Shown here: piece after piece, positions 1 to 64,000 of the stretch
Layout: every line of letters begins with the position of its first letter
Numbering within the stretch: the stretch's first letter is position 1
NCBI GenBank assembly: GCA_034416335.1
Contig: DAOULV010000023.1
Span: forward strand, 768 to 64,767
Length of the DNA: 64,000 nt
Origin: Dehalococcoidales bacterium
GTDB taxonomy: Bacteria; Chloroflexota; Dehalococcoidia; Dehalococcoidales; UBA2162
Reading direction: 5' to 3'
Made by a program: the position numbers and the translations under genes
The notes under the pieces: generated by a model
The model's database searches: none
What the model saw: only the letters and a program-made list of their open reading frames with translations
What the model was told of the DNA's origin: nothing

Positions 1-2
1 CC

Positions 3-134
3 CGGGAGATGGGTATACCGGGAGAAATGATAACCGATGACGTTCTTGACCAGGTGAAGAAGAGAGTTGAATGGGGACTAGAGTGCTGGGATGAAGTAAT
101 GAAGGAAGCTATCAATATGGCTCTCAAGAGCTAG
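3..134 (+). CDS. 3' end of a gene that starts left of the window (product unknown)
   Basis: The frame is open from the window edge to TAG 132-134 (...ECWDEVMKEAINMALKS*). There is no start codon in the window, so it is absent from the ORF track. Confidence 0.3.
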   Translation, partial: REMGIPGEMITDDVLDQVKKRVEWGLECWDEVMKEAINMALKS

Positions 135-203
135 GCAAACTCATCCGAGACAATTTCTACAGGGGGTACTATGCCCGAAAACTGAAAGGAAGGAGGTGTG
201 ACT

Positions 204-527
204 ATGCCGGTTAAATGGAGCGCTCTAAAGGTCATCGAAGCGATGGATGCGGTCGAGGAGTATGTCAGCCAGGCTATCGAACCGCTGGAGAAAGCCAGGG
301 TTGCCGCTCGGGAAGCCAGGGATATCCCGAACCTGCCCCAGTATGTCGACCAGTACCTGATACGGATTATCAGTGAGATAGACCGGACTATCGGTGGCAG
401 CCAGTGGGAACCGGAAGGACGGCTAAAGTCAGGGATACAGTCTGTCCGCGAGTCGTTACCCGATGGAGTGGTAGAGGAAGAGAAAAAGAAACTCGAAAAC
501 GGCAATCAGCTAAGCCTGGTTGGGTAG
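204..527 (+). CDS. hypothetical small acidic protein
   Basis: AGGAGG at 190-195 then ATG 204, in the frame of ORF-track 198..527. A hairpin terminator follows. The antisense ORF 131..505 is treated as a shadow. Confidence 0.45.
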   Translation: MPVKWSALKVIEAMDAVEEYVSQAIEPLEKARVAAREARDIPNLPQYVDQYLIRIISEIDRTIGGSQWEPEGRLKSGIQSVRESLPDGVVEEEKKKLENGNQLSLVG

Positions 528-574
528 TGCATCTTAACCTAAGTGTGAGGTATTAGTTTTCAGGTTCGGTATAT

Positions 575-608
575 AAAAAGGGGCCGGTGATTCACCAGCC
601 CCTTTTTT
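575..608. terminator. bidirectional rho-independent terminator between convergent genes
   Basis: Hairpin GGGGCcGGTG-att-CACCaGCCCC (580-602) with an A-run upstream and a T-run downstream. Confidence 0.6.
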
Positions 609-1329
609 ACTCTGTTGTAATACTGTCATTAACACCATATAGACCTTCCGCTATCTCTCTTAAAATAGTCCAGGACCTGTTAGCAAGGAATTGCAGAATA
701 TCCTTCTCTATAAGAAACCAAAAGCCATTTATATTAAGCGGTATTTCCTGTTGCCCTTGGATAATCTTTCCGAAATTATAGGTTTTACCTTCCACTTCAC
801 TTACTAGATTGGTTTTTTTGATTTTATTCTTCAGTTCAGGATCGAAAATACCAACTAACTCGACTAGAGTGTTGATATCCTTAAGGATCAGCTGATTTCG
901 AGTTTCCCTTTCTAATTCGGTAGATGTCGGTAAATCAATAAATACAGGATGGGCTGCGATATTATTGCGAAGATTATTTAATGTCTTGGCTTGTTGGATA
1001 TATGGTTGAAGCGAACTCACGTCACTACATCTGTAAATGACTTGACCGAAAGTGCATCTTTCAATGTCTTTATACTCATGTCCGGTAACCTTCAGGTATT
1101 CATACTTAAAAATCTGGTCAACTGCGCAGGCACAACAAAAAATTGTGCTGCGATAATTTCCGTTTATATAGCTTTCTGAGGCTTCACCGGCATAATCCCA
1201 TTCTCGTTGAGATGCAAAAAGACGTCCATCTGTTTGTATCGGGGTAAGTTCCTGGAGTCTTTGAGCCCGTCTTTCAAGCGTTCTTTTATCAAAATCTTCG
1301 ATTCTTGTAGTAAAACTATCCGGATTCAT
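607..1329 (-). CDS. hypothetical protein with a HEPN-like R-x5-H motif
   Basis: ORF track 240 aa with a strong SD (AGGAGGAGG) before ATG 1329. The motif LRNNIAAHP fits the HEPN R-x4-6-H pattern. No other family was recognised. Confidence 0.5.
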   Translation of the reverse strand: MNPDSFTTRIEDFDKRTLERRAQRLQELTPIQTDGRLFASQREWDYAGEASESYINGNYRSTIFCCACAVDQIFKYEYLKVTGHEYKDIERCTFGQVIYRCSDVSSLQPYIQQAKTLNNLRNNIAAHPVFIDLPTSTELERETRNQLILKDINTLVELVGIFDPELKNKIKKTNLVSEVEGKTYNFGKIIQGQQEIPLNINGFWFLIEKDILQFLANRSWTILREIAEGLYGVNDSITTE

Positions 1330-1417
1330 TCTAACCTCCTCCTGTGTAACTATAAGGAGCTTGGTTGAATTGTCTTGGACCTGAATATAGTATACTCTTA
1401 TATTCTTTAACTAACGA

Positions 1418-1446
1418 TTGACATTTTTAAATCACCAAATTACAAT
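1418..1446 (+). promoter_or_regulatory. sigma70-like promoter of the toxin-antitoxin pair
   Basis: TTGACA (1418-1423), 17-nt spacer, TACAAT (1441-1446). This makes the ORF-track TTG start at 1418 unlikely. Confidence 0.5.
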
Positions 1447-1489
1447 GTGTATACGTACGGAAGTATGCACGTCTGGAAGGAGGTATGGC

Positions 1490-1753
1490 ATGAAACGAAA
1501 GATGACGGTAGTCTTTCACGATGAAGACCTTTATAAACAACTAAAAATCGAGGCGGTTAAAAGAAGCACCGCAGCGAGTGACATTGTGACAGACGCAGTT
1601 CGTGAGTGGTTGGAAAGTCGTGAAGATGCGGAACTTTTACCTGAGATTGAAGCCGCCCGAACCGAATGGAAAGAAAAAGGTGGCCGTCCCTGGTCCGAAG
1701 CTGAAAGAGAATTGGAAGAAACTATCATTCAGGGTGAAGGATTACCGAGGTAA
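1490..1753 (+). CDS. ribbon-helix-helix (CopG-like) antitoxin
   Basis: GGAAGGAGG SD then ATG 1490, in frame with ORF 1418..1753. The N-terminus MKRKMTVVFHDEDLYKQLKIEAVKRSTAASDIVTDAVREWL is RHH-like. It lies directly upstream of the RelE-like gene. Confidence 0.7.
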   Translation: MKRKMTVVFHDEDLYKQLKIEAVKRSTAASDIVTDAVREWLESREDAELLPEIEAARTEWKEKGGRPWSEAERELEETIIQGEGLPR

Positions 1754-1756
1754 AGC

Positions 1757-2026
1757 GTGTTCAGAATAGAGGTTTCGCCGGCCGCTGATCGGGATTTAGA
1801 TAAACTCAAAGGAAGGATACGTAGACAGGACTTTGAGCGTTTACGAACAGCAATTAGAAATCTAGCTGATGAACCTCGTCCCCAGGGTGTGAGAAAAATC
1901 AAAGGCGCTGAGAGGGCTTATCGCATCAGGATTGGTAGTTACAGAGTCGTGTATGAGGTATATAATGATGATAACTTGGTCCTGATTCTTCAGGTATCAC
2001 GAAGGAGTGAAACAACCTATCGATAA
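1757..2026 (+). CDS. RelE/ParE-family type II toxin
   Basis: ORF track 89 aa. RAYRIRIGSYRVVYEVYNDDNLVLILQVSRRSE is the typical RelE/ParE core. It starts 4 nt after the antitoxin stop. Confidence 0.8.
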   Translation: MFRIEVSPAADRDLDKLKGRIRRQDFERLRTAIRNLADEPRPQGVRKIKGAERAYRIRIGSYRVVYEVYNDDNLVLILQVSRRSETTYR

Positions 2027-2038
2027 CAGGTAGAATCA

Positions 2039-5000
2039 ATGAGTGATGAAGCTAAACAATTCAATAGCTACATTAGTTCTCTTCAAAAGGAATTAGCTAC
2101 AGGAAACACAACCGAGCATACTCATAGGCCCGCTTTTAAAACTTTAGTAGAGTCTCTTGATAAGGGAGTAACCGCAACAAACGAACCAGGCAGAATTAAA
2201 TGCGGCGCTCCCGATTTTGTTGTTACGAAAGGAGCCCTCACCATCGGTTATATCGAGGCTAAGGACATCGGTAAAAGTCTGGATGAAGCCGAGAAAACTG
2301 AGCAGTTAACCAGATACCGTGAATCTCTCAATAACCTAATTTTGACCAATTACCTGGAATTCAGATGGTACGTGGATGGTGACCTCCGGCTAGTCGCTAA
2401 TCTGGGAACTCCTGCGAAAGACGGAAAGATAAAACGCAGCAAGACAGGAGCCGAAGACGTCCATGAGCTAATAAGCGGATTTCTAGTAAACAAGGCAGAG
2501 GCTATCGGCACGCCGAAAGACCTAGCCATCCGGATGGCACACCTGGCACATATGATACGCAACCTGATTATCAATGCCTTTGAGAATGAGGAGGAGACCG
2601 GCGGTTTACATACTCAACTAGAGGCTTTCCGGGATAACTTAATTCCTGACCTATCTGTAGAGTATTTTGCGGATATGTATGCCCAGACCATAGCCTATGG
2701 GTTGTTCGCAGCCCGTTGTACATCCAACAATGGTACGTCTTTCACTCGACTTGATGCCGCTCAGAACCTACCGAAGACAAATCCTTTCCTGAGAAAGCTA
2801 TTTCAATACATAGCCGGCTACGACCTTGATGACCGCATTGCCTGGCTGGTGGATGACCTGGCACAGGTGCTGGCACAAGCGGATATGGAAGCCGTGCTCA
2901 AGGGCTTCGGCAAGCACACAGGTAAAGAAGACCCGGTAGTGCATTTCTACGAAACTTTCCTGAAAGAGTACGACCCTAAGATACGGGAAATGCGTGGCGT
3001 CTACTACACGCCGGAACCGGTAGTATCTTATATCGTGCGTTCCATCGATCATCTGTTGAAAACAAGGTTCAATAAACCGCAGGGGTTGGCTGATGAAAAG
3101 ACGCTGATTCTTGATCCCGCGGTGGGTACTGCCACATTCCTCTATACGGTGATTAACGAAATCTATCAGGCTAACACTGCAAAAGGACAGCAAGGTCTGT
3201 GGAATAATTACGTGGCGGAAAAACTCCTGCCGCGTATCTTCGGATTCGAACTGCTAATGGCACCTTATGCCGTAGCGCATCTGAAGCTGGGGCTTCTACT
3301 TCAAGATACAGGCTACGAGTTTAAGAGCGACCAGCGGCTTGGTGTTTACCTGACGAATACACTGGACGAAGCGATAAAACACTCCGAAGCACTCTTCGCA
3401 CAATGGATAAGCGAAGAAGCCAACGCTGCAGCCAGGATAAAGAAAGATGAACCTATTATGGTTGTGCTAGGTAATCCTCCCTATTCAAAACAGTCAGCAA
3501 ATAAAGGGAAATGGATTACAGAACTAATTAATGGTGTTATTGATAAAGATGGACATGAAATGAGTAAAGGATATAAAACTGTTGATGGTAAACCTATTAA
3601 AGAGAAGAATCCAAAATGGCTTCACGATGACTATGTGAAATTTATACGTTTTGGTCAATGGCGTATTGAACTTACAGGCCAAGGAATCCTCGGACTAATA
3701 ACCAATCATGGTTATCTAGATAACCCGACATTCCGTGGTATGCGGCAATCGCTAATAGAGACGTTTACTGATGTGTATATCCTGAACTTGCATGGTAATA
3801 CAAGGAAAAGAGAGGTTACTCCAGATGGCAGCAAGGATGAGAATGTTTTTGATATTCAACAAGGAGTAGCTATAACGTTATTCATTAAAGAAAGAGATGA
3901 AACTAAATCAGCAAAAGTTCATTATATGGATTTCTGGGGAATACGTGAAAAAAAGTACGCTGCTTTATATGAAGCTAGTATCGATACTCTCGAATGGAAG
4001 GAAATAGAACCGCACAGCCCTTATTATTTATTCTTGCCGACACATGAAACAGAGCTAGAGGAATATAACACTGGATGGAAACTTAATGAGATATTCCCTG
4101 CAAATAACGCGGGTTTTTATACATCGAGAGATAATTTAGTTATAGATTACGATAAAGAAGCACTACAAAATAGAATAATGAATTTTCTTGAAAATACTCT
4201 CAGTGATGATGAAATCCGAGAACGATATCAGGTAGTGGAAAAAGATGATTGGAAAATAAATACTACTCGTAAAATTATCCGCAAGGAAAAACATATTTCT
4301 AAGTTTTTTAAAAGGTGTCTTTACCGTCCTTTTGATACAAGGAATATATACTATCATAAAGCCCTGATACAAAGGCCACGATTTGAAATAATGAATCACA
4401 TGATTAGTGGTAATAACATTGGACTTATTTCTGCAAGAAGTAACAAAACATCCGAAATGACTCAGTTTTTTTGTTCATCTAATATAACTGAACTAAAGTG
4501 TGGTGAATATTCCATAGGATCTTACTTGTTCCCGCTTTACCTCTATCCAGTCGAAGGTGAGATGCAGTTTGATGGCGGCAAGCGACGTTCTAACCTTAAT
4601 CCAGAGTTTATAAAGGACGCGTCTGATAAGCTGAGACTAGAGTTTATCGAGGACGGAAGAGGAGACCTGGAGGAAACATTCGGACCGGAGGATATATTCA
4701 ACTATGCCTATGCCGTCTTCCACTCACCAACATACCGGACACGCTACGCCGAATTCCTCAAGATAGACTTCCCTCGCCTACCGCTAACCTCGGATAAGCA
4801 GCTTTTCAAGGCATTAGCAGAGAAAGGCGCCGAACTAGTGTCACTCCATCTCATGGAGTCACCCGCGTTGAATAATCTTATTACCAGTTATCCTGTAGCC
4901 GGTCCCAACGAAATGAAAAAGGTAACCTATGATGACAATAGCCAGCGTGTCTACATCAACAAAACGCAGTACTTTAAGGGTGTTCCGCCTGAAGTCTGGG

Positions 5001-5173
5001 CATTTCATGTAGGCGGGTACCAGGTATGCCAGAAATGGCTAAAAGACCGCAAAGGCAGAACACTCACCTACGATGAATTAACTCATTACCAGAAAATAGT
5101 CGTAGCGCTCAACGAAACTATTCGGTTGATGGCAGAGATAGACAAGTTGATACTGGAGTGGCCGTTAATGTAG
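2039..5173 (+). CDS. type IIG/ISP-like N6-adenine DNA methyltransferase with an N-terminal PD-(D/E)xK-like motif (no helicase)
   Basis: ORF track 1044 aa. Motif I is LDPAVGTATF and motif IV is NPPY (nt 3473-3484). The N-terminus has APD (2210-2215)...IEAK (2255-2263). The C-terminal YAYAVFHSPTYRTRYAEFLKIDFPRLP resembles the type ISP/IIG C-terminal domain. Confidence 0.8.
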   Translation: MSDEAKQFNSYISSLQKELATGNTTEHTHRPAFKTLVESLDKGVTATNEPGRIKCGAPDFVVTKGALTIGYIEAKDIGKSLDEAEKTEQLTRYRESLNNLILTNYLEFRWYVDGDLRLVANLGTPAKDGKIKRSKTGAEDVHELISGFLVNKAEAIGTPKDLAIRMAHLAHMIRNLIINAFENEEETGGLHTQLEAFRDNLIPDLSVEYFADMYAQTIAYGLFAARCTSNNGTSFTRLDAAQNLPKTNPFLRKLFQYIAGYDLDDRIAWLVDDLAQVLAQADMEAVLKGFGKHTGKEDPVVHFYETFLKEYDPKIREMRGVYYTPEPVVSYIVRSIDHLLKTRFNKPQGLADEKTLILDPAVGTATFLYTVINEIYQANTAKGQQGLWNNYVAEKLLPRIFGFELLMAPYAVAHLKLGLLLQDTGYEFKSDQRLGVYLTNTLDEAIKHSEALFAQWISEEANAAARIKKDEPIMVVLGNPPYSKQSANKGKWITELINGVIDKDGHEMSKGYKTVDGKPIKEKNPKWLHDDYVKFIRFGQWRIELTGQGILGLITNHGYLDNPTFRGMRQSLIETFTDVYILNLHGNTRKREVTPDGSKDENVFDIQQGVAITLFIKERDETKSAKVHYMDFWGIREKKYAALYEASIDTLEWKEIEPHSPYYLFLPTHETELEEYNTGWKLNEIFPANNAGFYTSRDNLVIDYDKEALQNRIMNFLENTLSDDEIRERYQVVEKDDWKINTTRKIIRKEKHISKFFKRCLYRPFDTRNIYYHKALIQRPRFEIMNHMISGNNIGLISARSNKTSEMTQFFCSSNITELKCGEYSIGSYLFPLYLYPVEGEMQFDGGKRRSNLNPEFIKDASDKLRLEFIEDGRGDLEETFGPEDIFNYAYAVFHSPTYRTRYAEFLKIDFPRLPLTSDKQLFKALAEKGAELVSLHLMESPALNNLITSYPVAGPNEMKKVTYDDNSQRVYINKTQYFKGVPPEVWAFHVGGYQVCQKWLKDRKGRTLTYDELTHYQKIVVALNETIRLMAEIDKLILEWPLM

Positions 5174-5322
5174 GTATAAATAGGAAATCAATGATTTTTA
5201 TATTACGAAGTTACCTATCAAAGCGGATTTCGGATAATGTCTTTGTTTTAGTATAAAACCTGTTAATTCTCCAAGCTATAGCTTGATTACTAGTTAAGGT
5301 CTAGCATAGTAATCTAAAAACC

Positions 5323-5351
5323 TTGACGTTTGTTGAACATAACATTATAAT
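5323..5351 (+). promoter_or_regulatory. sigma70-like promoter of the six-gene operon
   Basis: TTGACG (5323-5328), 17-nt spacer, TATAAT (5346-5351), in the 213-nt gap after the MTase. Confidence 0.55.
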
Positions 5352-5386
5352 CGAATACTTCACATATGTGGGGGGAGGTAAATAAT

Positions 5387-6286
5387 ATGCCAAACTACAT
5401 TAGAGATTTGTTTCTATATGTACCTGAGCCAGTATTAAGAAATTTATGCAAAGAGCATGGAATAAAGACTTCGGGATTAAAAAAACTGCAACTTGCCGAG
5501 CAGTTAGTAAAAGGGATTGAAACCCAAGAGTATGAGTCTATACTAGATCAACATCGTTATGCCGGAAGGGGAAGCGTGGTTTGGTTTAGACCTACTCGAA
5601 ATGGAGATACTTTCACAATATCCGATACAGAATTGCGAAACCATATACGTAACTATTGTAATGGTGATCCTTTTGAGAACGACCTTACACCAGAGCTTGA
5701 CCGGCATCCGAAAATAATAAGCTCTAGATTCCTCCATAATGATAAAATAATTATTTTAATGGCTCATATTGAGTTGTGGCCTCGAATTGTTGGCTTTGAA
5801 GTACAGGAAACGGAAGAGACGGTATTTTCTAGATTAATCATTCGACAAGGGTCTTTGTTTTTCGAGGCACGCGCTAGTCAATATAAAGCCGTTCTTATGG
5901 CAGAAGATATTGCGGCAGCACTGGATTGTACAGATATAGGTCAGATAACTCTCGGAGATGATGGTATGAATACTCTAATAGATCGACTGGGTGCATCGAC
6001 TATTGCAGCAAAACATAAACATAATTCAGGCGATTATGATACCACCGAAGTAGTTGTTAATCCTCAAATCGGAGATCTGAGAGACTCTTCACAATATTCC
6101 AATGAACTAAGCGGTCTAGAAGGACGTAGGAAACGAGTTTCTTTTGATTGCACTTTCGGTTCTGAGGTGGTAGCCGTAAGAGCGGAGCTTTATCCAAGAA
6201 CTGGGAATATAGTTTTTCGGTCATATGTAGATGAGAGGGTGTTAGATTATGTATTTGAAACAGTTAGACAAATTAAGGGATTATAA
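5387..6286 (+). CDS. hypothetical protein with an N-terminal SAP-like motif
   Basis: GGAGG 5374-5378 plus ATG 5387 is preferred over ATG 5366. LRNLCKEHGIKTSGLKKLQLAEQLV resembles a SAP DNA-binding motif. The rest is unassigned. Confidence 0.5.
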   Translation: MPNYIRDLFLYVPEPVLRNLCKEHGIKTSGLKKLQLAEQLVKGIETQEYESILDQHRYAGRGSVVWFRPTRNGDTFTISDTELRNHIRNYCNGDPFENDLTPELDRHPKIISSRFLHNDKIIILMAHIELWPRIVGFEVQETEETVFSRLIIRQGSLFFEARASQYKAVLMAEDIAAALDCTDIGQITLGDDGMNTLIDRLGASTIAAKHKHNSGDYDTTEVVVNPQIGDLRDSSQYSNELSGLEGRRKRVSFDCTFGSEVVAVRAELYPRTGNIVFRSYVDERVLDYVFETVRQIKGL

Positions 6287-6638
6287 CATTGCACAAGAGA
6301 CCATAGCTAAGCTAGATGAATATCTAAATAGCATCGCTGAAGAAGGAACAAAACGTTTCAGCCCCAATCACATGGCCGAACGGACTGGGCTTGACATTCA
6401 AATTTCTCAAACGATACTTCTCCGAACAGCTCAAATAGGAACAATTCAAACTTACTATGAAATAGAATGTCCTGAAGGTGATAGTGATTTTTTTGTTACG
6501 AGAATAGAAGATGTTGATTGGAATACTGAATGTGTATGTAGAGTGTGTGGCACAGAATATATACCAAATCCTTCTAATATTTGGGTGACGTTTAGTATTT
6601 TAGACCCTCCTTCCCCAAAAGCATTATGCCGCCTGTAA
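6249..6638 (+). CDS. hypothetical wHTH-like / Zn-ribbon-like protein
   Basis: ORF track 129 aa with a GAGGGTG SD before ATG 6249 and a 38-nt overlap with the upstream gene. It has an HTH-like SPNHMAERTGLDIQISQTILLRTAQ and a Cys cluster ECPEG...CVCRVCG. Confidence 0.45.
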   Translation: MYLKQLDKLRDYNIAQETIAKLDEYLNSIAEEGTKRFSPNHMAERTGLDIQISQTILLRTAQIGTIQTYYEIECPEGDSDFFVTRIEDVDWNTECVCRVCGTEYIPNPSNIWVTFSILDPPSPKALCRL

Positions 6639-7240
6639 GTGGTACTCACAAATCAGGTGGCAGCCTACAAGAACTAACTAAAAGACCAGAGTGGATAGAT
6701 TTCATCCCATCTCAGTTGGTGGCACTTGATAGAGATAAATACTCAGAATTACTAGGACGAGTTGAAGAATCACTCCTTTCAGGAACCAATAAAGAAAAAG
6801 GAGATAGTCTAGAAGAACTCGCTGATTTTCTATTAAGCTCAATCAAAGCATTTATTGTCGGGCAAAAAACCAACACATCAACCGGAGAGCTGGATAGATT
6901 CTTGAAAATAAGTAAGATTCCCGGGACATTTTTATGCGACTGGTCATTGTATATTCCCGTAGAATGTAAAAATTGGAATGATCCTGTGGGTGGGGATATT
7001 ATTGACCATCTTTATGCCAAAGCAAGGAATATGGATGCAAATCGAGGAATTTTATTTTCTCGTGAAGGTGTTACAGGCAATATGAGTCATGATGGTTGGA
7101 GACAAATCGTAAACTTATTTCAAAATTCCCGTTATATAACCATTGTTGTGGACATTGATGACCTAAGAAGTATCAACGCTGGAACTTGTCCATTGCATAT
7201 AATAGAGCAATGCCAGGAAAAAGTAATATTAAGCGCATGA
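6626..7240 (+). CDS. Mrr-like restriction endonuclease-domain protein
   Basis: ORF track 204 aa. GDSLEELADFLL...ELDRFL...YIPVECKNW...GILFSREGVT follows the Mrr_cat PD-(D/E)xK layout (D...ExK). It overlaps the upstream gene by 13 nt. Confidence 0.6.
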   Translation: MPPVSGTHKSGGSLQELTKRPEWIDFIPSQLVALDRDKYSELLGRVEESLLSGTNKEKGDSLEELADFLLSSIKAFIVGQKTNTSTGELDRFLKISKIPGTFLCDWSLYIPVECKNWNDPVGGDIIDHLYAKARNMDANRGILFSREGVTGNMSHDGWRQIVNLFQNSRYITIVVDIDDLRSINAGTCPLHIIEQCQEKVILSA

Positions 7241-7283
7241 ATAAGTACTATTTCAAACCTTTCAATTCGGTAATGAGTTATAG

Positions 7284-8192
7284 ATGATGAACGAACTTAA
7301 CAGCTCACATTTAAATATAATCGACACCATTAAGCTCAGGGGAAGAGAATTTACAGATGATGAGTTGAGCACTATTCGTGAAAGTGTGATAAATAACTTT
7401 GACAAAGGTCGTACTTATATATCAAGAGATATTTGTAATACCCTCAATTGGAAACAACCAAATGGTTGGCTAAAAGATAGAGCATGCCGTGACGTGTTAC
7501 TTGAATTAGAAAAAAGAGAAATAATCAAACTTCCACCTCCTTTGGTAGTTAAGAACAACAAAAAATCTAACAAAGGCAATAGTATAAGTTATTTGAAAAA
7601 TTTTGATCTGAATACACCTATATCCGAATTCCCAAATTCTATTGAACTAGAATTTGCAAAAGGTAATATTCAAGAGAAAGTCTGGAATGAACTGGTCAAT
7701 CAATATCATTATTTGGGACATAGCACTACTGTTGGTAGGTGCATTAAGTATCTGATTAGATCTAACGACAGGTTACTAGGGGCACTCTCATTTTCATCTC
7801 CGGCATGGGAACTGGAGACTAGGAATAATATCCTTAACTCAATAGGTATTGAAAATCCAAGAGATTACACAATAAATAATTCTAGATTTCTCATTTTACC
7901 TATAGTGCAAGTAAATAATCTTGCATCACATGTGTTAGCTATAGCAGCAAAAAAGATTGTTAACGATTGGAAGGACTATTATTCCATAATTCCTCTGATT
8001 GCTGAAACTTTCGTTCAACCATCTCGATTCGATGGCACCTGCTATAAGGCAGCCAACTGGATAGAAATTGGTACAACAAAAGGTTATGCTAAAAGAGGAA
8101 GATTTTATCGAAACAGTCAGGAACCCAAGAAGATATTTTTGTATGGTTTAGATAAAAGAATACGAACAAAGTTGCTACAATTAGAGAAATAG
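7284..8192 (+). CDS. DUF4338-domain protein (DruA-like)
   Basis: ORF track 302 aa. QYHYLGHSTTVGRCIKYLIRSNDRLLGALSFSSPAW and ETFVQPSRFDGTCYKAANWIEIGTTKGY match my memory of the DUF4338 signature. Confidence 0.65.
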   Translation: MMNELNSSHLNIIDTIKLRGREFTDDELSTIRESVINNFDKGRTYISRDICNTLNWKQPNGWLKDRACRDVLLELEKREIIKLPPPLVVKNNKKSNKGNSISYLKNFDLNTPISEFPNSIELEFAKGNIQEKVWNELVNQYHYLGHSTTVGRCIKYLIRSNDRLLGALSFSSPAWELETRNNILNSIGIENPRDYTINNSRFLILPIVQVNNLASHVLAIAAKKIVNDWKDYYSIIPLIAETFVQPSRFDGTCYKAANWIEIGTTKGYAKRGRFYRNSQEPKKIFLYGLDKRIRTKLLQLEK

Positions 8193-8200
8193 GCATTATA

Positions 8201-9256
8201 ATGAATGCACGAGATACCTTAAAGAATGCGCGAGAATTTATTCGTAAACAAGGCGGGCAAATTGCACCGCTCCCTATAACTGAAGAGGAATTGGATCCTT
8301 CAGCTCAAGATGATCAGTCACTTGAAACTTTTTCCTTAGAACCTACAAATTGCCAGAATGTTGAGTATTCATATCCAGATGACTGTGGAAACAGCGAATT
8401 CTCCTTTTTTGAAGATGGTAAACAGAGAACTCTACATATAGGATTTATAGAAACCGAATATGGAGATCATACTGCTATAATTCCGGTACATTTTGTAGTT
8501 GTTGCCGCAGTAATCTTACAACGGCAAGAGCGTGAATTAAGCCTTTGGGATCAGCCAGTGATCCGAAGTGGAATATTGGTCGAAAAGTCACTTGTTCCGA
8601 ATACACATGCTCTTAATGAATTTGAAAATCTCGGATTAGAAATAATCGATACAGAAGGTCTTGGAGGAGACTACTACGTATTGAGGAATAAAGCTTTACA
8701 AAAAGCAAAATCTATGAGATTAGAAGTCGAGGATGAATTAATACGTCGATGGCGTACAAGCGATGATGCCCAAAACGGCTTTTTAATAGTAGATGGGACG
8801 TTGATGAATTTTCGCGACGAGGAGAATGTTAGGCATTGTATTGGTGTCAGTAAATCATTCGGTACTAGATATTTCACCACAAGTGAGCACAATCGTATAT
8901 TACAAATGCAAGAATTTCAAAGATCTTGGACATTTCGTTTCCACCATCCTGGAGATGCACTAAATTTGGGAGTACGTGACCGAGTAAGTTGGTACCTAAG
9001 ACTTAGAACTAAAACTAACGCCGATCCTGAGTTTGGTCTTATCCGAGTAGAGATAAGTCACTCTTATCATAACCAGGCAACCGATTATGCTAATCGATTC
9101 TCTAAATCATTAATATCAGAAAGGCTACCTACTTCCTATCCGGATAGTCGGTGGGATAAACTTTTATATCCTATTCAAGAGTGTGAGAGTTATTTGTCAA
9201 GTGTAATACCTTCAATTCAAACCATCGCTTCCAGTATGAAAGGAGCGCTGTCATGA
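8201..9256 (+). CDS. NurA-like nuclease
   Basis: ORF track 351 aa. NurA-type motifs are FEDGKQR, RLEVEDE, FLIVDGTL and GVSKSF. It sits directly upstream of, and overlaps, a HerA-like ATPase. Confidence 0.55.
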   Translation: MNARDTLKNAREFIRKQGGQIAPLPITEEELDPSAQDDQSLETFSLEPTNCQNVEYSYPDDCGNSEFSFFEDGKQRTLHIGFIETEYGDHTAIIPVHFVVVAAVILQRQERELSLWDQPVIRSGILVEKSLVPNTHALNEFENLGLEIIDTEGLGGDYYVLRNKALQKAKSMRLEVEDELIRRWRTSDDAQNGFLIVDGTLMNFRDEENVRHCIGVSKSFGTRYFTTSEHNRILQMQEFQRSWTFRFHHPGDALNLGVRDRVSWYLRLRTKTNADPEFGLIRVEISHSYHNQATDYANRFSKSLISERLPTSYPDSRWDKLLYPIQECESYLSSVIPSIQTIASSMKGALS

Positions 9257-11052
9257 CATATCAGTCGGTACCACAGGAAGAATCGCCTGAAATGCAAAAT
9301 GAAGAGTTTAGCCTAAGTAATTTTCTGAATATTAGCTACGGAGTCATTGGTAGAACTGCATCGACGAGATTTGAACCCAACACTTCCGGTAAATTCCACT
9401 TTTGGTTATCGAAACTTGCGCCTAATCTTCCAGCTGATGATGATCATGAAGTTCCTACTCCTAACGAAACTCAAGAAGTTGGTAGAGACCGGGAAGAAGT
9501 GGCGCCAATAGAAATAGGAAATATCGTGGCTGCATATTCAGATGATGAGGTAGATATTACATTTGGTACAGTAACAGAAATGAGATCATATAGCGATGTG
9601 GAGAGTTTCATTTCTGATTATTTAAGTCATGATTTTGGCGATGCCACTATTCAAGTTCCGACTGATATTACTGAAGTAATTGTTGTCACTTGTGCTGTAA
9701 TGCGTAATATATCACTTAAGACCAAGCCCGTGGGGAGATCTCGAGTATATTTCCCGAGTACATTAGGGATTCAATTTTCCTACGGAATCGTTGATGAAAA
9801 TGGTGAAATAACCTTTAGAGGTGCGCCTATACCCTTTGGAGTATTTGAAAACGGTGATGGCACTATTGCTCCAATCAGTGTAGACGAAAATTTCTTACTC
9901 GGACCGGAAGGCGCTCATCTTAATGTTTCTGGTATTTCAGGCTTAGCATCAAAAACTTCAGCAATTGAATTTACGATCAACTCTCTTCTCACTCACACTC
10001 GTAAGAGACTGGCTGTAGTGATGTTCAATGTTAAAAGTCAAGATTTACTTTACATCGATCAGGTGAATCCGAGACTCGCGGAGGAAGAATGGTCACAATG
10101 GGCATATGACATTTTAGGTGTACCTCAAGAACCATTTGCTAATGCAAGTTTCTATGCACCTGCAGATCCTAGAAATGCACCAGATGGGACACAGAGTTCC
10201 AGAAGTCTTGAAGTACAGCCCTTCGAATGGAATTTACCTATGATTTATCAGCAAATTCCAACTCTATTTGACCAGATGGATTGGGATGATAGGATGGAAG
10301 GAGTCTGGTTTACAATACAGGGCGATATAGAAAGTGGCCAAATTTTATCTTACGGGCAAATGGTTAATTCGGTTCAAAATCTTATCAATACAGCAACAAA
10401 TAATCAGCGACAATGGGTAAGAGGCAACCATATTTCTACTTGGCAAAAAATGTTATCACACTTAAGGCGATTTCCACAATCTTATCAAGGATTGATAACA
10501 CCTGCTGGTACGGGTAGGGACATACCATGGAATGAGTTACAGGAAAATAGTGTTTGGATCATCGACATTGAAATGCTCGCTGATCGAGGTCAAAGGCTGG
10601 TATTTGGTCGTTCAGTGTATGCTATTAGCGAGATGTTAGAATCTGATGATAGCAACCTAGACGCAGTTGTAGTATTTGTTGACGAATTAAACAAATTTGC
10701 TCCTTCAGGAAATGTTAGAACTCCACTGAAATCTAGGTTAATTGATATCACAGCAAGAGGACGAAGCATAGGAATGGTTCTTTTCGGTGCGGAACAATTT
10801 GTTTCATCAGTAGACAGAGAAATCGTCGAAAATAGTTCAACGTATCTATTCGGACACACTGAAACAAATGAACTACGTAGCCCTACATTTAGTGCGTTGA
10901 GTGATGAAGTAAAAACAAAATTGACGATGCTTCCTCAAGGACAACTGTTAATTAAATTTGCAAAATTCCCACAGCCAATATTCTTGAAATTCCCATTTCC
11001 CGCATGTTGTCCTGGTGATCAATATAGTTCAGAAGACGTGGGAGATCAGTAG
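9253..11052 (+). CDS. HerA/FtsK-superfamily (DUF87-like) ATPase
   Basis: ORF track 599 aa with an ATGA overlap with the NurA-like gene. It has a HAS-barrel-like N-terminus, a deviant Walker A SGISGLASKTS (nt 9931-9960), a Walker B VVVFVDE (nt 10665-10686) and ARGRSIGMVLFGAEQ. Confidence 0.65.
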   Translation: MTYQSVPQEESPEMQNEEFSLSNFLNISYGVIGRTASTRFEPNTSGKFHFWLSKLAPNLPADDDHEVPTPNETQEVGRDREEVAPIEIGNIVAAYSDDEVDITFGTVTEMRSYSDVESFISDYLSHDFGDATIQVPTDITEVIVVTCAVMRNISLKTKPVGRSRVYFPSTLGIQFSYGIVDENGEITFRGAPIPFGVFENGDGTIAPISVDENFLLGPEGAHLNVSGISGLASKTSAIEFTINSLLTHTRKRLAVVMFNVKSQDLLYIDQVNPRLAEEEWSQWAYDILGVPQEPFANASFYAPADPRNAPDGTQSSRSLEVQPFEWNLPMIYQQIPTLFDQMDWDDRMEGVWFTIQGDIESGQILSYGQMVNSVQNLINTATNNQRQWVRGNHISTWQKMLSHLRRFPQSYQGLITPAGTGRDIPWNELQENSVWIIDIEMLADRGQRLVFGRSVYAISEMLESDDSNLDAVVVFVDELNKFAPSGNVRTPLKSRLIDITARGRSIGMVLFGAEQFVSSVDREIVENSSTYLFGHTETNELRSPTFSALSDEVKTKLTMLPQGQLLIKFAKFPQPIFLKFPFPACCPGDQYSSEDVGDQ

Positions 11053-11147
11053 AGCACAATATTGTCTCTAGCATTGTCATTAATCGCAGTGTTATTTACT
11101 GCTAATGCAGTATATTGTACTGCAAAAATATACAAGTTGATACACGA

Positions 11148-11972
11148 TTAAGGGAGGACCTTCTTCAGATACTCCTGCCAGTATCCTTCATCATCACCTA
11201 CTATCTCATGAAGCCAGCAATACATCATCAATATCTCGAATTCTTGTTTCCTGCCTTTTGTGAAAGCTTTTTTGGGCATTTTCGTATACAGTGAGTTGAT
11301 ATTAAACAGGTTCGTACCTTTCTTGAAATCGTATTCATACTTCATCCAAGGATCTTGTGTCGTTAATTTATGAGTGGATGGCCAGAGGTCCTTATTGTCC
11401 CAAAAATAATTCACCCAATTCTCTGCGAACGTCATAACGTTCACTCGATATTTCATCCATGTCTTATTAATCCAGTCATTGATGTCTTCAGAGAAAAAAG
11501 GTGACTCTGATCTCCAGGCTTGCTGACTCTGTATTCGATGATATTCTTTTATAAACAGGAACAGCATTTCGGTCTGGTCTCTGAGGAAAGGATACTTCTT
11601 AATCAACTTAGAATAACAGTCGTATGATAAGCTTCTGAATTCTTGGTCTGTGTTGAAGAGAAAGAAGAACACATTTTGATCTAGAATGAAACCAATAGCT
11701 CTATTAACATAGCTCCCATGGTCAGTGTTTATCCCAACAAGCCAATCCTGGATTTCTGGATCGTATTCCCGTAGCTGTTTTCGGTACTTTTCTATCTTCT
11801 CATTTTGTAATACGGTTTTATTCTCTGCAACCGTAATATTCAGGTAGTTATTAAAATATTCGAAAACATAGTTAACACATATCCGTAGATTTTCCGTTCG
11901 AGTATCGGCATCAAATTCATCAATCTTATCTTCTTTCTTACGGCGAATAATATAGTCTTCAAGTCTTAACAT
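11148..11972 (-). CDS. hypothetical Trp/Tyr-rich protein
   Basis: ORF track 274 aa with an AAGGAGA SD before ATG 11972. No family was recognised. Confidence 0.5.
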   Translation of the reverse strand: MLRLEDYIIRRKKEDKIDEFDADTRTENLRICVNYVFEYFNNYLNITVAENKTVLQNEKIEKYRKQLREYDPEIQDWLVGINTDHGSYVNRAIGFILDQNVFFFLFNTDQEFRSLSYDCYSKLIKKYPFLRDQTEMLFLFIKEYHRIQSQQAWRSESPFFSEDINDWINKTWMKYRVNVMTFAENWVNYFWDNKDLWPSTHKLTTQDPWMKYEYDFKKGTNLFNINSLYTKMPKKAFTKGRKQEFEILMMYCWLHEIVGDDEGYWQEYLKKVLP

Positions 11973-12150
11973 GTCATCTCCTTGATAATGTTACTTCAAC
12001 AAAATCTTTTCTATTTCCAAGGTAGATGTCAAGACTTACAGAATAGCATCTTTATGGAATAATGGAATAGCAAAAGGCGACGAATCAGCCGGTCATGAAG
12101 AATCGGCAGGCATTGATGATGAAGACAAAAATTGCGGTAAGAATTTCGTA

Positions 12151-12179
12151 TTGACTTCTGTTTTAGCCTCAATTATAAT
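12151..12179 (+). promoter_or_regulatory. near-consensus sigma70-like promoter with no ORF downstream
   Basis: TTGACT (12151-12156), 17-nt spacer, TATAAT (12174-12179). AGGAGG at 12191-12196 is not followed by a start codon. Confidence 0.4.
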
Positions 12180-12242
12180 CCAAAACAGAAAGGAGGCAAG
12201 CGGTCGGTTCAGCAAGCGACTGGTTGCTTTTCTGCCGAGAAG

Positions 12243-12285
12243 CTCTTAATCAGCCGGTTGGAGGTTCGAGTCCTCCGCGGCTCAG
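12243..12285 (+). repeat. tRNA-Lys(CUU) 3'-half fragment, att-like direct repeat copy 1
   Basis: Anticodon loop CTCTTAA, stem TCAGC, variable CGGTT, T-arm GGAGG-TTCGAGT-CCTCC, acceptor GCGGCTC plus A. No matching 5' half (GAGCCGC) lies upstream. It matches 16412-16454 at 42 of 43 positions. Confidence 0.75.
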
Positions 12286-12327
12286 ACTCAATTCCTAGAA
12301 TCGATTTTTGGAATTTTTCATATTCTT

Positions 12328-12480
12328 TCAGTTTCTCAAATCTTCGTATATATCCTTGAAGTTTTCTTTCAATTCATCCGGAGATGTGCCCTGACTTCTA
12401 TAGTCGGGATATTCTTCTAGCCAGCCCACCCACATGCCATTCTCATGGTAGTAAATAAACTCAAGAGTTTCCATTTTCAT
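12328..12480 (-). CDS. small HicB/UPF0150-like protein (about 50 aa)
   Basis: Internal ATG 12480 of ORF 12328..12621. METLEFIYYHENGMWVGWLEEYPDYRSQGTSPDELKENFKDIYEDL resembles the HicB N-terminal fold. No HicA partner was seen. Confidence 0.4.
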   Translation of the reverse strand: MKMETLEFIYYHENGMWVGWLEEYPDYRSQGTSPDELKENFKDIYEDLRN

Positions 12481-12583
12481 CCTACCCGCTTGTAAAATCC
12501 AATCATTTGAAATTATATCAGAATTTCTATAATAAAAAATATGTTCTGTCAAAAGCAAATACAAAGAATGGGGGAAGATTAAT

Positions 12584-12985
12584 CTATTTCTTTCTGTCAG
12601 ACTTTCTAGGTTTTGATTCAAAGAATTTAATCACCTTCTCTCGCAGGTATCGTTCGGCAAATGAATTAACGGTGCCGTCAGGATATATTATTCTGTTGCC
12701 GATAAGAGGTTTCATTTTATTCTCTAATGCCACCTCAGAAAGAGAAGTCCCGAGTTTATCCTTGAGTTCTTTTAAACTGTAAGTAGTATTTTGCCAGAGT
12801 CATTCCCATAATTTATTTACCGATTCACCGGGAGAGCCTTTGATTTTACTGATACGCCTTATATCCAGGCTAGTCCATGCAACGATGATTTTTACCAGCT
12901 CTGGATTGTCATCGAGTAACAGCACAATCTCAGGCTTTTCATTCTGTTTGAACCAGTCCAACTTTTCGGTATATAGATTGTCCAT
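12584..12985 (-). pseudogene. paralogue of the 22150..22521 small protein, interrupted by an in-frame TGA
   Basis: It aligns end to end with the 127-aa ORF (DNLYTEKLDWFKQNEKPEIVL... and ...NRIIYPDGTVNSFAERYLRE). TGA 12800-12802 sits where the paralogue has Trp. ATG 12985 lies 4 nt after the ParB-like stop. Confidence 0.6.
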
Positions 12986-12989
12986 TGAA

Positions 12990-13637
12990 CTATACCCGGT
13001 ACCGAATATATGGGTAATTTTCAAGATAGAAACGTGCTAAGTGCGTGAGTGCATGGCTGCGTGATGGTTCTTCTTTTATTCTAGATATCAAATCCAGGGC
13101 GAGGTTTATTTCTCTGGCTTCAGATTCTTCTACCATAAAAGTAAAGCTGACGGGAATAGTGAACTTACCTCCTTCAGAAGTGTTTGATATGATTTCGTCT
13201 GCCTCAAGGTGTGATAGGCGTTTTAATTCCTCAATCTGTTTATTGTTATCTGGAAGAAGTGCCGTCAGTTCATCAGCTTCGTAGGATTTAAAAAGGTTTT
13301 CTAAAAGTATTGCTCTTCGCTCGGGGACTTCTTTACCAGACAGTCGATTAAGGGTTGCCAGATAAAGTCTTGTCTGAGAATCGTCAAGTTTCCAGACCAG
13401 GCAGTTTATTGTTCGATAACTAAGAGCGCGAAGTACACGTAAACGATTATGCCCATTGATAATCTGAAACTTACCTCTTTCGCTAGGATGCAGACGAACC
13501 GTCAACGGTTCATACCTGCCACTCCGCTCTATATGACGCCTTAGTTTACGGGCTGTTTCCGCATTCATAAAGTTACTGTTTTCTGGATGTTCGACCAATA
13601 ATTCAATAGGGATTTCCTGTATTTTTATATTATCCAT
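12990..13637 (-). CDS. ParB/Srx N-terminal-domain protein (ParB-like nuclease domain)
   Basis: ORF track 12990..13724. ATG 13637 is preferred because it avoids a 77-nt overlap. IPIELLVEHPENSN...YEPLTVR...FQIINGHNRLRVLRAL is the ParB-N pattern. Confidence 0.65.
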   Translation of the reverse strand: MDNIKIQEIPIELLVEHPENSNFMNAETARKLRRHIERSGRYEPLTVRLHPSERGKFQIINGHNRLRVLRALSYRTINCLVWKLDDSQTRLYLATLNRLSGKEVPERRAILLENLFKSYEADELTALLPDNNKQIEELKRLSHLEADEIISNTSEGGKFTIPVSFTFMVEESEAREINLALDLISRIKEEPSRSHALTHLARFYLENYPYIRYRV

Positions 13638-13647
13638 TTTATCTATT

Positions 13648-14595
13648 CTATTCGAATAAGTTTCCCTGAGAAGGAATCTCAGTGGAATTCGACCAGTGTC
13701 CGACAATATTACAGCTTCCGCCAATATCCGGGTTCATGCAGCCACAAACTGAGATCTCTATACCGTATATACCAGCGATTCTCTTTACATTCTCGTATAT
13801 TTCATTCCGCGTAGAGGGAGGTAGAGGGACGATAGAAGAATGAGGAGAAAGAACAGGCATACGCCCGGATAAATAGTGACTCATTATACGTTTGGTTATC
13901 GAACTGTCGTTTATATATTTTTGCAGGTTTCGAGCAATCATCGGACGTAGAAATAGTGTGCTTATTGCCGCTTTTTTTATGCCCGTATTAGCTAAAGTCT
14001 CTAATAGACTATTCATGGATACCTCAGTATCGGTAATTCCTGGTATTATGGGTATTATCCTAGCCTCAACTTGTATACCTGCATTGACCAGAGCTTCTAT
14101 TTGCTTGAGACGTACACTTACAGAAGCAGCATTGGGCTCAAAGATGCGTCTTACCGAATCATCTGCGGTGATTGTGCCTATCTGGACTCTGACGATATGA
14201 GCATGTTCTCGCAAAAGACCTAGAGTTTTCTCCGGTATTTTCCCCTTGGTTAAAAAAGCCACCCCAATATCTTTGGCAAGCAATAGATTTAAAACACGGT
14301 GACTTAGTTCCAGCACGTTCTCTAGAGGTTGAAAAAGGTCACTCGAGGGGCTGAAATACACTGCCTGCGGTAATTTCCTTTTTAATGAGAGTTCTTTTTC
14401 CAATTTTTCCAGGATGTTAACGTATAAAGAAACTTTGTTGTCGCCTGGATATACGGAGTATCCGCGAGCGTAGCAATAGAGACAACTATGAGCACATCCC
14501 AGGGTTAAATTAACTGTCGGAATATTAGACAGGCAGGAGAGACTGGATGGAGTGAGAATTGCAGATTTTCTTTCTGTATATTTCAACACTACCAT
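13648..14595 (-). CDS. radical SAM protein, COG1533 / SplB-like ('DNA repair photolyase') family
   Basis: ORF track 315 aa. The CxxxCxxC cluster GCAHSCLYCYARG lies near the N-terminus. Size and layout are typical of COG1533. Confidence 0.75.
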   Translation of the reverse strand: MVVLKYTERKSAILTPSSLSCLSNIPTVNLTLGCAHSCLYCYARGYSVYPGDNKVSLYVNILEKLEKELSLKRKLPQAVYFSPSSDLFQPLENVLELSHRVLNLLLAKDIGVAFLTKGKIPEKTLGLLREHAHIVRVQIGTITADDSVRRIFEPNAASVSVRLKQIEALVNAGIQVEARIIPIIPGITDTEVSMNSLLETLANTGIKKAAISTLFLRPMIARNLQKYINDSSITKRIMSHYLSGRMPVLSPHSSIVPLPPSTRNEIYENVKRIAGIYGIEISVCGCMNPDIGGSCNIVGHWSNSTEIPSQGNLFE

Positions 14596-16208
14596 ATGTA
14601 TTCACCTTTAAGATTCAGGTAATGCTCTTTAGACTTGTGTGAAAATATGTAAGCAAAGTTACCTCTAAGTTTTAAGGTTTTGGTCATATCACAGACCATA
14701 ATGTCATTAAGCGAAAAAGCAGTCATGTGATCGATGAGTTCACGAGAAGTCAGATCCATATCGATGATAATCGTGTAATCACAAACAGTCATGAGGCAAT
14801 CAATAATACTTCTCCCGTCTGTAGTTACCAGACATTCGGGGTTGAATTTCCGTGCGGGAAGTACGAAATCCTGGTTCTTTATATCTCCACATACTTTAGA
14901 ATCTAACAATGTCATGCTCTTATAGAACCGGGTAAGTGATACAAGAGAGTATATTTTTTCGTTCGTTCTATACTTACTTGAATTCGAAATTGCCAGATTG
15001 TCTACTCCCCCTCCGGTTGGAGACAGACTGTTTTCAGGAAGGACCGATTCGATGTTAGATGTAGGAAATAAATCTTTGAGCATCTCTGTTAACTTTTCAG
15101 AATCTAAATTTACAAAGAAGAAATTACCGCAGGTATCTAGCACTTTCGAGATCAAAGCAATTCTTATCCCGTCGGTTTTAGTTGACGGAAGTACCCGACT
15201 TAACCAATTCCTGTAGTCATCGCCAGTATATTCCAGACTACCAATTTACGCTTGCATATTATCTTGAAGAAAGAATCTGGCAGGATTAGGAGGTTCCAGA
15301 TCAACAGATCGCAGTCGGAATCTCGGTGTGAATCCGAATTGTCCTCCCAATTTCTGGATTTTACGGCAAAGTGTGGCAACAAGGCTGCTGCTTCCAGCTC
15401 CTATATCTAAAAACTCTATAGTAATATCATCATTGAAATATTTGTGCTCGGATTGGATTACAGGTTTAACAATACCCTGAAATATTTGTCTTCCTCGTTC
15501 GGCGGTCCATGGGTCGGTTGCATATTTAATACTATCTACAAATTTATTTAGTAGTTGGAAACTTTTCCCCCGCTTTTCTATAGACACTGCAGGATAGAAG
15601 AAGAGTGACATCGGAGAATCCTTAGATAGTGAATACTGCCTGTAATGAAAAAATAATTCCGGTTTCTTATCTCCATTAACTGTAATCACAGGAAGAAAAC
15701 GGGAGTCGTCTAAAGAGTTAGGAAACTTCAGTTTAGCTAAGAGATAGCAAGGATTCCGCGTTGTACAGATTCCGGCAGCGAGTATCTCAGCGTCGGAATC
15801 TGTTAAGATTATTCCGAAGCATTCGAAACCTAAAACCGCCCTAAGTGCGCTTAACCATGATTGAGTAGCGCAGGTTTCCGAATAATTTGATAGAAAAGTG
15901 TTGAGTAAAGAAAAGTAATGGTAACAGAAATCTTTCATTAATGAGGAACTAAATCCACAGTGAATATAATTTCTCCAAACAAAATGAAGCTTGTAAAGAT
16001 TATCCTCTAATTCCTTGTGTTTAAGTTCATACAATGGCTGCCAGTATGCATTCCAATCCTTTGTTTCTAAAATAAACCTTCCACTATTAAAAACCTTAAC
16101 ACTGGTAAGGATAGTATCTTTCTCCAGGACTGACAAAAGTAGTCCCCTATTACGGACTCTTATAAGATTATTTAGCGGTATCGCTGCTGTTTTCATTTCC
16201 GATTCCAA
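14589..16208 (-). pseudogene. about 539-codon class I SAM-methyltransferase-like gene interrupted by a single in-frame TAA
   Basis: ORFs 15246..16208 and 14589..15155 share one frame and are separated only by TAA 15246-15248, with 30 sense codons bridging them. Motif I IEFLDIGAGSS and RSVDLEP lie just before the stop. The 3' end overlaps the rSAM start (ATGGTAG). Confidence 0.55.
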
Positions 16209-16230
16209 AATATATCATATGTGTATGCAA

Positions 16231-16279
16231 AGAACAAGTGTTCTATTGGCATAATAACACTATATAATTTTTAAGACAA
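16231..16279 (-). promoter_or_regulatory. promoter plus LexA/SOS-box-like operator of the islet operon
   Basis: On the minus strand: TTGTCT (16279-16274), 17 nt, TATTAT (16256-16251), then the palindrome AGAACAAGTGTTCT (16231-16244, GAAC-N4-GTTC) 22 nt upstream of ATG 16208. Confidence 0.45.
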
Positions 16280-16411
16280 TGGTATTTTGACGTGATTATC
16301 GTGTGACGTTGAGTAAAGAAAAGCAGATTCGTTTTTTAACAAACCTGCTTTAACAAGATACGTACGTTCTTTATATCGATAAATATGATTCTTTTTATCC
16401 GGGAAAATCAC

Positions 16412-16454
16412 CTCTTAATCAGACGGTTGGAGGTTCGAGTCCTCCGCGGCTCAG
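16412..16454 (+). repeat. tRNA-Lys(CUU) 3'-half fragment, att-like direct repeat copy 2
   Basis: Same 43-nt sequence as 12243-12285 with one mismatch, in the anticodon stem. No 5' half lies upstream. Confidence 0.75.
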
Positions 16455-16496
16455 CATGAAGCTGGTAAGCCTGGTTGAAAATATAAGGCGACTGGT

Positions 16497-16949
16497 TCAG
16501 GTAACATTCCCTATAAACGGGTTCTCGGCGCGTTTCTCTATTTGTAGACAAATCGATGTTTCGATTCTGATAATCCCGTCTATCTTACCTATCTCACTTT
16601 CCAGCAAGTTGTAAAGTTCTTCGGTCGAACTAACCCACCAGACGGTCCTGACATTAAACAGTCCACTTGTTGCACCTACCCAGGCAGCATTCGGATATTT
16701 ACTCAGCGCCTTCAGGACCGATTTTATTTTTTCGTGAGAAACCTCAAGTGAAATGAACGCCACGACGGGTAACCCGACTTTTTCAAGGTTTGGGACCGCT
16801 CTGATGTGTATTATCCCCTGCTCAAGCAGGTTTTTCATTCTGCGTCTTATCGTGGAAGAGCTGGTGTTTAGTTGCTTGGCTAGTGAGGTACTGTTGACAT
16901 TAGCGTCGTGCATCAGTAGTTCTATTATTTGAGTATCCAGTAAATCCAT
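16497..16949 (-). CDS. Lrp/AsnC-family transcriptional regulator
   Basis: ORF track 16497..16976. ATG 16949 has a GAGAGG SD. There is an HTH (TSLAKQLNTSSSTIRRRMKNLLEQGII) plus a C-terminal RAM-like domain. Confidence 0.8.
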   Translation of the reverse strand: MDLLDTQIIELLMHDANVNSTSLAKQLNTSSSTIRRRMKNLLEQGIIHIRAVPNLEKVGLPVVAFISLEVSHEKIKSVLKALSKYPNAAWVGATSGLFNVRTVWWVSSTEELYNLLESEIGKIDGIIRIETSICLQIEKRAENPFIGNVT

Positions 16950-17132
16950 TGTAATACCTCTCAGGCAATTTAGCACAATATTTACGATTATACAAGCAAT
17001 ATAGTCAAATTACCTGACAATCCATCAATTATAAATCATGCCTGCGCGACATATGGGAACCCGACATCGAAAGCATTATTAGACCGGACCCAATTATATG
17101 TGTATAACCGGGGTCCTGTAGATATGCCGGGA

Positions 17133-18329
17133 CTAATATTTCGTACTCATCAGAACATGATAATGATTCGTTTCCGACAGGCAGCAGACATTCCCGAAGA
17201 CATTTCCCATAAGCCGGTCGTATCGAAGGAACTTACCGGCCACCACAACCAGTCTTCCGTCAGGTTCCAGAATCTCCCGGGCGTGAACGACGAGGGGACC
17301 GGCAATATCGAATCTCTCAAAACCTGTATGAAAAGGCGGGTTGGTCAGGATAATATCATATCGTTTTCCGTTCAAACCGCTGAGGAGGTCGCTTACGATT
17401 ACCTCCGCACCGGTGACATCATTCAAGATGATGTTTTCCCCGACAGACGCTGTCGACGGCAGGTCGACATCCGCAAGGTCGACGTGCCCCGCGCCTTTCC
17501 TGGCAGCGAGGAGACCGATAATTCCATATCCGCAGCCTAAATCAAGAACACTCGAACCCGGAGAGACATCCATTACCTCCAGAAGAAGCCTGGTCCCTTC
17601 ATCGATTTCATCGTATGAAAAGACACCGGGCAGGCTTCGTAAGAGGAAAGTTTCCCCGCAAACTTCGGCTTGGAACTGGCGCCACGTTCCCGGTAAGATA
17701 CCCGGTTCATCCGCCCAGCCGGTATCGCGTGGTATTGGGTCTTCCTTAGCAGCCACGCTTACCCGTCCGCCTCTTTTATAGGCAAGTGTCACGGAGTTCC
17801 CGAACAGCGATTTCATATCCGAAACCGCCGATTTGATTCCTTCCCTATTAGCCCCTGCAAGGTATAAACGACCGCCGTTTTTTAAAGCCGAGAATGATTC
17901 TACCAGCCATCTCCTTGTGAATTCTCTCCCTCGCGGCAATACCATAACGACAATATCGAAAGAATCGGCATATACCGGCAGCACGGAGAGGTCCGGATGA
18001 ATACGCGCATTGGATACGCCGTTTAACCTCAGGGTCCTTTCCGCCATCGCAAGTGCCACGGAGTTCGTATCCACCAGAAGAACGTCGGCGCCGGGAGCGG
18101 CGCGCGCCAGTGTCACACCAAGTGCGCCGTGACCGCAGCCCAGCAGAAGAATCCGTGAACCGGCGGATACTTCAACCGTATCCGCCAGCAAAGCCACAGC
18201 CGGTGTAACGGTATTCCAATATGAAATACCCGGCTTGGAGATAAAACGGACGTTCTGGTTACGCAGGGTTACGGTAAATTCTCTGGTTTCATAGTATTCA
18301 AGATATGAAGGTGCTTTATTCGACATCAC
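17133..18329 (-). CDS. RsmC/RlmG-like rRNA (guanine-N2) methyltransferase with two MTase lobes
   Basis: ORF track 398 aa. Motifs are LLLGCGHGALG, VLDLGCGYGIIGL and ILTNPPFH. Confidence 0.7.
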   Translation of the reverse strand: MMSNKAPSYLEYYETREFTVTLRNQNVRFISKPGISYWNTVTPAVALLADTVEVSAGSRILLLGCGHGALGVTLARAAPGADVLLVDTNSVALAMAERTLRLNGVSNARIHPDLSVLPVYADSFDIVVMVLPRGREFTRRWLVESFSALKNGGRLYLAGANREGIKSAVSDMKSLFGNSVTLAYKRGGRVSVAAKEDPIPRDTGWADEPGILPGTWRQFQAEVCGETFLLRSLPGVFSYDEIDEGTRLLLEVMDVSPGSSVLDLGCGYGIIGLLAARKGAGHVDLADVDLPSTASVGENIILNDVTGAEVIVSDLLSGLNGKRYDIILTNPPFHTGFERFDIAGPLVVHAREILEPDGRLVVVAGKFLRYDRLMGNVFGNVCCLSETNHYHVLMSTKY

Positions 18330-18470
18330 AAGTTTCCGGTACGTGGTGTAATTTCAGGAGGCGTGTCCTGGCTGAGAGTATAAACACTCTATTATTATAG
18401 GGTATATCCGCGAGCCGTCAATCATCCTCCTCGCGCCTGAAAGCAGCATGACCGTGTCTGAATGAAGTAA

Positions 18471-18507
18471 AAATAAGAGAGGCGGCTTTTACGCTACCTC
18501 TCTTTTA
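18471..18507 (-). terminator. hairpin terminator downstream of the HesB-like gene
   Basis: AGAGAGG (18476-18482) pairs with CCTCTCT (18497-18503), flanked by A/T runs on both sides. Confidence 0.4.
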
Positions 18508-18533
18508 TCCTTATCTGAGTCTATTAATAAAGT

Positions 18534-18818
18534 CTAACAGTTACCGTTCCCGCCTCTGAGTACGAAGCCTTCGGCGTCCGATCGTTTTACATAATCTATC
18601 ACCGTCCCCTTTACGTAAGGCTGTATTGGTTCGGTGACAAGTACGTCGATACCGTTAACCTTTACCGGTAGTTCATCCTTATCCGGCTCATCCAGAGCCA
18701 TCCCGATACTGGGACATCCTCATCCGATCCCCTGTATAAACAGCCTGAGGTGTTTCCCGGCGTTCTGATCAAGTATTTCCTGGATTTTATCCCTGGCCAC
18801 ATCAGTTATTTTTACCAT
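18534..18818 (-). CDS. HesB/IscA-like selenoprotein (in-frame UGA = Sec, codon 33)
   Basis: Not in the ORF track. GGAGGG SD, ATG 18818, TGA 18720-18722, TAG 18534-18536. Translation: MVKITDVARDKIQEILDQNAGKHLRLFIQGIG-U-GCPSIGMALDEPDKDELPVKVNGIDVLV...GNGNC. A GUCCC-AGUAUC-GGGAU hairpin lies just after the UGA. Confidence 0.65.
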
Positions 18819-18883
18819 CCTCACAAACTCCCTCCAGTTTATAGGTATATTGTACAGTTGCCGGAATAAGGGTGTATGTGACG

Positions 18884-19636
18884 TTAGTCGCCGCCGCGGA
18901 ATTTCCTGAGAGCCGATTCCGCTCCGTGTTTAAGGAATGCATCCGAATCATCTACGGTGTTAAGTGTAAAACCTTTTTCCTTCGCCCACTGTATGTTATC
19001 CGACAAAGCAAATATACCCGCAGGTTTCCCGGCTTTATCGGCAGCATCAAGGACCGTATCGAATGCCGCCAGGTATTCCGGATTATCCCAGTTCGGAGGG
19101 ATGTTTCCGTAGCTGAGACAGAGATCGTTCGGCCCTATATAGCAGGCATCGATTCCATCGACGGCCAGAATTTCATCGATGTTCTTTACCGCATCTTTCG
19201 TTTCAATCTGGACAATAACCATTATTTCATTATCTGCCGTTTGCATATAATCGGGATCCAGCATTTTCGCTCTTCTCGGGCCGTAGCCCCTCAGCCCGGC
19301 GGGTGGATATCTGCAGGCACGCACTGCGTACTCGGCTTCTTCCCTGTTATTCACCCACGGGACCAGAATACCGTGCGCGCCGATGTCCAGGATACGCTTG
19401 ATAACAACCATATCATTCCACTGGGGACGGACTATCGGAGTGCAGTCAGTGCCGTTCATCGCCTGCATCATCACCGTCATCGTTTCCAGACCGGTAACCG
19501 CATGTTCGCCGTCAATAAGCAGCCAGTCGAAGCCGATACGCGACAGCATCTCCGTTACATCGGGATGGGGCAGGGTAACGAAAGTCCCGATTACCTCATC
19601 ACCTCGCTTGAGTTTTTCCTTAAGTACGTTTTTCAC
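18884..19636 (-). CDS. HpcH/HpaI-family aldolase
   Basis: ORF track 250 aa. LLIDGEHA and the overall pattern are typical of 2-keto-3-deoxy-acid aldolases. Confidence 0.8.
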   Translation of the reverse strand: MKNVLKEKLKRGDEVIGTFVTLPHPDVTEMLSRIGFDWLLIDGEHAVTGLETMTVMMQAMNGTDCTPIVRPQWNDMVVIKRILDIGAHGILVPWVNNREEAEYAVRACRYPPAGLRGYGPRRAKMLDPDYMQTADNEIMVIVQIETKDAVKNIDEILAVDGIDACYIGPNDLCLSYGNIPPNWDNPEYLAAFDTVLDAADKAGKPAGIFALSDNIQWAKEKGFTLNTVDDSDAFLKHGAESALRKFRGGD

Positions 19637-19795
19637 TTAATCGCTCCTGATATCTATTGCTTGAGACAGTATTTTACTTTGAACAAGTTACTCTCATCAG
19701 TATATAGAGAAGCGTCACTCAAATCAAAGAGCATCTTTAATGGTGAGTAGGTTATAATAAATACTATTACATTTAGTGAAAGGGGTTGGTATTTA

Positions 19796-20728
19796 GTGGA
19801 TAAAACTACTCTTGGCAGAACAGGATTGACGGTGACCAAAATGGGTCTGGGCTGCGGTGGTCCGAGCCGCGTCGGAAAAGGAACCGGAAAGGAAGAAGCC
19901 GAATCGATTAAGGTTGTCAGGACGGCCTGCGAAGCCGGAATCAACATAATCGATACCGCTGAAATCTACGGAACGGAGGAAATCGTGGGAAAAGCTGTCA
20001 GCGGTCTGGACCGCTCTTCACTGGTCCTCTGCACCAAGAAGACGCCGACTGAAGGTCTTACCGGGGAACAGGTAAGGGAAAGCCTCGAAAACAGCCTGAG
20101 ACGTCTTGGCACCGATTACGTTGACGTTTATTATCTCCATGGAGTAAGGCTGAACCAGTATGAATATCTTTACAGTGAAATAGTACCTGTCCTCGAAGAA
20201 CTCCGCGGAGAGGGAAAACTGCGCTTTATCGGAATCTCAGAAATGTTTAATGCTGATACCCGTCATGAGATGCTGCAGCGTGCCCTGAAGGATGACGTCT
20301 GGGACGTAATGATGGTAGGGTTCAATATCCTCAACCAGTGTGCCCGTGAATATGTATTCCCGGAAGCGAAGAGGAAGAATATCGGCATCACGATAATGTT
20401 CGCCGTCCGCCTGGCACTGAGCAGACCGGAGCGCCTGAAAGAGGTTATGACTGAACTCATCGAGAAAAAGCAGGTAGACCCTTCGGAGTTCGATGTTAAT
20501 GACCCGCTTGGTTTTCTTGTCCACGAGGGAGGCGCGGTGAGTATTCCGGACGCCGCCTACCGTTTCTGCCATTATGAAGAAGGGCCCGACGTAATACTTT
20601 CAGGAACAGGTAATCCGGCCCATCTGGTGGCAAATTTGGAGTCGTTCAATCGCCCACCGTTCCCCGAAGAAGATGCCGAGAAACTCAGGTATATATTCAG
20701 GAAAGTGGATTCCGTTACCAGCCAGTAG
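19796..20728 (+). CDS. aldo/keto reductase
   Basis: ORF track 310 aa with a GTG start. LGRTGLTVTKMGLGC...IDTAEIYG...YVDVYYLHG. Confidence 0.8.
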   Translation: MDKTTLGRTGLTVTKMGLGCGGPSRVGKGTGKEEAESIKVVRTACEAGINIIDTAEIYGTEEIVGKAVSGLDRSSLVLCTKKTPTEGLTGEQVRESLENSLRRLGTDYVDVYYLHGVRLNQYEYLYSEIVPVLEELRGEGKLRFIGISEMFNADTRHEMLQRALKDDVWDVMMVGFNILNQCAREYVFPEAKRKNIGITIMFAVRLALSRPERLKEVMTELIEKKQVDPSEFDVNDPLGFLVHEGGAVSIPDAAYRFCHYEEGPDVILSGTGNPAHLVANLESFNRPPFPEEDAEKLRYIFRKVDSVTSQ

Positions 20729-20752
20729 CAACATTTTGCAGCAGAGTCAGAT

Positions 20753-22102
20753 ATGAAAACGATACGCGAAGAAGCCAGAGAAATAAAGGTTTTCAGCGAG
20801 ACCGAGGTCGTAGTTGTCGGTGGTGGTCCCGCCGGCATTGCCGCGGCGGTAGCTTCGGCACGGACCGGTGCCAGGACTACTCTCGTCGAGAGATACGGCC
20901 ATCTTGGCGGTATGTCCACCGGCGGCCTGGTTATCCTTATTCCGTTTATGAGCAGCGGGACAAGCGAAAGACAGATAGCCGGAATTTGCCAGGAAATAAT
21001 CGACCGGCTGGACGCCATCGGCGGTGCGGTACACCCCGCTGACGAAGAAGTGGGAGCGACCGACGAAAAAACCCTCCGGTACTGGAGAAGGCGGGGCACC
21101 TTTTCGATGGCACCGGGCGATTCGGTCAGGTACGGCGCCCTGGTAGATCCGGAGAAACTCAAGCGCGTTCTGAATGATATGGTCGAGGAAGCCGGTGTAA
21201 AGCTGCTGCTTCATTCGTGGGGAAGCAGAGCCGTGGTGGAAGATGAAGCTGTAAAAGGCGTTATCTTCGAAAGTAAATCGGGACGGCAGACGGTACTGGC
21301 ACGGGTCACGATAGATACTACTGGCGACGGCGATATTTTCGCTTCCGCCGGAGCGGAATTCGACGGCACTATCGACCGCAGCCTGAGGTCCTCGAACCTT
21401 GCCCTGGTATGGCGTATAGCCAACGTGGACAGCGAGAGATATCTGGACTTCCAGGAGCAGGAACGGGAAAAACACAGCGCATTAATGAAAGAGTTGACCG
21501 CAAAAGGCGGTTTTAATACCTACTGGAGAAGCGCTCACGACGATATTCTGTGGTGCAACAACTGGTTTTCGGACCTGAGTGCTATCGACGTGGAAGACCT
21601 GACGTACGTCGAAATCAGCGCCCGTAAAGCGATGCTGACATCGCACAAATTCCTCAGGGAACGGGTGCCCGGTTTCGAGAACAGCTTTATCATGGACACG
21701 GCTTCACAGACGGGGACGCGCGGGAGCCGCCGGCTTATCGGCGAATACATCGTCTCCTGGGATGACGTAATCTCGGGGACGGTTCATCCTGACTCGATAG
21801 CCCTGCTGCCGCACCTGCATCACAACCCTGAAAAAGGCTATCCTCTGGTAACGATGCCTTATCGGGCGCTGGTGCCGCGGAAAATCGAGAACCTGCTGGC
21901 AGCCGGACGGTGCTTCTCGTCGGATCCCGCAGCCAACAACGTGCTTAACTGGATCCAGCAGTGTATTCCTATGGGACAGGCGGCAGGTACCGCCGCCGCC
22001 CTGGCGGCCAAATCCGGAGTCACTCCCGGGAAGGTAGATGTACCGACCTTACAGGCAAACCTTAAAAAGCAGGGGGTAATTTTACCGGAAGGGATTTATT
22101 AG
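20753..22102 (+). CDS. FAD-dependent oxidoreductase
   Basis: ORF track 449 aa. The dinucleotide-binding motif is VVVVGGGPAGIAAAVASARTGARTTLVE. Confidence 0.75.
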   Translation: MKTIREEAREIKVFSETEVVVVGGGPAGIAAAVASARTGARTTLVERYGHLGGMSTGGLVILIPFMSSGTSERQIAGICQEIIDRLDAIGGAVHPADEEVGATDEKTLRYWRRRGTFSMAPGDSVRYGALVDPEKLKRVLNDMVEEAGVKLLLHSWGSRAVVEDEAVKGVIFESKSGRQTVLARVTIDTTGDGDIFASAGAEFDGTIDRSLRSSNLALVWRIANVDSERYLDFQEQEREKHSALMKELTAKGGFNTYWRSAHDDILWCNNWFSDLSAIDVEDLTYVEISARKAMLTSHKFLRERVPGFENSFIMDTASQTGTRGSRRLIGEYIVSWDDVISGTVHPDSIALLPHLHHNPEKGYPLVTMPYRALVPRKIENLLAAGRCFSSDPAANNVLNWIQQCIPMGQAAGTAAALAAKSGVTPGKVDVPTLQANLKKQGVILPEGIY

Positions 22103-22149
22103 CTTTCTGGATTGTTTGAAAGAAAGCTGATTCTTACTTGCTTTTCCTT

Positions 22150-22521
22150 TCAAACAATCTTACTACCCTGTTCCCGAAGGTATTTTTCGACGAACGAATT
22201 CAATGTGCCGTCAGGATAAATGACCCGGTTACTCATGAGAGGCTTAATCTTACTCTCCAGAGCTGCCACAGAGAGAGAAGTTCCGACTTTCTCCTTAAGG
22301 TCTTTTAAATCATACTCGGTATTTTCCCATAACCATACCCAGGACTCGACCTCTGATTCACCAGGAGTACCTTTGAGTCTCTTTACAGGCTTAGTATCCA
22401 GACTTGTCCAAGCAATCGATATCTTTATCAGGTCTGGCTCATCTTTGAGAAATAAAACGATTTCCGGCTTCTCATTCTGTTTGAACCAGTTCAGTTTCTC
22501 AGTGTATAAATCTTCAGTCAT
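22150..22521 (-). CDS. conserved small protein of unknown function (paralogue of 12584..12985)
   Basis: ORF track 22150..22533. ATG 22521 is chosen by homology. An alternative GTG 22533 abuts the rSAM stop. Confidence 0.55.
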   Translation of the reverse strand: MTEDLYTEKLNWFKQNEKPEIVLFLKDEPDLIKISIAWTSLDTKPVKRLKGTPGESEVESWVWLWENTEYDLKDLKEKVGTSLSVAALESKIKPLMSNRVIYPDGTLNSFVEKYLREQGSKIV

Positions 22522-22533
22522 TTCCTGATACAC

Positions 22534-23757
22534 TTATAATACGCAATTACATAGACCCAGGTTTTTCTCAATTCCCAATTTTGACCATAGCTGATGTTCC
22601 TCCAGACAGAGTGCAACCTCAAGGTCAGGACATATTTTTCGTGCCGCCTGGATAATAGTGGAGTATATCCTTTCTCTCAATTCTGGAGAATATCGGGCTC
22701 TACCATCCCCCGATTTTCTCAAAGTATTGTTAATATGATCCGATATGGAGTTATGCAAGCCTAACTTATGCTCCATAAGTTTACGCGCACCTTGATAAAT
22801 ACATATACCACCAAGAGTAAGTCGCTGAACGGGAATCTCTTTTAGGAGTCGAACCGTAAATGCAGTATATTTTTCTTCCCATCCATCAACAGGAATAACA
22901 GGCATCATAACTACACGGACCGGGTAACCGGCAGAAGCCACACTACGCATGGCTTCAAGGCGTTCCTCTATTCCAGGAACATTCTCTTCGTACATTTCAC
23001 ATACTTCGGGTGGGTTAACACTCCAGGACAGAATCGTGTTCCCATGGTGTTTAGTATCCAATAATCTATTAACGTTGGTACTTTTAGTTAAGAGTATCAA
23101 TCGAGCCTGGGGATGTTCCGCAAAAAAAGGAACCAAGATACTTGAATAAGCCGTCAGGGAATCAAGAGCTAAAGGGTCTTGGAGCTTGCCGATATAAAAT
23201 GGAGTGGGTTTTCCTATATTACAAGCGGTATTGTTTATTGTATTAATCATCTCTGGAAGGTTTACGTATATCTTAACTGTAGGAGAAAATCTGACGCCCT
23301 GAGTCCCAGCGAGGTAACAGTATTTGCAACCGAACGGGCAAAAACCATACGGAGAAAAATGCCAGTAGTTCGGGCAGGTATTCCCTTCTTCCCGGCTAAA
23401 CCGGACGGCGCTCTTAAGTTCTCCGAAAACAAGTGTCTTTTTACCTGCCTGATGTAAAGCAAGAGTTTCTCTCTCATCCAGAATTATCCGGTTATGAGGG
23501 GTGTCAGGACATTTTACTGTTTCAGTTCCTGGATAAAGGCTGCATATGCGTTCTACAAATCTGTGGCGTTCCGGTGTAGAGACGCTTCCCCTGGCCAGAA
23601 AAATCCTAGATATTTCCAGGTGTTCAGGACGAGTCGGCTGATAATCAATCGGTAGACCGATTCTTTGTTGCGTATTATCAAACAAACCAAGTTGTCTAGA
23701 TTTTCCACCCATCCGTTTCCTCATTATTAACTGGTAATATGAATCGCTTTCTTTCAA
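22534..23757 (-). CDS. radical SAM protein, spore-photoproduct-lyase (SPL)-like family
   Basis: ORF track 407 aa. Motifs are FCPFGCKYCYLAG (CxxxCxxC), LILLTKS and ILSWSVNPPEV...AGYPVRVVMMPVIP. Confidence 0.75.
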   Translation of the reverse strand: MKESDSYYQLIMRKRMGGKSRQLGLFDNTQQRIGLPIDYQPTRPEHLEISRIFLARGSVSTPERHRFVERICSLYPGTETVKCPDTPHNRIILDERETLALHQAGKKTLVFGELKSAVRFSREEGNTCPNYWHFSPYGFCPFGCKYCYLAGTQGVRFSPTVKIYVNLPEMINTINNTACNIGKPTPFYIGKLQDPLALDSLTAYSSILVPFFAEHPQARLILLTKSTNVNRLLDTKHHGNTILSWSVNPPEVCEMYEENVPGIEERLEAMRSVASAGYPVRVVMMPVIPVDGWEEKYTAFTVRLLKEIPVQRLTLGGICIYQGARKLMEHKLGLHNSISDHINNTLRKSGDGRARYSPELRERIYSTIIQAARKICPDLEVALCLEEHQLWSKLGIEKNLGLCNCVL

Positions 23758-23838
23758 CGAATTTTATATCCACCACAGGTAACCGCCTTATAGGAACAGT
23801 TTACTCTCACTGAAATTTAATGGTATTACATTTATATA

Positions 23839-23852
23839 CGAACATATGTACT
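23839..23852. promoter_or_regulatory. LexA/SOS-box-like palindrome (imperfect)
   Basis: CGAACATATGTACT has a GAAC-N4-GTAC core with one core mismatch. It lies 82 nt upstream of the rSAM ATG 23757, next to a TATATAAAT -10-like element on the minus strand. Confidence 0.3.
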
Positions 23853-23897
23853 ACTTACTGATTTTATCATCAGAACGCTAGAGGAGCAAGACTATTG

Positions 23898-23906
23898 TGC
23901 TATAAT
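23898..23906 (+). promoter_or_regulatory. extended -10 element upstream of aor
   Basis: TGcTATAAT lies 65 nt upstream of ATG 23971. No good -35 was seen. Confidence 0.35.
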
Positions 23907-23970
23907 AGTGCCGGTTTTATCAGGACTACCACAATGAAGGAATTACATCCAGTGCCGAAAGGAGAGAACA

Positions 23971-25788
23971 ATGCCGAACGGATATATGGGGAAATTGCTA
24001 TTCGTTAACCTTTCTACCGGTGAAATCGACGAAGAAACGCCGGATGAAAGTTTGTATCGCGACTTCATAGGCGGTTACGGAATCGGTGCCAGGGTATTGT
24101 ACAGCCGCCAGAAGGGCGGAGTCGACCCGCTCGGACCCGATAATACGCTGGGATTTATCACCGGTCCCCTCACCGGTACCCGGGCAACCTTTGCCGGAAG
24201 ATACTGCGTGGTAACCAAATCACCGTTAACCGGTGGCTGGGGAGACTCGAATTCCGGCGGGCATTTCGGTCCCAATATCAAATTCGCCGGCTATGATGCC
24301 GTTTTTATAAACGGAATTTCGGAAAAGCCTGTCTACCTGCTGCTGGATGACGGTAAAGTCGAGATAAAGGACGCCGGTCACCTGTGGGGAAAAGATACGT
24401 TCGCTGTCGAAGACACACTAAAGGAAGAGTATGGAAACGACCTGGAGAGTGTCAGCATCGGTCCTTCGGGCGAAAAGCTGTCGCTCATTTCCTGCATTAT
24501 CACCCGCAGAGGAGCCGCCGCGGGACGTTCCGGGGTAGGTGCGGTTATGGGATCGAAGAACCTCAAGGCAGTGGCGGCACGGGGAAAGATGGAGGTCCCG
24601 GTAAGGGACGCCGAACTGCTGAAAAAACTGAGAGACGAACACCTGGCGGCAATGCGGGGCGGTACCGGGACAAATGAGACAATCGAAGGATTTCACAAAT
24701 ACGGCACATCCAGTGTCGCCGCCTTCTTCGCCCATGGCGGTAATTCGCCCGTAAAAAACTGGGGAGGTATCGGTATCAACGAATTGCCCGATGTATCGGG
24801 GCTTACCGGTGACGCGGCAACTGCCAACATAGAAAGGCGAACCGGCTGCTGGGGATGTCCGGTCGCCTGTGAAGGCAGGCTGAAAGAGGGAGAAGGCGAA
24901 TACAGGTACCCCGCCGGAACACGCCGGGTTGAATACGAGACCCAGGCGGCTTTCGGCACGATGTGCCTGAATACCAATACCGAGTCTATTAATATGGCCA
25001 ACCACCTGTGCAACTACTACGGCATCGATACGATTTCCGCCGGCAGTACTATTGCCTTTGCCATGGAGTGCTACGAGAAAGGTATTATTACAAAAGCGGA
25101 CACCGGGGGTATAGAACTCACCTGGGGAAACCACCGGGCAATTATAGAAATGCTGGAGAAAATGGCAAAGAGAGAGGGATTCGGCGACATCCTTGCCGAC
25201 GGTGTTAAAACTGCCGCGGAGAAAATCGGCAAAGGCTCCGAAGAATTCGCCATACACGTCGGCGGACAGGAACCCGGTATGCACGACCCCAAAGTCCCCG
25301 CCGGCCCCGAAAGCACCTCCGGAGCACGTTACCAGATGGACGCTACCCCCGGAAGGCATACCCAGATGAATTTCGGTCCCGCCAGCTTCGGCCATCACCT
25401 GTCTAATGCCAGCGGTTTCTGTATTTTCAGCGACCTCGTAGGAGGAAACGCGGCAGGCTATATTACCGGCTTTATGCGTGCCATAACCGACTGGGACCGC
25501 ACCGAAGAAGAACTGTTAAAGTGCGGTGAGAGAATTGTAAATATGCGTCATGCCTTCAACCTGCGTGAAGGGATAAATCCCCTGCTGGACTATAAGTTAC
25601 CTCCCAGGATGACGGGCAACCCGCCGTTCAAGGACGGTCCGCTTGCCGGCGTAACGGTTGATATCGACGAACAGATAAAAGGGAACCTGAAAGAGCTTGA
25701 CTGGGACCTGAAAACGACCAGACCCAGCCGGGAAAAACTGCTCGAACTGGGCTTAAACGACGTAGCGAATGAACTGTGGCCGGAGTAG
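23971..25788 (+). CDS. aor: aldehyde:ferredoxin oxidoreductase (tungsten/molybdopterin AOR family)
   Basis: ORF track 605 aa. The N-terminus GKLLFVNLSTGEIDEE...YGIGARVLY is typical, and the length fits the AOR family. Confidence 0.85.
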   Translation: MPNGYMGKLLFVNLSTGEIDEETPDESLYRDFIGGYGIGARVLYSRQKGGVDPLGPDNTLGFITGPLTGTRATFAGRYCVVTKSPLTGGWGDSNSGGHFGPNIKFAGYDAVFINGISEKPVYLLLDDGKVEIKDAGHLWGKDTFAVEDTLKEEYGNDLESVSIGPSGEKLSLISCIITRRGAAAGRSGVGAVMGSKNLKAVAARGKMEVPVRDAELLKKLRDEHLAAMRGGTGTNETIEGFHKYGTSSVAAFFAHGGNSPVKNWGGIGINELPDVSGLTGDAATANIERRTGCWGCPVACEGRLKEGEGEYRYPAGTRRVEYETQAAFGTMCLNTNTESINMANHLCNYYGIDTISAGSTIAFAMECYEKGIITKADTGGIELTWGNHRAIIEMLEKMAKREGFGDILADGVKTAAEKIGKGSEEFAIHVGGQEPGMHDPKVPAGPESTSGARYQMDATPGRHTQMNFGPASFGHHLSNASGFCIFSDLVGGNAAGYITGFMRAITDWDRTEEELLKCGERIVNMRHAFNLREGINPLLDYKLPPRMTGNPPFKDGPLAGVTVDIDEQIKGNLKELDWDLKTTRPSREKLLELGLNDVANELWPE

Positions 25789-25827
25789 CTAAATTCTGAG
25801 AAAGCAGATGATATTACCGCATATCAG

Positions 25828-25991
25828 CCCAGTGCCAATAACGCTTGATTTTTCGGAATAGCATACTTTTGTTTCCTCTCCCTTGAGGGGAGAGGATTAA
25901 AGCCACCCTCATCCTGACCTTCCCCCGTCAAGGGGGAAGAGACCAGTTGTAGAACTGGCTTCAGACAGTTATTAATGTTACAACGTACTAG
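25828..25991 (+). mobile_element. MITE-like element, family 1, copy A (middle arm deleted)
   Basis: It shares ...cgcttgatttttcgg...cctctcccttgaggggagagg...ccttcccccgtcaagggggaag...cttcagacagttattaatgttacaacgtactag with copies at 26971, 39172, 51337 and 53777. Confidence 0.65.
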
Positions 25992-26521
25992 TAGTGAATC
26001 AGGGCATTTACCGGGACGTCGAGCTTACTCTGTCCGTTCAGCGGGTCTAACTGAACCAGGAATTGTGCTGCGGTAACCTCCCCGCCGAGTTCCCTGATAA
26101 GTTCTATCGATGCCTTGGCGGTACCTCCGGTAGCAAGAACATCGTCAACCAGGAGGACTTTCTGGCCCGATAATACTGCGTCGTGGTGAAGTTCGATTTC
26201 CACAAGACCGTATTCCAGTTCTGCCTGGGTCTTGAGTGTTTTACGCGGCAGCTTGCCTGCTTTCCTGATGGGCACGAAACCGGCGCCGAGTTCGACTGCA
26301 ATTGCCGGACCGAATAAAAATCCACGGGCTTCAAGGGCGACGACAACTTCGATGTCCTTATTCCGGTAGGGGAGTGTCATCATATCTATCGCATTTTTAA
26401 GCATTTCCGGATGCTGCAGCAGCGGAGTAATATCGCGGAAAATCACTCCCTTTTCAGGATAGTCCGGAATATCTGCAATGTATTTTTTCAGCTCTTCACT
26501 CTTACTGTATTCTTCCGACAT
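25988..26521 (-). CDS. apt: adenine phosphoribosyltransferase
   Basis: ORF track 177 aa. The PRPP motif is VLLVDDVLATGGTA. Confidence 0.85.
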   Translation of the reverse strand: MSEEYSKSEELKKYIADIPDYPEKGVIFRDITPLLQHPEMLKNAIDMMTLPYRNKDIEVVVALEARGFLFGPAIAVELGAGFVPIRKAGKLPRKTLKTQAELEYGLVEIELHHDAVLSGQKVLLVDDVLATGGTAKASIELIRELGGEVTAAQFLVQLDPLNGQSKLDVPVNALIHY

Positions 26522-26663
26522 TTCATTACCTCTATCCGTAGATTGATCATTCCTGGTACAGGATTTCAGGATATATCAAAGCTATTATATATCAGCCCCG
26601 TCAACCGTACAATCGAAACAACTGAATGCACTCCGGGTATTCCCTTCAATCACTTAAAAAGCT

Positions 26664-26970
26664 ACTATTCGGTTTTAGTTATGATTTTCGGTTCACCCCC
26701 CGCCTGCCAAAGTCTTGTACGGCGGGCAGGTCTTTATCCCCCTCAAACAGTAGCCTTATTCAGCAGAAATATTTCGATTGTTTGAGGGGGAAAGAGTTTG
26801 AGAGAGGGGCAAAGTCCCTGGCTATACGTCCCTCCTTCGTCATTGCGAGATTCCGCTTTCTCCCGTTCGTCCTTCGACAAGCTCAGGACGAACCCATCTC
26901 CTGCCTGCCCGCCGAAGCCTTGGCGCAGGCGGGTCATTGCGAGGAGTCCACCGAAGGCGAATGGCAATCT
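26664..26970. repeat. composite REP-like region (family-2 head plus GTCCTGAGCTTGTCGAAGGAC-type and GTCATTGCGAG-type hairpins)
   Basis: The head tactattcggttttagttatgattttcggttcaccccc recurs at 38389, 44220-44259 (reverse complement) and 58923. There is a 12-bp stem ccccctcaaaca/tgtttgaggggg. Confidence 0.55.
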
Positions 26971-27157
26971 CCAGTATCAGGTAATGCATAATTTATCGGA
27001 ATGACACACTTTTTGTTTCCTCTCCTTTGATGGGAGAGGATTAAGGTGAGGGTGATAAGTGGATTTATGCCACCCTCATCCTGACCTTCCCCCATCAAGG
27101 GGGAAGGGACTGGTTATAGGACTAGCTTCAGACAGTTTTTTTGTTACAGTATACCAG
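26971..27157 (+). mobile_element. MITE-like element, family 1, copy B
   Basis: Ends are ccagtatcaggtaat ... gttacagtataccag. The internal hairpins match the other copies. Confidence 0.6.
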
Positions 27158-27261
27158 TATTTATAGAGATTGCTTCGGTTTCCGCCGCAGGCGGATTGAC
27201 GGCGAATCTCGCAATGACAACAAGACCAACCAGATACAAACAGAACTTTTAAAAATAACTA

Positions 27262-27306
27262 TTGACATACCGATTTGAATGACTTAATATATGTATAGTC
27301 ATATAT
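27262..27306 (+). promoter_or_regulatory. promoter with an overlapping inverted-repeat operator (ArsR autoregulation candidate)
   Basis: TTGACA (27262-27267), 17 nt, TAATAT (27285-27290). Inverted repeat ATATATG-N6-CATATAT at 27287-27306. Confidence 0.5.
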
Positions 27307-27331
27307 ACGCATAAACTAATAGAGGTTAGAA

Positions 27332-27682
27332 TTGAAGCAAGAGGATCTTGATTTTTACGAACTTAAAGCTGAAGTATGCAAGACTCTCGCCGACCCTAAA
27401 AGACTGCACATAATAAATGAATTAAGGGGAGGCGAATTGAGTGTGGGCGAGCTTGCTGAAAAATGTGAGTTAAACCAGGCGGTGGTCTCGCGTCACCTTG
27501 CTATATTACGCAACGGCGGAGTAGTTACTTCCCGTCGTGAGGGTACCAATGTGTATTACACGCTGGCAGACCCGAGAATCGGCGACGCCTGTGATGTAAT
27601 GCAGCAGGTAGTCCTGGCTAAAATAGAGAAAAACAGGCAGCTGGCTGAAAGGCTGGCATCAACTGAAGAAACCGGTACATAA
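27332..27682 (+). CDS. ArsR/SmtB-family transcriptional regulator
   Basis: ORF track 116 aa with a TTG start. LADPKRLHIINELRGGELSVGELAEKCELNQAVVSRHLAILRNGGVV. Confidence 0.8.
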   Translation: MKQEDLDFYELKAEVCKTLADPKRLHIINELRGGELSVGELAEKCELNQAVVSRHLAILRNGGVVTSRREGTNVYYTLADPRIGDACDVMQQVVLAKIEKNRQLAERLASTEETGT

Positions 27683-27744
27683 TGCCATTCGCTCTTCAGT
27701 TCTGTCCTGAATAATGAATCGGAATCATCGGAGGTAAACTGATA

Positions 27745-28227
27745 ATGACGGAAGAACAAAAGAAAAAAGCAACTATAATACTGATAAGCGGAGACTTCGA
27801 TAAACTCTTTGCCGCACTCACCATAGCTACCGGAGCCGCCGCTTCGAATATGGCGGTGACTATATTCCACACTTTCTGGGGACTGAGAGCAGTCAAGAAA
27901 AATGTCCGTACCGGAAAAAGCTTGTTCGGTAAAATGGTCGGGCTTATCGAAGGCGGCGACATAACAAAAGCCAATCCCAGCAAGTACGGATTCCTCGGTC
28001 TCGGACGCTGGATGTTTAATAAAATGATGAAAAATAAAAACGTCACCAGCCTGACAGAGCTAAGACAGCTTGCCATTGACCTGGGAGTAAAGATGTATAC
28101 CTGCCAGACAAGTATGGAGGTAATGGAAATACCCAGAGAAACACTCATCGACGAGGTAGCTGATGTCGTCGGGGTCGGATTCATGCTTGAGCAGGCACAA
28201 CAGTCGGAATTCACATTATTTATATAA
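27745..28227 (+). CDS. DsrE/DsrF-like family protein
   Basis: ORF track 160 aa. KKATIILISGDFDKLFAALTIATGAAASNMAVTIFHTFWGLRAV matches the DsrE_2-type pattern as I recall it. Confidence 0.65.
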   Translation: MTEEQKKKATIILISGDFDKLFAALTIATGAAASNMAVTIFHTFWGLRAVKKNVRTGKSLFGKMVGLIEGGDITKANPSKYGFLGLGRWMFNKMMKNKNVTSLTELRQLAIDLGVKMYTCQTSMEVMEIPRETLIDEVADVVGVGFMLEQAQQSEFTLFI

Positions 28228-28238
28228 GGAGAATAATA

Positions 28239-28481
28239 ATGGCGGAAGATATTAAAGTCGATCTTGAACTGGACCTCAAAGGTTTACTCTGCCCGTTACC
28301 CATGGTGAGGATAAGTCAGAACATTACCAACGTACCTGTCGGAGGCGTAATTAAAGCAACGGCAACCGATCCGGGAAGCCTGGCCGATATTCCATCCTGG
28401 GCAAGGACCACGGGGAATGAAATCATGAAGACAGACCGACAGGGCGAAGATATAATCTTTTATGTGAAAAGAGTGAAGTAA
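28239..28481 (+). CDS. tusA: TusA-family sulfurtransferase
   Basis: ORF track 80 aa. The motif DLKGLLCPLPMVR is present. Confidence 0.8.
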   Translation: MAEDIKVDLELDLKGLLCPLPMVRISQNITNVPVGGVIKATATDPGSLADIPSWARTTGNEIMKTDRQGEDIIFYVKRVK

Positions 28482-28483
28482 CG

Positions 28484-29200
28484 TTGAATCCTTATTCATT
28501 TATAGTATCTATTCTGGTTTATATCGCCATATTCGTCCTTGTCGTCGGGCTTATCTACCGGATATATAAATGGATTAAGATTCCCAGAAGTAAATTAAGC
28601 CTGGGACTATACCCCAAGCCAAAAAGCGGAGCAGGAAGGCTGCTCAAGCTTGGAAAAGATACATTCCTGTTTCCCCAGGTATATGAGGTAGACCGCTGGA
28701 TGTGGATATTCGTGGTATGCCTTCACCTGACACTGGTATTCGCTTTCGTCGGCCACCTGAGGTTAATCCAGGAATTCACACCCCTGGTCAACGCCCTCGG
28801 TGATGAAGGCATGAACCAGTTTGCTTTGATTAGCGGAGGTATAGTAGGAATCGTTATGATGCTCTCCGCTTTTTACTTGCTGATGAGAAGATTCAAGTCT
28901 CCTTACAAGGATATCTCAACTCCGGAGGATTACATTCTACTCGTCCTGCTGCTTATCATAATACTGCTGGGTAACCACCTTCGGTTCTTCGGCAGCGTAC
29001 ACGTTGCCGACTACCGGGAATATGTGCAAAGTCTGCTGATGTTCAAACCGTCTTTTAACGCGGAACTGGCTGAATCGGGGACGAAGTGGGTACTCACCAC
29101 CCATATATTATTCGCTTCTATCCTTGCGATTTACTTCCCGTTCAGTAAACTGGTGCACTTCGTAGGTTCATTCGCGGTCAATCTCGTCAGGAGTGATTAA
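28484..29200 (+). CDS. NarI/DsrM/HdrE-like membrane cytochrome b subunit
   Basis: ORF track 238 aa with multiple TM helices containing conserved His. It is paired with an HdrD/DsrK-like protein. Confidence 0.55.
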   Translation: MNPYSFIVSILVYIAIFVLVVGLIYRIYKWIKIPRSKLSLGLYPKPKSGAGRLLKLGKDTFLFPQVYEVDRWMWIFVVCLHLTLVFAFVGHLRLIQEFTPLVNALGDEGMNQFALISGGIVGIVMMLSAFYLLMRRFKSPYKDISTPEDYILLVLLLIIILLGNHLRFFGSVHVADYREYVQSLLMFKPSFNAELAESGTKWVLTTHILFASILAIYFPFSKLVHFVGSFAVNLVRSD

Positions 29201-30495
29201 TGGTGGATATTGATACTGAAAATAAACTGGTAGGCATACTTGAAAAAGGTATAAACCGGCAGCTCCAATATTACCTGGATGTCTGTACCAGATGTTCCAT
29301 ATGCAAAGACGGCTGTCATCAGTACGTAGCTACGAAAGATATCAGGTATCTTCCGGCTTACCGTGCCGAACTGATACGCCGTATTTTCAAGAAATATCTA
29401 ACTGCCGAAGGTAAATTCATTCCCTCCCTCGGTGAAGCGACCGGGATAGACGACCGTCTTCTCGATGACCTGTTTATATCGACTTACGCCTGCACGGGAT
29501 GCCGGCGCTGTATGTATTACTGTCCGTTTTCGATAGACACCACCTGGGTGCTTTCCCTGGCGAAAGCCATACTCATCGCAGCCGGAAAAGCTTCGACGAT
29601 ATTGACGGAACTTGCCGACGCCTCCATTATGAAAGGGGAAAGTATAGACCTCTTTAAAGACATTATTATAGACACCCTGAAAGATACCGAAAAACAATTA
29701 CAGGAAATAGTAAAAGACCCGAATGCCGGAATTCCCATCGATAAAGAAGGGGCCGATATCCTTTATGCGGCGTTGTCCGGTGTACACAGTATATTACCAG
29801 CGGCGGTAATATTTCACCAGGCGAAAGCAGACTGGACTCTTTCGATGTTCGAAGCGGCAAATTACGGCTATTTCCTGGGCGATGCCGGGAAAGCCGTAAA
29901 AATCGCCGACCGTATAGTCGACGAAGCAAAAAGACTAAATGTCAAAGAGGTGGTGATAACCGAGTGCGGGCATGCTTACCGGGTAATGAAGATTCTGTAT
30001 GAATACTGGACAAAAGAGGAGCTTCCCTTCAAGGTTACCAGTATACTGGAAGTTATTTCACGGTACTTAAAAGAAGGGAAGATAAAGGTAGATACCGGGA
30101 AAATTAAGGAAATCATCACCTATCACGATCCCTGCCAGTTCGGAAGGAATGCAGGTTTCTTTGACCTGCCGAGAGAGATCATCGGTAATGTCACCAGCAA
30201 TTTCAGAGAACTTGAGCCTAACCGCGAAAAGAACTGGTGCTGCGGCGGTGGCGGCGGGCTTGTTGCCCAGCCCGACTTTGACGAACTCAGACTGGAAACG
30301 GGCAGAAAGAAAGCAGAACAGATACGGAGCAGTAAAGCGAAAACGGTCATCAGTCCCTGTGAAAACTGCCGGCTGCAGCTGGCTGACCTTAATAAAAAAT
30401 ATGAACTTGATATTACCACAAGTTCGATGATGGACTTTGTTGTTAATGCGATGATATTCGATTCACCGGAACCCGGGGAGGAAAAAGACGATTAA
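29200..30495 (+). CDS. HdrD/DsrK-like Fe-S protein with CCG domains
   Basis: ORF track 431 aa. Motifs are CTRCSICKDGC, CTGCRRCMYYCP and NWCCGGGGG...PCENC. Confidence 0.75.
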   Translation: MVDIDTENKLVGILEKGINRQLQYYLDVCTRCSICKDGCHQYVATKDIRYLPAYRAELIRRIFKKYLTAEGKFIPSLGEATGIDDRLLDDLFISTYACTGCRRCMYYCPFSIDTTWVLSLAKAILIAAGKASTILTELADASIMKGESIDLFKDIIIDTLKDTEKQLQEIVKDPNAGIPIDKEGADILYAALSGVHSILPAAVIFHQAKADWTLSMFEAANYGYFLGDAGKAVKIADRIVDEAKRLNVKEVVITECGHAYRVMKILYEYWTKEELPFKVTSILEVISRYLKEGKIKVDTGKIKEIITYHDPCQFGRNAGFFDLPREIIGNVTSNFRELEPNREKNWCCGGGGGLVAQPDFDELRLETGRKKAEQIRSSKAKTVISPCENCRLQLADLNKKYELDITTSSMMDFVVNAMIFDSPEPGEEKDD

Positions 30496-30519
30496 GCTAA
30501 ACCGATATCCAATGAGGTA

Positions 30520-30744
30520 TCAATGAAGGGATTCACATATCTCTCTCATCCTGGCTAAAGTCCGGTTAATTTCTTTCTCAAGCGTCATAAACTCTGCCCT
30601 GGATTTTTCGGTAATACATCCTACCCCTATTTTACGTATACCTTCGATTGCCGTAGCCTGAAGAACCAGTATTTTATCACTGGCATCCTTGTATTTTTCA
30701 TGAAGCTCCGTAAATTCATTTATTATCGATTCCGATACTCCCAT
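30520..30744 (-). CDS. hypothetical small helical protein
   Basis: Frame of ORF 30520..30801. ATG 30744 is preferred because of a GGGGAGG SD 6 nt upstream. Confidence 0.4.
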   Translation of the reverse strand: MGVSESIINEFTELHEKYKDASDKILVLQATAIEGIRKIGVGCITEKSRAEFMTLEKEINRTLARMREICESLH

Positions 30745-30810
30745 AACAAACCTCCCCGGTTTTCTCAATGCAAGTCTAGCACTTCTCCCCCTCGAATACA
30801 CCTCTCTTCA

Positions 30811-30848
30811 AATAAAAAGGAGGCAGCGGAATGTCCGCTGCCTCCTTT
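30811..30848 (-). terminator. rho-independent terminator of SBP gene 30902..32764
   Basis: An 11-bp stem GGAGGCAGCGG/CCGCTGCCTCC (30819-30845) is followed by a T-run on the minus strand. Confidence 0.7.
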
Positions 30849-30901
30849 AACAGGTCGTTTAGTTACATATTCTGTTTGTGCACCAAAAGGTGCGTAAGCG
30901 T

Positions 30902-32764
30902 CTACCTTCTGCCGGTCATATCCTCTTTGAGATCAAGGTCAAGCCAGGCATAAGGAAGCCAGAACTTAGTCGGGAATTCGCCGTAGTAGTTCTTCACCCA
31001 GGGTTGCCATACGCGATATCCCCACGGAGCCGGCATCTGAATATTGAATGCCTGCCCGAGACAATATACGAATATCTCTTTCGTTACTCTGTCAGCTTCC
31101 GGGTAGTTAACCATTACGTATTCTTCCTGCTTGTTATAAGCAGCTTCGATTATCGGATCCGTTCCCGGAGGATCATTGACATGACTCAGGTTGAAGATAT
31201 TAGGTCCGCGGTAGTAACCAAGACTGTACCTGACGAACAGGGCACCGTCACCACCAGCCCATTGGTTCAGCATAAGATCCTCTGCCTGGTGGCCTACCCA
31301 CATACCGATGAATATGGTAGGTTCAAGGACAACAAGTTCTACGTCGATACCGACATCTGCCCAGTATTCCTTGATAATCGACGCAGCCTGCTCAGAAAGA
31401 GTGTTATTCATCATGTTCATCTTGATCTTGAAGCCATCGGGATATCCGGCTTCAGTAAGAAGCTGCTTCGCTTTTTCCGGATAGTATCCGTAAAGTTCCT
31501 GCGTTTCTGTCGGTAACTCTTCGAGCGGGGTGTGGATTGTCGTATACCACTTGCGTGCAGGGCTGTCTATATATTCAGCTTTTCCGTCATACAGGTCTCT
31601 GACAATCGTCGGATGGTCGATGGCAAGCATCATCGCCTTCCTGACTCTTACGTCGGAATACGGTCCATCAAGATCGACTCTTCCTGAAACCTGATATGGA
31701 GCAGTGATGGTCTGGACGGATTCCAGTTCAGGATTGGACTTTACCAAGGTATCGTAATCCTCGACAGTAAGTGTATCGATCGCAGACCAGTCAGCTTTGC
31801 CGGTTCTGAGAGCGGCAAGCCTCGTCGACAGGTCGGGGATTATCTGGTAGTTAATGCTGTCTATATAAGGAAGCTGGTCTCCCATTCCGGGGCCAAGTGG
31901 ATTTATTTGCCAGTAATTGTCGTTCCTGACATACTTGGCTGCACTGGAAGTAACATAATCCTTCAGTATGTAAGGACCCGTGCCGACGGTGTCATACCAG
32001 TTGTTGCTTTTACCATAGCCGGCATCCAGGAAGTCTTTCGCCCATACGTACTGGGCACCGCCGCCACCCATCAACCACAGGTAGCCGGTACCCGCAGCCA
32101 CCGGTGTCCTGACTGTAATCTGCCATTCGCCTGTCCGTTCTACCGTCATATTTTGAATTAAGGCAGGTTCATTACAATTGGTACAGGTTAACGGCGTATC
32201 TCTCATGTACTCGAGACTGTAGGCAACATCCTCAGCCGTCATTTCACGTCCGTTTACCAGCCTTGAAGCCTCGAATTCGGTATCAAGGGCCCAGTGTATA
32301 CCCTGACGGATATTGAGTACCCAGACACCGACAGCCGGATTCTCCCAGCTCTCGGCAAGGTTTCCACCAAGCCACCTGTAATCGGTTACACCTTGAGAAT
32401 AATCGGTCTCGCCCGTTCCGGCCAGGCCTTTTTCTCTTTGTATACCCAGTATCTGCTCGAGGACATAGCCGTCCTGAGAAGGCCACTGGCAGGCTGCCGA
32501 AGCGACGTTCCAGTTCGTAATATCCGAACCGGTGAGGATTACCAGTTTCCCGCCGTATCTGGGTTTGTCAGGATCAACTGTAACCGAGGGTTTCCCCGGT
32601 TCCTCCCTTGTTTCTTCTCCGCCGCCTACGGTCACTGTTTGTCCCGTGTCCTGAGTGGTTACCGTTCCGCCGGTATCTTCACTCGTTCCACATGAAGGCA
32701 GTACCAGTGTTAGTACCATAAGGCAGCTAACTATCAACCAAACAAGCTTTTTTATCATAAGCAC
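30902..32764 (-). CDS. ABC transporter substrate-binding lipoprotein, family 5 (peptide/nickel type)
   Basis: ORF track 620 aa. There is a signal peptide with a lipobox-like LPSCG. It is a full-length paralogue of 36039..37889. Confidence 0.75.
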   Translation of the reverse strand: MLMIKKLVWLIVSCLMVLTLVLPSCGTSEDTGGTVTTQDTGQTVTVGGGEETREEPGKPSVTVDPDKPRYGGKLVILTGSDITNWNVASAACQWPSQDGYVLEQILGIQREKGLAGTGETDYSQGVTDYRWLGGNLAESWENPAVGVWVLNIRQGIHWALDTEFEASRLVNGREMTAEDVAYSLEYMRDTPLTCTNCNEPALIQNMTVERTGEWQITVRTPVAAGTGYLWLMGGGGAQYVWAKDFLDAGYGKSNNWYDTVGTGPYILKDYVTSSAAKYVRNDNYWQINPLGPGMGDQLPYIDSINYQIIPDLSTRLAALRTGKADWSAIDTLTVEDYDTLVKSNPELESVQTITAPYQVSGRVDLDGPYSDVRVRKAMMLAIDHPTIVRDLYDGKAEYIDSPARKWYTTIHTPLEELPTETQELYGYYPEKAKQLLTEAGYPDGFKIKMNMMNNTLSEQAASIIKEYWADVGIDVELVVLEPTIFIGMWVGHQAEDLMLNQWAGGDGALFVRYSLGYYRGPNIFNLSHVNDPPGTDPIIEAAYNKQEEYVMVNYPEADRVTKEIFVYCLGQAFNIQMPAPWGYRVWQPWVKNYYGEFPTKFWLPYAWLDLDLKEDMTGRR

Positions 32765-33229
32765 CTCCTACTGTTATCCTTTTATATTATTCGAATAAAA
32801 GGTTCTTGCACATCGTTCAGCAGCTCTGACGTAGAATCTGCAGATTCCTGTTTATCTAGGTCAAAATACACCTCCTTGGACCGGCCCTGCCGCTAACCCC
32901 GATTACCCCCAGGGCTCCGGACACGGGAGGGGTGTGGTTATTATTTAAGCTGATATGAGCTGCCAACATTCAGCACCCTGGTTTCCCCCGGCAGGGCCAG
33001 CTTCTCCCCGTCTTTATATTTCTTTGTTAAAACCATAAGGGTACCACAAGCCACCTGTACTATCTGGCAACTAATAGTACCCTCTTTATCATCATAACCA
33101 CCCGTTTCAGGAGAAAATACAAGATGGTAAAGGTTTATTCAGTTATATTGGAGTATATTAGGCTAAAGTGTAATTATTTTTTATGCACTTGTCAATACCT
33201 AAATAATATTGTGTAAAATCTGGTATTTT

Positions 33230-34948
33230 TTATAGTATACCTGCTAAACCCAATGCCAGCCTGATATCAACTACAGCCGGCCTGCCTTTTTTAACTTCCC
33301 CAAGGGCTTCTTTCAGGACCGGGAGAACATCCCCGGGTTCGGTTACTATCTTTCCGTAGCCGCCACAGGACTCGGCAACAAGAGCATAATCCGGAGGAGG
33401 AGATATATCAATTCCGGAAATAAATCCCATTTCCTCGGTCATCTGAGTTTCGGACATTCTTTCCACTAATGTTCTGATAGCACCGTAAGACTGATTGTTA
33501 AAAATAACCGATAGGAAAGGTAATTTATAAACATTCGAAGACCAGAGAGAAGCAACCGGACAACCCCACACAAATCCACCGTCGGTCATTACACTGACAA
33601 CCGTCCTGTCAGGGAGAGCTGCTTTGACTCCCAGAGCTGCCCCCAGCGCCCACATTATGGACCCTCCGGCACAGGCACACAATGTCCCGGGTTTAATCCG
33701 GTCAACCTGCCCGGCGATTGATGACGACTGGCTGATAAGATGGTTTACCAGCACGGTATCCTCGTCCAGGATTTCATTGATACAATATCCCGCCCAGTCG
33801 GCAGAAATCGGTTTCTCGGATGATTTACTTTTAGCCATCACGCGATTGTCTTCACGCTGCTTACTGTATTTTTTTTCAAGAATACCGTAACGTTCGCGAA
33901 GTCTGACTTCCAGCTCCGGTGTCAGTTTATTTCTAACAATTTCCGTCAGGGAAGGTATGGCTTCCCTGGAATCAGCCGTAATAAATACATCGGCACCGCG
34001 ACCCCACAAAGGTCTGCCCTGTGTCAGCGGGTCGATGTCGATATGAAGAATGGTCGCACTTTCTTTCGGGAATATCCCGGCCGGAACATAGGGCAGGTCA
34101 TAGTCCAAAGCTAGGATTACGTCGGCTTCTGCGAAAGGCTCATTTCCTCTGATTCCCCCACCCATTTCTTCCATTCCGGCACATAACGGGTGCGTCGTCG
34201 GAAAATTCATCCGCGTTAACCCGGGGACTACCGGTGTGCAAAGAGTCTCCGCCAGTTCAACCAGTTTATCAACCGATTCATGATGCCTCTCGATAGATCC
34301 TGCGACGATAAGCGGATTTTCCGCTGCCAGAAGAGTATCGGCTATCTTCTCCAGTTGAATACGATCTGCCGGCGGAAGCGGCTCTATATCCCCTTTATAT
34401 GAGTCGGGCTCGCGCCTGTTTATTCTCTGCGCCAGCGTGTCTCTGGGATATGTCAGATATACCGGGCCGCGGGGTTCGGTCAATGAAATATTGATAGCTT
34501 TCTGGAGTACTTCATGGATATCTTCATCGACCTTGATTTCATGGTCCCACTTGACGCTGTTGCGCGTTATCAGACGCTGGTCGTATGGTTCGTCATTCCA
34601 GTTCGTCCTTCCCTGAGCAGGAGCCATCAGCCCCGCCATTAAAACGACCGGGATTCTGCCCCACTGGGCATTATGCATAGCACCGGCTACCTGCTGAGTT
34701 CCGAGTTCACTGTGCACCAGGACTATCTGCGGCTTCCCCGAGACCACATAATGACCGTAGGCTGCCGTTAACGCCACGGATTCGTGCAGACATAAACTCA
34801 GCTTCGGAGCAGGTCTGCCAAGCGCGTAGTATTTCAGTGCAGCCGCGTTAATCGGCGCCAGATCTCCTCCTGGATTAAAGAAAATATTGTCTATGCCGTT
34901 TGCATTACAGATTTCCAGAAACGCTTCAGCTCCAGTATACTGTTCCAT
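33230..34948 (-). CDS. thiamine-diphosphate-dependent enzyme (acetolactate-synthase-like fold)
   Basis: ORF track 572 aa. The TPP motif is TDGGF-x22-NN (VMTDGGFVWG...VIFNNQSYG). Confidence 0.8.
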   Translation of the reverse strand: MEQYTGAEAFLEICNANGIDNIFFNPGGDLAPINAAALKYYALGRPAPKLSLCLHESVALTAAYGHYVVSGKPQIVLVHSELGTQQVAGAMHNAQWGRIPVVLMAGLMAPAQGRTNWNDEPYDQRLITRNSVKWDHEIKVDEDIHEVLQKAINISLTEPRGPVYLTYPRDTLAQRINRREPDSYKGDIEPLPPADRIQLEKIADTLLAAENPLIVAGSIERHHESVDKLVELAETLCTPVVPGLTRMNFPTTHPLCAGMEEMGGGIRGNEPFAEADVILALDYDLPYVPAGIFPKESATILHIDIDPLTQGRPLWGRGADVFITADSREAIPSLTEIVRNKLTPELEVRLRERYGILEKKYSKQREDNRVMAKSKSSEKPISADWAGYCINEILDEDTVLVNHLISQSSSIAGQVDRIKPGTLCACAGGSIMWALGAALGVKAALPDRTVVSVMTDGGFVWGCPVASLWSSNVYKLPFLSVIFNNQSYGAIRTLVERMSETQMTEEMGFISGIDISPPPDYALVAESCGGYGKIVTEPGDVLPVLKEALGEVKKGRPAVVDIRLALGLAGIL

Positions 34949-35010
34949 ATTTCCGTTTCTCCTTCGATTGATGACGGTTACCAGTTGACAGTCTAAACAT
35001 GCGGTGACTG

Positions 35011-35865
35011 TTAAGGAGTCAGACCACCATCGACATTTATCGACTGACCGGTGATATTCCTGGCTTCTTCAGAGGACAAGAAGACTACGGCCCTACCGAT
35101 ATCTTCCGGGGTCTGTTCTCTTCCAAGTGGTACCCGCGAAGCCACGTATTTGTCAAAATACTCACGGTAGGACAGTCCTTCCGCACCCGGCGTAGACTGG
35201 ATACGCCTCGGTGCACTCCTTTCATACAGGGGTGTATAGAGGACTCCCGGGCACACGCAGTTAACATTGATGTTGTAAGGTGCCAGTTGCAAAGCCATCA
35301 GCCTTGAAAATTGAATCACTCCTGCCTTTGCCACTCCGTAACTGGTCATCGGGGAAAGAGCCTCTTCCCTGCCGGACATTCCTCCGCTGGAAAGAGATCC
35401 TCCTCCGGCCATAGGTCTTCCGCCGATGGAAGATATGTTCACAATCTTGCCGCTTTTCTGATTAACAAAGAGCGGTGCCACGATTCTCGTCATCAGCATT
35501 GTCGCTCTCAGATTTAATTTAATGGTGTCATCCCATTCTTTTTCTTCAGAGTAATCTACTCCCGGCTCCTCATAGTAATATTTAGATTCACCGCCGACGT
35601 TATTTACAAGGATATCGATTTTTCCGAAGGTATCCAGAATTTGTTTCAAAGCATAATCCGCCTGGTCTTTTTCAGTTACGTTTGCGATTATCGCCAGTGA
35701 ACGGCGACCCGTATCTTTAACGCCAGCCGATACTTTTTCAGCATTTTCCCTGCTGATATCTATAACCGCAATATCCGCCCCCTCCTCAGCAAGACATTTT
35801 ACGATACCCTCGCCGATACCCGCGCCGCCTCCCGTAACTGCCGCTACTTTACCTTCAAGCTTCAT
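35011..35865 (-). CDS. SDR-family oxidoreductase
   Basis: ORF track 35011..35877. ATG 35865 has a GGAGG SD. Motifs are TGGGAGIGEG and YGVAKAG (YxxxK). Confidence 0.85.
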   Translation of the reverse strand: MKLEGKVAAVTGGGAGIGEGIVKCLAEEGADIAVIDISRENAEKVSAGVKDTGRRSLAIIANVTEKDQADYALKQILDTFGKIDILVNNVGGESKYYYEEPGVDYSEEKEWDDTIKLNLRATMLMTRIVAPLFVNQKSGKIVNISSIGGRPMAGGGSLSSGGMSGREEALSPMTSYGVAKAGVIQFSRLMALQLAPYNINVNCVCPGVLYTPLYERSAPRRIQSTPGAEGLSYREYFDKYVASRVPLGREQTPEDIGRAVVFLSSEEARNITGQSINVDGGLTP

Positions 35866-35972
35866 CTGGTCCTCCAAGAAACGTATTATCCTAAAACATG
35901 ATTCCGAATAAACTCAGAGAATGATAGTTCTTCCTGCACAACATTTCAAGTTCAATAACTGGTTTTCGCAGA

Positions 35973-36006
35973 TAAAAAGGAAGCCGCTTATAAAAGCGGC
36001 TTCCTC
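35973..36006 (-). terminator. rho-independent terminator of SBP gene 36039..37889
   Basis: A 9-bp stem GGAAGCCGC/GCGGCTTCC (35979-36004) is followed by a T-run on the minus strand. Confidence 0.7.
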
Positions 36007-36038
36007 ATATCGGTTTTGTTAACCGTTATTGGAAAGAA

Positions 36039-37889
36039 CTATCTTCGACCGGTCATATCCTCTTTGAGATCAAGGTCAAGCCAGGCCCATCTCAGCCAGA
36101 ACTTGACATCGTTCGCTCCGTAGTAGTTCTTCAGCCATGGCTGCCATACGCGATATCCCCAGGGTGCTGGCATCGGAATATTGAACGCCTGCCCGAGGCA
36201 ATAAACGTAAGCTTCCTTCGTTACTGTGTCAGCTTGCGGATAGTCTACCATGACGTATTCGTTCTGCTTATTATACGCAGCTTCGATTATCGGGTCTGTT
36301 CCCGGAGGATCATTAACGTGGCTCATGTTAAAGATGTTAGGTCCACGGAAGTAACCCATGCTGTACCTGACAAACAGGGCGCCATCGCCACCGGGGAAGG
36401 CAGACAGCACGAGGTCTTCGGACTGGTGTCCTACCCAGAGCCCGATGAATACGGTCGGCTCGAGTATCTGGAGGTCGACATCGATTCCTACTGCTGCCCA
36501 GTATTCCTTGATTATGGCTGATGCCTGTTCCTGGGCTGTACCGTTAGACATTACCATCTTCATCTTGAAGCCTTCGGGATATCCGGCTTCTGTAAGAAGC
36601 TGTTTCGCTTTCTCGGGGTTGTATCCGTAAAGTTCCTGTGTTTCCTCAGGCAAATCTTCAAGCGGCGTGTAGATAGTCGGATACCACTTTCTTGCCGGAC
36701 TGTCTATCAATTCAGCTTTGCCGTCGTAAAGGTCCCTGACGATTGTCGGGTGGTCGATGGCAAGCATCATCGCCTTCCTGACTCTTACGTCAGAATAAGG
36801 TCCGGGCAGGTCAACCCTTCCGGATACCTGCTGCGGTGCAATGATGGTCTGGACGTACTCGATATCAGGATTGGTTCCCTGGATGGTTTCGAAATCCTCG
36901 ATTGTCAGTACATCGATAAAGGACCAGTCAGCTTTCCCCGTCCTGAGTGCGGCAAGTCGGGTCGAGTAGTCGGGAATAATCTGGTAGTTGATACTGTCGA
37001 TGTAAGGGAGTTGGTCTCCCTGGCCGGGTCCGACCGGGTTAACATCCCAGTAGTTATCGTTCTTGATATATTTGGCTGCGCTGGATGTCACGTAGTCATC
37101 CAGCATATAAGGCCCGGTACCGACTACGTCGTACCAGTTGTTGCTGTTTCCGTACTGCTCAAGGAATTCCTTGGGCCATACGTACTGGACGCCGCCGCCA
37201 CCCATTATCCACAGGTAACCGGTGCCCGGAGCTACCGGGGTCCTGACCGTGATCTGCCAGTCTCCCGTCCTCTCAACGGTCGTGTTCGAGATAAGAGACG
37301 GCTCGGAACACATTGATGATGTGAAGGGTGTATCTCTCATGTATTCGATGCTGTAAGCTACGTCTTCAGCCGTCATTTCACGACCGTTAACAAGTTGAGA
37401 CGCATCCTGGTCGGGATGATAACCGAAATGGACGCCCTGTCGGATGTTCAGCACCCAGACGCCTACCGCGGGTGTCTCCCAGCTCTCGGCAAGGTTACCG
37501 CCGAGATACCTGTAATCCGTTACACCGCCGACGAAATTAGTCTCACCGGTACCGCCAGGACCCTTGGAAAAGTCTATGCCAAGGATCTGTTCGATAACAT
37601 AACCGCCCTGTCCTGCGCCACTGCAAGCTTTGGCTCCGGGATTCCAGGTGGTAATATCTGAGTTTGTCAGAATAACAAGTTTACCACCGTATTTCGGCTT
37701 ATTGGGATCAACGGTAACCGAAGGTGTTCCGGGAGCTTCCATCCCTTCTTCTTCGCCGCCCACCGAAACCGTCTGACCTTCATCCTGTGTCGTTACGGTT
37801 CCTCCGGTATCACCGGAGTCACAGGATGCTATAAGGAGCGATATCACTATAAGGCAGCTTACCAATAACCAAACGATTTTTTTTGTCAT
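36039..37889 (-). CDS. ABC transporter substrate-binding lipoprotein, family 5 (paralogue)
   Basis: ORF track 616 aa. Long stretches are identical to 30902..32764 (e.g. RVRKAMMLAIDHPTIVRDLYDGKAE, WLDLDLKEDMTGRR). Confidence 0.75.
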   Translation of the reverse strand: MTKKIVWLLVSCLIVISLLIASCDSGDTGGTVTTQDEGQTVSVGGEEEGMEAPGTPSVTVDPNKPKYGGKLVILTNSDITTWNPGAKACSGAGQGGYVIEQILGIDFSKGPGGTGETNFVGGVTDYRYLGGNLAESWETPAVGVWVLNIRQGVHFGYHPDQDASQLVNGREMTAEDVAYSIEYMRDTPFTSSMCSEPSLISNTTVERTGDWQITVRTPVAPGTGYLWIMGGGGVQYVWPKEFLEQYGNSNNWYDVVGTGPYMLDDYVTSSAAKYIKNDNYWDVNPVGPGQGDQLPYIDSINYQIIPDYSTRLAALRTGKADWSFIDVLTIEDFETIQGTNPDIEYVQTIIAPQQVSGRVDLPGPYSDVRVRKAMMLAIDHPTIVRDLYDGKAELIDSPARKWYPTIYTPLEDLPEETQELYGYNPEKAKQLLTEAGYPEGFKMKMVMSNGTAQEQASAIIKEYWAAVGIDVDLQILEPTVFIGLWVGHQSEDLVLSAFPGGDGALFVRYSMGYFRGPNIFNMSHVNDPPGTDPIIEAAYNKQNEYVMVDYPQADTVTKEAYVYCLGQAFNIPMPAPWGYRVWQPWLKNYYGANDVKFWLRWAWLDLDLKEDMTGRR

Positions 37890-38388
37890 ATAAGCTTCTC
37901 CTCCTCATGTTTTCTTTCACAGTCTATTTGTGAAAGAATTAACAATGCCGCTTAATTAAAAACCGCATTCAGTCTATTCAGTTGTATTAAGTCAATACTC
38001 CACCTCCTGAACTGGATCTGTCCTGAAACCATGATTATCCCACCGGGATCTCTCCGGTCACGGTAAAAGTCCGGATGATAATAAGCTATGTAAGAGCCGA
38101 AATCGGATGGATTCCAGGCCGGCAAACACACGTATTACCAGTATTACTTTGTTAAACGCACAAAAAGGTACCAGAACAAACAATATTTTTCCGCAGCTCC
38201 AGTACCTTTCTAGTCATAGAGGTGATATCAGTTGACTACTGTTTTTCAACAGATTTCTCTCAATACTAAGAAATGTAACCTTTTTACAGTTCAATGTCAA
38301 GCGAGATCATCGATTTTTCATATTTGACGGTTTCAAGTAAGTATTATTATGAATCCATAGTTAGGCAAATCAAGCGATAAAGCTAATG

Positions 38389-38610
38389 GTACTATTCGCG
38401 TTTCTGGTTGTTATTGTACTCACCCCCTGTATCCCCCTCTCACGCAGTACCCTGATTGAGCAGTAATGATTAGTTTGCATGAAAGGGGGAAAGTATTTTT
38501 GAGAGGGGGCTTTGCCCCCTCTCATTTTAACTCCCCTCTCCAGCTAGAAAAGACTAACAACAATTATCAATGGTTCTGGCTGGAGAGGGGTCAGGGGTGA
38601 GGTGAACACC
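38389..38610 (+). repeat. REP/MITE-like element, family 2 copy
   Basis: The head is gtactattcgcgtttctggttgttattgtactcaccccc, followed by hairpins gagagggggc/gccccctctc and cccctctccagc/gctggagagggg. Confidence 0.5.
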
Positions 38611-38678
38611 ACCAACCAAATGCAAACAGAACCAAGCTAATGCCAGAGTAGAACGTTTCTCATGAACTATACATTTAT

Positions 38679-39155
38679 CTAGAATTCATTACCGGATGTT
38701 CTTCCATATGCTTTGCTGTCACTGGCCGTCCAGAAGAATATCGGGCTGTCCACTCTGCGGAATATCAGGGGCAGGTGTTTCATCCCGGCCGGAACGAAAA
38801 TCAGGCAGCTTTTATCGATAACATACTTCTCATCTTCGAGCCAGAACTCAATTTCCCCGCCCAGTTCACGAGGGTCACTGAGAACGGAACCGACAAAACC
38901 TAGAGTCTCCCCAAAATCATGCGTGTGCGCGATCTCTGTCTGGACCCCTCCGTTACCGTGAACAGCGGTAATCCAGTGACAATCAGTATAAAACCCCCCG
39001 GGAAGAATCTTATCATCCAGGTGGAACATATAAACGCCCTCGAAATAATTACCGGCCTTTCTCTGTTCTTCAACGCTTCGGGGTGCTTTTAGCGAAGCCA
39101 GGTAATCTTTATCCGGTTCGGTCAATATATATTTTTCATACTTTTTCTCTGACAT
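38679..39155 (-). CDS. cupin-like protein, paralogue family member 1
   Basis: ORF track 158 aa. KYEKYILTEP start, HTHDFGETLGFVG and VPAGMKHLP (a two-motif cupin pattern). Confidence 0.55.
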   Translation of the reverse strand: MSEKKYEKYILTEPDKDYLASLKAPRSVEEQRKAGNYFEGVYMFHLDDKILPGGFYTDCHWITAVHGNGGVQTEIAHTHDFGETLGFVGSVLSDPRELGGEIEFWLEDEKYVIDKSCLIFVPAGMKHLPLIFRRVDSPIFFWTASDSKAYGRTSGNEF

Positions 39156-39171
39156 TTTCTTCCCTCCGTTA

Positions 39172-39359
39172 CTAATACTATTTTACATTAACAACTATCT
39201 GAAGCTGGTTCTGCAACCAGTCCCTTCCCCCTTGATGGGGGAAGGTTAGGATGAGGGTGACTTAAATCCAATTTTCACCTTCACCTTAATCCTCTCCCAT
39301 CACGGGAGAGGAAACAAAAAGTATGCTATTCCGAAAAATTAAGCATTCCCTGGTACTGG
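39172..39359 (-). mobile_element. MITE-like element, family 1, copy C (inverted)
   Basis: The reverse complement carries the same hairpin series. The ends are degenerate (ctaatac... / ...ctggtactgg). Confidence 0.55.
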
Positions 39360-39361
39360 TA

Positions 39362-39796
39362 TTATTCTGCGGGAACTAATACGGGTTCTTCTCCCATCGG
39401 CCAGAAATGACCGAACAGGAAAGGCCGGTCCATCTTTTTTACATGTATCGGGCAGTGCTGCAGACCTTTAGGGAAGTAGACCATTGCCGACGTGGAAAAT
39501 TCGGTCTTTTCCCAGTCTTCACCGAAAGCCACTTCCACGGTAGCACCGAGGTTCTTCATATCGTGAGGATCGGAAGAAAGGAACATAAGATATTCGTCGG
39601 CATAATGCGAATGGGGCGGTTCGGCGAACATACCGGCCCTGATGACGTAGTACAGTGCAAAATTGGGCCTGGCACCCTCAATTTCTTTCATAAATTCCTG
39701 GTTCCCGGAAAGGAAATCACTGTTCATATTGCCAAAAGACGGCCATGGTTTTTTTACATCACGCAAAATATATTTTTCATATTTATTATCTGTCAT
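39362..39796 (-). CDS. cupin-like protein, paralogue family member 2
   Basis: ORF track 144 aa. NKYEKYILRD start, PHSHYADEYLMFLS and FPKGLQHCP. Confidence 0.5.
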   Translation of the reverse strand: MTDNKYEKYILRDVKKPWPSFGNMNSDFLSGNQEFMKEIEGARPNFALYYVIRAGMFAEPPHSHYADEYLMFLSSDPHDMKNLGATVEVAFGEDWEKTEFSTSAMVYFPKGLQHCPIHVKKMDRPFLFGHFWPMGEEPVLVPAE

Positions 39797-39838
39797 CTTT
39801 TCTTCCTTAAATACAATCTTTGGATATGACGGGTATGA

Positions 39839-40261
39839 TTAACTTCCGGGTTTTTCCGGAGGAGTATATTTGGGCGGAAGGGTCAGGGTCAAAACCCAGG
39901 AAGTCTTTTCCGGATTCCCCGTGATACGGTGACTATAAGGGGTACCTTTGGGAACATATGTCATCGCGGCGGAATTTATTGTATATTTTTCCGGTTCTCC
40001 TCCCATCGTAATTTCTATTTCGGTATTTATTTCATCTATCTTTTCGGGGTCTCCGCCGGCATACATATTAACGCGGTCGGCATCTACGGCTTCCGGTGGC
40101 GCATCGATGAGCGGCAGTGCTTCTACCGGGGTAAGCTGCACGCCGAAGTCATATCCCCGGGCATCCTTTCCGTGAAATTCAAATACCTGGAGGTCTCCGT
40201 ACTGTTTTATTTCCGGAGCAAGTATGTATTTATCGACATCCTTTTTATCCGTCATTTCCAC
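39839..40261 (-). CDS. divergent member of the cupin-like family lacking the His motif
   Basis: ORF track 140 aa. It has DVDKYILAPE and VPKGTPYSH, but no HxHD motif. Confidence 0.45.
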   Translation of the reverse strand: MEMTDKKDVDKYILAPEIKQYGDLQVFEFHGKDARGYDFGVQLTPVEALPLIDAPPEAVDADRVNMYAGGDPEKIDEINTEIEITMGGEPEKYTINSAAMTYVPKGTPYSHRITGNPEKTSWVLTLTLPPKYTPPEKPGS

Positions 40262-40290
40262 TCCTTTCAGTTATAAGGTCTATTAGCTGA

Positions 40291-41259
40291 TTACTGTTTT
40301 CCCCACATCGGGGTGTTCCCTATGGTAAAACACAGCACCGGTCTATTTACGTTTCTGAACTCCAGCGGGCAGTGATTCAGGCCTTTCGGTATGTAGATAA
40401 GCGAACTCTGGTTAATGATATGTTTCTCATCGCCAAGAACGATTGAAACATCACCATCCACTTTCCTGGGGTCATCTTTCCCGCAGAAACCTATTATACC
40501 TATCATCTCGTCGAAATCATGGGCGTGTGGTTCCACCGACATCGTGGTATCCCCGCTCCATATCCAGACAAAGTCCACGTAGAAACCGCCCTGTGAAGCC
40601 TCGTCGTCCAGGGATACTATCTGGTTACTTTTTGCCGTTCTTGACCCGGGCGGCGGGGGAGGCGGCGGATTATTCGGGTCCCAGTGAGGTTTGGGCTCGG
40701 TAATAATGAATCTTCCATATCTTGTCCCGGAGGAATCAGGCTCGGGGCGCGGGAAGAAAGCTTCTTTCGATTGCCCTTCCTCAAGTTCCGTTGATTCCGA
40801 AGTGCGGCCGTACCGGCTTATCGGGGCAAGAGTAAAGAAAAACACCGGCCGGTTTACTTCGCGGAATGTCAACGGGCAGTGCTTCATACCTGCCGCAACG
40901 TGGACGAGACAGCTCTTCGTCAGATAGTGAGTCTCGTCACCGAGTATGATTTCCATCCTGGCATCCAGTTCGCCGGGATTAGCCTGGTCGGTACCGATAA
41001 AGCCGATAACCTCCGTAAAATCGTGATGATGAGGTTCTTCGGTGGTGCCGGACGTGGTTACTCCTTCCCATAACCACAGGCACTCCATATAAAATTCCGC
41101 CCCTTCCACCTTTTCATCATCCATCCATAACAGCCGGAGTCCTTCCACAGTGGACTCTACCGGACTCTTCTCCCTCATTTCTTCTATCTTTGCCATTTCT
41201 TCGGGAGTATATTCCCTCGTTTCCGTGACTATATATTTTGAATACTTCAGTTCACTCAT
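40291..41259 (-). CDS. tandem double cupin-like protein joined by a poly-Pro linker
   Basis: ORF track 322 aa with two repeats. The first has HHHDFTEVIGFIG/AAGMKHCP and the second has HAHDFDEMIGIIG/IPKGLNHCP. The linker is NNPPPPPPPG. Confidence 0.55.
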   Translation of the reverse strand: MSELKYSKYIVTETREYTPEEMAKIEEMREKSPVESTVEGLRLLWMDDEKVEGAEFYMECLWLWEGVTTSGTTEEPHHHDFTEVIGFIGTDQANPGELDARMEIILGDETHYLTKSCLVHVAAGMKHCPLTFREVNRPVFFFTLAPISRYGRTSESTELEEGQSKEAFFPRPEPDSSGTRYGRFIITEPKPHWDPNNPPPPPPPGSRTAKSNQIVSLDDEASQGGFYVDFVWIWSGDTTMSVEPHAHDFDEMIGIIGFCGKDDPRKVDGDVSIVLGDEKHIINQSSLIYIPKGLNHCPLEFRNVNRPVLCFTIGNTPMWGKQ

Positions 41260-41353
41260 CTTAAATTCCTTTCGTTCACATTCTTACATTCCGACAAAGT
41301 ATTTACTCATCCGGATGAAAAATAACGGTGTTTTTCGTAAATTTATTCTGGGA

Positions 41354-41980
41354 TTAATCATCCCAGAGACGGAAGGGAGGATATTCGTCTGTCATAAGGG
41401 CCATATATGCGTACGTCCGGTATGACCAGCGGTTCGTACCGACCACCAGTTTAAATATTTCTTCGGGATATTTACCGGTAAACAGCAGCGCACACCCGGC
41501 GAAGATAGCGAGGATAAATGTCAGACCCACCCGGCTGTGTTCTCCTCCGCCTCCCTGGAGAAGCGAAAGAATTATGCAGTGCGGAATAATCAGCAGCCAC
41601 CATTTCACCAATGCCAACCCTTTGGACAGTTTTTCGGGATATTCAATCTCAAGGTCGGCTGGATAACTGTCATCAGGCTCAAGGCTGAAAGGCGGATACC
41701 TGTCCGTTCCCAGAACCTGATAACTGTAGAAACCCACCCGCCACGACCAGCGTAATACACCCGTGATGAATTTGAACAGGCTCTCCGGATACTTCCCGGT
41801 GAACAGGATTGCAAACAGGGCAATTATCCAGGCGATGACCGCAGCCACCCACAGGAACGCCAGGCAAACATAATGCGGGATACCCAGCAGCCATTTGAGC
41901 AGCCATAGACCGGGGCCGGGTGGTACGGAAAGATCACCCCTTATATTCACAGGATAGGGGTTCTGTTTCTGAGACATCAT
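41354..41980 (-). CDS. DUF4389-like membrane protein (internal duplication)
   Basis: ORF track 208 aa. The repeated pattern is FTGKYPE..F....G..RWS.R...Y......D.YPPF. Confidence 0.6.
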   Translation of the reverse strand: MMSQKQNPYPVNIRGDLSVPPGPGLWLLKWLLGIPHYVCLAFLWVAAVIAWIIALFAILFTGKYPESLFKFITGVLRWSWRVGFYSYQVLGTDRYPPFSLEPDDSYPADLEIEYPEKLSKGLALVKWWLLIIPHCIILSLLQGGGGEHSRVGLTFILAIFAGCALLFTGKYPEEIFKLVVGTNRWSYRTYAYMALMTDEYPPFRLWDD

Positions 41981-42195
41981 AAACCTCCTGGTTTTAGTTA
42001 TTCGTTTTCTAGAAGGATATGAAAAATAAGAAAGAAGTATCTGTAATAAACGATTTCAAACATTGTATCAGGAAATTAATACAATAACACCCGAAGTATA
42101 TAAAAAACTTATTATCTGGTAACATTAATAACTTGAGCGGATTGCTCTCATCCGGTGAATCCTTTTTCTGTATTCAATTGAGGAGGAATAATATT

Positions 42196-42711
42196 ATGCC
42201 AGAATCCAGATATTCAAAATACGTGATTAGAAAGCCGGCTGTCATCGGTCAGGGAGGACACCTGGAGATACCGGACAGATACGACCTAGAAGGCAAGGTG
42301 GATACCGGTCCGCTGGTATGGGTCGGGAAGGAAATCATCCCCGAAGCGATAACGGGACTTGAATCCGGGATTATCTCAGGAGATTTCACCGTAGGTACCG
42401 GTACCGGCGGAGGTCTCGAACCCCACAAACACGACGATTTCGACGAGATGTTCCTGTTTATGGGAACGAACCCCGACGATATCGAAGATCTCGGGGCGGA
42501 CGTGGAGTTCTGGCTAGGCGAAGGAGACGAACTGGAGAAAATCGAGATAAACACTTCAGCCTGCGTCTTCGTCCCGGCAGGTCTGGCCCACTTTCCATTG
42601 ACATGGAAGAACGTAAAACGACCCTGTGTATTCGTAGTGGTTTCCTGCAGTCCTTTCGATCCCAGTACACAACGGCAGGACCCGGTTTCACGCAACGGCA
42701 GACCGCAGTAG
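42196..42711 (+). CDS. cupin-like protein, paralogue family member 5
   Basis: Frame of ORF 42133..42711. ATG 42196 has a GAGGAGG SD. SRYSKYVIRKP start, HKHDDFDEMFLFMG and VPAGLAHFP. Confidence 0.55.
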   Translation: MPESRYSKYVIRKPAVIGQGGHLEIPDRYDLEGKVDTGPLVWVGKEIIPEAITGLESGIISGDFTVGTGTGGGLEPHKHDDFDEMFLFMGTNPDDIEDLGADVEFWLGEGDELEKIEINTSACVFVPAGLAHFPLTWKNVKRPCVFVVVSCSPFDPSTQRQDPVSRNGRPQ

Positions 42712-42739
42712 CTGATACCAGTCCGGAGGATAGATAAAT

Positions 42740-43993
42740 ATGGACGTAACACCCGAGCAAAGATACAGGGAAAAGGGGAAAAGACTGGGCGACGTCGTCC
42801 GGCTGCAGATACCGGACAGAGTGCCGGTGATGCTGGAATTAAGTTATTTCCCGGCCTGGTACACCGGACTGACTTTTGAAGCTGCATACTACGACTATGA
42901 CAGGTGGCTCGAAGCCTGTATCAAGACTACGCTCGACTTCGACCCTGATCTGGTGCACATTACTCCGTTTTTCCCCGGTGAAGCGCTGGAGCTTCTCGAA
43001 CCCAGGCCGCTCAAGTGGCCTGGACACGGAGTGTCGCCCGATGACTCGCACCAGTACCTCGAACTGGAGAGTATGAAAGAGGATGAATACGATGCTCTTA
43101 TGGGCGACATATCCGACTTTATACTGCGGAAGCACCTGCCGCGTGTCTGCGGGGCAATGGAGGCTTTCAGCAAACTCCCCAGGCTTTCTGCACAGGGTTT
43201 CAGCTACCGGGGGGCGCTTGCCCTGGCGGAAGCGCTGGCAGACCCCGAAGTTACCGATGCAATCGGGAAGCTCAGGGAAGTCGGTCGGATTATGCTGAAA
43301 TGGCGTTCAAGGATGGACTCGTTCGGGAAAGAAATCGATAAACTAGGTTACCCCAGATTCAGTCCGGGCACGGCACAGGCGCCCTTCGATTCTGTTTCAG
43401 ACTTCCTGAGAGGAATGCAGGGTACCATGCTAGATATATTCCGCCAGCCCGACAAACTGCTCCGGGCCTGCGATAAAATCCTTGAAGACAGGATAAACAG
43501 GGGTATTCCCGCAGTAGAAGGCAGCGATGAATGTCCTCACCTGCTGTTTATGGGTATGCACCGGGGCTCGGACGGCTTTATGTCCGTACGGCAGTTCGAA
43601 AAGTTCTACTGGCCTACGCTTAAGAAGATCATTCTTGCCGTTATAGACGCCGGACTGACGCCGCTTATCTTCTGTGAGGGCGACTGGACGACCAGGATAC
43701 ATTATTTACTGGAGTTGCCGGCAGGTAAAAGCGTCGCCCGTCTCGACCTGACCGATATATATAAAGCCAAGGAGATTCTTAAAGGCCATACGGCAATAAT
43801 GGGGAACGTCCCTGCTTCCATATTGCAAACCGGTACACCGGACGATGTGAAAAACCGCTGCAGGAAACTGATAGATGTGATAGGTAAAGACGGCGGATAT
43901 ATCCTGACAGCGGGGAGTTCCATAGACAAGGCAAGACCGGAAAACATCAGGGCAATGGTGGATTTCACGAAAGAGTACGGGGTATACGGGTAG
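42740..43993 (+). CDS. uroporphyrinogen-decarboxylase (URO-D)/MtaA-like family protein
   Basis: ORF track 417 aa. FCEGDWTTRIHYL and the C-terminal KDGGYILTAGSSIDKARPENIRAMVDFTKEYG match the URO-D/methyltransferase family pattern as I recall it. Confidence 0.6.
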   Translation: MDVTPEQRYREKGKRLGDVVRLQIPDRVPVMLELSYFPAWYTGLTFEAAYYDYDRWLEACIKTTLDFDPDLVHITPFFPGEALELLEPRPLKWPGHGVSPDDSHQYLELESMKEDEYDALMGDISDFILRKHLPRVCGAMEAFSKLPRLSAQGFSYRGALALAEALADPEVTDAIGKLREVGRIMLKWRSRMDSFGKEIDKLGYPRFSPGTAQAPFDSVSDFLRGMQGTMLDIFRQPDKLLRACDKILEDRINRGIPAVEGSDECPHLLFMGMHRGSDGFMSVRQFEKFYWPTLKKIILAVIDAGLTPLIFCEGDWTTRIHYLLELPAGKSVARLDLTDIYKAKEILKGHTAIMGNVPASILQTGTPDDVKNRCRKLIDVIGKDGGYILTAGSSIDKARPENIRAMVDFTKEYGVYG

Positions 43994-44111
43994 ACCGAAT
44001 TTTCACTTAATCTGCTTGGGTAAAGACGCATATCGTTCTACGCTCATATGGTCGTTTATATACATCTCACCGCTGTCCCCTTTCCGGCTATAACCATCGA
44101 CGTTGTCCAGA

Positions 44112-44259
44112 AAAGGGGAGTTAATAAGAGAGAGGGGCTCCGCCCCTCTCTCAAACTCTTTCCCCCTCAAACTATCGAAATTTTTCTGCTGAATACGGTA
44201 ACTGTTTGAGGGGGATAAAGGGGGTGTACCGAATATTACAATCAGTACTGAATAGTACC
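44112..44259 (-). repeat. REP/MITE-like element, family 2 copy (inverted)
   Basis: The reverse complement begins ggtactattcagtactgattgtaatattcggtacaccccc. It shares tatccccctcaaacag...ctgtttgagggggaaagagtttgagagaggggc with 26740-26810. Confidence 0.5.
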
Positions 44260-44328
44260 ACGTATTTATCAAGTTGACGGATTATTCCGCCTTTAGTAAA
44301 GTTAGCTAGAAATATGGGGAGGTAATAT

Positions 44329-45582
44329 ATGGCAGAAAAATCACCGGAAGAACTGTACAGGGAAAGAGACCAGAGGCTTGCCGATGCAATAGAACTGAAA
44401 GTGCCGGACCGTGTGCCGATAGATATGTCATTCGGTTATTTCCCGGCAAGGTACACAAATCAGCCTTTTTCAATAGTCTATTACGAACCGCAGAAGTGGC
44501 TGGAGGCGGTCAAGAAGACGGTTGTGGACTTCCAGCCCGACTCTCTGTTCTATATACAGGGACTTCAACCCGGTAAAGCCCTCGAGAAACTCGACCCGAA
44601 GACACAGAGATGGCCGGGGCACGGCGTTCCCGAAAATACCGGTAATCAGGCAATTGAGGGCGAGTTTATGAAGGCGGACGAGTACGACCTGGTTATGAAA
44701 GACTCAACTAATTTCACACTTAGATACTTGATGCCGAGGACTGTCGGTTCAATGGAAGCCTGGGCGAATTTCCCGGACCTTTCCGATGCAGGCAGGGGGC
44801 AGATGGGTGCAATGATGATCGCGGAAGCATTAGCCAGGCCAGACATGGCTGCTTCCATAGCTACACTCCAGGAAGTCGGTCGCGAAATTGCCGAATGGAG
44901 AAAAACCTTACCTGACTTAAACGCCGCGGTGGAAGAACTCGGTTTCCCGGTAGGCGGGATGGGCGCCGGTGGGTCACCCTACGATCAGGTCATGAACGGT
45001 TTCAGAGGAATGCCGGGGACGATGATGGATATTTACCGCCAGCCGGACAAGCTTCATGAACTTATCGATTATTTCCTGGAAAGAAGTCTGAAACGAATCG
45101 AAGCGATGCCATACCGTGAACACCACAAGAGGAGTTTCATGGCTACGCACAGGGGTTCGGATGGATTCATGTCGAAAAAGCAATTCGAGGAATTCTACTG
45201 GCCAGGATTAAAGAAGATTTACCTTGCTGCCATCGATAAGGGAATCATCCCATGTATTTTCTTCGAGGGCGACTGGACAACCCGCCTCGAGTATCTTCTC
45301 GAGTTGCCGAAAGGCAAGATAATGGCGCACTTTGATTCCACGGATATTTTCCGAGCAAAAGACATCCTTAAAGGTCATATGTGCATCAGGGGTAATTTCC
45401 CCGGCTCACTGCTTACGGCCGGTACTCCCGACGAAGTGAAGGAACACGTCAAGAAGCTGATCGATTACGTAGGTAAGGACGGCGGTTACGTCATGTGCCC
45501 CAGGGTTGTTCCTGATTTTGCCAAACCGGAAAACCTGCACGCCATGATTGACTATACCAAGGAATACGGCGTCTACAACTAG
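44329..45582 (+). CDS. URO-D/MtaA-like family protein (paralogue)
   Basis: ORF track 417 aa. It is collinear with 42740..43993 (FFEGDWTTRLEYL, KDGGYVM...PENLHAMIDYTKEYG). Confidence 0.6.
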   Translation: MAEKSPEELYRERDQRLADAIELKVPDRVPIDMSFGYFPARYTNQPFSIVYYEPQKWLEAVKKTVVDFQPDSLFYIQGLQPGKALEKLDPKTQRWPGHGVPENTGNQAIEGEFMKADEYDLVMKDSTNFTLRYLMPRTVGSMEAWANFPDLSDAGRGQMGAMMIAEALARPDMAASIATLQEVGREIAEWRKTLPDLNAAVEELGFPVGGMGAGGSPYDQVMNGFRGMPGTMMDIYRQPDKLHELIDYFLERSLKRIEAMPYREHHKRSFMATHRGSDGFMSKKQFEEFYWPGLKKIYLAAIDKGIIPCIFFEGDWTTRLEYLLELPKGKIMAHFDSTDIFRAKDILKGHMCIRGNFPGSLLTAGTPDEVKEHVKKLIDYVGKDGGYVMCPRVVPDFAKPENLHAMIDYTKEYGVYN

Positions 45583-45676
45583 TTTGCTGTCTTATAGGTT
45601 CCTTGAAAAATTAGTCGGTTCCGGAGCCTCCGTTCATGGTTCGATAAACTCACCATGAGCGATCAGGACTCCAGGT

Positions 45677-45826
45677 ACCGCTTGTCCTGAGCCTATCGAA
45701 GTATGAGTCTTAAACACCGTTCATCCTGAGATTGTCGAAGTATGAACCTTAAACACCGTTCATCCTGAGCTTGTCGAAGGATGAGCCTTAGACACCGTTC
45801 GTCCTGAGCCTGTCGAAGGATGAGCC
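45677..45826 (+). repeat. 39-bp tandem repeat, 3 full units plus one 33-bp partial, each a TCATCC...GGATGA-type hairpin
   Basis: Full units are at 45677-45715, 45716-45754 and 45755-45793, with a partial unit at 45794-45826. There are no unique spacers between units. Confidence 0.7.
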
Positions 45827-45956
45827 TATTATTTAAGAGGTTTCGGGGACGCGAATCGAGAACCGAATAATCAGCCGGTCTACCATTCCGGCCCCGGTTT
45901 TCACCGGGATCGGTATGGTTTTTAGTACAGGTAACAGATGATAAAGGAGCTGTGTG

Positions 45957-46829
45957 ATGACATTAAAAATTGGATTTGTCGGGGTAGGAGACATCGGAAA
46001 CGTGATGGCAAGAAGCATACTGAAAGCTGGTATACCACTCGCGGTGTATGACCTGAATAAAGAAGCCGTCGACAGGGTTGTGGCTGAAGGAGCTTCAGCG
46101 GCAAATTCCTGCCGGGAACTGATGGAAACGAGCGACGCCGTAATCAGCATGGTACGCGATATCCCCCAGACGGAAGAAGTAGTTTTCGGTAAAGAAGGGC
46201 TGTGGGAAGGGACAAAGGAAGGAAGTATTATCATCCTTTCCAGTACAATCGGGCCGTATTACCCCTGTGAACTCTACGAAAAAGGCAAGGAAAAGGGCGT
46301 CAGAGTAATCGACATAGGCGTTACCAAGAATATCCCTACCAATGAGATAGGTCAGTTCACCCTGATGGTAAGCGGTGATGACGACGTTATAGATAAATGC
46401 TGGCCTGTTTTCGAAGCTATGGGGAGAAAAGTATTCAAAGCAGGAAAAATAGGAAACGGCCAAGCTTACAAACTTGTCAATAATATGGTTGCCTTCAATA
46501 TGGGGACAGTAATCCACGAGTGCCTGAATGTCGGTCTTAAAGCAGGTCTCGACATGAAGATGATGCTGGATGTAATGCAGGAAGGCACCGGTGGAAGCTG
46601 GATGGCGAACAGTATGAGAAATATGCTTGAATCCGGCAGGAGAAGGATGCCTCCCCCACCCCCTCCATCCGGTGATTCCCCACCGCCTAAATTCATTAAT
46701 AAAGACCAGGTACTGGCAATCGAGATGGCTGAAAAACTGGAAGCCGAAATACCTGTGGCAAAACTGATGGAGGAACTCGACGAGTCTAAAGTGTATGAAA
46801 CCTATACAAAATATATGAGGGGAGAATAG
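45957..46829 (+). CDS. NAD(P)-dependent 3-hydroxyisobutyrate/6-phosphogluconate-dehydrogenase-like oxidoreductase
   Basis: ORF track 45954..46829. AGGAG SD then ATG 45957. IGFVGVGDIGNVMARSILKAG is a Rossmann motif. Confidence 0.7.
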   Translation: MTLKIGFVGVGDIGNVMARSILKAGIPLAVYDLNKEAVDRVVAEGASAANSCRELMETSDAVISMVRDIPQTEEVVFGKEGLWEGTKEGSIIILSSTIGPYYPCELYEKGKEKGVRVIDIGVTKNIPTNEIGQFTLMVSGDDDVIDKCWPVFEAMGRKVFKAGKIGNGQAYKLVNNMVAFNMGTVIHECLNVGLKAGLDMKMMLDVMQEGTGGSWMANSMRNMLESGRRRMPPPPPPSGDSPPPKFINKDQVLAIEMAEKLEAEIPVAKLMEELDESKVYETYTKYMRGE

Positions 46830-47037
46830 TAATATCTAAGAAACCTCTGAAAAGTCCCCTCACCCTAACCCTCTCCCCTCAAGGGAGAGGAATGTCCCGA
46901 TCGATATTAAGCGGTGTTAATCAAAGGTTCCCTAAACACTGAAACCTGATTTGTAAATAAGCATTAATACTAAAATAAAAGGTTATAATCAGGTAATGAA
47001 TTATTTCGATATCTGGATTTATACTACACCGATTGTC

Positions 47038-47076
47038 ATTATTGCATCGTCCGCCTGCGGCGGACGATGCAATAAT
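47038..47076. repeat. perfect 18-bp inverted repeat (REP-like palindrome)
   Basis: ATTATTGCATCGTCCGCC-tgc-GGCGGACGATGCAATAAT. There is no U-run on either strand. Confidence 0.6.
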
Positions 47077-47107
47077 TATAAGATTACCACAAAGTGACAG
47101 TACCGGT

Positions 47108-47515
47108 TTATTCCGGCGAGGCGTAATTCGCCGTACGGTTGAATACGCGATTAATCAACTCGATAGTTCCCCATACCTTGCGCCTGACTCCGCCGCCTTC
47201 GCTGCCTATCCACTCGTAGAATTTCTCTTTAGGGATATTTCTTGCTTCTTCAATAGTGAGACCCCGCGTCAGTTCGCACAGGGCTTCGATAACCACGTTC
47301 GCCGTCGGGTCACAGCTGCATAAATATCTTATATCATCGATAACGTCGTCTTTAACCTTAACGTATACGTTGATATAATCGCTTTCTCCCTTACCGCAGA
47401 TATGTATACCTTCGGCTTTCGAATCTATAAAGAAGGTGGGGTTTTCGAAAGAGCCGGCATTCTTAAAGCCTTCTTTCATCAATTCTTTATATTTTTCGGC
47501 AACTATTTCGTCCAT
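47108..47515 (-). CDS. IscU/NifU-N-like Fe-S scaffold protein (divergent)
   Basis: ORF track 135 aa. The Cys positions (ICGKG, YLCSCDP) and ...GLTIEEARNI follow the IscU layout. It is adjacent to a cysteine desulfurase. Confidence 0.5.
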   Translation of the reverse strand: MDEIVAEKYKELMKEGFKNAGSFENPTFFIDSKAEGIHICGKGESDYINVYVKVKDDVIDDIRYLCSCDPTANVVIEALCELTRGLTIEEARNIPKEKFYEWIGSEGGGVRRKVWGTIELINRVFNRTANYASPE

Positions 47516-47548
47516 TACACGTCCTGCTCCGCGTTATTATGCTTAATT

Positions 47549-48892
47549 TTAAATATAGAAACGTTCTCTGAATACCTCTTCGAGCGTGTCAAGAAATATA
47601 TCACATTCCGCAATAGTATTATAAAAGTAAAAGGACGCTCTGTACATCATTCTCTGTTCACCCGGTAGCTGGGGACCCGACCATCCCTGACCGAATTCCT
47701 TATTCAGGAAAGAATGCACGCAAAACTGCCCGTCCCTGATCATTACATTACTTTTTTCACTTAATTCCTCGGCTATCCCGTTTGCATTTGGCCTTTTAAT
47801 TTCGAAAGAGAGTATTCCGCTTCTTTTCCCGGGATCTCTCGGCCCGAGTATGTGAAACCAGCCGAGGTCTCCGTAACGCTCCAGCAGCTTCTCCGACAGG
47901 TAGGTATTAAGGTTCTTTTCCTGTGCCCTGATATTTCCCATACCGACGTTCAGCAGGTACTTCACCGCCGCACCTGCTGCAATCTGGCCGGGATAATCCT
48001 GCAAACCCACTTCGAACCTTTCGGGTGGCATAAGAAGGTTGTATTCCTCGTAGGTGGTATCGATGATAGTATCTCCGCCGAGCATGGTGGGTAATACGAC
48101 GTCTTCGGTCTCATTTTCTTCCAGTGTTTCTTTACCCAGATATTCGGCTTTTCCGTAGAGAACGCCGACTCCCCTGGGACCACACATCTTGTGCAGGGAA
48201 AAAACCAGGAAATCCACGTCCAGTTCTTTAACATCGACAGCCTGGTGGGGGATGGTCTGAGCTCCGTCGAGCAGCACCCTGGCGCCGTACCGGTGGGCAA
48301 GACTGACAATCTCTTTCGCCGGTAAGGTATAGCCCGTAAGATTCGAGGTATATCCCATACTTACCAGTCTAACGCGGTTGTTTTTCAGCCTGTCTTCGAA
48401 CACATCGAGGTCTATCTCTCCGTCTTCAGTAGAGTCTATCGGTATCGTCTCGATAATTCCCTTTTTGCGTAAACGGAGCCAGGGTATCAGGTTCGAGTTG
48501 TGTTCTTTATCCGTATGAAGGACCACATCCCCCGGTTTGAACTGGGTACCGAGGGCAACGATATTTACGCCGTGACTGGAGTTCAGAGTAAAAATGATTT
48601 CTTTATGGGAATCGGCATTGATAAAATCCTTGATGATATGCCGTGAACCCTTCATTCCCCGGTCAGGGTTACCGTCGATGCGGTCGGTTACTTCTCTGGC
48701 AAACCAGTGCCTGCTCCTACCTTCTCCGCAAGCCGGAAAATCGTTGTAATATTCATTGAAAGCATCTATGACCTGTTTGGGGACAAGCGTGTTACAGGCA
48801 TTATCGAAATATATCGGCGGCGCACCGTTTTGAAGATTTTTTAAGGACGGGAAATCTTTCCTTACCCATTCGAGTGGATTCTCGCTGGTCAA
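47549..48892 (-). CDS. class V aminotransferase-fold cysteine desulfurase (SufS/CsdA-like)
   Basis: ORF track 447 aa. The PLP lysine motif is FSLHKMCGPRGVGVLYG. Confidence 0.8.
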   Translation of the reverse strand: MTSENPLEWVRKDFPSLKNLQNGAPPIYFDNACNTLVPKQVIDAFNEYYNDFPACGEGRSRHWFAREVTDRIDGNPDRGMKGSRHIIKDFINADSHKEIIFTLNSSHGVNIVALGTQFKPGDVVLHTDKEHNSNLIPWLRLRKKGIIETIPIDSTEDGEIDLDVFEDRLKNNRVRLVSMGYTSNLTGYTLPAKEIVSLAHRYGARVLLDGAQTIPHQAVDVKELDVDFLVFSLHKMCGPRGVGVLYGKAEYLGKETLEENETEDVVLPTMLGGDTIIDTTYEEYNLLMPPERFEVGLQDYPGQIAAGAAVKYLLNVGMGNIRAQEKNLNTYLSEKLLERYGDLGWFHILGPRDPGKRSGILSFEIKRPNANGIAEELSEKSNVMIRDGQFCVHSFLNKEFGQGWSGPQLPGEQRMMYRASFYFYNTIAECDIFLDTLEEVFRERFYI

Positions 48893-49099
48893 TTATGTCT
48901 CCTTCCTTCAAGTATTATACTTAAAGGATTTACAGACGTCCAATAATTAATATAATAATTATTATAATACTCAACTATCCGGAGTACCGGCAGAAGATTG
49001 TGCAGTATAATACAATTATTCGAACGATTTTCAGAGAATTGACAAACATTTCAGATATCCCTGACAATTATCCTTACTATAAAACACAGGAGTTGCAAA

Positions 49100-50860
49100 A
49101 TGGCAGAAAAGGACAGAATTTATAAGTGTCTCAACCCGGTGGGAATGCAGTTGCCCATCAAAACGTTCCCCCTTGCACCCCGTCTGGATACGCTGGATGG
49201 TAAAGAGATATATCTCAGCATCACCGGCGAACCCGATATTACTATCCCCCTGGAGAAAAAACTTAAGAGCGACTACCCGAACGTCGACTGGAAGATAAAG
49301 AAGACCTACGGCATAGTACCGGTCGAGATATCGGAAGAAGAGATGAAAACAGCCGACGGTCTGATACAGGCGATATGCTGGTGAAGCGGAGCTGTATGGA
49401 GGCAGTTGCCTTATCTGGCCAAACTGGAAAAAGCGGGTATTCCTACCGTAGTAGTAGACCTCGAAGACCAGGAACAGATGGTCAAACAGGAAGCCCTGGT
49501 AAGTGGTGTTCCTAAAATCCGCTACCTGCACGCTTCCCGTACGCTGCCCGGTCCCGAGGACGTGGACAACTGGATAGAGCCGATGTTACAGGAATTACTC
49601 CGCCCTTTGAACGACGAGGAAAAAGAAAGCGGGATGTATACCATTCCCCAGCAGAGAATAATATTCGAAGGCACCCTCGAGGAAGCCCAGGACTTCTACC
49701 AGCAGACCGAGTGGATTCCTCTCCCCGTTGAAGCTCCGATAGCCAAATACACCGACGGCTTCCCGATTGTAGTCCCCACCGAAGAAAAGGTGAAGTGGAT
49801 GCTTACCGGCACCAGCCACGAACCGGATGAAATAATTACCCACCAGGCCGACAGGCTGGCAACGCAGGGAGAAGCGACCAGCGAAGGCAGATTGGAGATA
49901 AGAAAAGGGGACGTAGTCAGGTTCCAGCCTCTGAAAAGGACGGCGACGGTCGAACAGGTAGCAGTAAATGCCGTGATGGCTGGATGTCGACCCGAACACC
50001 TTCCCATCGTACTGGCTATAGCTCAGTCGGGAACCCCTATCAGCACGACCAACTTTCCCAGCCAGGCGGTGTGTGTCTCCGGTCCCATCGTCAAAGAAAT
50101 AGGTATGAACACCGGCTGCGGTATGTTCGGACCGGGCAGCATCGCCAACTCACCCATCGGACGAGCCTACCAGCTGATGGCTATCAACCTCGGCGGAGCA
50201 GTACCCGGGGTCAACCGGATGGGCTGCCTGGGAAGTCCGCTCAACAACGGCGGCGTAGCCTATGCCGAGAATGCCGGCGGCCTGCCAACGGAATGGAAAG
50301 GACTCAACGAGGAGTACGGTTTCAGGAAAGATGAAAACATCGTGATGGTCCAGATGATTACCGGCGGTATACTCGGTTCCCAGTTCTCGCCGGGCGGCTA
50401 CCGGGCTCTTCAGAAGAGCGGTCACGGCGGAATCGCCAGGAAGTTCGACGTCAAGGGTACCCCGGGTCCGCACAACTGGCTCGACTACCTGGTACCGGAA
50501 CTTTACGCCGGGCGTGAAGGTGCCTGGGCGATAGTAATGGTCCCCGAAATGGCACAGCACCTGGTGGACCTCGGATTCAAGTCCAAGGACGATGTATACA
50601 AGTATCTCTGGGAGAAAGGATTCGAACCTCTGAAAAAATACAGGGGGCGGTCGTGGCCCGATTTCAGGAGAAACGGCTGGACGGGCATTGAGAAGACTTC
50701 CGGGAAACCCTGGAAGGAACTTCCCGACGACTACATGGTACCGGCTGCCGGTGACGACCCCAATCAGTTTTGCATTGTAATAGGTGGCGGACAGGAAGAA
50801 GCCTGTGTCCAGCTAGCCGGTGACCGCGGTAACGCCTTCAGCATTGATGCCTGGAAGTAG
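49100..50860 (+). CDS. about 586-aa selenoprotein candidate: GrdB/PrdB/UGSC-like N-terminal domain plus a large uncharacterised C-terminal domain (UGA 49382-49384 = Sec)
   Basis: ORFs 49100..49384 and 49406..50860 are in one frame, and the only interruption is the TGA. The paralogue has a TGA at the same aligned site (AICW-U-SGAVWRQLPY vs GVCW-U-HNAVRRQLPY). The bridge codons differ synonymously (gct/gcc Ala, gta/gtc Val). Hairpin GAGGC-AGUU-GCCUU lies at 49399-49412. Confidence 0.7.
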
Positions 50861-50967
50861 CCCTCACGCCAACGATAGAATAACCGGTATCCCACTTTTG
50901 TAAAGCGGGATTAAGGGGGATTTCTAAATCCCTCTCAATCTCTCCCGTATCAAGCACGGACAGGACT

Positions 50968-51177
50968 ATGGATGAACTTAAACTGCTCGAACTTATCAAC
51001 AAAGCTTACCGTGAACTGGAGCGGAGTCGTGAAGCGAACGCCAGCAGTTCGCTGATTAGAGTACTCGAAGAGGAAATCAAGGAGCTTGAGAATATTTTCG
51101 CTACCGGTGACGCGGAACGCCTCGAAAAGAGGGCTTTCCTCGACCAGTGCGCCGAAAAATTCGACAAACAATACTAG
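50968..51177 (+). CDS. small helical protein (paralogue of 53526..53714)
   Basis: ORF track 69 aa. It aligns with the 62-aa ORF (LL..I......E......A.S.....LE.E...L......E......AF.D.C). Confidence 0.5.
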   Translation: MDELKLLELINKAYRELERSREANASSSLIRVLEEEIKELENIFATGDAERLEKRAFLDQCAEKFDKQY

Positions 51178-51336
51178 TATCCTGTCTTACAAGTTCGCTG
51201 AATACGTTATTGGTTCTGCCGGACTCGTTCATGGTTCGATAAACTCACCATGAACGGAATAGAATAGCATAGTACCGCTCGTCCTGAGCTTGTCGAAGGA
51301 CGAGCAGATTATTCAAGGTATTTCCGAGACGCGATA

Positions 51337-51499
51337 CTGGTACGTTGTAACACAAAAATAGTCTGAAGCTGGTTCTATAACCAGTCCCTTCCCCCTTGAT
51401 GGGGGAAGGTTAGGATGAGGGTGATTTTAATCCTCTTCCTCAAGGAAGAGTAAACAATAAGCATGTTATTCCGAAAAACTAAGCGTTACCTGGTACCAG
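51337..51499 (-). mobile_element. MITE-like element, family 1, copy D (inverted)
   Basis: The ends are ctggtacgttgtaac and gttacctggtaccag, which match at 12 of 15 positions as inverted repeats. The internal hairpins match the other copies. Confidence 0.65.
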
Positions 51500-51612
51500 A
51501 CAAAAAAATGACCGACACAGGCTGAAATTCCACCTGATAGCGGATATATCGCTAACTTGAAAATACCAACCGCTTTGTTTAATATATTCCTATCAAAAAA
51601 AGGAGAGTTCAT

Positions 51613-53367
51613 ATGGCAGGAAAAATCTATAAATGCCTGAATCCGACAGGTGTCCAGATGCCAGCTCAGCAATTCCCACTTGCCGAGCGCATCGATACTA
51701 TTAACGGAAAAACTATTCACCTGAATATCTGCGGCGAGCCTGATATAACCATACGCCTTGAACGGAAACTCGTTGCGGAATATCCCCAGGTAAACTGGCT
51801 GATCAAGAAGACAAACGGCATCGATCCGGTCAGGATGAGTGAAGAAGAAATGAAGACGGTGGACGCCGCTATCCTCGGGGTATGCTGGTGACATAACGCC
51901 GTCAGAAGGCAGTTGCCTTATCTGATCCAGCTTGAAAAAGCCGGTATCCCCACCGTGTTAATCGATTTCTTCGACCAGGATGGATTCGTCGAGAGTGAAG
52001 CCCAGGTACTCGGCGTCCCCAAACTTCGCTACATGCATGCCCACCGAATCATGCGCGGGACAGAGGACGTAGAGAGATTCATCGACGAGATGTTCGACGG
52101 AATTACCCGCCCCCTGACTGATGAAGAGAGACAGGAAGGAATGTGGAGGCCTGAAGGAACAAGAATACTGTTCGAGGGAACCCTTGAAGATGCTGAAGAG
52201 TTCTATATGCAGGCAGAAAAAAACGAATGGCAGCTTGGCGCCCCCTATGCCAGATACACCGACGGTTTACCGATCGTGGTACCCACCGAAGAACGGGTGG
52301 AAGCAATGCTTAAAGGCACCAGCCACGCTCCAAATGAAATAATCAACCTCCAGGCAGACCTGCCGGTAAGAGCTGCTCCTGAAGCCATAGGTAACGACCC
52401 GATAATACGAAAAGGCGAACCGGTACGTTACATGCCTACAAGAAGGGTAGCTACAGTCGAACAGGTTGCAGTAAACGCGGTAATGGCCGGCTGCAGGCCC
52501 GAATACTTTCCCGTGGTACTTGCCATAGCCGAAGCTTCCGCCGGGACCGGTGACGGTCGCAACGGACAGGGCTTTATCGTCAGCGGACCTATCGCCGAGG
52601 AAATCGGAATGAATTATGGTTTCGGACTCCTCGGTCCCGGTAACCCGGCCAACATAACCATCGGTCGCTCCTCCAAACTGATGTGGCGTAACCTGGGCGG
52701 TGCTTTACCGGGTATTACCGTAACCAGCAACTGGGGAGATAACCCTGCGGTTAATACCGGCTTCTGCATTGCTGAGTACGCCGGCGGACTTCCAAAGGAA
52801 TGGAAAGGTCTCAACGAAGAACTCGGATACAAGAAGGAAGAGAGTGTAATCATGGTCACCCATCCGGGTTCATTCGGTATAGGACAGCACTTTATGCCCG
52901 GTGTCTACCGAGCCCTCCAGAAGGACGGGCACGGCGCGATGGCGAGGTATCTGGGTGTCAAGGGTGTTCCCGGCCCTCATAACTGGCTTGATTACCTGTG
53001 TGTAGGGCTGTGGGCGGACCGCGAAGGCGGCATTACTCTGTTGATGATACCAGAAATGGCACAGCACCTGGTGGATATCGGATTCAAGTCCAAGGAGTCT
53101 GTTGCCGAATACATCTGGAAGAAGAGCTTCGAGCCGGTCAAAGAATACCGGATGCGCGGCGCACCCGATTTCGCTACCAACGGCTGGAGATCTATCGAAC
53201 CTACCTCGGGTAAACCCTGGCTGGAACTGGATGACGACTATATGGTACCGGCCGGTGGTTTTTCTCCAAAAGCAAACCAGATTCTTGTCTGCGGCGGTGA
53301 CGAAGAGACCTGCCATCGCTTCGGCGGCGGACAGGGTCAGCCGTACCTCATCGACAACTGGCGGTAA
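51613..53367 (+). CDS. about 584-aa selenoprotein candidate, paralogue of 49100..50860 (UGA 51889-51891 = Sec)
   Basis: ORFs 51613..51891 and 51913..53367 are in one frame, separated only by the TGA. Hairpin CAG-AAGGC-AGUU-GCCUU-au-CUG at 51903-51924 starts 11 nt after the UGA. Confidence 0.7.
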
Positions 53368-53525
53368 TCGTATTCAAAATCAGACAATATAAAAGAGAGT
53401 CTCGGATGATCCGGGACTCTCTTCTTTTCAAGAAGCAAAACAACTGAAGAAATATGGATAATTTGTCCAGTATAGGATATGATATATCCTGTATAATAGA
53501 TCAAGAGTATAACAAGGAGTAAAAG

Positions 53526-53714
53526 ATGAACGAAGTAGAACTGCTTCAAAAAATCCACCGCAAGCAAATCGAGATCGAAGAGGGTAAATCTGCCAACGCA
53601 GGCAGTGACACCATCGCCACGCTCGAAAATGAATTGATGAAATTAGTCGATATTATGACGGCTTATGAAAAATCCGAGGATAAGCAGGCGTTCATGGACA
53701 ACTGCAGGGGATAG
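53526..53714 (+). CDS. small helical protein (paralogue of 50968..51177)
   Basis: ORF track 62 aa with an AAGGAG SD. It is followed by a strong terminator. Confidence 0.5.
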   Translation: MNEVELLQKIHRKQIEIEEGKSANAGSDTIATLENELMKLVDIMTAYEKSEDKQAFMDNCRG

Positions 53715-53730
53715 ACCACCCAAAACTGAT

Positions 53731-53766
53731 AAAAAAGGGGATGGTATTTAACCATCCCCTTTTTAT
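53731..53766 (+). terminator. rho-independent terminator
   Basis: A 9-bp stem GGGGATGGT/ACCATCCCC (53737-53759) is followed by a T-run at 53760-53764. Confidence 0.75.
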
Positions 53767-53776
53767 GCATTTTAAA

Positions 53777-53962
53777 CTAGTACCATGTAGCGCTTAATTT
53801 TTCGGAACAACGTGCTTTTTGTTTCCTCTCCCTTGAGGGGAGAGGATTAAGGTGAGGGTGAAAATCGGATTTGTATCACCCTCATCCTGACCTTCCCCCT
53901 TAAGGGGAATGGACTGGTTGTAGAACTAACTTCAGACAGTTATTAATGTTACAGCGTACTAG
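53777..53962 (+). mobile_element. MITE-like element, family 1, copy E (full length)
   Basis: The ends are ctagtaccatgtagc and gttacagcgtactag. There are three nested hairpins (cctctccc/gggagagg, ggtgagggtga/tcaccctcatcc, ccttccccc/ggggaatgg). Confidence 0.65.
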
Positions 53963-56900
53963 TTCTCTTTACACCACTTATATGCGTTCTGGAACATTTT
54001 CAACCAGGGTGAAGCCGGCAGGACATAGTCGCCGACTTCCTTCTTCCAGTCGCCTGTTTTCCATTCTTCGGGTACATAAGGCCACTGCCAGAGTAGAAAA
54101 GTACGCTCGGGGTGGGGCATTATCGCCAGGTGCCGGCCGTCTTTAGAGCAGAAAGACGCTATCCCGGCTGGCGAGCCGTTCGGATTGAACCGGTATTTTT
54201 CAGTCGGTATGCCATCATCATCCACGTAAGCAACCGGCGTCAGGTTCTGTTCCCTGGCGGCTGCCAGAATATCCGGGTCAGGACAATACAGCTTTCCGCC
54301 GCCATGGGCGGTCCAGATACCGAGTATGGAGCCTTCCATGCCCTTCAGCATCATCGCCGGACTTTCGGATATTCTCACCATTCCCCAGTGGGATTCGAAC
54401 CTCTCGGAGTTATTCGTAATGAACCTCGGCTGGCTGGTTTCGGGAATCCCCTCCCAGGGGACGATACCGAGGAAAGCCATCAACTGGCAGCCGTTACATA
54501 TGCCGAGAGAAAAAGTATCTTGTCGTTTGAAGAAATCTTCAAACTCCTTTTTCAACCTCGGGTTGAATTTAATAATTCCCGCCCAGCCTTTTGCCGGGTC
54601 GAGTACATCGGCGTAAGAGAATCCCCCGACGAAAACGATCCCCCTGAACTTTTCCAGGGTTATTCGCTCTTCGAGGATGTCTGTCATCGTGACGTCCCAG
54701 GTCTCGAATCCCGCCCAGTAGAAGGCGGAAGTCATTTCACGGTCGCCATTGCTGCCCTCGTCGCGGATGATAGCCACTTTCGGCCGGCTGTCGCCGCGCA
54801 GGCTTCCCGGAGTTACCGGTTCGGGTTCGAACGTCAGGGTATAATTAACCCCTGTCCTTTCGCGATAGGTTGTCTGTTCCTTTGCCATTCCGACATTCAT
54901 CTGTTCCTGTTCCAGCCTGTCGCTGGTGGACTCCCACCACGAAAGGAGTGTAATTGTATCTATATCCAGTACAATTTCCTCTCCCCGGTTAATTTTCACT
55001 CTCTTTTCACGGGAAGTTTCGCCTAGTACCGAATATGACAGGCCATGCTCCTCCAGGATAATCTTTATCCTGTTTTCATTATCCGGCAGGTACTCCAGCA
55101 CCAGACCGAGTTCTTCCGAAAACAGCCGGGCTACAATGTCATCTTCACCGGGAATATCAATGGTAAATCCGCAGTTACCGGCGATGGCCATTTCGACCAG
55201 GGTCGTAATCAGCCCGCCGTCACTCCGGTCGTGACAGGCAAGTATCAGGTCTTCATCGAGGATTTTCTGGACTACCCTGAACATACTAACAAGAAGCTGG
55301 TAGTCATCAACATCGGGAGACTCATCACCGATTTGACCGAAAGCCTGGCCTAATGCGGAACCGCCGAGCCTGTTCCTTCCTTCCGACGGATCGATGAATA
55401 CCAGCCTGCTTTCTCCGGGTCTTTTAATATCGGGGGTAAGTTTTCGCGTAATATCCGGCATGGTTGCGTAGCCGGAAACTACCACTTCCCCCGGAGCTTT
55501 CACATTTTCGTTATCCACCCTGGCTGCCATCGACAGGCTGTCTTTTCCGCCGTCCACGGCAATCCCGAGCTGCGTAATCAGTTCAGCCAGCGCCCTGGCT
55601 GCGTCATAAATCCTGGCTCCTTCGCCGGGAAGTTTCGCCGCCCACATCCAGTTCACCGAACACTTGATATGGCTCAGTTCGCTTATCCTTGCCGAGACCA
55701 TGTTAGTCAGCATTTCACCGACCGCCATCCTCGCCCCGGCTTTTTCATCGATAAGCATTTTTATCGGCTGTTCGCCGATAGCCATTGCCCCGCCGGTTAT
55801 ACCGAAATGGCTCTGAGCGATTACCGCCACGTCGGAAACGGGAAGCTGGAGAGGTCCGCAGCACTGCTGCTGGGCAATCAGTCCGGTAACACTCCTGTCG
55901 ACCTTGCGAACGAGGTAGCCCTTGGAACCCACCGACGGCAGTTTGAAAACGAGTTCCAGCGCTTTTTCGACCGCCAGTCCTTCCGGCAGGTTAAGCGGTT
56001 CCAGTTTTCGCGGTACTCTTTCGAGATTATATGATTTCGGCGGCATCTCGCCCAGGATTTTATCGAGCGGTAAATCGACTGGCGTCGAGTCATCTTCCTC
56101 GTCGTATACAATAACCCGTCCGTCACCGGTGATTTCACCGAGTATTTCACAGTTCACTTTTTCTCTTTCACAGATAGCCCGGAATTCGTCGATTCTTTCC
56201 TCATGTATCAGGAATGCCGAACGTTCCTGGTATTCGGCACACCAGATATCGGCTACCGTCATAGACGGGTCGCCGAGGCTGAAACGCCGTATGTATATTT
56301 TCCCGCCGGCCGGATCTATGATTTCCGCCAGCACGTTAGCCGGACCGCCGGCGCCCTGGTCATGGACTACGAGTAAGGGATTATCTCCCTCTTTCTCAGC
56401 GCAGGCCCTGATAACGCGGTTTAGTTTATTTTCCATTTCGGCATTACCGCGCTGTACTGCATTGAAATCCAGCTCGGCGATATTCTCTCCCTGTATCATA
56501 CTGGAGGCGGATCCTCCGCCCATTCCTATCCGGTAGGCGGGCCCTCCCACCTGGACGACAAGTATTCCGTTTTCCGGTTCCCGGGGTTCGACGTTCGTGT
56601 CGTCTATCTGGCCTATACCTCCGGTGAACATAATCGGCTTGAGCCAGGCCCGTCTTTCCTTATCGGGTAAAACCTGTTCGAACGTCCTGACGAATCCCTG
56701 TATCAACGGTTCGCCGAACTTGTTCCCGTAATCGGAAGCACCGTTACTGGCTTCAATCAAAATATTGAGGGGTGACGCCAGTTCGTAAGGATAGGTGAGT
56801 CCTTCCGGTTCTCCCGGTATCTCGAAATCCGGGATATTGAGTGATGCCGTACAGTAAGCAGCAGTTCCGGCAACCACAAAGCTGCCTTTACCGGTGGCAT

Positions 56901-57825
56901 GTCCATCGCGTATCCTGCCGCCCGTACCGGTAGTAGCGCCTTCAAAAGGCTGAATACCGCTCGGGTAGTTGTGGGTTTCGGCGGTAAAAAGAATGTGATA
57001 ATAGCATTCTTTTGAGATAAAGTGAGAACTCTTTCCCGGATTCGCCGGCAGAATCGTCCAGATTTTATAACCCCTGATCGCACTCGAATCGTCGCTGAAG
57101 GCGATGACGCTGTTGGACGGGTTTTTCTGTATCGTCGACCGGATTATCTGGAGAAGGGTATCAGGTATTTCCTTACCGTCGACTGTCATTCTGCCCTTGA
57201 AAAACCAGTGACGCGAGTGCTCGCTGTTATTGTTCCCGAGCATAAACAGTTCGGCGTTCGTAGGATTACGCTTCAGCTCGTTAACAAACAGGCTGGTGTA
57301 GAAATTTACATCCCAGTCATCCATACCGAGTCCGTTCTCACGGTTGAACACACGCAGAGCATCCACACCTTTTTCAATAACCGGAATCGTGAAAACTTTT
57401 TCAGGAACAGCCCCGGTAACGAATGATTTCAACGGTTCCGGGTACGGAGTCTCCGTCATACGGTCGTGGTTTTCGACAGTAAACTGATCTCTATCAGTAC
57501 CATCGGGGAGAAGGTATCGTCTTGAACGCTCGATGCGGGTTATCTTATCCAGACCGCAGGCGCTGCAGACAGCAACGGCATTCGTCGAATAGGCTGTATC
57601 GAAACTAAGCCTCGGACCGATTTCTACGACATTCGCTCCGGGGACTAAAAAAGGCTGCTTGCTGAAACTCTCGACTTCGAATGTTTCAGCAAGCAGCCAT
57701 TTGAGTATTTCAAGTTCTTCTGCGGTAAGCGGGGCTGATGTTTGTACGTTAAAACAGTACTCGAAATCCGGCTTAACTTTACGATAGAAATGCCGTACTT
57801 CCGGTATGCTTCTAACGTCCGTCAT
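53959..57825 (-). CDS. purL: phosphoribosylformylglycinamidine synthase, single-chain large form
   Basis: ORF track 1288 aa. It has AIR-synthase-like repeats plus a C-terminal glutamine amidotransferase (GICNGCQ). Confidence 0.9.
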   Translation of the reverse strand: MTDVRSIPEVRHFYRKVKPDFEYCFNVQTSAPLTAEELEILKWLLAETFEVESFSKQPFLVPGANVVEIGPRLSFDTAYSTNAVAVCSACGLDKITRIERSRRYLLPDGTDRDQFTVENHDRMTETPYPEPLKSFVTGAVPEKVFTIPVIEKGVDALRVFNRENGLGMDDWDVNFYTSLFVNELKRNPTNAELFMLGNNNSEHSRHWFFKGRMTVDGKEIPDTLLQIIRSTIQKNPSNSVIAFSDDSSAIRGYKIWTILPANPGKSSHFISKECYYHILFTAETHNYPSGIQPFEGATTGTGGRIRDGHATGKGSFVVAGTAAYCTASLNIPDFEIPGEPEGLTYPYELASPLNILIEASNGASDYGNKFGEPLIQGFVRTFEQVLPDKERRAWLKPIMFTGGIGQIDDTNVEPREPENGILVVQVGGPAYRIGMGGGSASSMIQGENIAELDFNAVQRGNAEMENKLNRVIRACAEKEGDNPLLVVHDQGAGGPANVLAEIIDPAGGKIYIRRFSLGDPSMTVADIWCAEYQERSAFLIHEERIDEFRAICEREKVNCEILGEITGDGRVIVYDEEDDSTPVDLPLDKILGEMPPKSYNLERVPRKLEPLNLPEGLAVEKALELVFKLPSVGSKGYLVRKVDRSVTGLIAQQQCCGPLQLPVSDVAVIAQSHFGITGGAMAIGEQPIKMLIDEKAGARMAVGEMLTNMVSARISELSHIKCSVNWMWAAKLPGEGARIYDAARALAELITQLGIAVDGGKDSLSMAARVDNENVKAPGEVVVSGYATMPDITRKLTPDIKRPGESRLVFIDPSEGRNRLGGSALGQAFGQIGDESPDVDDYQLLVSMFRVVQKILDEDLILACHDRSDGGLITTLVEMAIAGNCGFTIDIPGEDDIVARLFSEELGLVLEYLPDNENRIKIILEEHGLSYSVLGETSREKRVKINRGEEIVLDIDTITLLSWWESTSDRLEQEQMNVGMAKEQTTYRERTGVNYTLTFEPEPVTPGSLRGDSRPKVAIIRDEGSNGDREMTSAFYWAGFETWDVTMTDILEERITLEKFRGIVFVGGFSYADVLDPAKGWAGIIKFNPRLKKEFEDFFKRQDTFSLGICNGCQLMAFLGIVPWEGIPETSQPRFITNNSERFESHWGMVRISESPAMMLKGMEGSILGIWTAHGGGKLYCPDPDILAAAREQNLTPVAYVDDDGIPTEKYRFNPNGSPAGIASFCSKDGRHLAIMPHPERTFLLWQWPYVPEEWKTGDWKKEVGDYVLPASPWLKMFQNAYKWCKEN

Positions 57826-57952
57826 CTCGCCCTGTCAATCAGCATGCTTATTCGTCTTCGCTTGTCAATCGGTATTACGTACAGGTATGGTAAAGTGGCT
57901 ACACCTGATTATACCTCCGTACTTACCGTCCAATCAATACCCGGAGGGGTTA

Positions 57953-58834
57953 TTATTCGTCCAGTCTGTAACCGTATTCCGGCATCTTTTTCCCGTCCAG
58001 GAAAACATCCTTACCGTCCACTCCAACCCGGCCTTCGGCTATCAAACGCACAGCCACAGGATATATTTTCCAGTCACCCTCCACCTTTAGAATATCCTGC
58101 AGGTGAGAGCAGATATTACGCATTATTTCCTGAAGTTCTTCATCAGCCTTTTCTTTAAATTCTTCATATGTCCTGATACGGCTTGCACCGGCGAAAGCCA
58201 GTATTCGGTGGAGCCCCTCAAGCAGTTCCCGCGGTTCTTTCGAATCCAGTTCGACAAGAGTGTTCGCTATCTTCAAAGGTGCGGACTGCACCAGCACTGG
58301 ACCATTATCTTCGTTTTTATCCACGAAAAACAGTGTCGACCTTATCGCATCGTCACCGGCGAGAATCGCCATAGCCGAAGGAATCCAGTGCAGTCCCGCG
58401 TAGCCTCTGGTAGTATCTCCCGGGTGAACATTCAATATACGAGGATAATACCTGTCAACCATCCAGTCGGAATTCAACTGATCAAAACCTGCCAGGCATA
58501 TCAGATCAGGCTGCCTGCCGATTTCACCTTCAATCAGCCGGCATAAATCTGTCTCATATTCAATTCTTTCGGGAGCATTTCTGGGTACTTTACCCGGCCC
58601 GTACCTCTTCCTGACTTCCCTTAGATATGGTATATGACTCAATTCAAGGACTTTATGACCGTTTTTCCCGGCGATTTCTACCCCGCCGCAATCCGGCCGG
58701 TTGGTGAATACGATGTAATTGTGCTCAGGATTACCGGCAACAATCTCCCTGTAATTGGTACCGGAACCTGAAACAAAACAGACGATTGTCATTCTCTTCC
58801 CGGATTTCTCAGGGTCATAAACCGGTTCTCTCAT
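57953..58834 (-). CDS. PurN-like formyltransferase-family protein with a C-terminal extension
   Basis: Frame of ORF 57953..58882. ATG 58834 has an AAGGTGAGG SD. Motifs are VSGSGTNY and ILNVHPGD. Confidence 0.6.
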   Translation of the reverse strand: MREPVYDPEKSGKRMTIVCFVSGSGTNYREIVAGNPEHNYIVFTNRPDCGGVEIAGKNGHKVLELSHIPYLREVRKRYGPGKVPRNAPERIEYETDLCRLIEGEIGRQPDLICLAGFDQLNSDWMVDRYYPRILNVHPGDTTRGYAGLHWIPSAMAILAGDDAIRSTLFFVDKNEDNGPVLVQSAPLKIANTLVELDSKEPRELLEGLHRILAFAGASRIRTYEEFKEKADEELQEIMRNICSHLQDILKVEGDWKIYPVAVRLIAEGRVGVDGKDVFLDGKKMPEYGYRLDE

Positions 58835-58922
58835 AATATCCTCACCTTTACCAGTTTTCCGATTTGAGTTTATCCGGCTCAAGCCGGAGTGTCAATGCAG
58901 ATAGTCTCATAATTAATATTTG

Positions 58923-59053
58923 ATACTATTCGGTTCTGGTTGTGATTTTAGGTTCACCCCCCTTCTGGCCAGGATAGTCTTCCGGTCACCATCAATGGTT
59001 CTGACCGGAAAGGGGGCAGGCCTGCCCGCCTACTCCAAGGCTTCGGCGGGCAG
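58923..59053 (+). repeat. REP/MITE-like element, family 2 copy
   Basis: The head is atactattcggttctggttgtgattttaggttcacccccc, followed by hairpin ctgcccgcc/ggcgggcag. Confidence 0.5.
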
Positions 59054-59331
59054 TAAGGTATATATAAACAATCAGGTGTAAACAAAATCTAACTTCAAGA
59101 ATTTGAAAATTTTCTTTAATTTGTGTATTGTAAATCCTTTTTCACTATGTTAAGCTTTCGTGAAAAAAGTGTCCTGTTATCCATCTCGGTCTTGTTTTAC
59201 TCGTAGTTCCCCAACTTGATTATGGATTCAAGGTTAATCTAAAAAGAACTGTTAATCCGAGTAACGGAGGTGCAAGATGAGATGAGGTTACTATCATAAA
59301 TTAGTTAATATTTTTTGATAGGAGGACACAC

Positions 59332-60591
59332 GTGAGTAAGAAACTCTCGACAGTCATTATCTCCTCGGTTCTGATCCTGATCATAACGGCTCTCCCTTTC
59401 CTTGCTTCCTGCGGCGGGAGTGCTCCCGAAAAAGATAAAATCGTAATCGGAGCAGCAAGACCCATTTCGGGACCATTAGCTCAAATAGGTGATTACGCAA
59501 TGGGACCGATTATGGATATGTGGTCAGATGAAATTAATGCAAAGGGCGGGTTGAACGTAGCCGGTAAAATGATGCCGGTAGAACTAAAGATTTATGATGA
59601 CACCAGCGACCTTGGTACTTCTACAAGGCTGATTGAAAAGCTGATACTTGAAGATAAGGTCGACTTCCTCTTCCCGAACTGTTCAACAGCATTTCTTTAC
59701 GCTTCCGCACCTCTGGCAAACAAGTATAAATACGTATATCTCGGTGCTGAGGGCGGATGTACCACGCTGACCGATATGCTTCCGGAGTTACCCTATGTGT
59801 TCGGTGTATTGAACTACTCGGACTACTACCAGATACCCACGTTAGCGGACGTCCTGGTCAATAAAGGAGTGAAGACGGCGGCTATTATCTACATCAATGA
59901 CCTCCACGGCGTGGAATACTATCACACATCTCTCAGTGAATTCCTGAAAGCCGGTATCGACATTGTGATGGCTGAAGCCGTGCCGCCTTATTCAGAGGAT
60001 GTCGAGCTGGTACTGAAAGCGGCAAGAGATTCCGGTGCCGACGTGCTTTGCGCCTACGTTTATCCCCCCACGACTATGGCTGTAGTCGGACAGTCCATGG
60101 CCATCGGATACAGTCCGAAAGCAATGGTCCTCGGACCGGGTGTTAACTTCGAATTCTTTAAGGGAATATTCGGTGAACAGGTACTTGAAGGCCTTATCGG
60201 TTTCGGTGCTTATAACTCCAAGTCTTCACCGGAGATAGCAGACTTTATCGATAATTTCATCGACCGCTACGGTCTTGAAACGATGGACTGGTGGGGAGGC
60301 GCTTTCTATTACGCAGCCCTGCAATGTTTCGGCCAGGCAATAGAAAAAGCAGGAAGCCTGGACAATACCAAGGTGCGCGATGTAATGGCGTCGGAGCATT
60401 TCCAGACCATCCTCGGAGATACCTGGTTCGATATGACAGCCGATGGTGAAGGCGGCGGCCTATTAGCCAAGGATTGTCATCCCGGACAGGTCGGCCAGTG
60501 GCAGAGCGGAACCTACGAAGTCATCGGCCCGGCGGATAAGACCACCTCGGACAGGGTAATCTATCCGAAACCGCAATGGCCGGCACCATAA
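59332..60591 (+). CDS. branched-chain-amino-acid-type ABC substrate-binding lipoprotein
   Basis: ORF track 419 aa with a GTG start after TAGGAGG. It has a signal peptide plus lipobox LASCG and is followed by livHMGF-like genes. Confidence 0.75.
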   Translation: MSKKLSTVIISSVLILIITALPFLASCGGSAPEKDKIVIGAARPISGPLAQIGDYAMGPIMDMWSDEINAKGGLNVAGKMMPVELKIYDDTSDLGTSTRLIEKLILEDKVDFLFPNCSTAFLYASAPLANKYKYVYLGAEGGCTTLTDMLPELPYVFGVLNYSDYYQIPTLADVLVNKGVKTAAIIYINDLHGVEYYHTSLSEFLKAGIDIVMAEAVPPYSEDVELVLKAARDSGADVLCAYVYPPTTMAVVGQSMAIGYSPKAMVLGPGVNFEFFKGIFGEQVLEGLIGFGAYNSKSSPEIADFIDNFIDRYGLETMDWWGGAFYYAALQCFGQAIEKAGSLDNTKVRDVMASEHFQTILGDTWFDMTADGEGGGLLAKDCHPGQVGQWQSGTYEVIGPADKTTSDRVIYPKPQWPAP

Positions 60592-60725
60592 CGCAAAAAT
60601 ATAAGACCTGATATACCGAAACGACAGCGAGCAGGCTGTCCCGGGTGAATACCAGGACTGCAGTGAATGAACAACGGCTGCAGACATCTTCATGTGTTGC
60701 CGGGACAGCCTGTGAGAGACAATTT

Positions 60726-61598
60726 ATGGAACTAGTAACCGTTCTGGATATCGTTATCGGCGGCCTGTTGATGGGCGGTATATATGCCCTGATTGCGATG
60801 GGGTTAAGCCTGCAATACGGGGTGGCGCGTGTATTGAATATATCTCACGGCGAATTCATTATGATCGGAGCGTTCGCCACCTGGCTACTCTACACCTCAC
60901 TCGGCATTAATCCGCTGATTGCCCTCGTGATTGTCGGCCCGGTCGTATTTGTAATCGGGTACCTCCTGCACATCACGCTGTTCAGAAGTCTTCTTAAATC
61001 GTCGGTATCAACCGCGGTTTTTGAAGGTAATTCACTGCTGGCCACTTTCGGTCTCCTGTATATAATCCAGAACATAGCCATAATCATCTGGAGCACATCC
61101 TCGAAAGGATTTACTTTCCTGGCAACCCCGGTAAACTTCGGGGGGGCAATCTTCTCCATGAACCGTCTGGTTACTCTCGGATTCGCAATAGGTATCGGAC
61201 TGGCGTTTTATCTTTTCCTGGCCCGTACCCGGATGGGTAAAGCTATCCGGGCGGCAGCCCAGGACCCTTCGGCTGCCGAACTGATGGGGGTAGATATAAA
61301 CAAAGTATTGGCCCTGTGCTTCGGTTTCGGGGCATTGATGGCCGGTCTCGCCGGCGTACTCTACAGCATGAGTTTTTCAATCCAGACGACAATGGGGCTG
61401 GGATTCACCGTTATCGCTATTATTGTGGTTGTCCTCGGAGGACTCGGCAGCATCCCGGGGAGTTTTATCGGGGGGTTTATCCTCGGCATTCTCGGGCAGA
61501 TAGTAACGCACTTCGAGCCCAGTTTATCGCTGGCAGCCTATTATCTCATATTCATTCTTCTTCTGCTGTTAAGACCAAAAGGCATATTCGGGAAATAG
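60726..61598 (+). CDS. livH: branched-chain amino acid ABC permease (LivH-like)
   Basis: Frame of ORF 60645..61598. ATG 60726 is preferred. It is a polytopic membrane protein. Confidence 0.75.
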   Translation: MELVTVLDIVIGGLLMGGIYALIAMGLSLQYGVARVLNISHGEFIMIGAFATWLLYTSLGINPLIALVIVGPVVFVIGYLLHITLFRSLLKSSVSTAVFEGNSLLATFGLLYIIQNIAIIIWSTSSKGFTFLATPVNFGGAIFSMNRLVTLGFAIGIGLAFYLFLARTRMGKAIRAAAQDPSAAELMGVDINKVLALCFGFGALMAGLAGVLYSMSFSIQTTMGLGFTVIAIIVVVLGGLGSIPGSFIGGFILGILGQIVTHFEPSLSLAAYYLIFILLLLLRPKGIFGK

Positions 61599-61602
61599 AT
61601 AC

Positions 61603-62553
61603 ATGAAATTTACAGAAATTACGTCCAATAAGTGGTTTGCACCGGGAATCATCGGTATCATCCTGGTACTGCTGGCTACTCTCCCGGTATATGCCGCCGG
61701 CTATACTCCCATACTGTTTACAACATTCTTGATGTACATCATCCTTTCGGTAAGCTGGGCGCTATTTTCAGGGCCTACCGGTTATATGTCGCTGGCGACA
61801 GCCGCTTTCTTCGGGGTCGGCATATACACTGCGGCATTACTGGGCGATATATTACCCCTGCCGCTTTTTATCATCGCCGGAGGTCTGGCGAGTGCGGTTG
61901 TAGCACTTCTGGTAGGAGCTTTGACCCTTAGATTACGGGGTATATACTTTGCTATTTTTACCTTCGGTCTTGTTATGCTCATTGCACAGCTGCTCATGTT
62001 CTTTGAACTGCATGTGACGGGAACACGCGGACGTTTTGTAATCGTTATAGACTACAACACGATATACTATGTGATGCTGATTATTTTCATACTGCTGATG
62101 TTTACGATGTACCTTATCCGCCGCTCCAGGTGGGGACTTGCTCTTCAGAGTATTGGCGAAAATGAAGAGGCCGCATCGCACATCGGCATCAATGTTACGA
62201 TGGTTAAGGTACTGTTCTTCGCCCTCAGTGCCTTCTTCATCGGTACAGCCGGTGCCACCATCGCAACGAGGTGGACGTATATAGACCCTATTATCGCTTT
62301 CGATCCGGATATGTCCTTCCTGCCGGTACTTATGGCAATTTTCGGCGGAATGGCTAAATACTACGGCCCCGTGATAGGCGCTGTAATATTTGCTTATCTT
62401 CAGGAAATTCTCATTACCAGGTTTACCGAATTATATATGCTTATATTCGGTATAATACTGGTCGTCTCCATACTGTACCTGCCGAACGGAATCGTCGGTC
62501 TGGTCCAGAAACTCTGGAAAAGACTGGAGGTTAAACTCTATGCCGATACTTGA
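61603..62553 (+). CDS. livM: branched-chain amino acid ABC permease (LivM-like)
   Basis: ORF track 316 aa. It is a polytopic membrane protein. Confidence 0.75.
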   Translation: MKFTEITSNKWFAPGIIGIILVLLATLPVYAAGYTPILFTTFLMYIILSVSWALFSGPTGYMSLATAAFFGVGIYTAALLGDILPLPLFIIAGGLASAVVALLVGALTLRLRGIYFAIFTFGLVMLIAQLLMFFELHVTGTRGRFVIVIDYNTIYYVMLIIFILLMFTMYLIRRSRWGLALQSIGENEEAASHIGINVTMVKVLFFALSAFFIGTAGATIATRWTYIDPIIAFDPDMSFLPVLMAIFGGMAKYYGPVIGAVIFAYLQEILITRFTELYMLIFGIILVVSILYLPNGIVGLVQKLWKRLEVKLYADT

Positions 62554-63259
62554 AGGTAAAAGGGTAACCAGGTCTTTCGGCGGTCTTGTGGCCGTATCGG
62601 ATGTGAATTTCGACGTTGAACGCGGGGAAATAGTCGGTCTTATCGGGCCGAACGGTGCCGGAAAGACCACCCTTTTCAACCTGATATCGGCGGCACTACG
62701 CACCCAACAGGGCGTCATTACATTCAAAGGTACAAAAATTACCGGTATGAAGCCGTACCAGATATGCAAGCTTGGTATCGCCAGGACATTTCAAAGCGTT
62801 AAAATCTTCCCCAACATCTCGGTAATGGGAAACATCATGCTCGGGGCACTATTCGGTAAAAATACAAGTATATCATCGGATGAAGCAGCAGCCGAAGCAG
62901 AAGAACTGATGGAATTTGTCGGACTATCGCATATCAGGGATGCGCAGGCACAGGATTTAACGCTGGCCAACCAGAAACGCATTGAAGTAGCCAGGGCGCT
63001 GGCGACAAATCCTGAGTTACTTCTGCTGGACGAACTGATGGCCGGACTAAATCATACCGAGGTCACGGAAGCCATGAATCTGGTAACGAGAATACGAGAC
63101 AGAGGAATTACAATACTGATGATAGAGCACGTCATGAAAGCGATAATGAGTATCTGCAACCGTATTATCGTCCTTCATCACGGAGAGACTATCGCCGAAG
63201 GTACACCGGAAGAGGTTTCCACGAGTAAGCGAGTAATCGAGGTGTACCTTGGAGAATAA
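62540..63259 (+). CDS. livG: ABC ATP-binding protein (LivG-like)
   Basis: ORF track 239 aa. Walker A is GPNGAGKTT and Walker B is LLLLDE. Confidence 0.8.
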   Translation: MPILEGKRVTRSFGGLVAVSDVNFDVERGEIVGLIGPNGAGKTTLFNLISAALRTQQGVITFKGTKITGMKPYQICKLGIARTFQSVKIFPNISVMGNIMLGALFGKNTSISSDEAAAEAEELMEFVGLSHIRDAQAQDLTLANQKRIEVARALATNPELLLLDELMAGLNHTEVTEAMNLVTRIRDRGITILMIEHVMKAIMSICNRIIVLHHGETIAEGTPEEVSTSKRVIEVYLGE

Positions 63260-63263
63260 ACAT

Positions 63264-63968
63264 ATGCTGGAGATAAGAAACCTCAACACCTGTTATGGAA
63301 TAACTCAGGCATTATGGGACGTCTGCCTGAGTGTCGATGAATCCGAGATTGTCGCCCTGGTCGGTTCGAACGGTGCCGGAAAAACCACTCTGTTGAACAC
63401 TATATCCGGTCTGTTACAGCCCGTCTCGGGAACTATCCATTTTCTGGGAAAGAGAATTGACGGTCTGTCACCTCACTCTATTGTTGAAGCAGGTATCTCG
63501 CACGTGCCGGAAGGCGGCAGGATATTCACAGAAATGACCGTTATTGAAAACCTGGAGATGGGGGCATATCCTCTTCATGCATGGAAACAGAGAAAAGAAA
63601 CTAAACAAGAGGTCTACCGAATATTCCCCGTTTTGAAAGAAAGGGAAAAGCAGATGGCCAGAACTCTTAGCGGCGGTGAACACCAGATGCTGGCTATGGG
63701 ACGGGGACTTATGTCCAGACCCAGGCTATGTATTCTCGATGAACCGTCATACGGACTGGCGCCGAAATACGTGGAAGAAGTTTTCAGAATAATCAAATCT
63801 CTAAACGAACAGGGGATTACGATATTTCTGATTGAACAGAACGTAAAGCATTCACTGGAGATAGCCGATAAAGCCTATGTAATGGAGAACGGCCGGATAG
63901 CCCTCGAAGGTGACTGCCAGGAACTGCTGGAAACCGATCACGTGAGAAAGTCATACCTTGGATTATAA
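63264..63968 (+). CDS. livF: ABC ATP-binding protein (LivF-like)
   Basis: Frame of ORF 63249..63968. ATG 63264 follows the livG stop. Motifs are GSNGAGKTT, LSGGEHQ and ILDEP. Confidence 0.8.
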   Translation: MLEIRNLNTCYGITQALWDVCLSVDESEIVALVGSNGAGKTTLLNTISGLLQPVSGTIHFLGKRIDGLSPHSIVEAGISHVPEGGRIFTEMTVIENLEMGAYPLHAWKQRKETKQEVYRIFPVLKEREKQMARTLSGGEHQMLAMGRGLMSRPRLCILDEPSYGLAPKYVEEVFRIIKSLNEQGITIFLIEQNVKHSLEIADKAYVMENGRIALEGDCQELLETDHVRKSYLGL

Positions 63969-64000
63969 TCACTCAAAGTCACATTCCCTGCTAATAATGC

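Follow-up and report, generated by a model that had tools for sequence, protein, structure and literature searches.

The operon lies on the minus strand of a 64 kb stretch of DNA, referred to here as the window, and comprises four tightly coupled genes, A-B-C-D, which are listed with their associated features in Table 1. The A stop and the B start overlap in the sequence ATGGTAG (14589–14595), the B stop at 13648 is separated from the C ATG at 13637 by a gap of 10 nt (13638–13647), and a 4-nt gap separates the C stop at 12990 from an ATG at 12985, all as read in an earlier note, which had described the genes as translationally coupled. The three genes named there, encoding a methyltransferase-like, a radical SAM and a ParB-like protein, were recovered as A, B and C, but the count of three did not stand, as the ATG at 12985 opens a fourth conserved gene, D.

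Table 1. Positions of the operon, its control elements, its flanking repeats and the second module in the window.
Feature	Position	Strand	Remarks
Left direct repeat, 43 nt	12243–12285	+	fragment from the 3' portion of a tRNA, reaching from the anticodon-loop region to the acceptor end
Operon of four genes, A-B-C-D	12584–16208	-	tightly coupled
Gene D, pseudogene, 133–134 aa	12584–12985	-	unannotated family; TGA at 12802–12800
Gene C, intact, 215 aa	12990–13637	-	ParB/Srx N-terminal domain and RHH-like tail
Gene B, intact, 315 aa	13648–14595	-	radical SAM, COG1533/SPL superfamily
Gene A, pseudogene	16196/16208–14589	-	single frame of ~535 codons; TAA at 15248–15246
LexA (Cheo-box type) operator-like palindrome AGAACAAGTGTTCT	16231–16244		6 nt downstream of the -10 hexamer
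Sigma-70-like operon promoter	16251–16279	-	TTGTCT, 17 nt, TG-TATTAT; aligns with orthologous -35/-10
Conserved upstream element	16274–16293	-	consensus GTGACAnnAACCnCTTG, here CACGTCAAAATACCATTGTC; overlaps the -35
Right direct repeat, second copy of the tRNA 3' fragment	16412–16454	+	98% identical to left repeat; spacing 4169
D paralogue, intact, 127 aa	22150–22533	-	phmmer 6e-44 to D; second module
SPL-family radical SAM protein, 407 aa	22534–23757	-	Pfam SPL (PF20903) 4e-31, 108.5 bits
LexA-box-like palindrome AGTACATATGTTCG (minus strand)	23839–23852		after the -10 of the second module

The window copy is a decaying version of the cassette, with in-frame stops in both A and D. The TGA in D stands where the family alignment has an invariant tryptophan, and phmmer gave hits to both halves of D. 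Recoding of the stops as selenocysteine or pyrrolysine was rejected, the codon in A being TAA and that in D falling at the invariant tryptophan. With A and D nonsense-mutated, at most B and C are still produced from this copy. The first reading had spelled out neither these mutations nor the second module at 22–24 kb. Recoding is also at odds with ten other loci that contain stops in A, at differing positions and using all three stop codons; several of these stops align with tryptophan, arginine or glutamine codons in relatives. A was disrupted in 17 of 93 loci and B almost never, indicating that A is dispensable for whatever maintains B under selection.

Orthologues of A without disruption are 527–544 residues long and combine an N-terminal half of no recognised family with a C-terminal half that resembles class I SAM-dependent methyltransferases, with motif I reading FLDIGAGSSS. 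The family alignment revealed that D264, G266 and G268 are invariant and that D299, at the end of strand 2, is nearly so, while the strand-4 region reads SKLFNN. The AF2 model of the orthologue P0019 (pLDDT 87.7) gave weak matches over its C-terminal half only, and all significant matches were class I methyltransferases. The best of them were AzeJ, HNMT, MidA and SABATH, which are small-molecule or protein methyltransferases matched at low TM-scores; DNA methyltransferases were absent from these best matches. Divergent relatives of A gave weak Pfam matches to Methyltransf_28, 31, 23 and 12 at the same place, one of them above the cut-off. A itself had no Pfam match to PF01555, PF02384 or PF00145, and the DPPY-type amino-methyltransferase motif is absent, so that A is not classed with the DNA amino- or C5-methyltransferases. 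A profile search returned family members only among its best 150 matches, and the family comprises 404 clusters at 50% identity. A is thus assigned a predicted class I SAM-dependent methyltransferase fold, with a predicted activity, in agreement with the earlier description of such a fold behind a large N-terminal region of unknown type.

B contains the cluster motif CxxxCxxC as GCAHSCLYCYARG (C34-x3-C38-x2-C41) and passes the Pfam Radical_SAM model PF04055 (2.5e-13, 51 bits against a gathering score of 29.5), consistent with its earlier placement as a COG1533-type radical SAM gene. The match to SPL (PF20903) was weak, at 22.6 against a cut-off of 27, and TIGR04070 gave 23.4 against 400. The best NCBIfam matches were PA0069 (NF033668; 104.8 bits against 360) and Rv2578c (NF038135; 99.5 against 430), models that align to the N-terminal two thirds of B only, as they do for the B protein of locus L083. 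No PDB sequence match was found for B, and its 632 homologues go by the names 'DNA repair photolyase' or 'SPL family radical SAM'. From these scores B is classed as a member of the radical SAM superfamily that falls below the SPL, PA0069 and Rv2578c family cut-offs.

C passes the Pfam ParB_N model PF02195 (28.4 bits against 26.3), and its alignment contains an invariant G62-H63-x-R65 that is common to ParB-methyltransferase fusions; this GHNR motif and the model score bear out the ParB/Srx N-terminal domain noted earlier. The tail is a conserved strand-helix-helix that appears RHH-like from its sequence pattern, the match to RHH_1 being non-significant (E 0.99). The best PHROG match of C was phrog_498, a DNA methyltransferase family, through its ParB part. 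A partition-type ParB was rejected for C on scores of 29.8 against 58.45 (TIGR00180) and 41.9 against 201.5 (RepB). No ParA turned up, whether within the islet or in the top neighbour families of cassette loci, and a repeat search found no centromere-type repeat arrays, in line with the earlier view that the module does not serve partitioning. The D family is highly conserved, with WxWLW and YPDG motifs and a basic tail, and every one of its 190 homologues is annotated 'hypothetical'. The AF2 model of D (pLDDT 50.6) was too poor for a fold search.

Linkage of these families in other genomes, which the earlier note had set beforehand as a test of its reading, was found as A-B(-C-D) in about 100 loci, whose hosts include Chloroflexota/Dehalococcoidia, Planctomycetota, Gemmatimonadota and Chitinispirillaceae. 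Where the contig is long enough, B comes after A in essentially all cases, with C and D next in most. Guild partners inside or beside the cassette are an SPL-like radical SAM enzyme, a ParB-N6_N4 DNA methyltransferase and a TudS-like 2-thiouracil desulfurase (PF04463), the last in or next to the cassette at L017, L083, L110 and L111; a sister module consists of the ParB-N6_N4 DNA methyltransferase, the SPL-like radical SAM enzyme and D. A related intact module of type 2 occurs in the window itself (22150–23852), where an SPL-like radical SAM protein and a D paralogue have their own box. This 407-residue protein gave 126 bits against the TIGR04070 cut-off of 400, so that it is not a strict SPL orthologue, and it aligned to the SPL structure 4FHG from G. 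thermodenitrificans at 6e-21. In this alignment a lysine occupies what we take to be the position of the H-atom-donor cysteine of SPL (Cys140/141), 4FHG presumably being a Cys mutant. The type-2 module adjoins an AFOR gene in two related genomes, and the repeat search found no flanking repeat around it in the window.

The loci with A fall into three clades, each of which has the upstream element GTGACAnnAACCnCTTG, and TAGnACAnnTGTTCT, after the -10, is invariant in orthologous promoters. In 39 loci the -10 is closely followed by a box of the GAAC-N4-GTTC type, between -23 and -93 of A and over the transcription start; cassettes of clades 2 and 3 are without it. The 64 kb window contains one GAAC-N4-GTTC match, that at 16231–16244, which is about the number expected by chance. 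Across 847 kb of related loci, 34 of the 35 sites with at most one mismatch fell within 110 nt upstream of guild genes. Because the position of the box is conserved and these sites lie upstream of guild genes, the SOS-like operator is considered a phylogenetic footprint rather than a chance palindrome. Boxes equivalent to that of the second module were found at L030, L032, L041 and L058. Rfam gave nothing at the gathering threshold, only a chance-level match to an L20 leader near the promoter.

In one Planctomycetota lineage a genuine lexA gene heads the operon. At locus L083 a gene that passes the LexA model TIGR00498 (177 bits, cut-off 111) precedes A by 30 nt, giving the order lexA-A-B-C, and phmmer revealed the same arrangement in L017. 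The SOS-box-like operator reported ahead of the operon is matched by a conserved location in orthologues and by adjacent lexA genes, and the putative LexA site, being conserved in orthologues, places the cassette in a predicted LexA regulon at the level of the operator. The box is kept in type-2 and B+SPL modules, which are without C and in one case also without D, suggesting that a factor of the host binds it, as opposed to a cassette product. C or D as the binder was disfavoured, as the B+SPL module of L032 retains the box in the absence of both.

LexA of Dehalococcoides is reportedly also a binder of the GAAC-N4-GTTC box (Fernandez de Henestrosa and colleagues are said to have described this in 2002). 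The same sequence is the LexA box of B. subtilis (PMC4234289). Among COG1533 genes, splB recurs as an SOS gene (PMC8565304, PMC3323433, PMC3765255), Rv2578c carries a LexA ChIP peak (PMC3381160) and PA0069 is among 15 SOS genes of P. aeruginosa (10.1101/2022.03.14.484287).

The cassette forms an islet of 3–4.5 kb between direct repeats of tRNA or tmRNA 3' ends. ARAGORN detected no intact tRNA in the window. Flanking tRNA/tmRNA-derived repeats were found in at least 15 further loci, compared with repeats of at least 14 nt in just 3% of control comparisons, and islets of A-B only or A-B-C-D occupy six or more different target genes, as expected from the earlier claim of a mobile islet. Searches with jackhmmer and Pfam found no integrase between the repeats; integrases lay outside only, in L006 and L016, where integrase-bearing islands with the same repeat adjoin the cassette islet. 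Two of the 150 nearest neighbour ORFs encode integrases, both beyond the repeats. In the window a neighbouring island has the same repeat, and the part of it that was covered revealed no integrase; in some other loci toxin-antitoxin genes lie beside the cassette. Tyrosine integrases reportedly leave repeats that run from the anticodon loop to the 3' end (43–53 nt) or from the T-loop to the 3' end (17–29 nt), as Williams is said to have described in 2002. Such enzymes, acting in trans, are the probable means by which the islet moves.

On balance the region is probably what remains of a DNA-damage-response cassette, now decaying, that is repressed by LexA and moves horizontally. The conserved operator, the adjacency of lexA, the ParB_N domain and the ParB-fused DNA methyltransferase of the sister module all favour the damage-inducible, DNA-acting module that the earlier note had suggested. 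LexA would repress the cassette promoter while DNA is undamaged, and RecA-stimulated cleavage of LexA after damage would free it. B, as a [4Fe-4S]/SAM enzyme, would then generate a 5'-deoxyadenosyl radical that could take hydrogen from a damaged or target DNA base, leading to direct reversal or processing of the lesion. C may bind DNA through its ParB/Srx N-domain and RHH-like tail and position the enzyme, while A, with a SAM-binding Rossmann half and a novel N-terminal half, may be a partner that uses SAM to act on the substrate of B. D would be a small accessory protein common to both module types. The ParB-fused N6/N4 DNA methyltransferase takes the position corresponding to A in the sister module, which argues that the substrate is DNA. 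Counting against the damage-response reading are the fold matches of A, which are not DNA methyltransferases, the missing box of clades 2 and 3, the frequent disruption of A beside an intact B, the scores of B below the SPL, PA0069 and Rv2578c cut-offs, and the poor model of D. Many cassette hosts live as anaerobes in the subsurface, a setting in which UV photoproducts are unlikely, and this counts against it too.

It is conceivable, if rather unlikely, that A and B form the core of an unrecognised SOS-induced enzyme pair performing a new DNA reaction. This could mean reversing lesions of a class distinct from the spore photoproduct, or modifying bases in response to damage, and the two genes would travel as an integrase-less islet that possibly inserts itself at tRNA/tmRNA 3' ends. 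Doubtful to the same degree is an epigenetic system of DNA base hypermodification, in which A or the ParB-methyltransferase together with the radical SAM enzyme would write a modified base and C would target DNA, for self-marking, anti-restriction or defence. Pairs of a radical SAM enzyme and a SAM-dependent transferase build hypermodified bases in the wybutosine and 7-deazaguanine pathways, a genuine N6_N4 DNA methyltransferase occurs in the sister module, a defence-type island adjoins the window copy, phage families include B-like proteins, and ParB-like proteins are found in the Dnd and Dpd modification systems (PMC10853773, PMC5699537). Marking of a genome should however be constitutive, not repressed through a LexA operator or placed on one transcript with lexA. 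Moreover, no conserved restriction or effector partner was found among the neighbours, A is often lost while B persists, and PADLOC recognised neither the radical SAM protein nor A or D, giving for C a weak match to a type II methyltransferase model.

That the cassette drives its own mobility, by integrase-independent, SOS-triggered excision and integration at tRNA/tmRNA 3' ends with A and B as the minimal unit or with the whole set, is improbable. The islets lie exactly between repeats at their several target genes, just two integrases occur among the 150 nearest neighbour ORFs, both outside the repeats, and SOS control is typical of mobile elements; but the repeat architecture is reportedly just what tyrosine integrases leave, same-repeat integrase islands adjoin in L006 and L016, neither the methyltransferase fold of A nor the TIM-barrel-type radical SAM fold of B is recombinase-like, and the type-2 module sits beside AFOR in two genomes and is without a flanking repeat in the window. 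Equally improbable is the repair or salvage of damaged RNA or nucleotides instead of DNA, for example of thiolated tRNA bases damaged by near-UV, which would account for the TudS-like genes and for fold neighbours of A that are not DNA methyltransferases, whereas DNA is indicated by the two domains of C, ParB_N and RHH-like, and by the DNA methyltransferase fused to ParB, and the TudS-like gene occurs in few loci only. An SOS-triggered toxin or abortive-infection module, in which B would damage DNA and A would be the antidote, or a plasmid-type partition system, is hardly credible despite the island location, the nearby toxin-antitoxin genes, the frequent decay and the ParB_N domain, since an antidote role for A would make its loss beside an intact B lethal, ParA and centromere-type repeats were not found, TIGR00180 and RepB scores were far below cut-off, and PADLOC matched nothing of the cassette as a system beyond the weak type II methyltransferase-model match of C.

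Across PADLOC, Pfam, NCBIfam, PHROGs and the literature, no characterised system matched the cassette, in line with the earlier note, which knew of none with this composition. In PADLOC-DB 2.0 A, B and D had no matches and C matched weakly, to the ParB part of the type II methyltransferase model; a known defence system was rejected, as neither PADLOC nor PHROGs gave a convincing match for A or D. The closest named relatives of B, PA0069 of P. aeruginosa and Rv2578c of M. tuberculosis, belong to the same superfamily and are LexA/SOS-regulated. LexA-regulated splB genes of Alpha- and Betaproteobacteria, Bacteroidetes and Verrucomicrobia resemble B, which likewise lies behind a LexA-type operator, and SOS control of COG1533 'SplB-like' genes is documented (PMC3381160, PMC8565304, PMC3323433, 10.1101/2022.03.14.484287). 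No description was found of PA0069, Rv2578c or splB with A, C or D partners or as tRNA-flanked islets. SplB itself is a radical SAM enzyme with a CxxxCxxC-Y motif that acts on DNA and is co-encoded with a small protein, SplA, an arrangement that the cassette shares, with DNA as its predicted substrate; D, however, is without relation to any annotated family, and both B and the 407-residue protein fall under the TIGR04070 cut-off for SPL. To our knowledge the cassette hosts are not spore formers, unlike the carriers of SplB, and we know of no COG1533 enzyme except SPL with an established biochemical function.

Resemblances to other kinds of system are partial. The imuA-imuB-dnaE2 cassette is likewise a LexA-controlled multi-gene unit, patchy and laterally transferred and in some cases with its own lexA (Erill and colleagues reportedly found it linked to lexA2 in some lineages), but its proteins are entirely different, the present cassette having no polymerase and no RecA-like ImuA. 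The ParB domain closest to that of C is found in the ParB_N-N6_N4 DNA methyltransferase fusions that phages, plasmids and islands carry. Such a fusion replaces A and C in the sister module, whereas the ParB_N domain in the window is a separate protein with an RHH-like tail and A has neither the DPPY-type motif nor a PF01555 match. CIME-like elements are similarly small, with att-like repeats of tRNA 3' ends, no internal recombinase and sometimes an integrase island in tandem, but here the same cargo recurs at many tRNA, tmRNA and even dnaN 3'-end sites, usually without a helper island.

SOS-regulated 'SplB-like' COG1533 genes have been reported in the LexA regulons of many phyla since about 2002–2012, with experimental SOS support in Pseudomonas and Mycobacterium. 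The cassette gives these enzymes fixed partners, namely a SAM-binding protein of a new family, a ParB/Srx-RHH protein predicted to bind DNA and a new small protein. In its variants the added member is a genuine DNA methyltransferase, an enzyme resembling SPL or one resembling thiouracil desulfurase. This fixed partner set narrows the hypotheses to DNA-directed SAM chemistry, and intact, compact operons are available for expression tests. It is also a further case of an accessory module for the damage response that spreads as a minimal islet, targeting tRNA genes and encoding no integrase of its own. The four-gene radical SAM unit is widespread and unstudied, and provides a new handle on damage-induced enzymes of this kind.

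A compact set of four genes was found on the minus strand of the window between 12.5 and 16.3 kb (see the table). The frames were re-read and the coordinates and spacings in the earlier note were right, while its gene set of A (methyltransferase-like), B (radical SAM) and C (ParB_N) has gained a fourth gene, D, and nonsense mutations in A and D. Three-frame reading joined two ORFs into the single A frame, which is interrupted by a lone TAA; D is inactivated by a TGA at an invariant Trp, and B and C are intact. The window copy is a decaying example of the cassette. A search of Pfam, NCBIfam, PADLOC, PHROG and the literature matched no characterised system of A-B-C-D composition, in agreement with the first reading, which knew of none. 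The cassette is best explained, with fair probability, as a LexA-controlled, mobile DNA-damage-response cassette centred on the COG1533 radical SAM protein. Two further features were observed beside the genes. Within the islet, an ORF of 97 aa runs into the 3' end of D and by eye resembles the N-terminal domain of a HicB/UPF0150-type antitoxin, for which a Pfam search gave no match. A terminator-like hairpin lies between an Lrp/AsnC-family gene and the cassette promoter, where Rfam returned only the L20 leader at chance level (21 bits vs 58.7).

Positions of the cassette genes, flanking repeats and neighbouring features
Feature	Locus	Position	Strand	Remarks
Gene A	window	16208..15246 + 15155..14589	-	~535 codons; TAA at 15248-15246
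Gene B	window	14595..13648	-	315 aa; ATG overlaps A stop (ATGGTAG, 14595-14589); ends 10 nt before C ATG (13637)
Gene C	window	13637..12990	-	intact
Gene D	window	12985..12584	-	fourth frame; ATG four nt past C; TGA at 12802-12800
97-aa ORF	window	12328-12621		
LexA-type box	window	16232-16243		
GTGACAnnAACCnCTT(G) element	window	16274-16293		
Terminator-like hairpin	window	16320-16351	-	
Lrp/AsnC-family gene	window	16497-16976		
tRNA 3' fragments	window	12243-12285, 16412-16454		43 nt, 98% identical
Second module, genes	window	22150-23757		407-aa SPL-family protein, 127-aa D paralogue
Second module, whole	window	22150-23970		apparently intact
Box of second module	window	23839-23852		
RHH/RelE-like pair	window	1418-2026		by eye
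N6 methyltransferase	window	2039-5173		1044 aa; Type ISP C-terminal specificity domain
DruA/DUF4338-like protein	window	7284-8192		
351-aa + 599-aa pair	window	8201-11052		second member matches PADLOC mad8 and HerA
TudS-like gene (PF04463/DUF523)	L017	3914-4378		
TudS-like gene	L083	11286-11750		
TudS-like gene	L110	2754-3230		
TudS-like gene	L111	10445-10900		
Flanking repeat	L006			53 nt, tRNA-Met
Flanking repeat	L008			17 nt, tmRNA end
Flanking repeat	L021/L023			25-29 nt, tmRNA end; A-B only
Flanking repeat	L109			41 nt, tRNA-Arg
Flanking repeat	L076 + L016			46-48 nt
Flanking repeat	L003/L047	L003: 6751-6767, 10752-10768		17 nt, dnaN 3' end; left L003 copy in dnaN, not tRNA
Macro-domain + DarT region	L009	8781-10882		

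Gene A had no match in Pfam, NCBIfam, PADLOC or PHROG. Intact A-type proteins (527-544 aa) form ~105 clusters, every one labelled hypothetical, and an exhaustive profile search gave a family of 404 clusters at 50% identity. The alignment revealed an invariant motif I, D-x-G-x-G(S)G, with an acidic residue past the next strand. The AlphaFold2 model of the orthologue P0019 was confident (pLDDT 87.7, pTM 0.88), and its Foldseek comparison with PDB and BFVD returned class I SAM methyltransferases only (AzeJ, HNMT, MidA/NDUFAF7 and SABATH enzymes), at low TM-scores and confined to the C-terminal half; the N-terminal ~250 residues gave no fold match in these databases. Weak Methyltransf_28/31/23/12 matches, one exceeding the cut-off, lie at the same position in divergent family members. 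The earlier description of A, a class I methyltransferase fold preceded by a large N-terminal region of unknown kind, holds, and nothing in A indicates a DNA amino- or C5-methyltransferase motif.

Gene B encodes a radical SAM protein (PF04055, 51 bits, over the cut-off) with a weak SPL match besides. Its best NCBIfam models were PA0069 (104.8 bits) and Rv2578c (99.5 bits), both far under the curated cut-offs, and its 632 close homologues are labelled 'DNA repair photolyase' (COG1533) or 'SPL family radical SAM'. Direct reversal or processing of a lesion by B is the leading candidate mechanism within the damage-response explanation. The ParB_N domain of C scored 28.4 bits against a cut-off of 26.3, and its G-H-x-R motif, invariant among aligned orthologues, is common to the ParB part of ParB-DNA-methyltransferase fusions. 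A strand-helix-helix pattern, RHH-like in appearance, is conserved over the last 50 residues of C; the match to Pfam RHH_1 is not significant (E 0.99). The D family comprises 190 proteins, all hypothetical, with a mean identity of 64%; the motifs WxWLWxN and YPDG are invariant in it and the tail is basic. A structure model of D was too poor to use.

The window contains one GAAC-N4-GTTC sequence, located 6 nt past the extended -10 of a sigma-70-like promoter. Since about one such match per 64 kb is expected by chance, the match alone proves nothing and its position is what counts. In 13 aligned orthologous upstream regions conservation was almost limited to the -35 region element, the -10 and TAGnACAnnTGTTCT, and 39 loci, nearly all of the window copy's clade, have a sequence with at most two mismatches to AGAACAnnTGTTCT at 23-93 nt before A. 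Sites with at most one mismatch numbered 35 in 847 kb of non-redundant locus sequence, 34 of them within 110 nt upstream of a gene of this linked set. The putative SOS-box-like operator described earlier is therefore conserved in position among orthologues. The box also precedes type-2 modules, which pair an SPL-like radical SAM gene with a D paralogue (the window copy, L030, L041, L058), and the B+SPL pair of L032; because L032 keeps it without C or D, its binder would likely be a host factor. Dehalococcoides LexA reportedly binds GAAC-N4-GTTC. In B. subtilis the same sequence serves as the LexA box (PMC4234289). A Planctomycetota lineage without the GAAC box encodes a LexA equivalog (177 bits vs cut-off 111) 30 nt upstream of A and in the same orientation (L083), and phmmer identified the same gene upstream of A in L017, giving the order lexA-A-B-C-TudS-like-SPL-like-D and independent support for LexA control of the cassette. 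COG1533 splB genes recur in LexA regulons (PMC8565304, PMC3323433, PMC3765255); for Rv2578c, ChIP-seq gave a LexA peak and induction depends on RecA (PMC3381160), and 10.1101/2022.03.14.484287, citing Cirz 2006, places PA0069 among the 15 SOS genes of P. aeruginosa.

The GTGACAnnAACCnCTT(G) element overlaps the -35 and is conserved upstream of A in all three clades (e.g. L001, L013, L016, L023), even in those without the LexA-type box, C and D; it might be bound by a sigma factor or an activator, or else by A or B. Locus L009, in a Chloroflexi MAG, has another LexA-like box, AGAACTTGTGTTCT, ~180 nt in front of a gene pair for a Macro-domain protein and DarT, an ssDNA thymidine ADP-ribosyltransferase. 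The pair is located ~3 kb downstream of the cassette, and the arrangement suggests an SOS-controlled DarTG-like module.

The linkage of the gene families first grouped in the window is conserved in other genomes. Three A orthologues that were looked up had the orders A-B-C-D, A-(B)-C-D and A-B, and across 24 genome and 80 metagenome loci B follows A wherever the contig continues, and most loci also have C and D after it. These loci come from Dehalococcoidia and other Chloroflexota, from Planctomycetota, Gemmatimonadota and Chitinispirillaceae; one Planctomycetota-type clade has no more than A-B. The second module of the window consists of an SPL-family radical SAM gene (Pfam SPL 4e-31) and, after it, a D paralogue that is intact; the module lies in a low-GC patch with an AFOR gene adjoining. 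Both modules are in tandem in L041, and in L032 B is followed by an SPL-like gene. In the related Dehalococcoidales genome CP070800 a ParB_N-N6_N4 DNA methyltransferase fusion, which the window copy does not have, precedes the type-2 module. This replacement of A and C by a ParB-fused DNA methyltransferase in the sister module is the best argument for DNA as the substrate. Hypermodification of DNA by the cassette, the most probable of the rival readings, is unlikely.

TudS-like genes of the 2-thiouracil desulfurase family are inserted inside or directly after the cassette, adjoining an SPL-like gene. The order is A-B-C-TudS-like-SPL in L017 and L083, with D next in L083 and the end of the contig in L017, and A-B-TudS-like in L110 and L111. 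These neighbours hint that the cassette may be connected with thiolated-pyrimidine or photodamage chemistry, and they point towards repair of RNA or nucleotides, a function given a small probability beside the DNA-damage response.

The mobility of the islet, proposed from the sequence alone, was borne out by flanking repeats derived from tRNA or tmRNA. Two copies of a tRNA 3' fragment flank the window cassette, and the window has no intact tRNA; elsewhere, ~19 loci have a tRNA or tmRNA gene no more than ~1 kb from the cassette, and exact flank-to-flank repeats of 14-58 nt bracket it in at least 15 loci (control placements, 3%). DNA_pol3_beta is among the commonest neighbour families. Repeats left by tyrosine integrases extend from either the anticodon loop or the T-loop as far as the 3' end; because the cassette's repeats have this shape, CIME-like mobilisation in trans is favoured, though not settled, over a self-encoded mechanism. 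The segments between repeats (3.1-4.5 kb) are essentially the cassette alone, and integrases were found only at L006 and L016, beyond the repeats. Among the 150 nearest neighbour ORFs, only 2 are integrases. That the cassette serves its own mobility is about as improbable as RNA or nucleotide repair. To the left of the islet, window 1-12243 is a low-GC (0.34-0.42) defence-type island in which no integrase was found; full-length Type ISP enzymes also have nuclease and helicase parts, for which its N6 methyltransferase is too short. Island and islet look like tandem insertions, since they share the tRNA-fragment repeat.

Gene A was disrupted in 17 of 93 loci; 12 of these were split, ten by one in-frame stop. 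Disruptions were fewer in B (~2/78), C (2/43) and D (2/37), and per kb A was disrupted ~four times oftener than B. Single in-frame stops cut A in L019, L028/L038, L039, L043, L074, L084, L087, L113 and the window, with 10 nonsense changes vs 2 frameshifts. In relatives, the codons at several of these stops specify Trp, Arg or Gln, and Arg244 was struck twice independently; G:C-to-A:T transitions would fit, judged from relatives' codons rather than ancestral ones. Either counter-selection of A or a mutational process may account for the recurrence. Since A is often lost with the downstream radical SAM gene retained, it is unlikely to be B's antidote or to be essential to B's function. A toxin or partition role is the least probable reading of the cassette.

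The cassette extends a known kind, the SOS-regulated SplB-like radical SAM genes, to which it adds an operon of defined composition, two new protein families and a mode of spread that is unusual.

Follow-up and report, generated by a model that had tools for sequence, protein, structure and literature searches.

A 14-bp palindrome overlapping the promoter of a four-gene cassette, in the 64,000-nt stretch of Dehalococcoidales DNA analysed here (the window), appears from comparative sequence evidence to be a real and evolutionarily conserved repressor site, LexA/SOS-box-like in form. It is probably a LexA operator that blocks the start of cassette transcription. This reading draws on the geometry of the site, its phylogenetic footprint, the specificity of the motif, the behavior of sites kept out of training, its identity under a matrix of known LexA sites, the Dehalococcoidales host, the linkage of lexA to the cassette elsewhere, and the precedent of SOS control for related enzymes; from it we infer that the host LexA binds the box and that DNA damage induces the cassette. 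The switch is of a well-known kind; the cassette under its control is previously undescribed.

The box, its promoter and the genes behind it

The sequence AGAACAAGTGTTCT at 16231-16244 is a perfect 6+6 palindrome, AGAACA-AG-TGTTCT, with a 2-nt centre. An earlier note on this DNA had put it 6 nt past the -10 of a minus-strand TTGTCT-17-TATTAT promoter, and a consensus scan bears this out (16279 to 16251, with TG before the -10). Because the box starts 6 nt after the -10 hexamer, the transcription start must be covered by it. The start codon given in the same note, an ATG at 16208 lying 22 nt from the box, has to be corrected: the codon at 16208 is TTG, and the start on record is the ATG at 16196, 34 nt beyond the box. 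The features of the cassette and its immediate surroundings are:

16251-16279, minus strand: sigma-70-type promoter, with -35 TTGTCT (16279-16274), a 17-nt spacer and a TG-extended -10 TATTAT (16256-16251); from the consensus scan, and aligning with the conserved cTTG...TATAAT of orthologous promoters
16231-16244, minus strand: operator, candidate LexA-type box, AGAACACTTGTTCT on the gene strand; palindromic, present in ~36 homologous loci, rank 2 in the window under the LexA matrix
14589-16196, minus strand: gene 1, of a ~536-codon family with a GxGxG Rossmann-like motif; in-frame TAA at 15246-15248 (codon 317)
13648-14595, minus strand: radical SAM enzyme, 315 aa; closest families PA0069 and Rv2578c radical-SAM, both below cut-offs, with a weak SPL match
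12990-13724, minus strand: ParB N-terminal-domain protein, ParB_N being the only domain detected
12584-13024, minus strand: frameshifted remnant of the fourth gene (orf127 family), consisting of orf74 (12800-13024) and a 49-aa ORF (12584-12733)
12243-12285, plus strand: left direct repeat of the islet
16412-16454, plus strand: right direct repeat of the islet, a tRNA 3'-half-like fragment 98% identical to 12243-12285

The core GAAC-N4-GTTC has a single occurrence in the window where 1.13 would be expected by chance, and AGNACANNTGTTCT with up to one mismatch gives three strand-matches against 0.78 expected, a count equalled in 8 of 100 shuffles. Neither pattern beats chance within the window, so the evidence for the box has to come from other loci. 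A 16-nt direct repeat, GTTGAGTAAAGAAAAG, occurs in two exact copies, one inside gene 1 (15900-15915) and the other (16308-16323) in a terminator-like hairpin region upstream of the cassette promoter.

The usual order of the cassette elsewhere is gene 1, radical SAM enzyme, ParB_N protein, orf127. The window operator is intact; gene 1 has a nonsense codon, and the islet orf127 has suffered a frameshift. The cassette in the islet is decaying, though its promoter and operator stay intact. Gene 1 matches no Pfam, NCBIfam or PHROG family and, the one in-frame TAA aside, runs collinear with its homologues; its recorded product (P0001) is 316 aa long and starts at ATG 16196. Single in-frame codons stop gene 1 in eight independent loci (the window, L016, L019/L036, L039, L041, L044, L073 and L102), at different codon positions and with all three stop codons, and three further copies are frameshifted, which suggests that a costly gene has been inactivated repeatedly; the alternative, that the in-frame stop is recoded, was rejected on the strength of this variety in the kind and position of stops at other loci. 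The radical SAM enzyme scores 104.8 bits against the PA0069 family (cut-off 360), 99.5 against the Rv2578c family (cut-off 430) and 22.6 against Pfam SPL (cut-off 27). No helix-turn-helix family was detected in the ParB_N protein. The orf127 family, named for the 127-aa gene that follows an SPL-family gene elsewhere in the window (22150-23757) and of which the islet orf74 (74 aa) is a truncated paralogue, is strongly conserved over its C-terminal half and carries a lysine-rich tail; it has no Pfam, NCBIfam, PHROG or PDB-profile match, and its single-sequence AlphaFold model (pLDDT 42.7) is too poor for a fold search.

The four genes lie on the minus strand of an islet of ~4 kb (12286-16411), bounded by 43-nt direct repeats resembling a tRNA 3' half. 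No intact tRNA was found in the window by ARAGORN, and no Rfam family matches were found there. Analogous repeats containing the 3' part of a tRNA or tmRNA are present in L003 (1953/5837), L006 (5720/9711), L049 (7639/11720) and L016 (5730/9305); the spacing of repeats around the cassette is 3.6-4.2 kb, and the genes adjoining the cassette include tRNAs of many kinds (Met, Asn, Leu, Asp, Lys, Pro, Ala) and tmRNA. No gene in the cassette has a family match to an integrase, transposase, recombinase or phage gene. One contig from the same sample (L002, Logan SRR14802572_6759, 4197 bp) consists of the islet on its own, with the 43-nt repeat at both ends; it may either reflect a break of the assembly graph at the repeat or represent a circular or excised molecule. 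The assignment of the window to Dehalococcoidales agrees with its single-chain PurL, which falls in a 90%-identity cluster whose named members are MAG proteins of Dehalococcoidales or Dehalococcoidia. The region from ~4000 to 16400, which holds defence-type genes, has a G+C content of ~39%, versus ~49% elsewhere in the window. To the left of the islet is a low-GC defence-type island (2039-11972), in which several ORFs have no family match and the following are recognizable:

2039-5173: Type IIG restriction-modification enzyme
7284-8192: DruA-like protein
9253-11052: HerA/mad8-like ATPase

Conservation of the box and its likeness to LexA sites

Scans with the gene-1 alignment returned 29 genome loci and 80 metagenome loci, mostly from Dehalococcoidia or other Chloroflexota and the rest from Planctomycetota. 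In the close class, where gene 1 shares at least ~46% identity with that of the window, the pattern AG[T/C/A]ACA-NN-TGTTCT lies 17-70 nt before the gene-1 start in seven of the eight genome loci and in 28 of the 31 from metagenomes; the eighth genome locus (L004) has a degenerate box. Altogether ~36 close homologous cassettes carry the box at the same place, just past the -10, and these gene-1 promoters, together with four SPL-module promoters outside the window, make up its phylogenetic footprint. An alignment of 18 promoters, with a mean column identity of 39%, shows little conservation outside three blocks: GTGACAAAAnnCnnTTG, with the -35 inside it; TATAAT; and TAGnACAtaTGTTCTT, 5-11 nt after the -10. 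The overlap with the core promoter is accordingly shared, the box beginning 6 nt after the -10 in the window and 5-11 nt after the conserved TATAAT in the orthologues. The encoded proteins are only ~50% identical and the promoter blocks have nevertheless been kept, which neutral DNA would not have done. With the box, the -10 and the -35 region as the only conserved promoter blocks, the geometry of a repressor-occluded start site proposed in the earlier note is supported.

The form of the box varies among the sites. Position 3 is T in 14, C in 12 and A in 6 of the 32 sites (T or C in 26/32 orthologous sites), and its symmetry partner, position 12, is T in 32/32. The commonest form is the asymmetric AGTACA..TGTTCT, unlike the perfect GAAC-N4-GTTC of the window, and the imperfect half-site faces upstream in the scored sites with the sole exception of L046, where it is reversed. 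In the high-GC Chloroflexota class of cassettes the box is absent, though the upstream promoter block is kept, as GTGACACGAACCnCTTCG; these loci instead show AGTGCT-N7-AGCGCT after a TAGGCT -10-like block. Most planctomycete copies of the cassette are also without the box. The conserved GTGACAAAAnnCnnTTG block, at 16262-16290 on the minus strand of the window, which in both types of module takes in the -35 and the stretch just upstream of it, is a possible second regulatory site.

The second of these modules lies further along the window, on the same strand:

23839-23852, minus strand: second box, AGTACATATGTTCG on the gene strand, upstream of the SPL-type module; rank 1 in the window under the LexA matrix
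22150-23712, minus strand: SPL-family radical SAM gene (392-aa product P0220, ATG 23712 to 22534), followed by an intact orf127 copy (22150-22533)

That a related sequence precedes a second SPL-like radical SAM operon had been pointed out before, and it does: CGAACATATGTACT, the forward-strand form of the second box, is upstream of a minus-strand gene whose 407-aa ORF (392-aa product) scores 108.5 bits against Pfam SPL (cut-off 27). The site has one mismatch to the Cheo core and fits the cyanobacterial LexA consensus. The consensus scan finds no sigma-70 consensus promoter there, and a promoter at this site is read only from the 18-promoter alignment. The box is also present at the equivalent SPL-module promoter of four Dehalococcoidia-type relatives (L116, AGAACTTATGTTCT; L118, AGTACATGTGTTCT; L117, AGTACAATTGTTCT; L032, AGAACATCTGTTCA); in L032 it precedes a ParB_N-methyltransferase gene, and then SPL. 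The close relative L116 (Dehalococcoidales CP070800.1) has its SPL module in the same place as the window, beside an AFOR gene, where a fusion of ParB_N to an N6/N4 DNA methyltransferase is followed by SPL and orf127 (8760-11578); the methyltransferase gene has been lost from the window, or was never present there (22150-23970). The earlier description of two paralogous modules with a common site stands as to the shared site; simple paralogy does not, the two being parts of one gene set that lies contiguous elsewhere (L088, L032). Since an SPL-type gene adjoins the cassette in L014, L032, L038, L088 and L091, the two modules are better seen as parts of one recurrent gene set.

The five SPL-module boxes (window, L116, L117, L118, L032) were kept out of the training of a matrix built from 32 sites. 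When ~820 kb of fetched DNA and the window were searched with this matrix, hits of at least 17 bits fell at cassette or SPL-module promoters with two exceptions, L008:8781 and L020:7578. The former, AGAACTTGTGTTCT at 8781-8794 of a Chloroflexi contig, is the only further box outside the modules in the fetched DNA; it is flanked by TTGACT and TAATAA far downstream of the cassette, and no long ORF follows it within the fetched stretch.

The earlier identification of GAAC-N4-GTTC as the core of the Gram-positive-type LexA (Cheo) box holds exactly for 16232-16243, and a matrix of LexA sites agrees. This matrix was made from 48 published cyanobacterial LexA sites (PMC3091678) and run over both strands of the window, whose host is a member of the Dehalococcoidales and no cyanobacterium. 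The best site in the window is the one at 23839 (16.6 bits) and the second is the one at 16231 (14.2 bits); the next best, at rank 3, has 12.2 bits. The orthologue consensus AGTACATATGTTCT scores 19.4 bits, and the median of the 48 training sites is 16.5. It is the conserved position and sequence in orthologous promoters, together with the top two ranks under an independent LexA matrix, that give the box its significance.

Candidate regulators and the possible mobility of the islet

No lexA gene was found in the window, in the Dehalococcoidia loci or in the contexts of SPL homologues. The fetched flanks contained neither recA nor dinB nor ruvB, only a weak partial UvrA-like match (L042:777-2462). 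Linkage to lexA is found in planctomycete-type contigs. Two of them (L088, L017) have the order lexA-gene1-rSAM-ParB_N-...-SPL on the same strand, with the lexA gene (LexA_DNA_bind plus Peptidase_S24) directly before gene 1, and in a third (L113) lexA is followed by a homologue 47% identical to the cassette radical SAM enzyme. L088 additionally has a 2-thiouracil-desulfurase-like (TudS) gene before SPL, at the position of the L116 methyltransferase, and orf127 after SPL. A search seeded with the L088 LexA protein returned only planctomycete-like LexAs among the 120 matches listed. The planctomycete-type lexA promoters themselves share another perfect palindrome, ACCGTC-N4-GACGGT, between -35 and -10 (L088 7304-7319; L112 6932; L113 6945; L114 6945; L115 4727, the last two being the same sequence). 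This palindrome, of which we know of no published description, is a candidate LexA box of the planctomycete lineage; it is absent from the planctomycete gene-1 promoters.

If the box is a LexA operator, a LexA dimer bound to the 14 bp over the transcription start would keep RNA polymerase from initiating. DNA damage would lead to RecA-stimulated self-cleavage of LexA and free the promoter, and the cassette would then be transcribed: gene 1, the PA0069/Rv2578c-like radical SAM enzyme, the ParB_N protein and orf127. The same regulator, sitting on 23839-23852, would hold the SPL-type radical SAM/orf127 module in check, and with one regulator at both loci the two would form a single small damage-inducible regulon. 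For the clade's own LexA, a study by Fernandez de Henestrosa et al. from 2002 is reported to have found that the Dehalococcoides protein binds GAAC-N4-GTTC, and it is from that study that this motif would be assigned to LexA of this clade; the literature searched contained no paper stating a Chloroflexota LexA motif.

In the main rival, which we consider unlikely, the cassette supplies its own repressor, be it orf127 or a ParB_N protein working as KorB does; the box would be the operator through which this repressor autoregulates both modules, and the LexA likeness would be coincidence or mimicry. ParB-family proteins can repress, KorB of RK2 being an example; the box travels with the element rather than with a host locus; and an orf127 gene ends both module types, with one copy per module in L032. 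With its conserved C-terminal half and K-rich tail, orf127 may itself bind DNA, and its low-confidence structure model shows helix-helix-hairpin-helix elements. That model is unusable, however, and neither orf127 nor the ParB_N C-terminus has a helix-turn-helix family, PDB or PHROG match; the combination looked for in a ParB/KorB-type operator, a helix-turn-helix together with co-occurrence with the box, was not found. On the contrary, ~30 high-GC loci keep ParB_N and orf127, the latter with the same conserved C-terminal segment, and have no box. Conversely, L117 has a box but neither a ParB_N gene nor a full-length orf127-sized gene downstream of SPL (a 70-aa product is called there), and L038 has a box and, with no intervening ParB_N, an SPL gene immediately behind the radical SAM gene. 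A cassette-encoded repressor would also leave unexplained why the motif scores like true LexA sites.

Might the box instead be bound by some other global regulator of the host with a similar palindromic preference? The GCAC half-site, frequent among the orthologues, fits neither published LexA consensus, and the extra box at L008:8781 is in an unrelated intergenic region. Against this, we know of no other regulator motif with GAAC/GTAC-N4-GTTC and an RNRY centre, in other phyla lexA and the cassette are physical neighbors, and the enzyme family is a recurrent LexA target. Such a regulator is without positive support and, in our estimation, decidedly improbable. A neighboring Lrp/AsnC gene (16497-16976) was considered as the regulator and rejected: its position is outside the islet repeat, and an informal look at the loci examined showed no such gene beside the cassette.

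That the palindrome is a chance sequence, or a hairpin in the 5'-leader RNA or DNA with no operator function, is very improbable indeed: its core does occur at the chance rate in the window, and the window copy can form a 5-bp hairpin (-5.3 kcal/mol, z = -2.0, a weak fold), but position and sequence are kept in ~36 loci, no compensatory base pairs are seen (position 3 varies and its partner, position 12, is invariant), and folding of the orthologous L003 and L006 boxes gives no structure (0 and -1.3 kcal/mol). The chance or RNA-structure reading is thus contradicted by site variation, promoter alignment and folding alike, and the fixed position 12 opposite a variable position 3, along with the failure of orthologues to fold, argues for selection on sequence, as for a protein-binding site.

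The LexA reading, if confirmed, would add to the SOS regulon of Dehalococcoidia, in which both cultivation and genetic manipulation are difficult. The addition would be a conserved and unannotated cassette comprising two families without known relatives, a radical SAM enzyme and a ParB_N protein, and it would be tied functionally to the SPL-type radical SAM module. A single 14-bp operator would also offer a simple handle on when the cassette genes are expressed.

A further and more speculative idea concerns the islet as a whole: that the cassette is a self-contained mobile islet lacking an integrase, whose own proteins insert it at tRNA and tmRNA 3' ends and whose movement or DNA-modifying activity is damage-inducible through the LexA-type operator. 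Any of the four cassette proteins could be the actor. What prompts this proposal, to which we give little credence as it stands, is the presence of direct repeats, the variety of tRNA targets, the lack of a recognizable recombinase and the recurrent knock-out of gene 1; the islet may instead be mobilized in trans by an ordinary integrase encoded elsewhere. If true, an integrase-less islet of this sort would represent a new mechanism of site-specific integration under SOS control.

Comparison with known systems

The Cheo box, GAAC-N4-GTTC, is the operator core of Gram-positive LexA (PMC2248561; PMC3323433). As found with LexA/DinR of Bacillus subtilis and in other Gram-positives (GAAC-N4-GTTC / CGAACRNRYGTTYC), it has the same 4-4-4 core as the box described here, and an RNRY-type centre (AAGT, ATAT, ACGT) and placement in the core promoter are common to both. 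The differences are in the flanks, A...T here but C...G in the Cheo box; in the upstream half-site, which is GTAC or GCAC in most orthologues; and in the host, a member of the Chloroflexota rather than a Firmicute or Actinobacterium.

The cyanobacterial LexA box is given as RGTACNNNDGTWCB (Mazon et al., 2004, as cited in PMC3091678), and the listed Nostoc sites include those of lexA, AGTACTAATGTTCT, and uvrA, AGTACTATTGTTCT (PMC3091678). Both the commonest orthologous form, AGTACATATGTTCT, and the second site of the window, AGTACATATGTTCG, fit this consensus letter for letter and score like true sites, and AGTACATATGTTCT closely resembles the Nostoc lexA site AGTACTAATGTTCT. The first site of the window differs by its Cheo-type GAAC, and in a third of the orthologues the half-site is GCAC, which fits neither the Cheo nor the cyanobacterial consensus.

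Among the genes known to be under LexA control, the closest parallels are those for SplB-like or COG1533 enzymes (splB; Rv2578c). Rv2578c/Rv2579 is a LexA ChIP-seq site in Mycobacterium tuberculosis (PMC3381160), and splB-like radical SAM genes are described in the literature as LexA-regulated in Alpha- and Betaproteobacteria, Bacteroidetes and Verrucomicrobia. Both modules of the window likewise place a radical SAM enzyme behind a LexA-type box. The islet enzyme differs in falling far below the family cut-offs and in belonging to a four-gene cassette, one that holds two families without known relatives and sits in a repeat-flanked islet.

LexA also controls promoters of mobile elements, among them integron integrases, phage GIL01 and CTX phage (PMC3323433, PMC4551915). 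The islet differs from these in having no recognizable integrase, transposase or phage gene, and its mobility and induction are hypothetical; it resembles them in that the operator lies inside a discrete element, here one with tRNA-derived direct repeats, and travels with it. A small element at tRNA genes with a LexA-type switch of its own would parallel the SOS control of integrons and temperate phages.

Follow-up and report, generated by a model that had tools for sequence, protein, structure and literature searches.

A minus-strand reading frame in a 64,000-nucleotide stretch of DNA from a Dehalococcoidales bacterium (the window, by which we mean this whole stretch) crosses an in-frame TGA at its thirty-third codon. 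Is this UGA a stop, the scar of a broken gene, or a codon read as selenocysteine (Sec), and, in the last case, which RNA element directs the reading and to which family does the product belong? A prediction made earlier from the sequence alone, referred to below as the original prediction, took the frame for a HesB/IscA-like selenoprotein gene that had escaped annotation, with Sec in a glycine-rich loop. The reading that we favour, with a probability of roughly 0.88, is that of a genuine Sec-encoding HesB-like gene whose UGA is decoded through a short hairpin that lies farther downstream than the one originally proposed.

The reading frame and its current annotation

The frame runs on the minus strand from ATG 18818 to TAG 18536-18534 (coding sequence 18534-18818, 94 codons plus the stop) and contains a single internal TGA, at 18722-18720; the original prediction had placed all these signals exactly. 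Its full translation is MVKITDVARDKIQEILDQNAGKHLRLFIQGIG, the TGA codon 33, then GCPSIGMALDEPDKDELPVKVNGIDVLVTEPIQPYVKGTVIDYVKRSDAEGFVLRGGNGNC, so that the predicted 94-residue product ends in ...GGNGNC, and the translation proposed earlier, MVKITDVARDKIQEILDQNAGKHLRLFIQGIG, TGA, GCPSIGMALDEP...GNGNC, was exact as written. Two TGT codons are of importance in what follows: 18716-18714, encoding Cys35, which gives the motif U-G-C-P, and 18539-18537, encoding the C-terminal Cys94, which corresponds to the Cys ligands at the end of A-type carriers and is here a single Cys, not C-G-C. A Shine-Dalgarno-like GGAGGG, also foreseen, is found at 18835-18830, 11 nt 5' of the ATG. A GTG at 18824 is in frame and is a possible alternative start. 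The N-termini of homologues read MV(K/Q)ITD, which favours ATG 18818.

The gene is followed by an intrinsic-terminator-like hairpin, AAGAGAGGU...GCCUCUCUU (18504-18475), and then by AUUUUUA, the whole feature covering 18504-18469 on the minus strand. Over 74 nt, this region has a predicted folding energy of -19.8 kcal/mol (z = -3.3), which only one of 200 shuffles equals, in agreement with the terminator expected from inspection of the sequence. A simple terminator scan did not report the hairpin at 18504-18475, since in the predicted fold the terminal loop together with a 2-bp inner stem amounts to 12 nt, whereas the scan allows 3-8 nt.

None of this is apparent from existing gene calls. The mechanical list of open reading frames holds the 55-aa tail alone (18534-18701), the gene being split at the UGA, and the original prediction was right to regard it as missed. 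Over 9,472 bp (window positions 16425-25896) the sequence is identical in the Logan assembly of run SRR14802572, and gene calls on that assembly give 32 aa and 55 aa at this locus. The 55-aa fragment (P0003) is the form recorded in NCBI and in Logan. The annotation is corrected here to that of a putative HesB-like selenoprotein of Dehalococcoidales, until now recorded only as this fragment.

Homologues and the conserved UGA codon

A protein search yielded seven full-length relatives, 47-71% identical to the product, the remaining matches being tails of 52-58 aa that start with G-M-A-L-D-E-P; for the full-length homologues that support the complete coding sequence, identity is 59-72%. In six of the seven full-length protein matches the Sec position is written W. 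This W was introduced by gene prediction under genetic code 4, as true TGA stops are likewise read as W in these records (P0002, P0005-P0007), and the DNA behind P0001 (locus L002) has a plain TGA at the codon. The seventh match, P0004, is a Cys form: its locus, L003, carries TGT at the Sec codon, providing a Sec/Cys pair.

Scanning one representative genome for each species gave 425 confirmed relatives, and the best 80 were kept and inspected. Represented among them are Dehalococcoidia (up to 61% identity), Desulfuromonadales/Geobacteraceae, Bacillaceae (with Neobacillus, Peribacillus, Cytobacillus and others) and Deferribacteres, with single cases in metagenome-assembled genomes of Spirochaetaceae, Bacteroidaceae and Myxococcota. 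In each of the 80, the same codon of the motif G-(stop)-G-G-P...G-(L/M)-A-L-D-E-P is an in-frame stop, TGA in 79 and TAA in one. With the window gene and L002 added, and the Cys form L003 counted apart, the set comprises 82 sequences, in which codon 33 is TGA in 81 and TAA in one (L071). The homologue alignments show that protein conservation runs on both sides of the TGA. The occurrence of an in-frame stop at the same codon in all 80 loci, and of TGA in 81/82 overall, rules out an assembly error as well as a nonsense mutation private to the window gene.

The residues around the codon vary within narrow limits. Among the 81 other TGA or TAA homologues the Sec motif is UGGP in 59, UGQP in 15, UGKP in three, UGSP in two, and UNGP and USGP in one each; UxGP thus accounts for 61/81, the rest being UG[Q/K/S]P. 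A Cys two residues past the Sec position (Cys35, giving U-G-C-P) is found in the window gene alone, the 81 others having U-x-[G/Q/K/S]-P. Recurrence of U-G-C-P was also sought in metagenome contigs, where the sole relative returned, 48% identical, is U-G-G-P; the motif therefore stays a single observation. At the other end of the protein, the C-terminal Cys is invariant in alignment A1, and the last two residues hold at least one Cys in 80/81 homologues, the exception being a locus that stops short of the stop codon.

Protein family and fold

HesB-like selenoproteins have been known since 2004-2006. To place the product among them, searches were run with the Sec residue U written as C. The Pfam model Fe-S_biosyn (PF01521) matches residues 2-92, spanning the TGA; the E-value is 2.6e-8, and the score of 34.5 bits exceeds the gathering score of 26.3. 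Together with the conserved TGA, this lies far outside what chance would give. The two halves of the frame might have proved unrelated, an outcome that the original prediction had considered; both this match and the homologues are continuous across the UGA. The best-scoring NCBIfam model is NF038090 (IscA_HesB_Se), at 48.2 bits, below its curated cut-off of 85, and TIGR01911 (HesB_rel_seleno) scores 26.1 bits, below its cut-off of 66.35. Changing C35 to G in silico raises the scores to 30.1 (TIGR01911) and 52.1 (NF038090), still below the cut-offs. The window gene is not exceptional in this: when nine relatives, Dehalococcoidia, Geobacter-type, Bacillaceae and Deferribacteres among them, were tested against the NCBIfam cut-offs, eight fell short and L055 alone passed, with NF038090. 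That the curated models miss most of the members tested probably explains the truncated annotation of this clade.

Structure-sequence alignments were obtained with HI1723 (2apn), Aq_1857 (1nwb), E. coli IscA (1s98, 1r94) and SufA (2d2a). In three of them the conserved Cys of the loop is aligned with residue 33: GGGCSG in 2apn, GGCSG in 1nwb and SGCSG in 1s98. The Sec position thus corresponds to a conserved Cys of HesB/IscA proteins, in a product whose 94 aa lie within the range of about 90-100 aa expected for such a protein. The cluster ligands of E. coli IscA, Cys35, Cys99 and Cys101, are one loop Cys and a C-terminal C-x-C. The window protein does not reproduce this triad: the loop Cys is replaced by Sec33, the C-terminus has one Cys (Cys94), and there is an extra Cys35 near Sec. 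Nor does it carry the UxGP Sec motif, its own being U-G-C-P.

Judged by these sequence comparisons, the fold family is HesB/IscA-like, that is, the fold of A-type carriers, and the gene is a further member of the long-known HesB/IscA-like selenoprotein family, its unusual points being U-G-C-P and the NCBIfam scores below cut-off. The central claim of the original prediction is supported by the conservation across the TGA, the persistence of TGA at the codon in all but one of the aligned sequences, the Cys homologue, the alignment of the codon with the Cys of known structures and the existence of a published family.

Two hairpins downstream of the UGA

The original prediction pointed to the hairpin GUCCC-AGUAUC-GGGAU, just downstream of the UGA, as the candidate Sec insertion element (SECIS). 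This hairpin (hairpin 1) does exist, at 18715-18700 on the minus strand, with a folding energy of -6.2 kcal/mol. A second one (hairpin 2, 18700-18684, minus strand) follows it within the M-A-L-D-E-P codons. Its stem, GGCUC/GAGCC, pairs 18699-18695 with 18689-18685 around the loop UGGAU (18694-18690), and U18700-G18684 forms a closing pair. Hairpin 2 folds at -9.1 kcal/mol (z = -3.3). The stem is 5-6 bp long, the 5-nt loop has a G at position 2 followed by another G, and the distance from UGA to loop is 25 nt. The bSECIS model calls for a loop of 3-9 nt with G in its first two positions, a stem of 4-16 bp, a UGA-to-loop distance of 16-37 nt and a minimum free energy of -7.5 kcal/mol or lower (PMC13188914). 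Hairpin 2 satisfies all four constraints of this model, while hairpin 1 fails two of them, with a spacing of 9 nt and its energy of -6.2 kcal/mol.

The hairpin region of the 82 sequences aligns without gaps (alignment A2), which allows the two elements to be compared position by position. Synonymous sites within hairpin 2 are nearly frozen, with GCU for Ala in 79/81, CUG for Leu in 82/82, GAU for Asp in 75/82 and GAG for Glu in 81/81. Outside it, residues that are just as conserved are encoded by three to six codons; six are used for the Arg at position -8 (the most frequent in 26/77), and the Gly at +1 is distributed 33/26/12/9. Hairpin 2 is paired in 93.8% of cells, and three of its pairs vary in a compensatory manner: pair 24-38 is GC in 72, GU in six and AU in three sequences, pair 25-37 is GC in 80 and AU in one, and pair 22-40 is CG in 29 and UA in 27. 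An example is given by the members that read A-L-D-E-L, where the change of Pro (CCN) to Leu (CUA) occurs together with that of the Leu codon UUG to UUA. Pairing and covariation in hairpin 2 exceed those of all 500 shuffles and of all slid controls, and in the RNAalifold consensus it is the sole helix, hairpin 1 being left out. The sequence GGCUCUGGAUGAGCC of hairpin 2 is almost invariant across phyla, and the Cys form L003 retains it as GGCTCTGGATGAGCC. In Rfam, nothing matches the hairpin region (E <= 10 around the gene). The segment is constrained at the RNA level, and we have high confidence in the prediction that hairpin 2 (18699-18685) directs Sec insertion.

Could hairpin 1 be the functional SECIS all the same, or could the two hairpins form one bipartite element? 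The hairpin folds at -6.2 kcal/mol, its loop AGUAUC has a G at position 2, followed by U, and many of the GC-richer homologues have a similar predicted hairpin, CCCC/GGGG. There is also the precedent of E. coli fdhF, in which the SECIS helix starts directly after the UGA. Against this stand the two bSECIS constraints that hairpin 1 fails, in spacing and in energy, and its behaviour across homologues: it is paired in 71.6% of cells, leaving some 28% unpaired, shows no real covariation, and is absent in Bacillaceae, where the Pro codon is CCA and the Gly codon GGA. We consider a role of hairpin 1 as the SECIS, alone or as part of a bipartite element, improbable. Its pairing probably arises incidentally from the codons for Pro (CCC) and Gly (GGG); at most, hairpin 1 would be an accessory lower element. 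The hairpin of the original prediction is present where it was placed, with the proposed SECIS function passing to its neighbour.

Proposed selenocysteine decoding in the organism

A search for tRNA and tmRNA genes in the 64-kb window found none, and hence no selC (tRNA-Sec). Rfam at gathering score returned nothing relevant over the whole window, and no SelA, SelB or SelD domain was detected among the approximately 45 window ORFs scanned with Pfam. As machinery genes were not seen in the window, SelB binding and Sec insertion at this locus are what we infer. That TGA terminates ordinary genes of the window, for instance those of a permease (61603-62553) and an AsnC-type regulator (16497-16976), argues against a global reassignment of UGA.

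The window contains further indications of UGA decoding. Two tandem UGSC-like paralogues (49100-50860 and 51613-53367) each contain a single in-frame TGA, equivalent in position when the two are aligned, in the contexts ...ICW-(TGA)-SGAVWRQLPY and ...VCW-(TGA)-HNAVRRQLPY, with protein conservation on both sides. The Pfam model UGSC (PF24696), aligned across the TGA, scores 23.9 bits in one and 28.9 bits in the other, against a gathering score of 25. Both paralogues carry a hairpin, AAGGC-AGUU-GCCUU, whose loop starts 19 nt past the UGA. The TGA and the hairpin are found again in the 2.17-Mb Dehalococcoidales record CP070832.1 and in one ENA metagenome contig, and the product of the UGSC-like gene on that contig recurs on a TARA contig. 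These two additional genes, with a conserved TGA and a SECIS-like hairpin, support Sec decoding in this organism and provide good indirect evidence for it.

The best 120 database homologues of the UGSC-like protein are all called from after the TGA only, and their names point to Dehalococcoidales/Chloroflexota. The UGSC-like fusion comprises 94 aa plus 480 aa and is systematically truncated in annotation. Dehalococcoidia metagenome-assembled genomes are listed in BSepDB with 46-49 selenoproteins (PMC13326102). It would appear that the lineage carries more selenoprotein genes that are systematically truncated by gene callers.

Readings of the locus without selenocysteine

The fact that gene calls split the locus into 32 aa and 55 aa could mean that it is a pseudogene, a Cys-type hesB/iscA broken by a nonsense mutation with nothing functional past its 32nd residue, and the TAA at this site in the homologue L071 shows that inactivation does occur. 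A dead gene is hard to reconcile with a TGA kept in 81/82 sequences of several phyla in front of a conserved protein, with a hairpin held at synonymous sites, or with an independent assembly of identical sequence, so that the chance of this reading is almost negligible. The same split is the basis of the current annotation, which implies two small proteins: a 32-aa peptide and a 55-aa protein initiated at ATG 18701 (Met40), after the TGA. The 55-aa ORF is listed by NCBI, JGI and ENA for many homologues. In many homologues the residue here is Leu and not Met (G-L-A-L-D-E-P), so there is no conserved start at this position; moreover, no Shine-Dalgarno sequence precedes ATG 18701, and both halves are needed for the Pfam domain and for the alignments with known structures. 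We regard two independent products as extremely unlikely.

The UGA might also be read through without Sec: near-cognate or reassigned decoding (of the type of genetic code 4 or 25) could insert Trp, Cys or Gly, or the site could be a leaky one left after loss of the Sec machinery. The W written at this position in several database homologues would fit such a reading, as would the lack of a Sec machinery gene in the 64-kb window. Yet the W stems from code-4 calling, which turns real TGA stops into W as well, and the DNA of L002 has a plain TGA. Ordinary window genes end at TGA, and in-frame TGAs occur at single conserved sites only, each with a hairpin behind it, the HesB site being moreover equivalent to a Cys. 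Read-through without Sec is, in our view, very unlikely. A pseudogene, a global reassignment of UGA and two independent small ORFs were accordingly rejected, on the grounds of the conserved TGA, the TGA-ended genes of the window and the domain that extends across the UGA.

Proposed mechanism and role

If the UGA is decoded as proposed, translation would begin at ATG 18818 and, at codon 33, UGA would be read as Sec. The hairpin GGCUC-UGGAU-GAGCC, whose loop starts 25 nt past the UGA inside the A-L-D-E-P codons, would act as the SECIS and recruit the SelB.GTP.Sec-tRNA(Sec) complex to the ribosome. Translation would then continue to TAG 18536-18534, and transcription would presumably stop at the hairpin 18504-18475.

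In the protein, Sec33 would stand where IscA-type proteins have their first conserved ligand Cys (Cys35 of E. coli IscA). Sec33 and Cys94, here also with Cys35, most likely form a selenolate/thiolate site. This site would either bind and pass on a thiophilic ligand, whether a metal-containing one (iron or an Fe-S cluster) or a different one, or undergo selenenyl-sulfide cycling. The mode of action of the protein would resemble that of an A-type carrier, with a selenolate as first ligand and Cys94 alone as the second ligand set. Our confidence in a metal- or metalloid-binding or redox site made of Sec33, Cys94 and possibly Cys35 is moderate to low. The U-G-C-P motif could permit a selenenyl-sulfide. 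A role with Fe-S clusters is suggested by analogy only, since the protein lacks the canonical C-G-C with which A-type carriers end.

The genomic context is of little help. The neighbours of the window gene encode an HpcH/HpaI-type aldolase and an RsmC-like tandem methyltransferase. Neighbourhood clustering found no neighbour shared between the window gene and the 80 homologue loci, so that no function can be deduced from context for the window copy. No isc, suf or nif genes adjoin it, and a SufS-like and NifU-like pair present in the window lies 29 kb from the selenoprotein gene.

The near-identity of a 15-nt SECIS core in at least five phyla would imply either an unusually strict recognition by SelB or repeated horizontal transfer. 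This near-identity, the in-frame stop in all 80 inspected loci of the 425 relatives, and the Bacillaceae ars setting described below with the U-G-C of the window protein would fit a G-U-G-G-P...ALDEP clade, with the window gene as a member, that is a distinct and largely unannotated selenoprotein subfamily; we think this rather unlikely. In practical terms, UGA-N20-GGCUCUGGAUGAGCC (in DNA, TGA-N20-GGCTCTGGATGAGCC) should provide a simple and specific search key for recovering members of the clade.

Comparison with known systems

The HesB-like proteins form a classic family of bacterial selenoproteins, which counted 11 members and two Sec-to-Cys conversions in 2006 (PMC1794560) and is listed with TIGR01911 and the motif UxGP (PMC13188914). 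75Se labelling was reported for the member from M. maripaludis (PMC1794560; PMC11097638). The function of these proteins is stated in the literature to be unclear, and a disruption mutant of M. maripaludis is reported, with reference to an unpublished observation, to have no defect in nitrogen fixation (PMC11097638). The product predicted here resembles the members from Geobacter sulfurreducens, Desulfitobacterium hafniense and Methanococcus maripaludis (MMJJ_08070) in its length (about 95 aa), its IscA/HesB fold and the single Sec in place of the first loop Cys. As in bacterial HesB-like selenoproteins generally, the putative SECIS lies inside the coding sequence and Cys-type relatives keep a remnant of it: a remnant SECIS was reported for the Cys-type HesB-like protein of D. 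hafniense (PMC1794560), and the hairpin 2 sequence retained in L003 matches this situation. Unlike these known members, the window gene falls under both NCBIfam cut-offs, has U-G-C-P and not UxGP, and has a single C-terminal Cys.

With the A-type carriers IscA, SufA and ErpA (1s98, 2d2a, 2apn), the window protein shares a full-length match to PF01521, and its Sec falls at the first cluster-ligand Cys. It differs from them in having Sec for Cys and a terminal Cys only, in place of C-G-C, and in that its gene is not beside isc, suf or nif. Hairpin 2, for its part, departs from the usual picture of bacterial SECIS elements: it is near-invariant across phyla, whereas sequence similarity between bSECIS elements is usually described as low, and no Rfam model covers it.

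A different kind of parallel is offered by the ars1 operon of Bacillus sp. CDB3, arsRYCDAT-orf7-orf8, in which orf7 encodes a HesB-like protein (PMC4562236). The Bacillaceae homologues of the window gene similarly lie in clusters with genes for ArsD, ArsA, ArsR, LMWPc, ArsP_1 and DSPc. This ars-operon setting, together with the U-G-C of the window protein, would fit, by analogy, a role with thiophilic metalloids or in selenenyl-sulfide redox chemistry and not in Fe-S assembly. The window gene, unlike orf7, stands outside any ars cluster, and comparing the members inside ars operons with free-standing ones, of which it is an example, should provide an entry point to the biochemical role of the family.

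Cysteine and TAA forms of the HesB-like gene

The only cysteine form among the homologues found is that of locus L003 (positions 765-1049), in which TGT replaces the TGA of the selenocysteine codon. The full GGCTCTGGATGAGCC hairpin is nevertheless retained in this gene, where it is a remnant SECIS; its persistence points to a recent conversion of selenocysteine to cysteine. A TAA, instead of the TGA found elsewhere, occupies this codon (3094-3096) in the homologue from Bacillus sp. V3-13 (L071). Its close relative, L076, has TGA at the same codon. The TAA probably reflects either a sequencing error or inactivation of this copy.

A second TGA-containing gene family in the window

Two UGSC-like paralogues of about 585 residues each lie in tandem on the plus strand, at 49100-50860 and 51613-53367. 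Each is interrupted by a single in-frame TGA (49382-49384 and 51889-51891, respectively), at the identical aligned position and within the motif C-W-U. In both, the UGSC-like Pfam domain is N-terminal and spans the TGA, and the C-terminal ~480 residues have no Pfam match. The hairpin AAGGC-AGUU-GCCUU is also common to both, with its loop beginning 19 nt past the UGA. A Dehalococcoidales record, CP070832.1 (L085), has the same TGA and the same split into 94 and 480 residues, and so does a metagenome contig from ENA (L086), whose gene product is found also on a TARA contig. In all of the best 120 database homologues (120/120), the called gene begins only after the TGA. The two paralogues look like members of a selenoprotein family that is systematically truncated in annotation.

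Directly upstream, on the opposite (minus) strand, are two genes at 47108-48892. The first resembles SufS-family cysteine desulfurases (447 aa; TIGR01979 307 bits, under the cut-off), and the one that follows it is weakly NifU/IscU-like (135 aa). This pair is 29 kb from the HesB-like gene.

Other loci in the window

The stretch 2039-11052 (plus strand) looks like a defence island. It encodes a 1044-residue Type ISP restriction-modification enzyme with Type_ISP_C and N6_Mtase domains and a DruA-like protein (7284-8192); several of its ORFs (5366-6286, 6626-7240, 8201-9256 and 9253-11052) have no Pfam match. Also on the plus strand are two 417-residue paralogues (42740-43993 and 44329-45582), spaced 335 nt apart, in each of which a URO-D-type domain is limited to the C-terminal half. 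The plus-strand stretch 28484-30495 encodes a 238-residue membrane protein that is nitrate-reductase-gamma-like and, directly after it, a 431-residue protein carrying CCG and 4Fe-4S dicluster domains; the pair resembles an HdrD/DsrMK-type redox module.

Arsenic-resistance context in Bacillaceae

The Sec-type HesB gene of Bacillaceae is housed in arsenic-resistance clusters (loci L030, L033, L036, L042, L054, L056-L058, L060-L062, L065, L066, L069-L072, L076 and others), where its neighbours by Pfam are ArsD, ArsA, ArsR-type HTH_5, LMWPc, ArsP_1 permease, Glyoxalase and DSPc. This context suggests a possible metalloid link for this clade. It matches the ars1 operon of Bacillus sp. CDB3, whose orf7 is described as HesB-like, with selenocysteine not mentioned in the part of that account consulted (PMC4562236).

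Follow-up and report, generated by a model that had tools for sequence, protein, structure and literature searches.

We propose, with somewhat better than even confidence, that the module at positions 22150–23852 of the window (the whole 64-kb stretch of DNA that was analysed) is a reduced form of a cassette that moves horizontally, is repressed by LexA and induced by DNA damage, and acts on nucleic acids. The full cassette would comprise a radical SAM enzyme with the fold of spore photoproduct lyase (SPL), a methyltransferase, a ParB-domain protein and a small, usually basic protein. In composition the module is foreign to its surroundings (GC 0.42, as compared with 0.54 in the flanks), and both of its genes lie on the minus strand. 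The radical SAM gene (22534..23757) is intact. Read from a TTG, it encodes 407 aa, but aligned homologues begin at the ATG at 23712; this is probably the true start and would shorten the product to ~392 aa. It is followed by the gene of the small partner protein (22150..22533), which encodes 127 aa from a GTG, or 123 aa from an ATG at 22521 that is preceded by an AGGA ribosome-binding sequence. An earlier note on this DNA had described an uncharacterised small protein after the radical SAM gene; the gene is indeed there, and its product, which we treat as a new family, had no match in Pfam, NCBIfam, PHROGs or PADLOC.

Searches with the small protein recovered 190 close homologues and 438 cluster representatives at 50% identity. 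The earlier note had also claimed that the pairing with SPL/COG1533 enzymes is recurrent, and tabulating the neighbours of the homologues upheld this: a radical SAM gene of the SPL/COG1533 superfamily lies within 5 kb in ~37 of 47 small-protein loci, from at least eight phyla, and across phyla the two genes are often 10–20 nt apart. Three or four of the loci without a nearby radical SAM gene end at contig ends. A ParB-domain gene was found in 32 of the 47. In bacteria of several phyla, SOS regulons repeatedly include a SplB/COG1533 radical SAM gene (PMC8565304, PMC3323433).

A reciprocal census covered 80 loci of the SPL-like family, 47 of which had both flanks readable. In these 47, the small protein and the ParB-methyltransferase were both present in 18 and both absent in 23, the mixed states accounting for 2 and 4 (Fisher p=2e-7). 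About half of the SPL-like genes have no small protein. In 21 loci, a "solo" SPL-like gene has a class-I methyltransferase gene beside it that is transcribed divergently; the methyltransferase is similar to Rsm22, and a TudS-like thiouracil desulfidase is often encoded nearby. Chance adjacency of the radical SAM gene and the small gene was ruled out by both censuses. Because the occurrence of the small protein follows that of the ParB-methyltransferase, and because viral contigs carry the small protein with ParB and a C5-methylase without a radical SAM gene, we regard it as a partner of the whole cassette. The earlier view of a functional partner thus stands with respect to linkage across phyla but not with respect to the radical SAM enzyme alone, since the partner tracks the ParB/methyltransferase/radical SAM cassette.

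Two types of cassette could be distinguished. The type A order is ParB-N6/N4 methyltransferase, SPL-like radical SAM enzyme and small protein; the first gene of full type A cassettes combines ParB_N with N6_N4_Mtase, carries the ParB motif AGHTRWKAA and has GPPY rather than D/N/SPPY as motif IV (9 of 9 sequences examined). The type B order is a methyltransferase-like protein of ~540 aa, a COG1533 radical SAM enzyme, ParB and the small protein. Both types are contiguous in four super-cassettes (L124, L068, L070 and L131). A cultured host, Desulfatibacillum alkenivorans DSM 16219, carries two cassette copies (L031, L039), and our literature search found no description of a ParB/methyltransferase/radical SAM cassette.

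The window also contains a type B cassette, the islet at 12584–16243, all genes of which are on the minus strand. Its first gene (14589..16208) is broken by an in-frame TAA at 15246–15248 into ORFs of 320 and 188 aa, and alignment with uninterrupted homologues, together with translation of the frame across the break, showed that elsewhere it encodes a single protein of ~540 aa. This protein had no match in Pfam, NCBIfam or PDB sequences; the window copy has a SAM-binding motif (LDIGAGSSSL, then VDLEP), and on such motifs we consider it a putative methyltransferase. The COG1533-type radical SAM gene (13648..14595) is intact, and its 315-aa product, similar to PA0069/Rv2578c, scored 51 bits with Radical_SAM, 105 bits with NF033668 and 99 bits with NF038135 (both under the cutoffs, E=1e-28 to 1e-30), and 22.6 bits with the SPL family PF20903, below the threshold of 27 bits. 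The next protein (12990..13724; ~215 aa from an internal ATG) has only a ParB N-terminal domain (PF02195, 28.4 bits against a cutoff of 26.3), with NGHNRLRV in place of the canonical CTP-binding GERRxRA, and its orthologues hold the same position in nine genome loci. No ParA-like gene was noticed in an unsystematic look at the window ORFs. Last comes a paralogue of the small protein (12584..13024), which is 65% identical to the intact copy over 116 aa (E=2e-57) and interrupted by one in-frame TGA at 12800–12802; an interrupted relative beside the ParB-like and radical SAM genes of the islet is what had been claimed. The TGA aligns with a conserved Trp codon of the intact copy. Recoding of the TGA as Trp was dropped because the same operon also has an in-frame TAA, which makes ordinary nonsense mutations the simpler reading. 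The type B copy borders a defence island with a Type ISP restriction enzyme and DruA.

One alternative hypothesis is that phages and other mobile elements use the cassette to hypermodify DNA, for anti-restriction or defence: the methyltransferase and the radical SAM enzyme would jointly introduce a new base modification, and the small protein would be the targeting or specificity factor. SOS control would then reflect a prophage-like lifestyle, so that this explanation overlaps the one we favour and differs from it mainly in purpose, which would be epigenetic conflict instead of repair. The ParB protein matches PHROG families, the ParB-methyltransferase fusions are phage-like, and small-protein homologues occur on 13 IMG/VR viral contigs, where their neighbours include ParB, intein-containing C5 methylases, a patatin-like protein and a cysteine desulfurase. 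The SPL-like enzyme, however, was found on one viral contig only, and tblastn with the small-protein homologues gave 0 matches in 50,697 cultured-phage and 72,556 plasmid (PLSDB) records. Similarly, a large terminase subunit adjoins SPL-like genes in three loci (L125, L131 and L135) and weak TAGT-like and PAPS-reductase-like neighbours were seen, but most cassettes stand alone, surrounded by housekeeping genes, and neither an integrase nor phage genes lie close to them. The position of the type B copy at the border of a defence island, the low GC content of the module and fusions with a phage zinc finger would also fit this alternative, although no PADLOC 2.0 model matches the small protein or the two radical SAM enzymes, and a generic type II methyltransferase model is the only one that the ParB protein matches. 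We therefore consider this alternative rather unlikely.

What the small protein might do is suggested by its predicted structure. An AlphaFold2 model based on a diverse alignment of 79 sequences reached a pLDDT of 95.6, as compared with 51 when only 33 close homologues were used, and consists of an N-terminal helical bundle and a C-terminal half that appears winged-helix-like. Residues 61–112 were modelled as helices at 61–70, 76–83 and 89–101 and a strand at 72–73, with single-residue strand marks near 105 and 111; this would fit an alpha1-beta1-alpha2-alpha3-beta2-wing-beta3 order, with the invariant YPDG as the wing. The best Foldseek matches were nearly all winged-helix regulators, but every E value was at least 0.9; nothing significant was found by Foldseek (PDB, BFVD) or by a profile search of PDB sequences, and no HTH model of Pfam matched. 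Across the family, conservation is lowest in the putative recognition helix. Fusions of the small protein to a phage zinc finger occur. The C-terminal QVVKLF was considered as a beta-clamp-binding motif and dropped, as its spacing is wrong and it lies within a predicted helix.

The two cassettes of the window share a palindrome that is a candidate LexA-type operator. A Cheo-like copy, GAACATATGTAC (on the operon strand, GTACATATGTTC), is located at 23840..23851, ahead of the radical SAM gene, whose TTG lies 83 nt and whose likely ATG start ~128 nt downstream. The second candidate, GAACAAGTGTTC, is located at 16232..16243, 24 nt upstream of the first type B gene, with a promoter-like TTGTCT-17-TATTAT site directly upstream of it. 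As a search pattern, the motif reads TAGNACATATGTTCTTAT. The raw count in the window (3, as against 2.8 expected by chance) equals the chance expectation and so is not significant by itself. The two sites are nevertheless the only intergenic palindromes in the 64 kb, also under a relaxed pattern, and each sits just upstream of one cassette; simple arithmetic from the window density puts the chance of a palindrome at ~0.007 per 150-bp site and ~4e-5 for both. A GAAC-N4-GT(T/A)C sequence before each locus had been pointed out earlier, and both copies proved to be conserved in the homologous cassettes of Chloroflexota. There, an extended motif, TA-GNAC-ATAT-GTTC-TTAT, precedes ~20 of 24 cassettes near the start of the first gene, and the palindrome fronts cassettes of both types, whereas it was found in none of the ~15 cassettes assigned outside Chloroflexota. 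Metagenome loci have it in 15 of 64 cases, as compared with a background frequency of 0.02 per 220 bp. The palindrome is also present in L018, a contig binned to Chitinispirillaceae.

We considered the relation of this motif to LexA. In L124 the operon begins with a genuine lexA gene (LexA_DNA_bind plus Peptidase_S24), and in L128 and L132 lexA immediately precedes the cassette on the same strand. Each of these three lexA genes has its own perfect palindrome between −35 and −10, which differs from the Chloroflexota motif and gives a second candidate LexA operator, TACCGTCATATGACGGTA, from another lineage. A loose ACCG-N-CGGT scan returned 120 matches, of which only the three lexA-proximal sites and those of L026/L129 are noteworthy. 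Neither lexA nor recA was found in the window or in 51 genome loci, and uvr genes were likewise missing from the window and from the Chloroflexota loci. The LexA of Dehalococcoides is reported by Fernandez de Henestrosa et al. (2002) to use the Gram-positive box. COG1533/SplB is a recurrent SOS gene, and GAAC-N4-GTTC is the LexA motif of Gram-positive bacteria (PMC8565304, PMC3323433, PMC3765255). Because the palindrome is conserved before the Chloroflexota cassettes and lexA heads or directly precedes the operon in three other contigs, the comparison points to SOS control of the cassette. For Dehalococcoidia-type Chloroflexota, the motif is a candidate LexA operator.

It could be argued that the palindrome is not a LexA site at all but an operator of the small winged-helix-like protein, which would be a C-protein-like autoregulator, or a parS-like site for loading of ParB. 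At 33 sites the palindrome and its flanks are conserved in a fixed orientation, and the left half-site may have A, T or C at position 2. A plain LexA box with a free position 2 and always the same orientation would be unusual, and the motif could be a cassette-owned operator or loading site that travels along. One extended, oriented motif in front of both cassette types despite their unrelated first genes, its presence in the Chitinispirillaceae bin, the degeneracy of the left half-site, the predicted winged-helix topology of the small protein and the basic character of most sampled members would agree with such an arrangement. If this were true, however, the motif should not be missing outside Chloroflexota, where cassettes encode the same proteins. 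The box also fronts genes that have no adjacent small-protein or ParB gene, namely a second SPL-like gene and a class-I methyltransferase gene in L025, a Macro-domain gene in L020, and a gene in L075, and in the window it persists although the ParB-methyltransferase is gone. In addition, the recognition helix is poorly conserved, the core of the motif is the published Gram-positive LexA consensus, and lexA itself heads the operon in another lineage. We think that control by the small protein or ParB instead of LexA is improbable.

The radical SAM enzyme of the module carries FCPFGCKYCYLAG and matches the Pfam SPL family PF20903 (E=4e-31, 108.5 bits, with a gathering threshold of 27 bits); a profile search against the PDB aligned it with SPL (PDB 4FHC) at E=1e-33 over ~260 residues. 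Its CPFGCKYCY aligns with the CMGHCHYCY of SPL, so that the CxxxCxxC motif and both flanking tyrosines (Tyr96 and Tyr98 in G. thermodenitrificans SPL numbering) are kept. The position of the hydrogen-donor cysteine of SPL, in contrast, is occupied by the invariant lysine of a GKLQD motif in 18 of 18 family members; this cysteine is Cys140 in G. thermodenitrificans and Cys141 in B. subtilis, the wild-type residue having been deduced from the C140S and C140A PDB variants. The 407-aa enzyme retains all residues that do not vary among the 18 aligned family sequences, C140/C144/C147 among them, and the family has four further invariant cysteines not present in SPL (C128, C319, C384 and C405), which include a C-terminal CNC. 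Since the donor cysteine is a lysine and four extra cysteines are invariant, the chemistry would have to differ from that of SPL. The dN/dS of the gene against homologues is 0.10–0.13, identity within the SPL-like branch is 52–70% across at least eight phyla, and the 407-aa and 315-aa enzymes are only 23% identical to each other. The score against TIGR04070, the spore photoproduct lyase equivalog, was 126.1 bits, far from the curated cutoff of 400 bits. The earlier assignment to the SPL family therefore holds for the fold (PF20903) but does not extend to spore photoproduct lyase proper (126 bits, Lys for Cys), and, as far as alignment can tell, the enzyme has the SPL fold without being a true spore photoproduct lyase. 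That it is an ordinary spore photoproduct lyase for UV damage, next to an unrelated small ORF, is highly improbable: its best Pfam, NCBIfam and PDB sequence matches are all SPL and both tyrosines are kept, but the equivalog score, the lysine and the extra cysteines argue against this, as do the co-occurrence of the small gene across phyla and the hosts, which are Dehalococcoidia, Planctomycetota, Desulfobacterota and similar groups, anaerobes that are not known to sporulate.

What, then, is the state of the cassettes in this genome? No ParB-methyltransferase gene was found in the 213-bp spacer or anywhere in the window. Locus L001 is syntenic with the window locus (the neighbouring AOR gene is 81.5% identical at the DNA level), and there the ParB-methyltransferase gene separates the radical SAM gene from the box; L053 has the gene as well. 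The small gene has also been altered: comparison with the family alignment placed a frameshifted C-terminal tail at 22135..22170 (minus strand), where an extra G in the GGG run at 22166–22168 swaps the basic tail VVRLFERKSK for GSKIV, each ending at a stop codon. The original tail is still readable in the +1 frame to 22135, and the blastn match to L001 extends to that point. The pI of the window copy is 5.0, as compared with 5.3–9.9 in ten sampled members, six of which are at 9.1–9.9. Judged from these comparisons, the window copy is a reduced, partly decayed type A cassette. Because a two-gene form recurs in L052, L093, L107 and L132, it may instead be a functional variant rather than a remnant. 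Both radical SAM genes are intact, but the full pathway is probably not operating in this genome, since the ParB-methyltransferase is missing, the basic tail is lost and the type B cassette has two nonsense codons; both cassettes are thus partly decayed.

Our preferred explanation, a damage-inducible cassette under LexA, would work as follows. LexA would bind TA-GNAC-ATAT-GTTC-TTAT, overlapping the promoter, and DNA damage would lift the repression, as the conservation of the motif and its linkage to lexA suggest. From its alignment with SPL, the radical SAM enzyme would be expected to use a SAM-derived 5'-deoxyadenosyl radical on a flipped-out base. The methyltransferase role would be filled by the ParB-N6/N4 fusion in type A, by the ~540-aa protein in type B and by the class-I methyltransferase beside "solo" genes, and this near-constant pairing suggests that the two enzymes belong to one pathway, which would make or remove a methyl-derived base modification or lesion. 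Co-occurrence and the structural model are consistent with the small protein being a DNA-binding or adaptor subunit of the ParB/methyltransferase component. The target may also be RNA, given the Rsm22-like methyltransferase and the TudS-like neighbour. It is possible, although we hold this only tentatively, that the cassette represents an undescribed damage-induced modification or de-modification pathway of anaerobes, in which the methyltransferase and then the radical SAM enzyme act on a DNA base while ParB and the small protein guide them; a possible auxiliary cysteine site in the radical SAM enzyme is part of this idea. If this is true, it would be an oxygen-independent, SOS-controlled route to make or erase a methyl-derived base adduct. 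We know of no established substrate for SplB/COG1533 enzymes apart from that of spore photoproduct lyase. What had been one orphan enzyme is now part of a defined multi-component system with a small-protein family of ~440 sequence clusters, and testable hypotheses follow concerning radical chemistry on methylated or damaged bases in anaerobes.

Among known systems, SplB (TIGR04070; PDB 4FHC) shares its fold, the CxxxCxxC motif and both tyrosines with the window enzyme, which differs in having a lysine for Cys140, four extra cysteines, a pairing with methyltransferases and hosts not known to form spores. The ParB-fused DNA methyltransferases of phages and plasmids (ParB_N plus N6_N4_Mtase) have the same architecture as the first type A gene, and the viral relatives of the small protein adjoin ParB and DNA methylases; unlike those enzymes, the type A gene is closely coupled, across very short gaps, to a radical SAM gene and a small gene, lies behind a LexA-type box and has GPPY as motif IV. 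KorB-KorA pairs, which we take to combine a ParB-domain protein with a small helical, probably DNA-binding protein, offer an analogy; the cassettes differ in that KorA did not emerge from the sequence and structure searches with the small protein, neither a partition ATPase nor parS was noticed beside them, and the ParB motif is GHNR/GHTR rather than GERR. A further parallel is with the SOS-associated SplB/COG1533 genes (PA0069 and Rv2578c families), in which a radical SAM gene likewise lies behind a LexA operator in several phyla (PMC8565304, PMC3323433), the operator in the window being a candidate. Published operons include some in which a SplB/COG1533 enzyme is accompanied by a small, functionally uncharacterised accessory protein (PMC3765255). 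In the known SOS SplB operons the partners include ImuB-C, DUF4130 and UDG, whereas in the window cassettes they are ParB, a methyltransferase and the family of 125–135-aa proteins; the small protein has no Pfam match, and both window enzymes score far under the PA0069/Rv2578c-type and SPL equivalog cutoffs. We regard the cassette as a variant of the SOS-regulated SplB-type systems.

The SPL-like (spore photoproduct lyase-like) radical SAM gene and the small gene lie on the minus strand of the window. The first (22534..23757) encodes 407 aa from a TTG start, and the second (22150..22533), encoding 127 aa from a GTG, follows with no gap, which agrees with the pair described in the earlier note. 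The GC content is 0.42 in this two-gene module versus 0.54 in its flanks. The 407-aa protein matched the Pfam SPL family (PF20903, E=4e-31) and, weakly, Radical_SAM; searches of Pfam, NCBIfam, PHROGs and PADLOC with the 127-aa protein gave no match. The interrupted relative of the small protein that the note had placed in the low-GC islet is indeed there: two ORF fragments (12584-13024), read jointly, are 65% identical to the window protein over 116 aa, with one TGA at a Trp position. They belong to a cassette, also on the minus strand, that includes a 244-aa ParB_N protein (12990-13724), a 315-aa radical SAM enzyme resembling PA0069/Rv2578c (13648-14595) and one broken gene, seen as ORFs of 320 and 188 aa (14589-16208). 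The 315-aa and 407-aa enzymes share just 23% identity. The part of the low-GC islet upstream of this cassette (2039-11052) has the look of a defence island, with a Type ISP restriction-modification enzyme (Type_ISP_C, N6_Mtase; 2039-5173), a DruA/DUF4338 protein (7284-8192) and ORFs of 306, 204, 351 and 599 aa that have no Pfam match.

The note had proposed that the small protein is a partner of the radical SAM enzyme and that its homologues and their neighbors be tabulated. A word-indexed search yielded 190 homologues; the 120 listed were 58-100% identical, none carried a Pfam domain, and the few named ones were from Dehalococcoidia/Chloroflexi. With an exhaustive profile search, the family reached 438 cluster representatives at E<1e-3. 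When one genome per species was scanned, 46 loci were obtained, in Chloroflexota, Bacillota, Fibrobacterota, Planctomycetota, Desulfobacterota (including the cultured Desulfatibacillum alkenivorans DSM 16219), Sumerlaeota, Hydrogenedentota and Nitrospirota; ORFs of fetched loci are mechanical calls, and some metagenome-assembled genomes may carry an incorrect taxonomic label. Neighbors were tabulated by phmmer and clustering. Of 47 loci, about 37 have a gene of the SPL/COG1533 radical SAM superfamily within 5 kb of the small gene, and 32 have a ParB-domain gene; three or four loci that lack the radical SAM gene run into contig ends. The linkage recurs in at least 8 phyla. Two cassette forms were seen repeatedly. 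Type A consists of a ParB_N+N6_N4_Mtase fusion, an SPL-like radical SAM enzyme (~390 aa) and the small protein, in that order, with the small gene placed first in some phyla; type B consists of a ~540-aa protein, a COG1533 radical SAM enzyme, a ParB_N-only protein and the small protein. Some loci have a mixture of the two forms, or unite both types in a "super-cassette". A targeted literature search on ParB/methyltransferase/radical SAM cassettes returned no description of such a cassette.

The partnership was also examined reciprocally, starting from the SPL-like family: out of at least 492 matches in metagenomes, the 80 best were taken, which share 57-69% identity with the enzyme of the window. 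Among the 47 loci with both flanks readable, the small protein and the ParB-methyltransferase were both present in 18 and both absent in 23; two had the methyltransferase alone and four the small protein alone (Fisher's exact p=2e-7). This result ties the small protein to the ParB/methyltransferase component, and not to the radical SAM enzyme alone. "Solo" SPL-like genes, in 21 loci, have a divergently oriented partner encoding a ~290-aa class-I methyltransferase, so that a methyltransferase is kept beside the SPL-like family across configurations. This third arrangement (Rsm22-like methyltransferase, with neither ParB nor small-protein gene) was observed in metagenome loci L062, L080, L085-L092, L096, L099-L101, L104, L105, L111, L114-L116, L120 and L121, and at L025:8802-11267, where the shared intergenic region holds two GAAC-N4-GTTC boxes. 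The type A methyltransferase has the ParB motif AGHTRWKAA, and motif IV of the N6_N4-type enzyme is GPPY (FGGPPYF) in all nine examined, including L001:5548-6795, rather than DPPY, NPPY or SPPY, which may point to an unusual target atom or substrate.

The small protein was modeled from a diverse alignment with pLDDT 95.6 and pTM 0.87. Residues 61-112 adopt a winged-helix topology in the model, in which the invariant YPDG forms the wing and the first helix of this half carries an invariant W-x-W-L-W motif. Foldseek against the PDB and BFVD returned nothing below E=0.9; the weak matches were mostly winged-helix regulators. C-terminal fusions extend the domain with ~200 aa of TPR repeats in four cluster representatives (P0146, P0148, P0151 and P0169) and with a phage zinc-finger DNA-binding domain in two (P0257 and P0263). 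Distant homologues (25-40% identical) occur on viral contigs, with ParB_N nearby on 5 of 13; no radical SAM gene was nearby on those examined, and the SPL-like enzyme was found on just one viral contig. The two contigs examined, L136 and L140, also have C5 methylases with inteins, a cysteine desulfurase and a patatin-like protein near the homologue; the inteins (Hint/Intein_splicing, one with a LAGLIDADG domain) lie in the cytosine methylases at L136:4947-7154 and L140:5673-7160. Other recurrent cassette partners are a TudS-like 2-thiouracil desulfidase (PF04463), a MerR-like protein, DUF1848 and a short 250-aa radical SAM enzyme. The 155-aa TudS/DUF523 homologue lies in or by cassettes in L029, L030, L035, L036, L048, L112, L122, L124, L125 and L131, at times with a 193-aa MerR-like protein and the small protein, the radical SAM gene being absent. 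The TudS-like partner, the viral cysteine desulfurase and a PAPS-reductase-like gene (L044) hint at sulfur-related base chemistry.

The window has three instances of the pattern G[AT]AC-N4-GT[AT]C, versus 2.8 expected by chance. One instance is intragenic; the other two are the sole intergenic ones, even with a relaxed pattern included, and one lies just upstream of each cassette, as the note had observed. Both cassette types in Chloroflexota have G-N-AC-N4-GTTC close to where their first gene begins, and several of these loci, of 7-16 kb, contain no other exact match. The box was present in 15 of 64 metagenome cassettes, where the background is 0.02 per 220 bp, and in none of ~15 cassettes from other phyla. 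Dehalococcoides LexA reportedly uses the Gram-positive LexA motif. The consensus of 33 sites is TA-G[A/T/C]AC-ATAT-GTTC-TTAT; its core is the LexA motif as published for Gram-positive bacteria (PMC3323433), and SplB/COG1533 has been described as a recurrent SOS gene (PMC8565304, PMC3765255). Furthermore, a genuine lexA (LexA_DNA_bind + Peptidase_S24) is linked to the cassette on three metagenome contigs. In L124 it heads the operon and is followed by genes for type B methyltransferase-like, COG1533 radical SAM, ParB, TudS-like, SPL-like radical SAM and small proteins; in L132 (SPL-like radical SAM, small protein) and L128 (SPL-like radical SAM) it lies immediately upstream on the same strand. 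In all three, the -35 and -10 elements flank a perfect TACCGTCATATGACGGTA-type palindrome; the sequence TACCGTC(A/G)(T/C)ATGACGGTA, between the TTGACA -35 and the -10 of lexA (L124:470-510, L128:1440-1480, L132:3750-3790), is a candidate LexA box of a GC-rich lineage. A shorter related palindrome, TACCGCATGCGGTA, lies upstream of the cassette in L026 and L129. Alternatively, the box might be an operator belonging to the cassette itself, given that the second position of the left half-site is free and that the orientation to the operon is always identical. We favor LexA control on the basis of the conservation of the box, its LexA-type core, the lexA linkage and the SplB/COG1533 precedent, and infer that LexA binds the box. 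A GAACTTGTGTTC box also precedes a 308-aa Macro-domain protein (L020:8782-9890), 2.7 kb downstream of a type B cassette; this gene may be another Chloroflexota member of the regulon.

The window locus is a reduced copy of the cassette. In the syntenic locus L001 (Dehalococcoidales, CP070800), DNA identity to the window is 81.5% in the divergent aldehyde:ferredoxin oxidoreductase gene and 71.7% in the radical SAM and small genes. There, the box is followed by the gene for a 415-aa ParB-methyltransferase and then by that for the radical SAM enzyme; in place of the methyltransferase gene the window has a 213-bp spacer, and no such gene was found in the whole window. The window small protein ends in GSKIV* instead of the basic tail of the family, but the +1 frame reads RVVRLFERKSK*, in agreement with that tail, indicating a frameshift caused by a single additional G at 22166-22168. 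Because the basic tail was replaced, the pI is 5.0, versus 5.3-9.9 in ten sampled members (9.1-9.9 in six). In the type B cassette, the ~540-aa methyltransferase-like gene has a single in-frame TAA (15246-15248, minus strand) and the small-protein paralogue a single in-frame TGA (12800-12802, minus strand) aligned with the conserved Trp; the frame is unchanged downstream of both. Nonsense decay is the simplest reading, and recoding is unlikely since the two stop codons differ. Thus, each of the two cassettes has a methyltransferase component and a small protein that are either missing or damaged, and the genes that remain intact are those for the two radical SAM enzymes and for ParB. This pattern fits the coupling of small protein and methyltransferase, but could be a coincidence. 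Given that other loci (L052, L093, L107 and L132) have the two-gene form as well and that long-term dN/dS is 0.10-0.13, the window pair might retain some residual function.

Our best reading is that of an SOS-controlled cassette in which the SPL-fold radical SAM enzyme and the methyltransferase would share one pathway on nucleic acid bases, with the ParB-domain protein and the small winged-helix-like protein as putative DNA-handling or adaptor subunits. We infer DNA, rather than RNA, as the substrate, together with the order of the reactions and the role of the small protein. The "SPL-family" label of the earlier note holds for the fold and not for SPL proper: TIGR04070, the NCBIfam SPL equivalog model, scored the window enzyme at 126 bits versus a cutoff of 400. 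The SPL-like family is unusually conserved (64% mean column identity across phyla), with an invariant CxxxCxxC. Beyond this triad, our alignment (A4) has four invariant cysteines (C128, C319, C384 and C405) and a near-invariant one (C403), the C-terminus being CNC(V/I)L; these cysteines, absent from SPL, could ligate an auxiliary Fe-S cluster or serve as catalytic thiols. Judged by sequence, the enzymes are a distinct SPL-fold family. Compared with the G. thermodenitrificans SPL structures, they retain both tyrosines adjoining the cluster motif, whereas the catalytic Cys140 of SPL is replaced by the invariant Lys of GKLQD.
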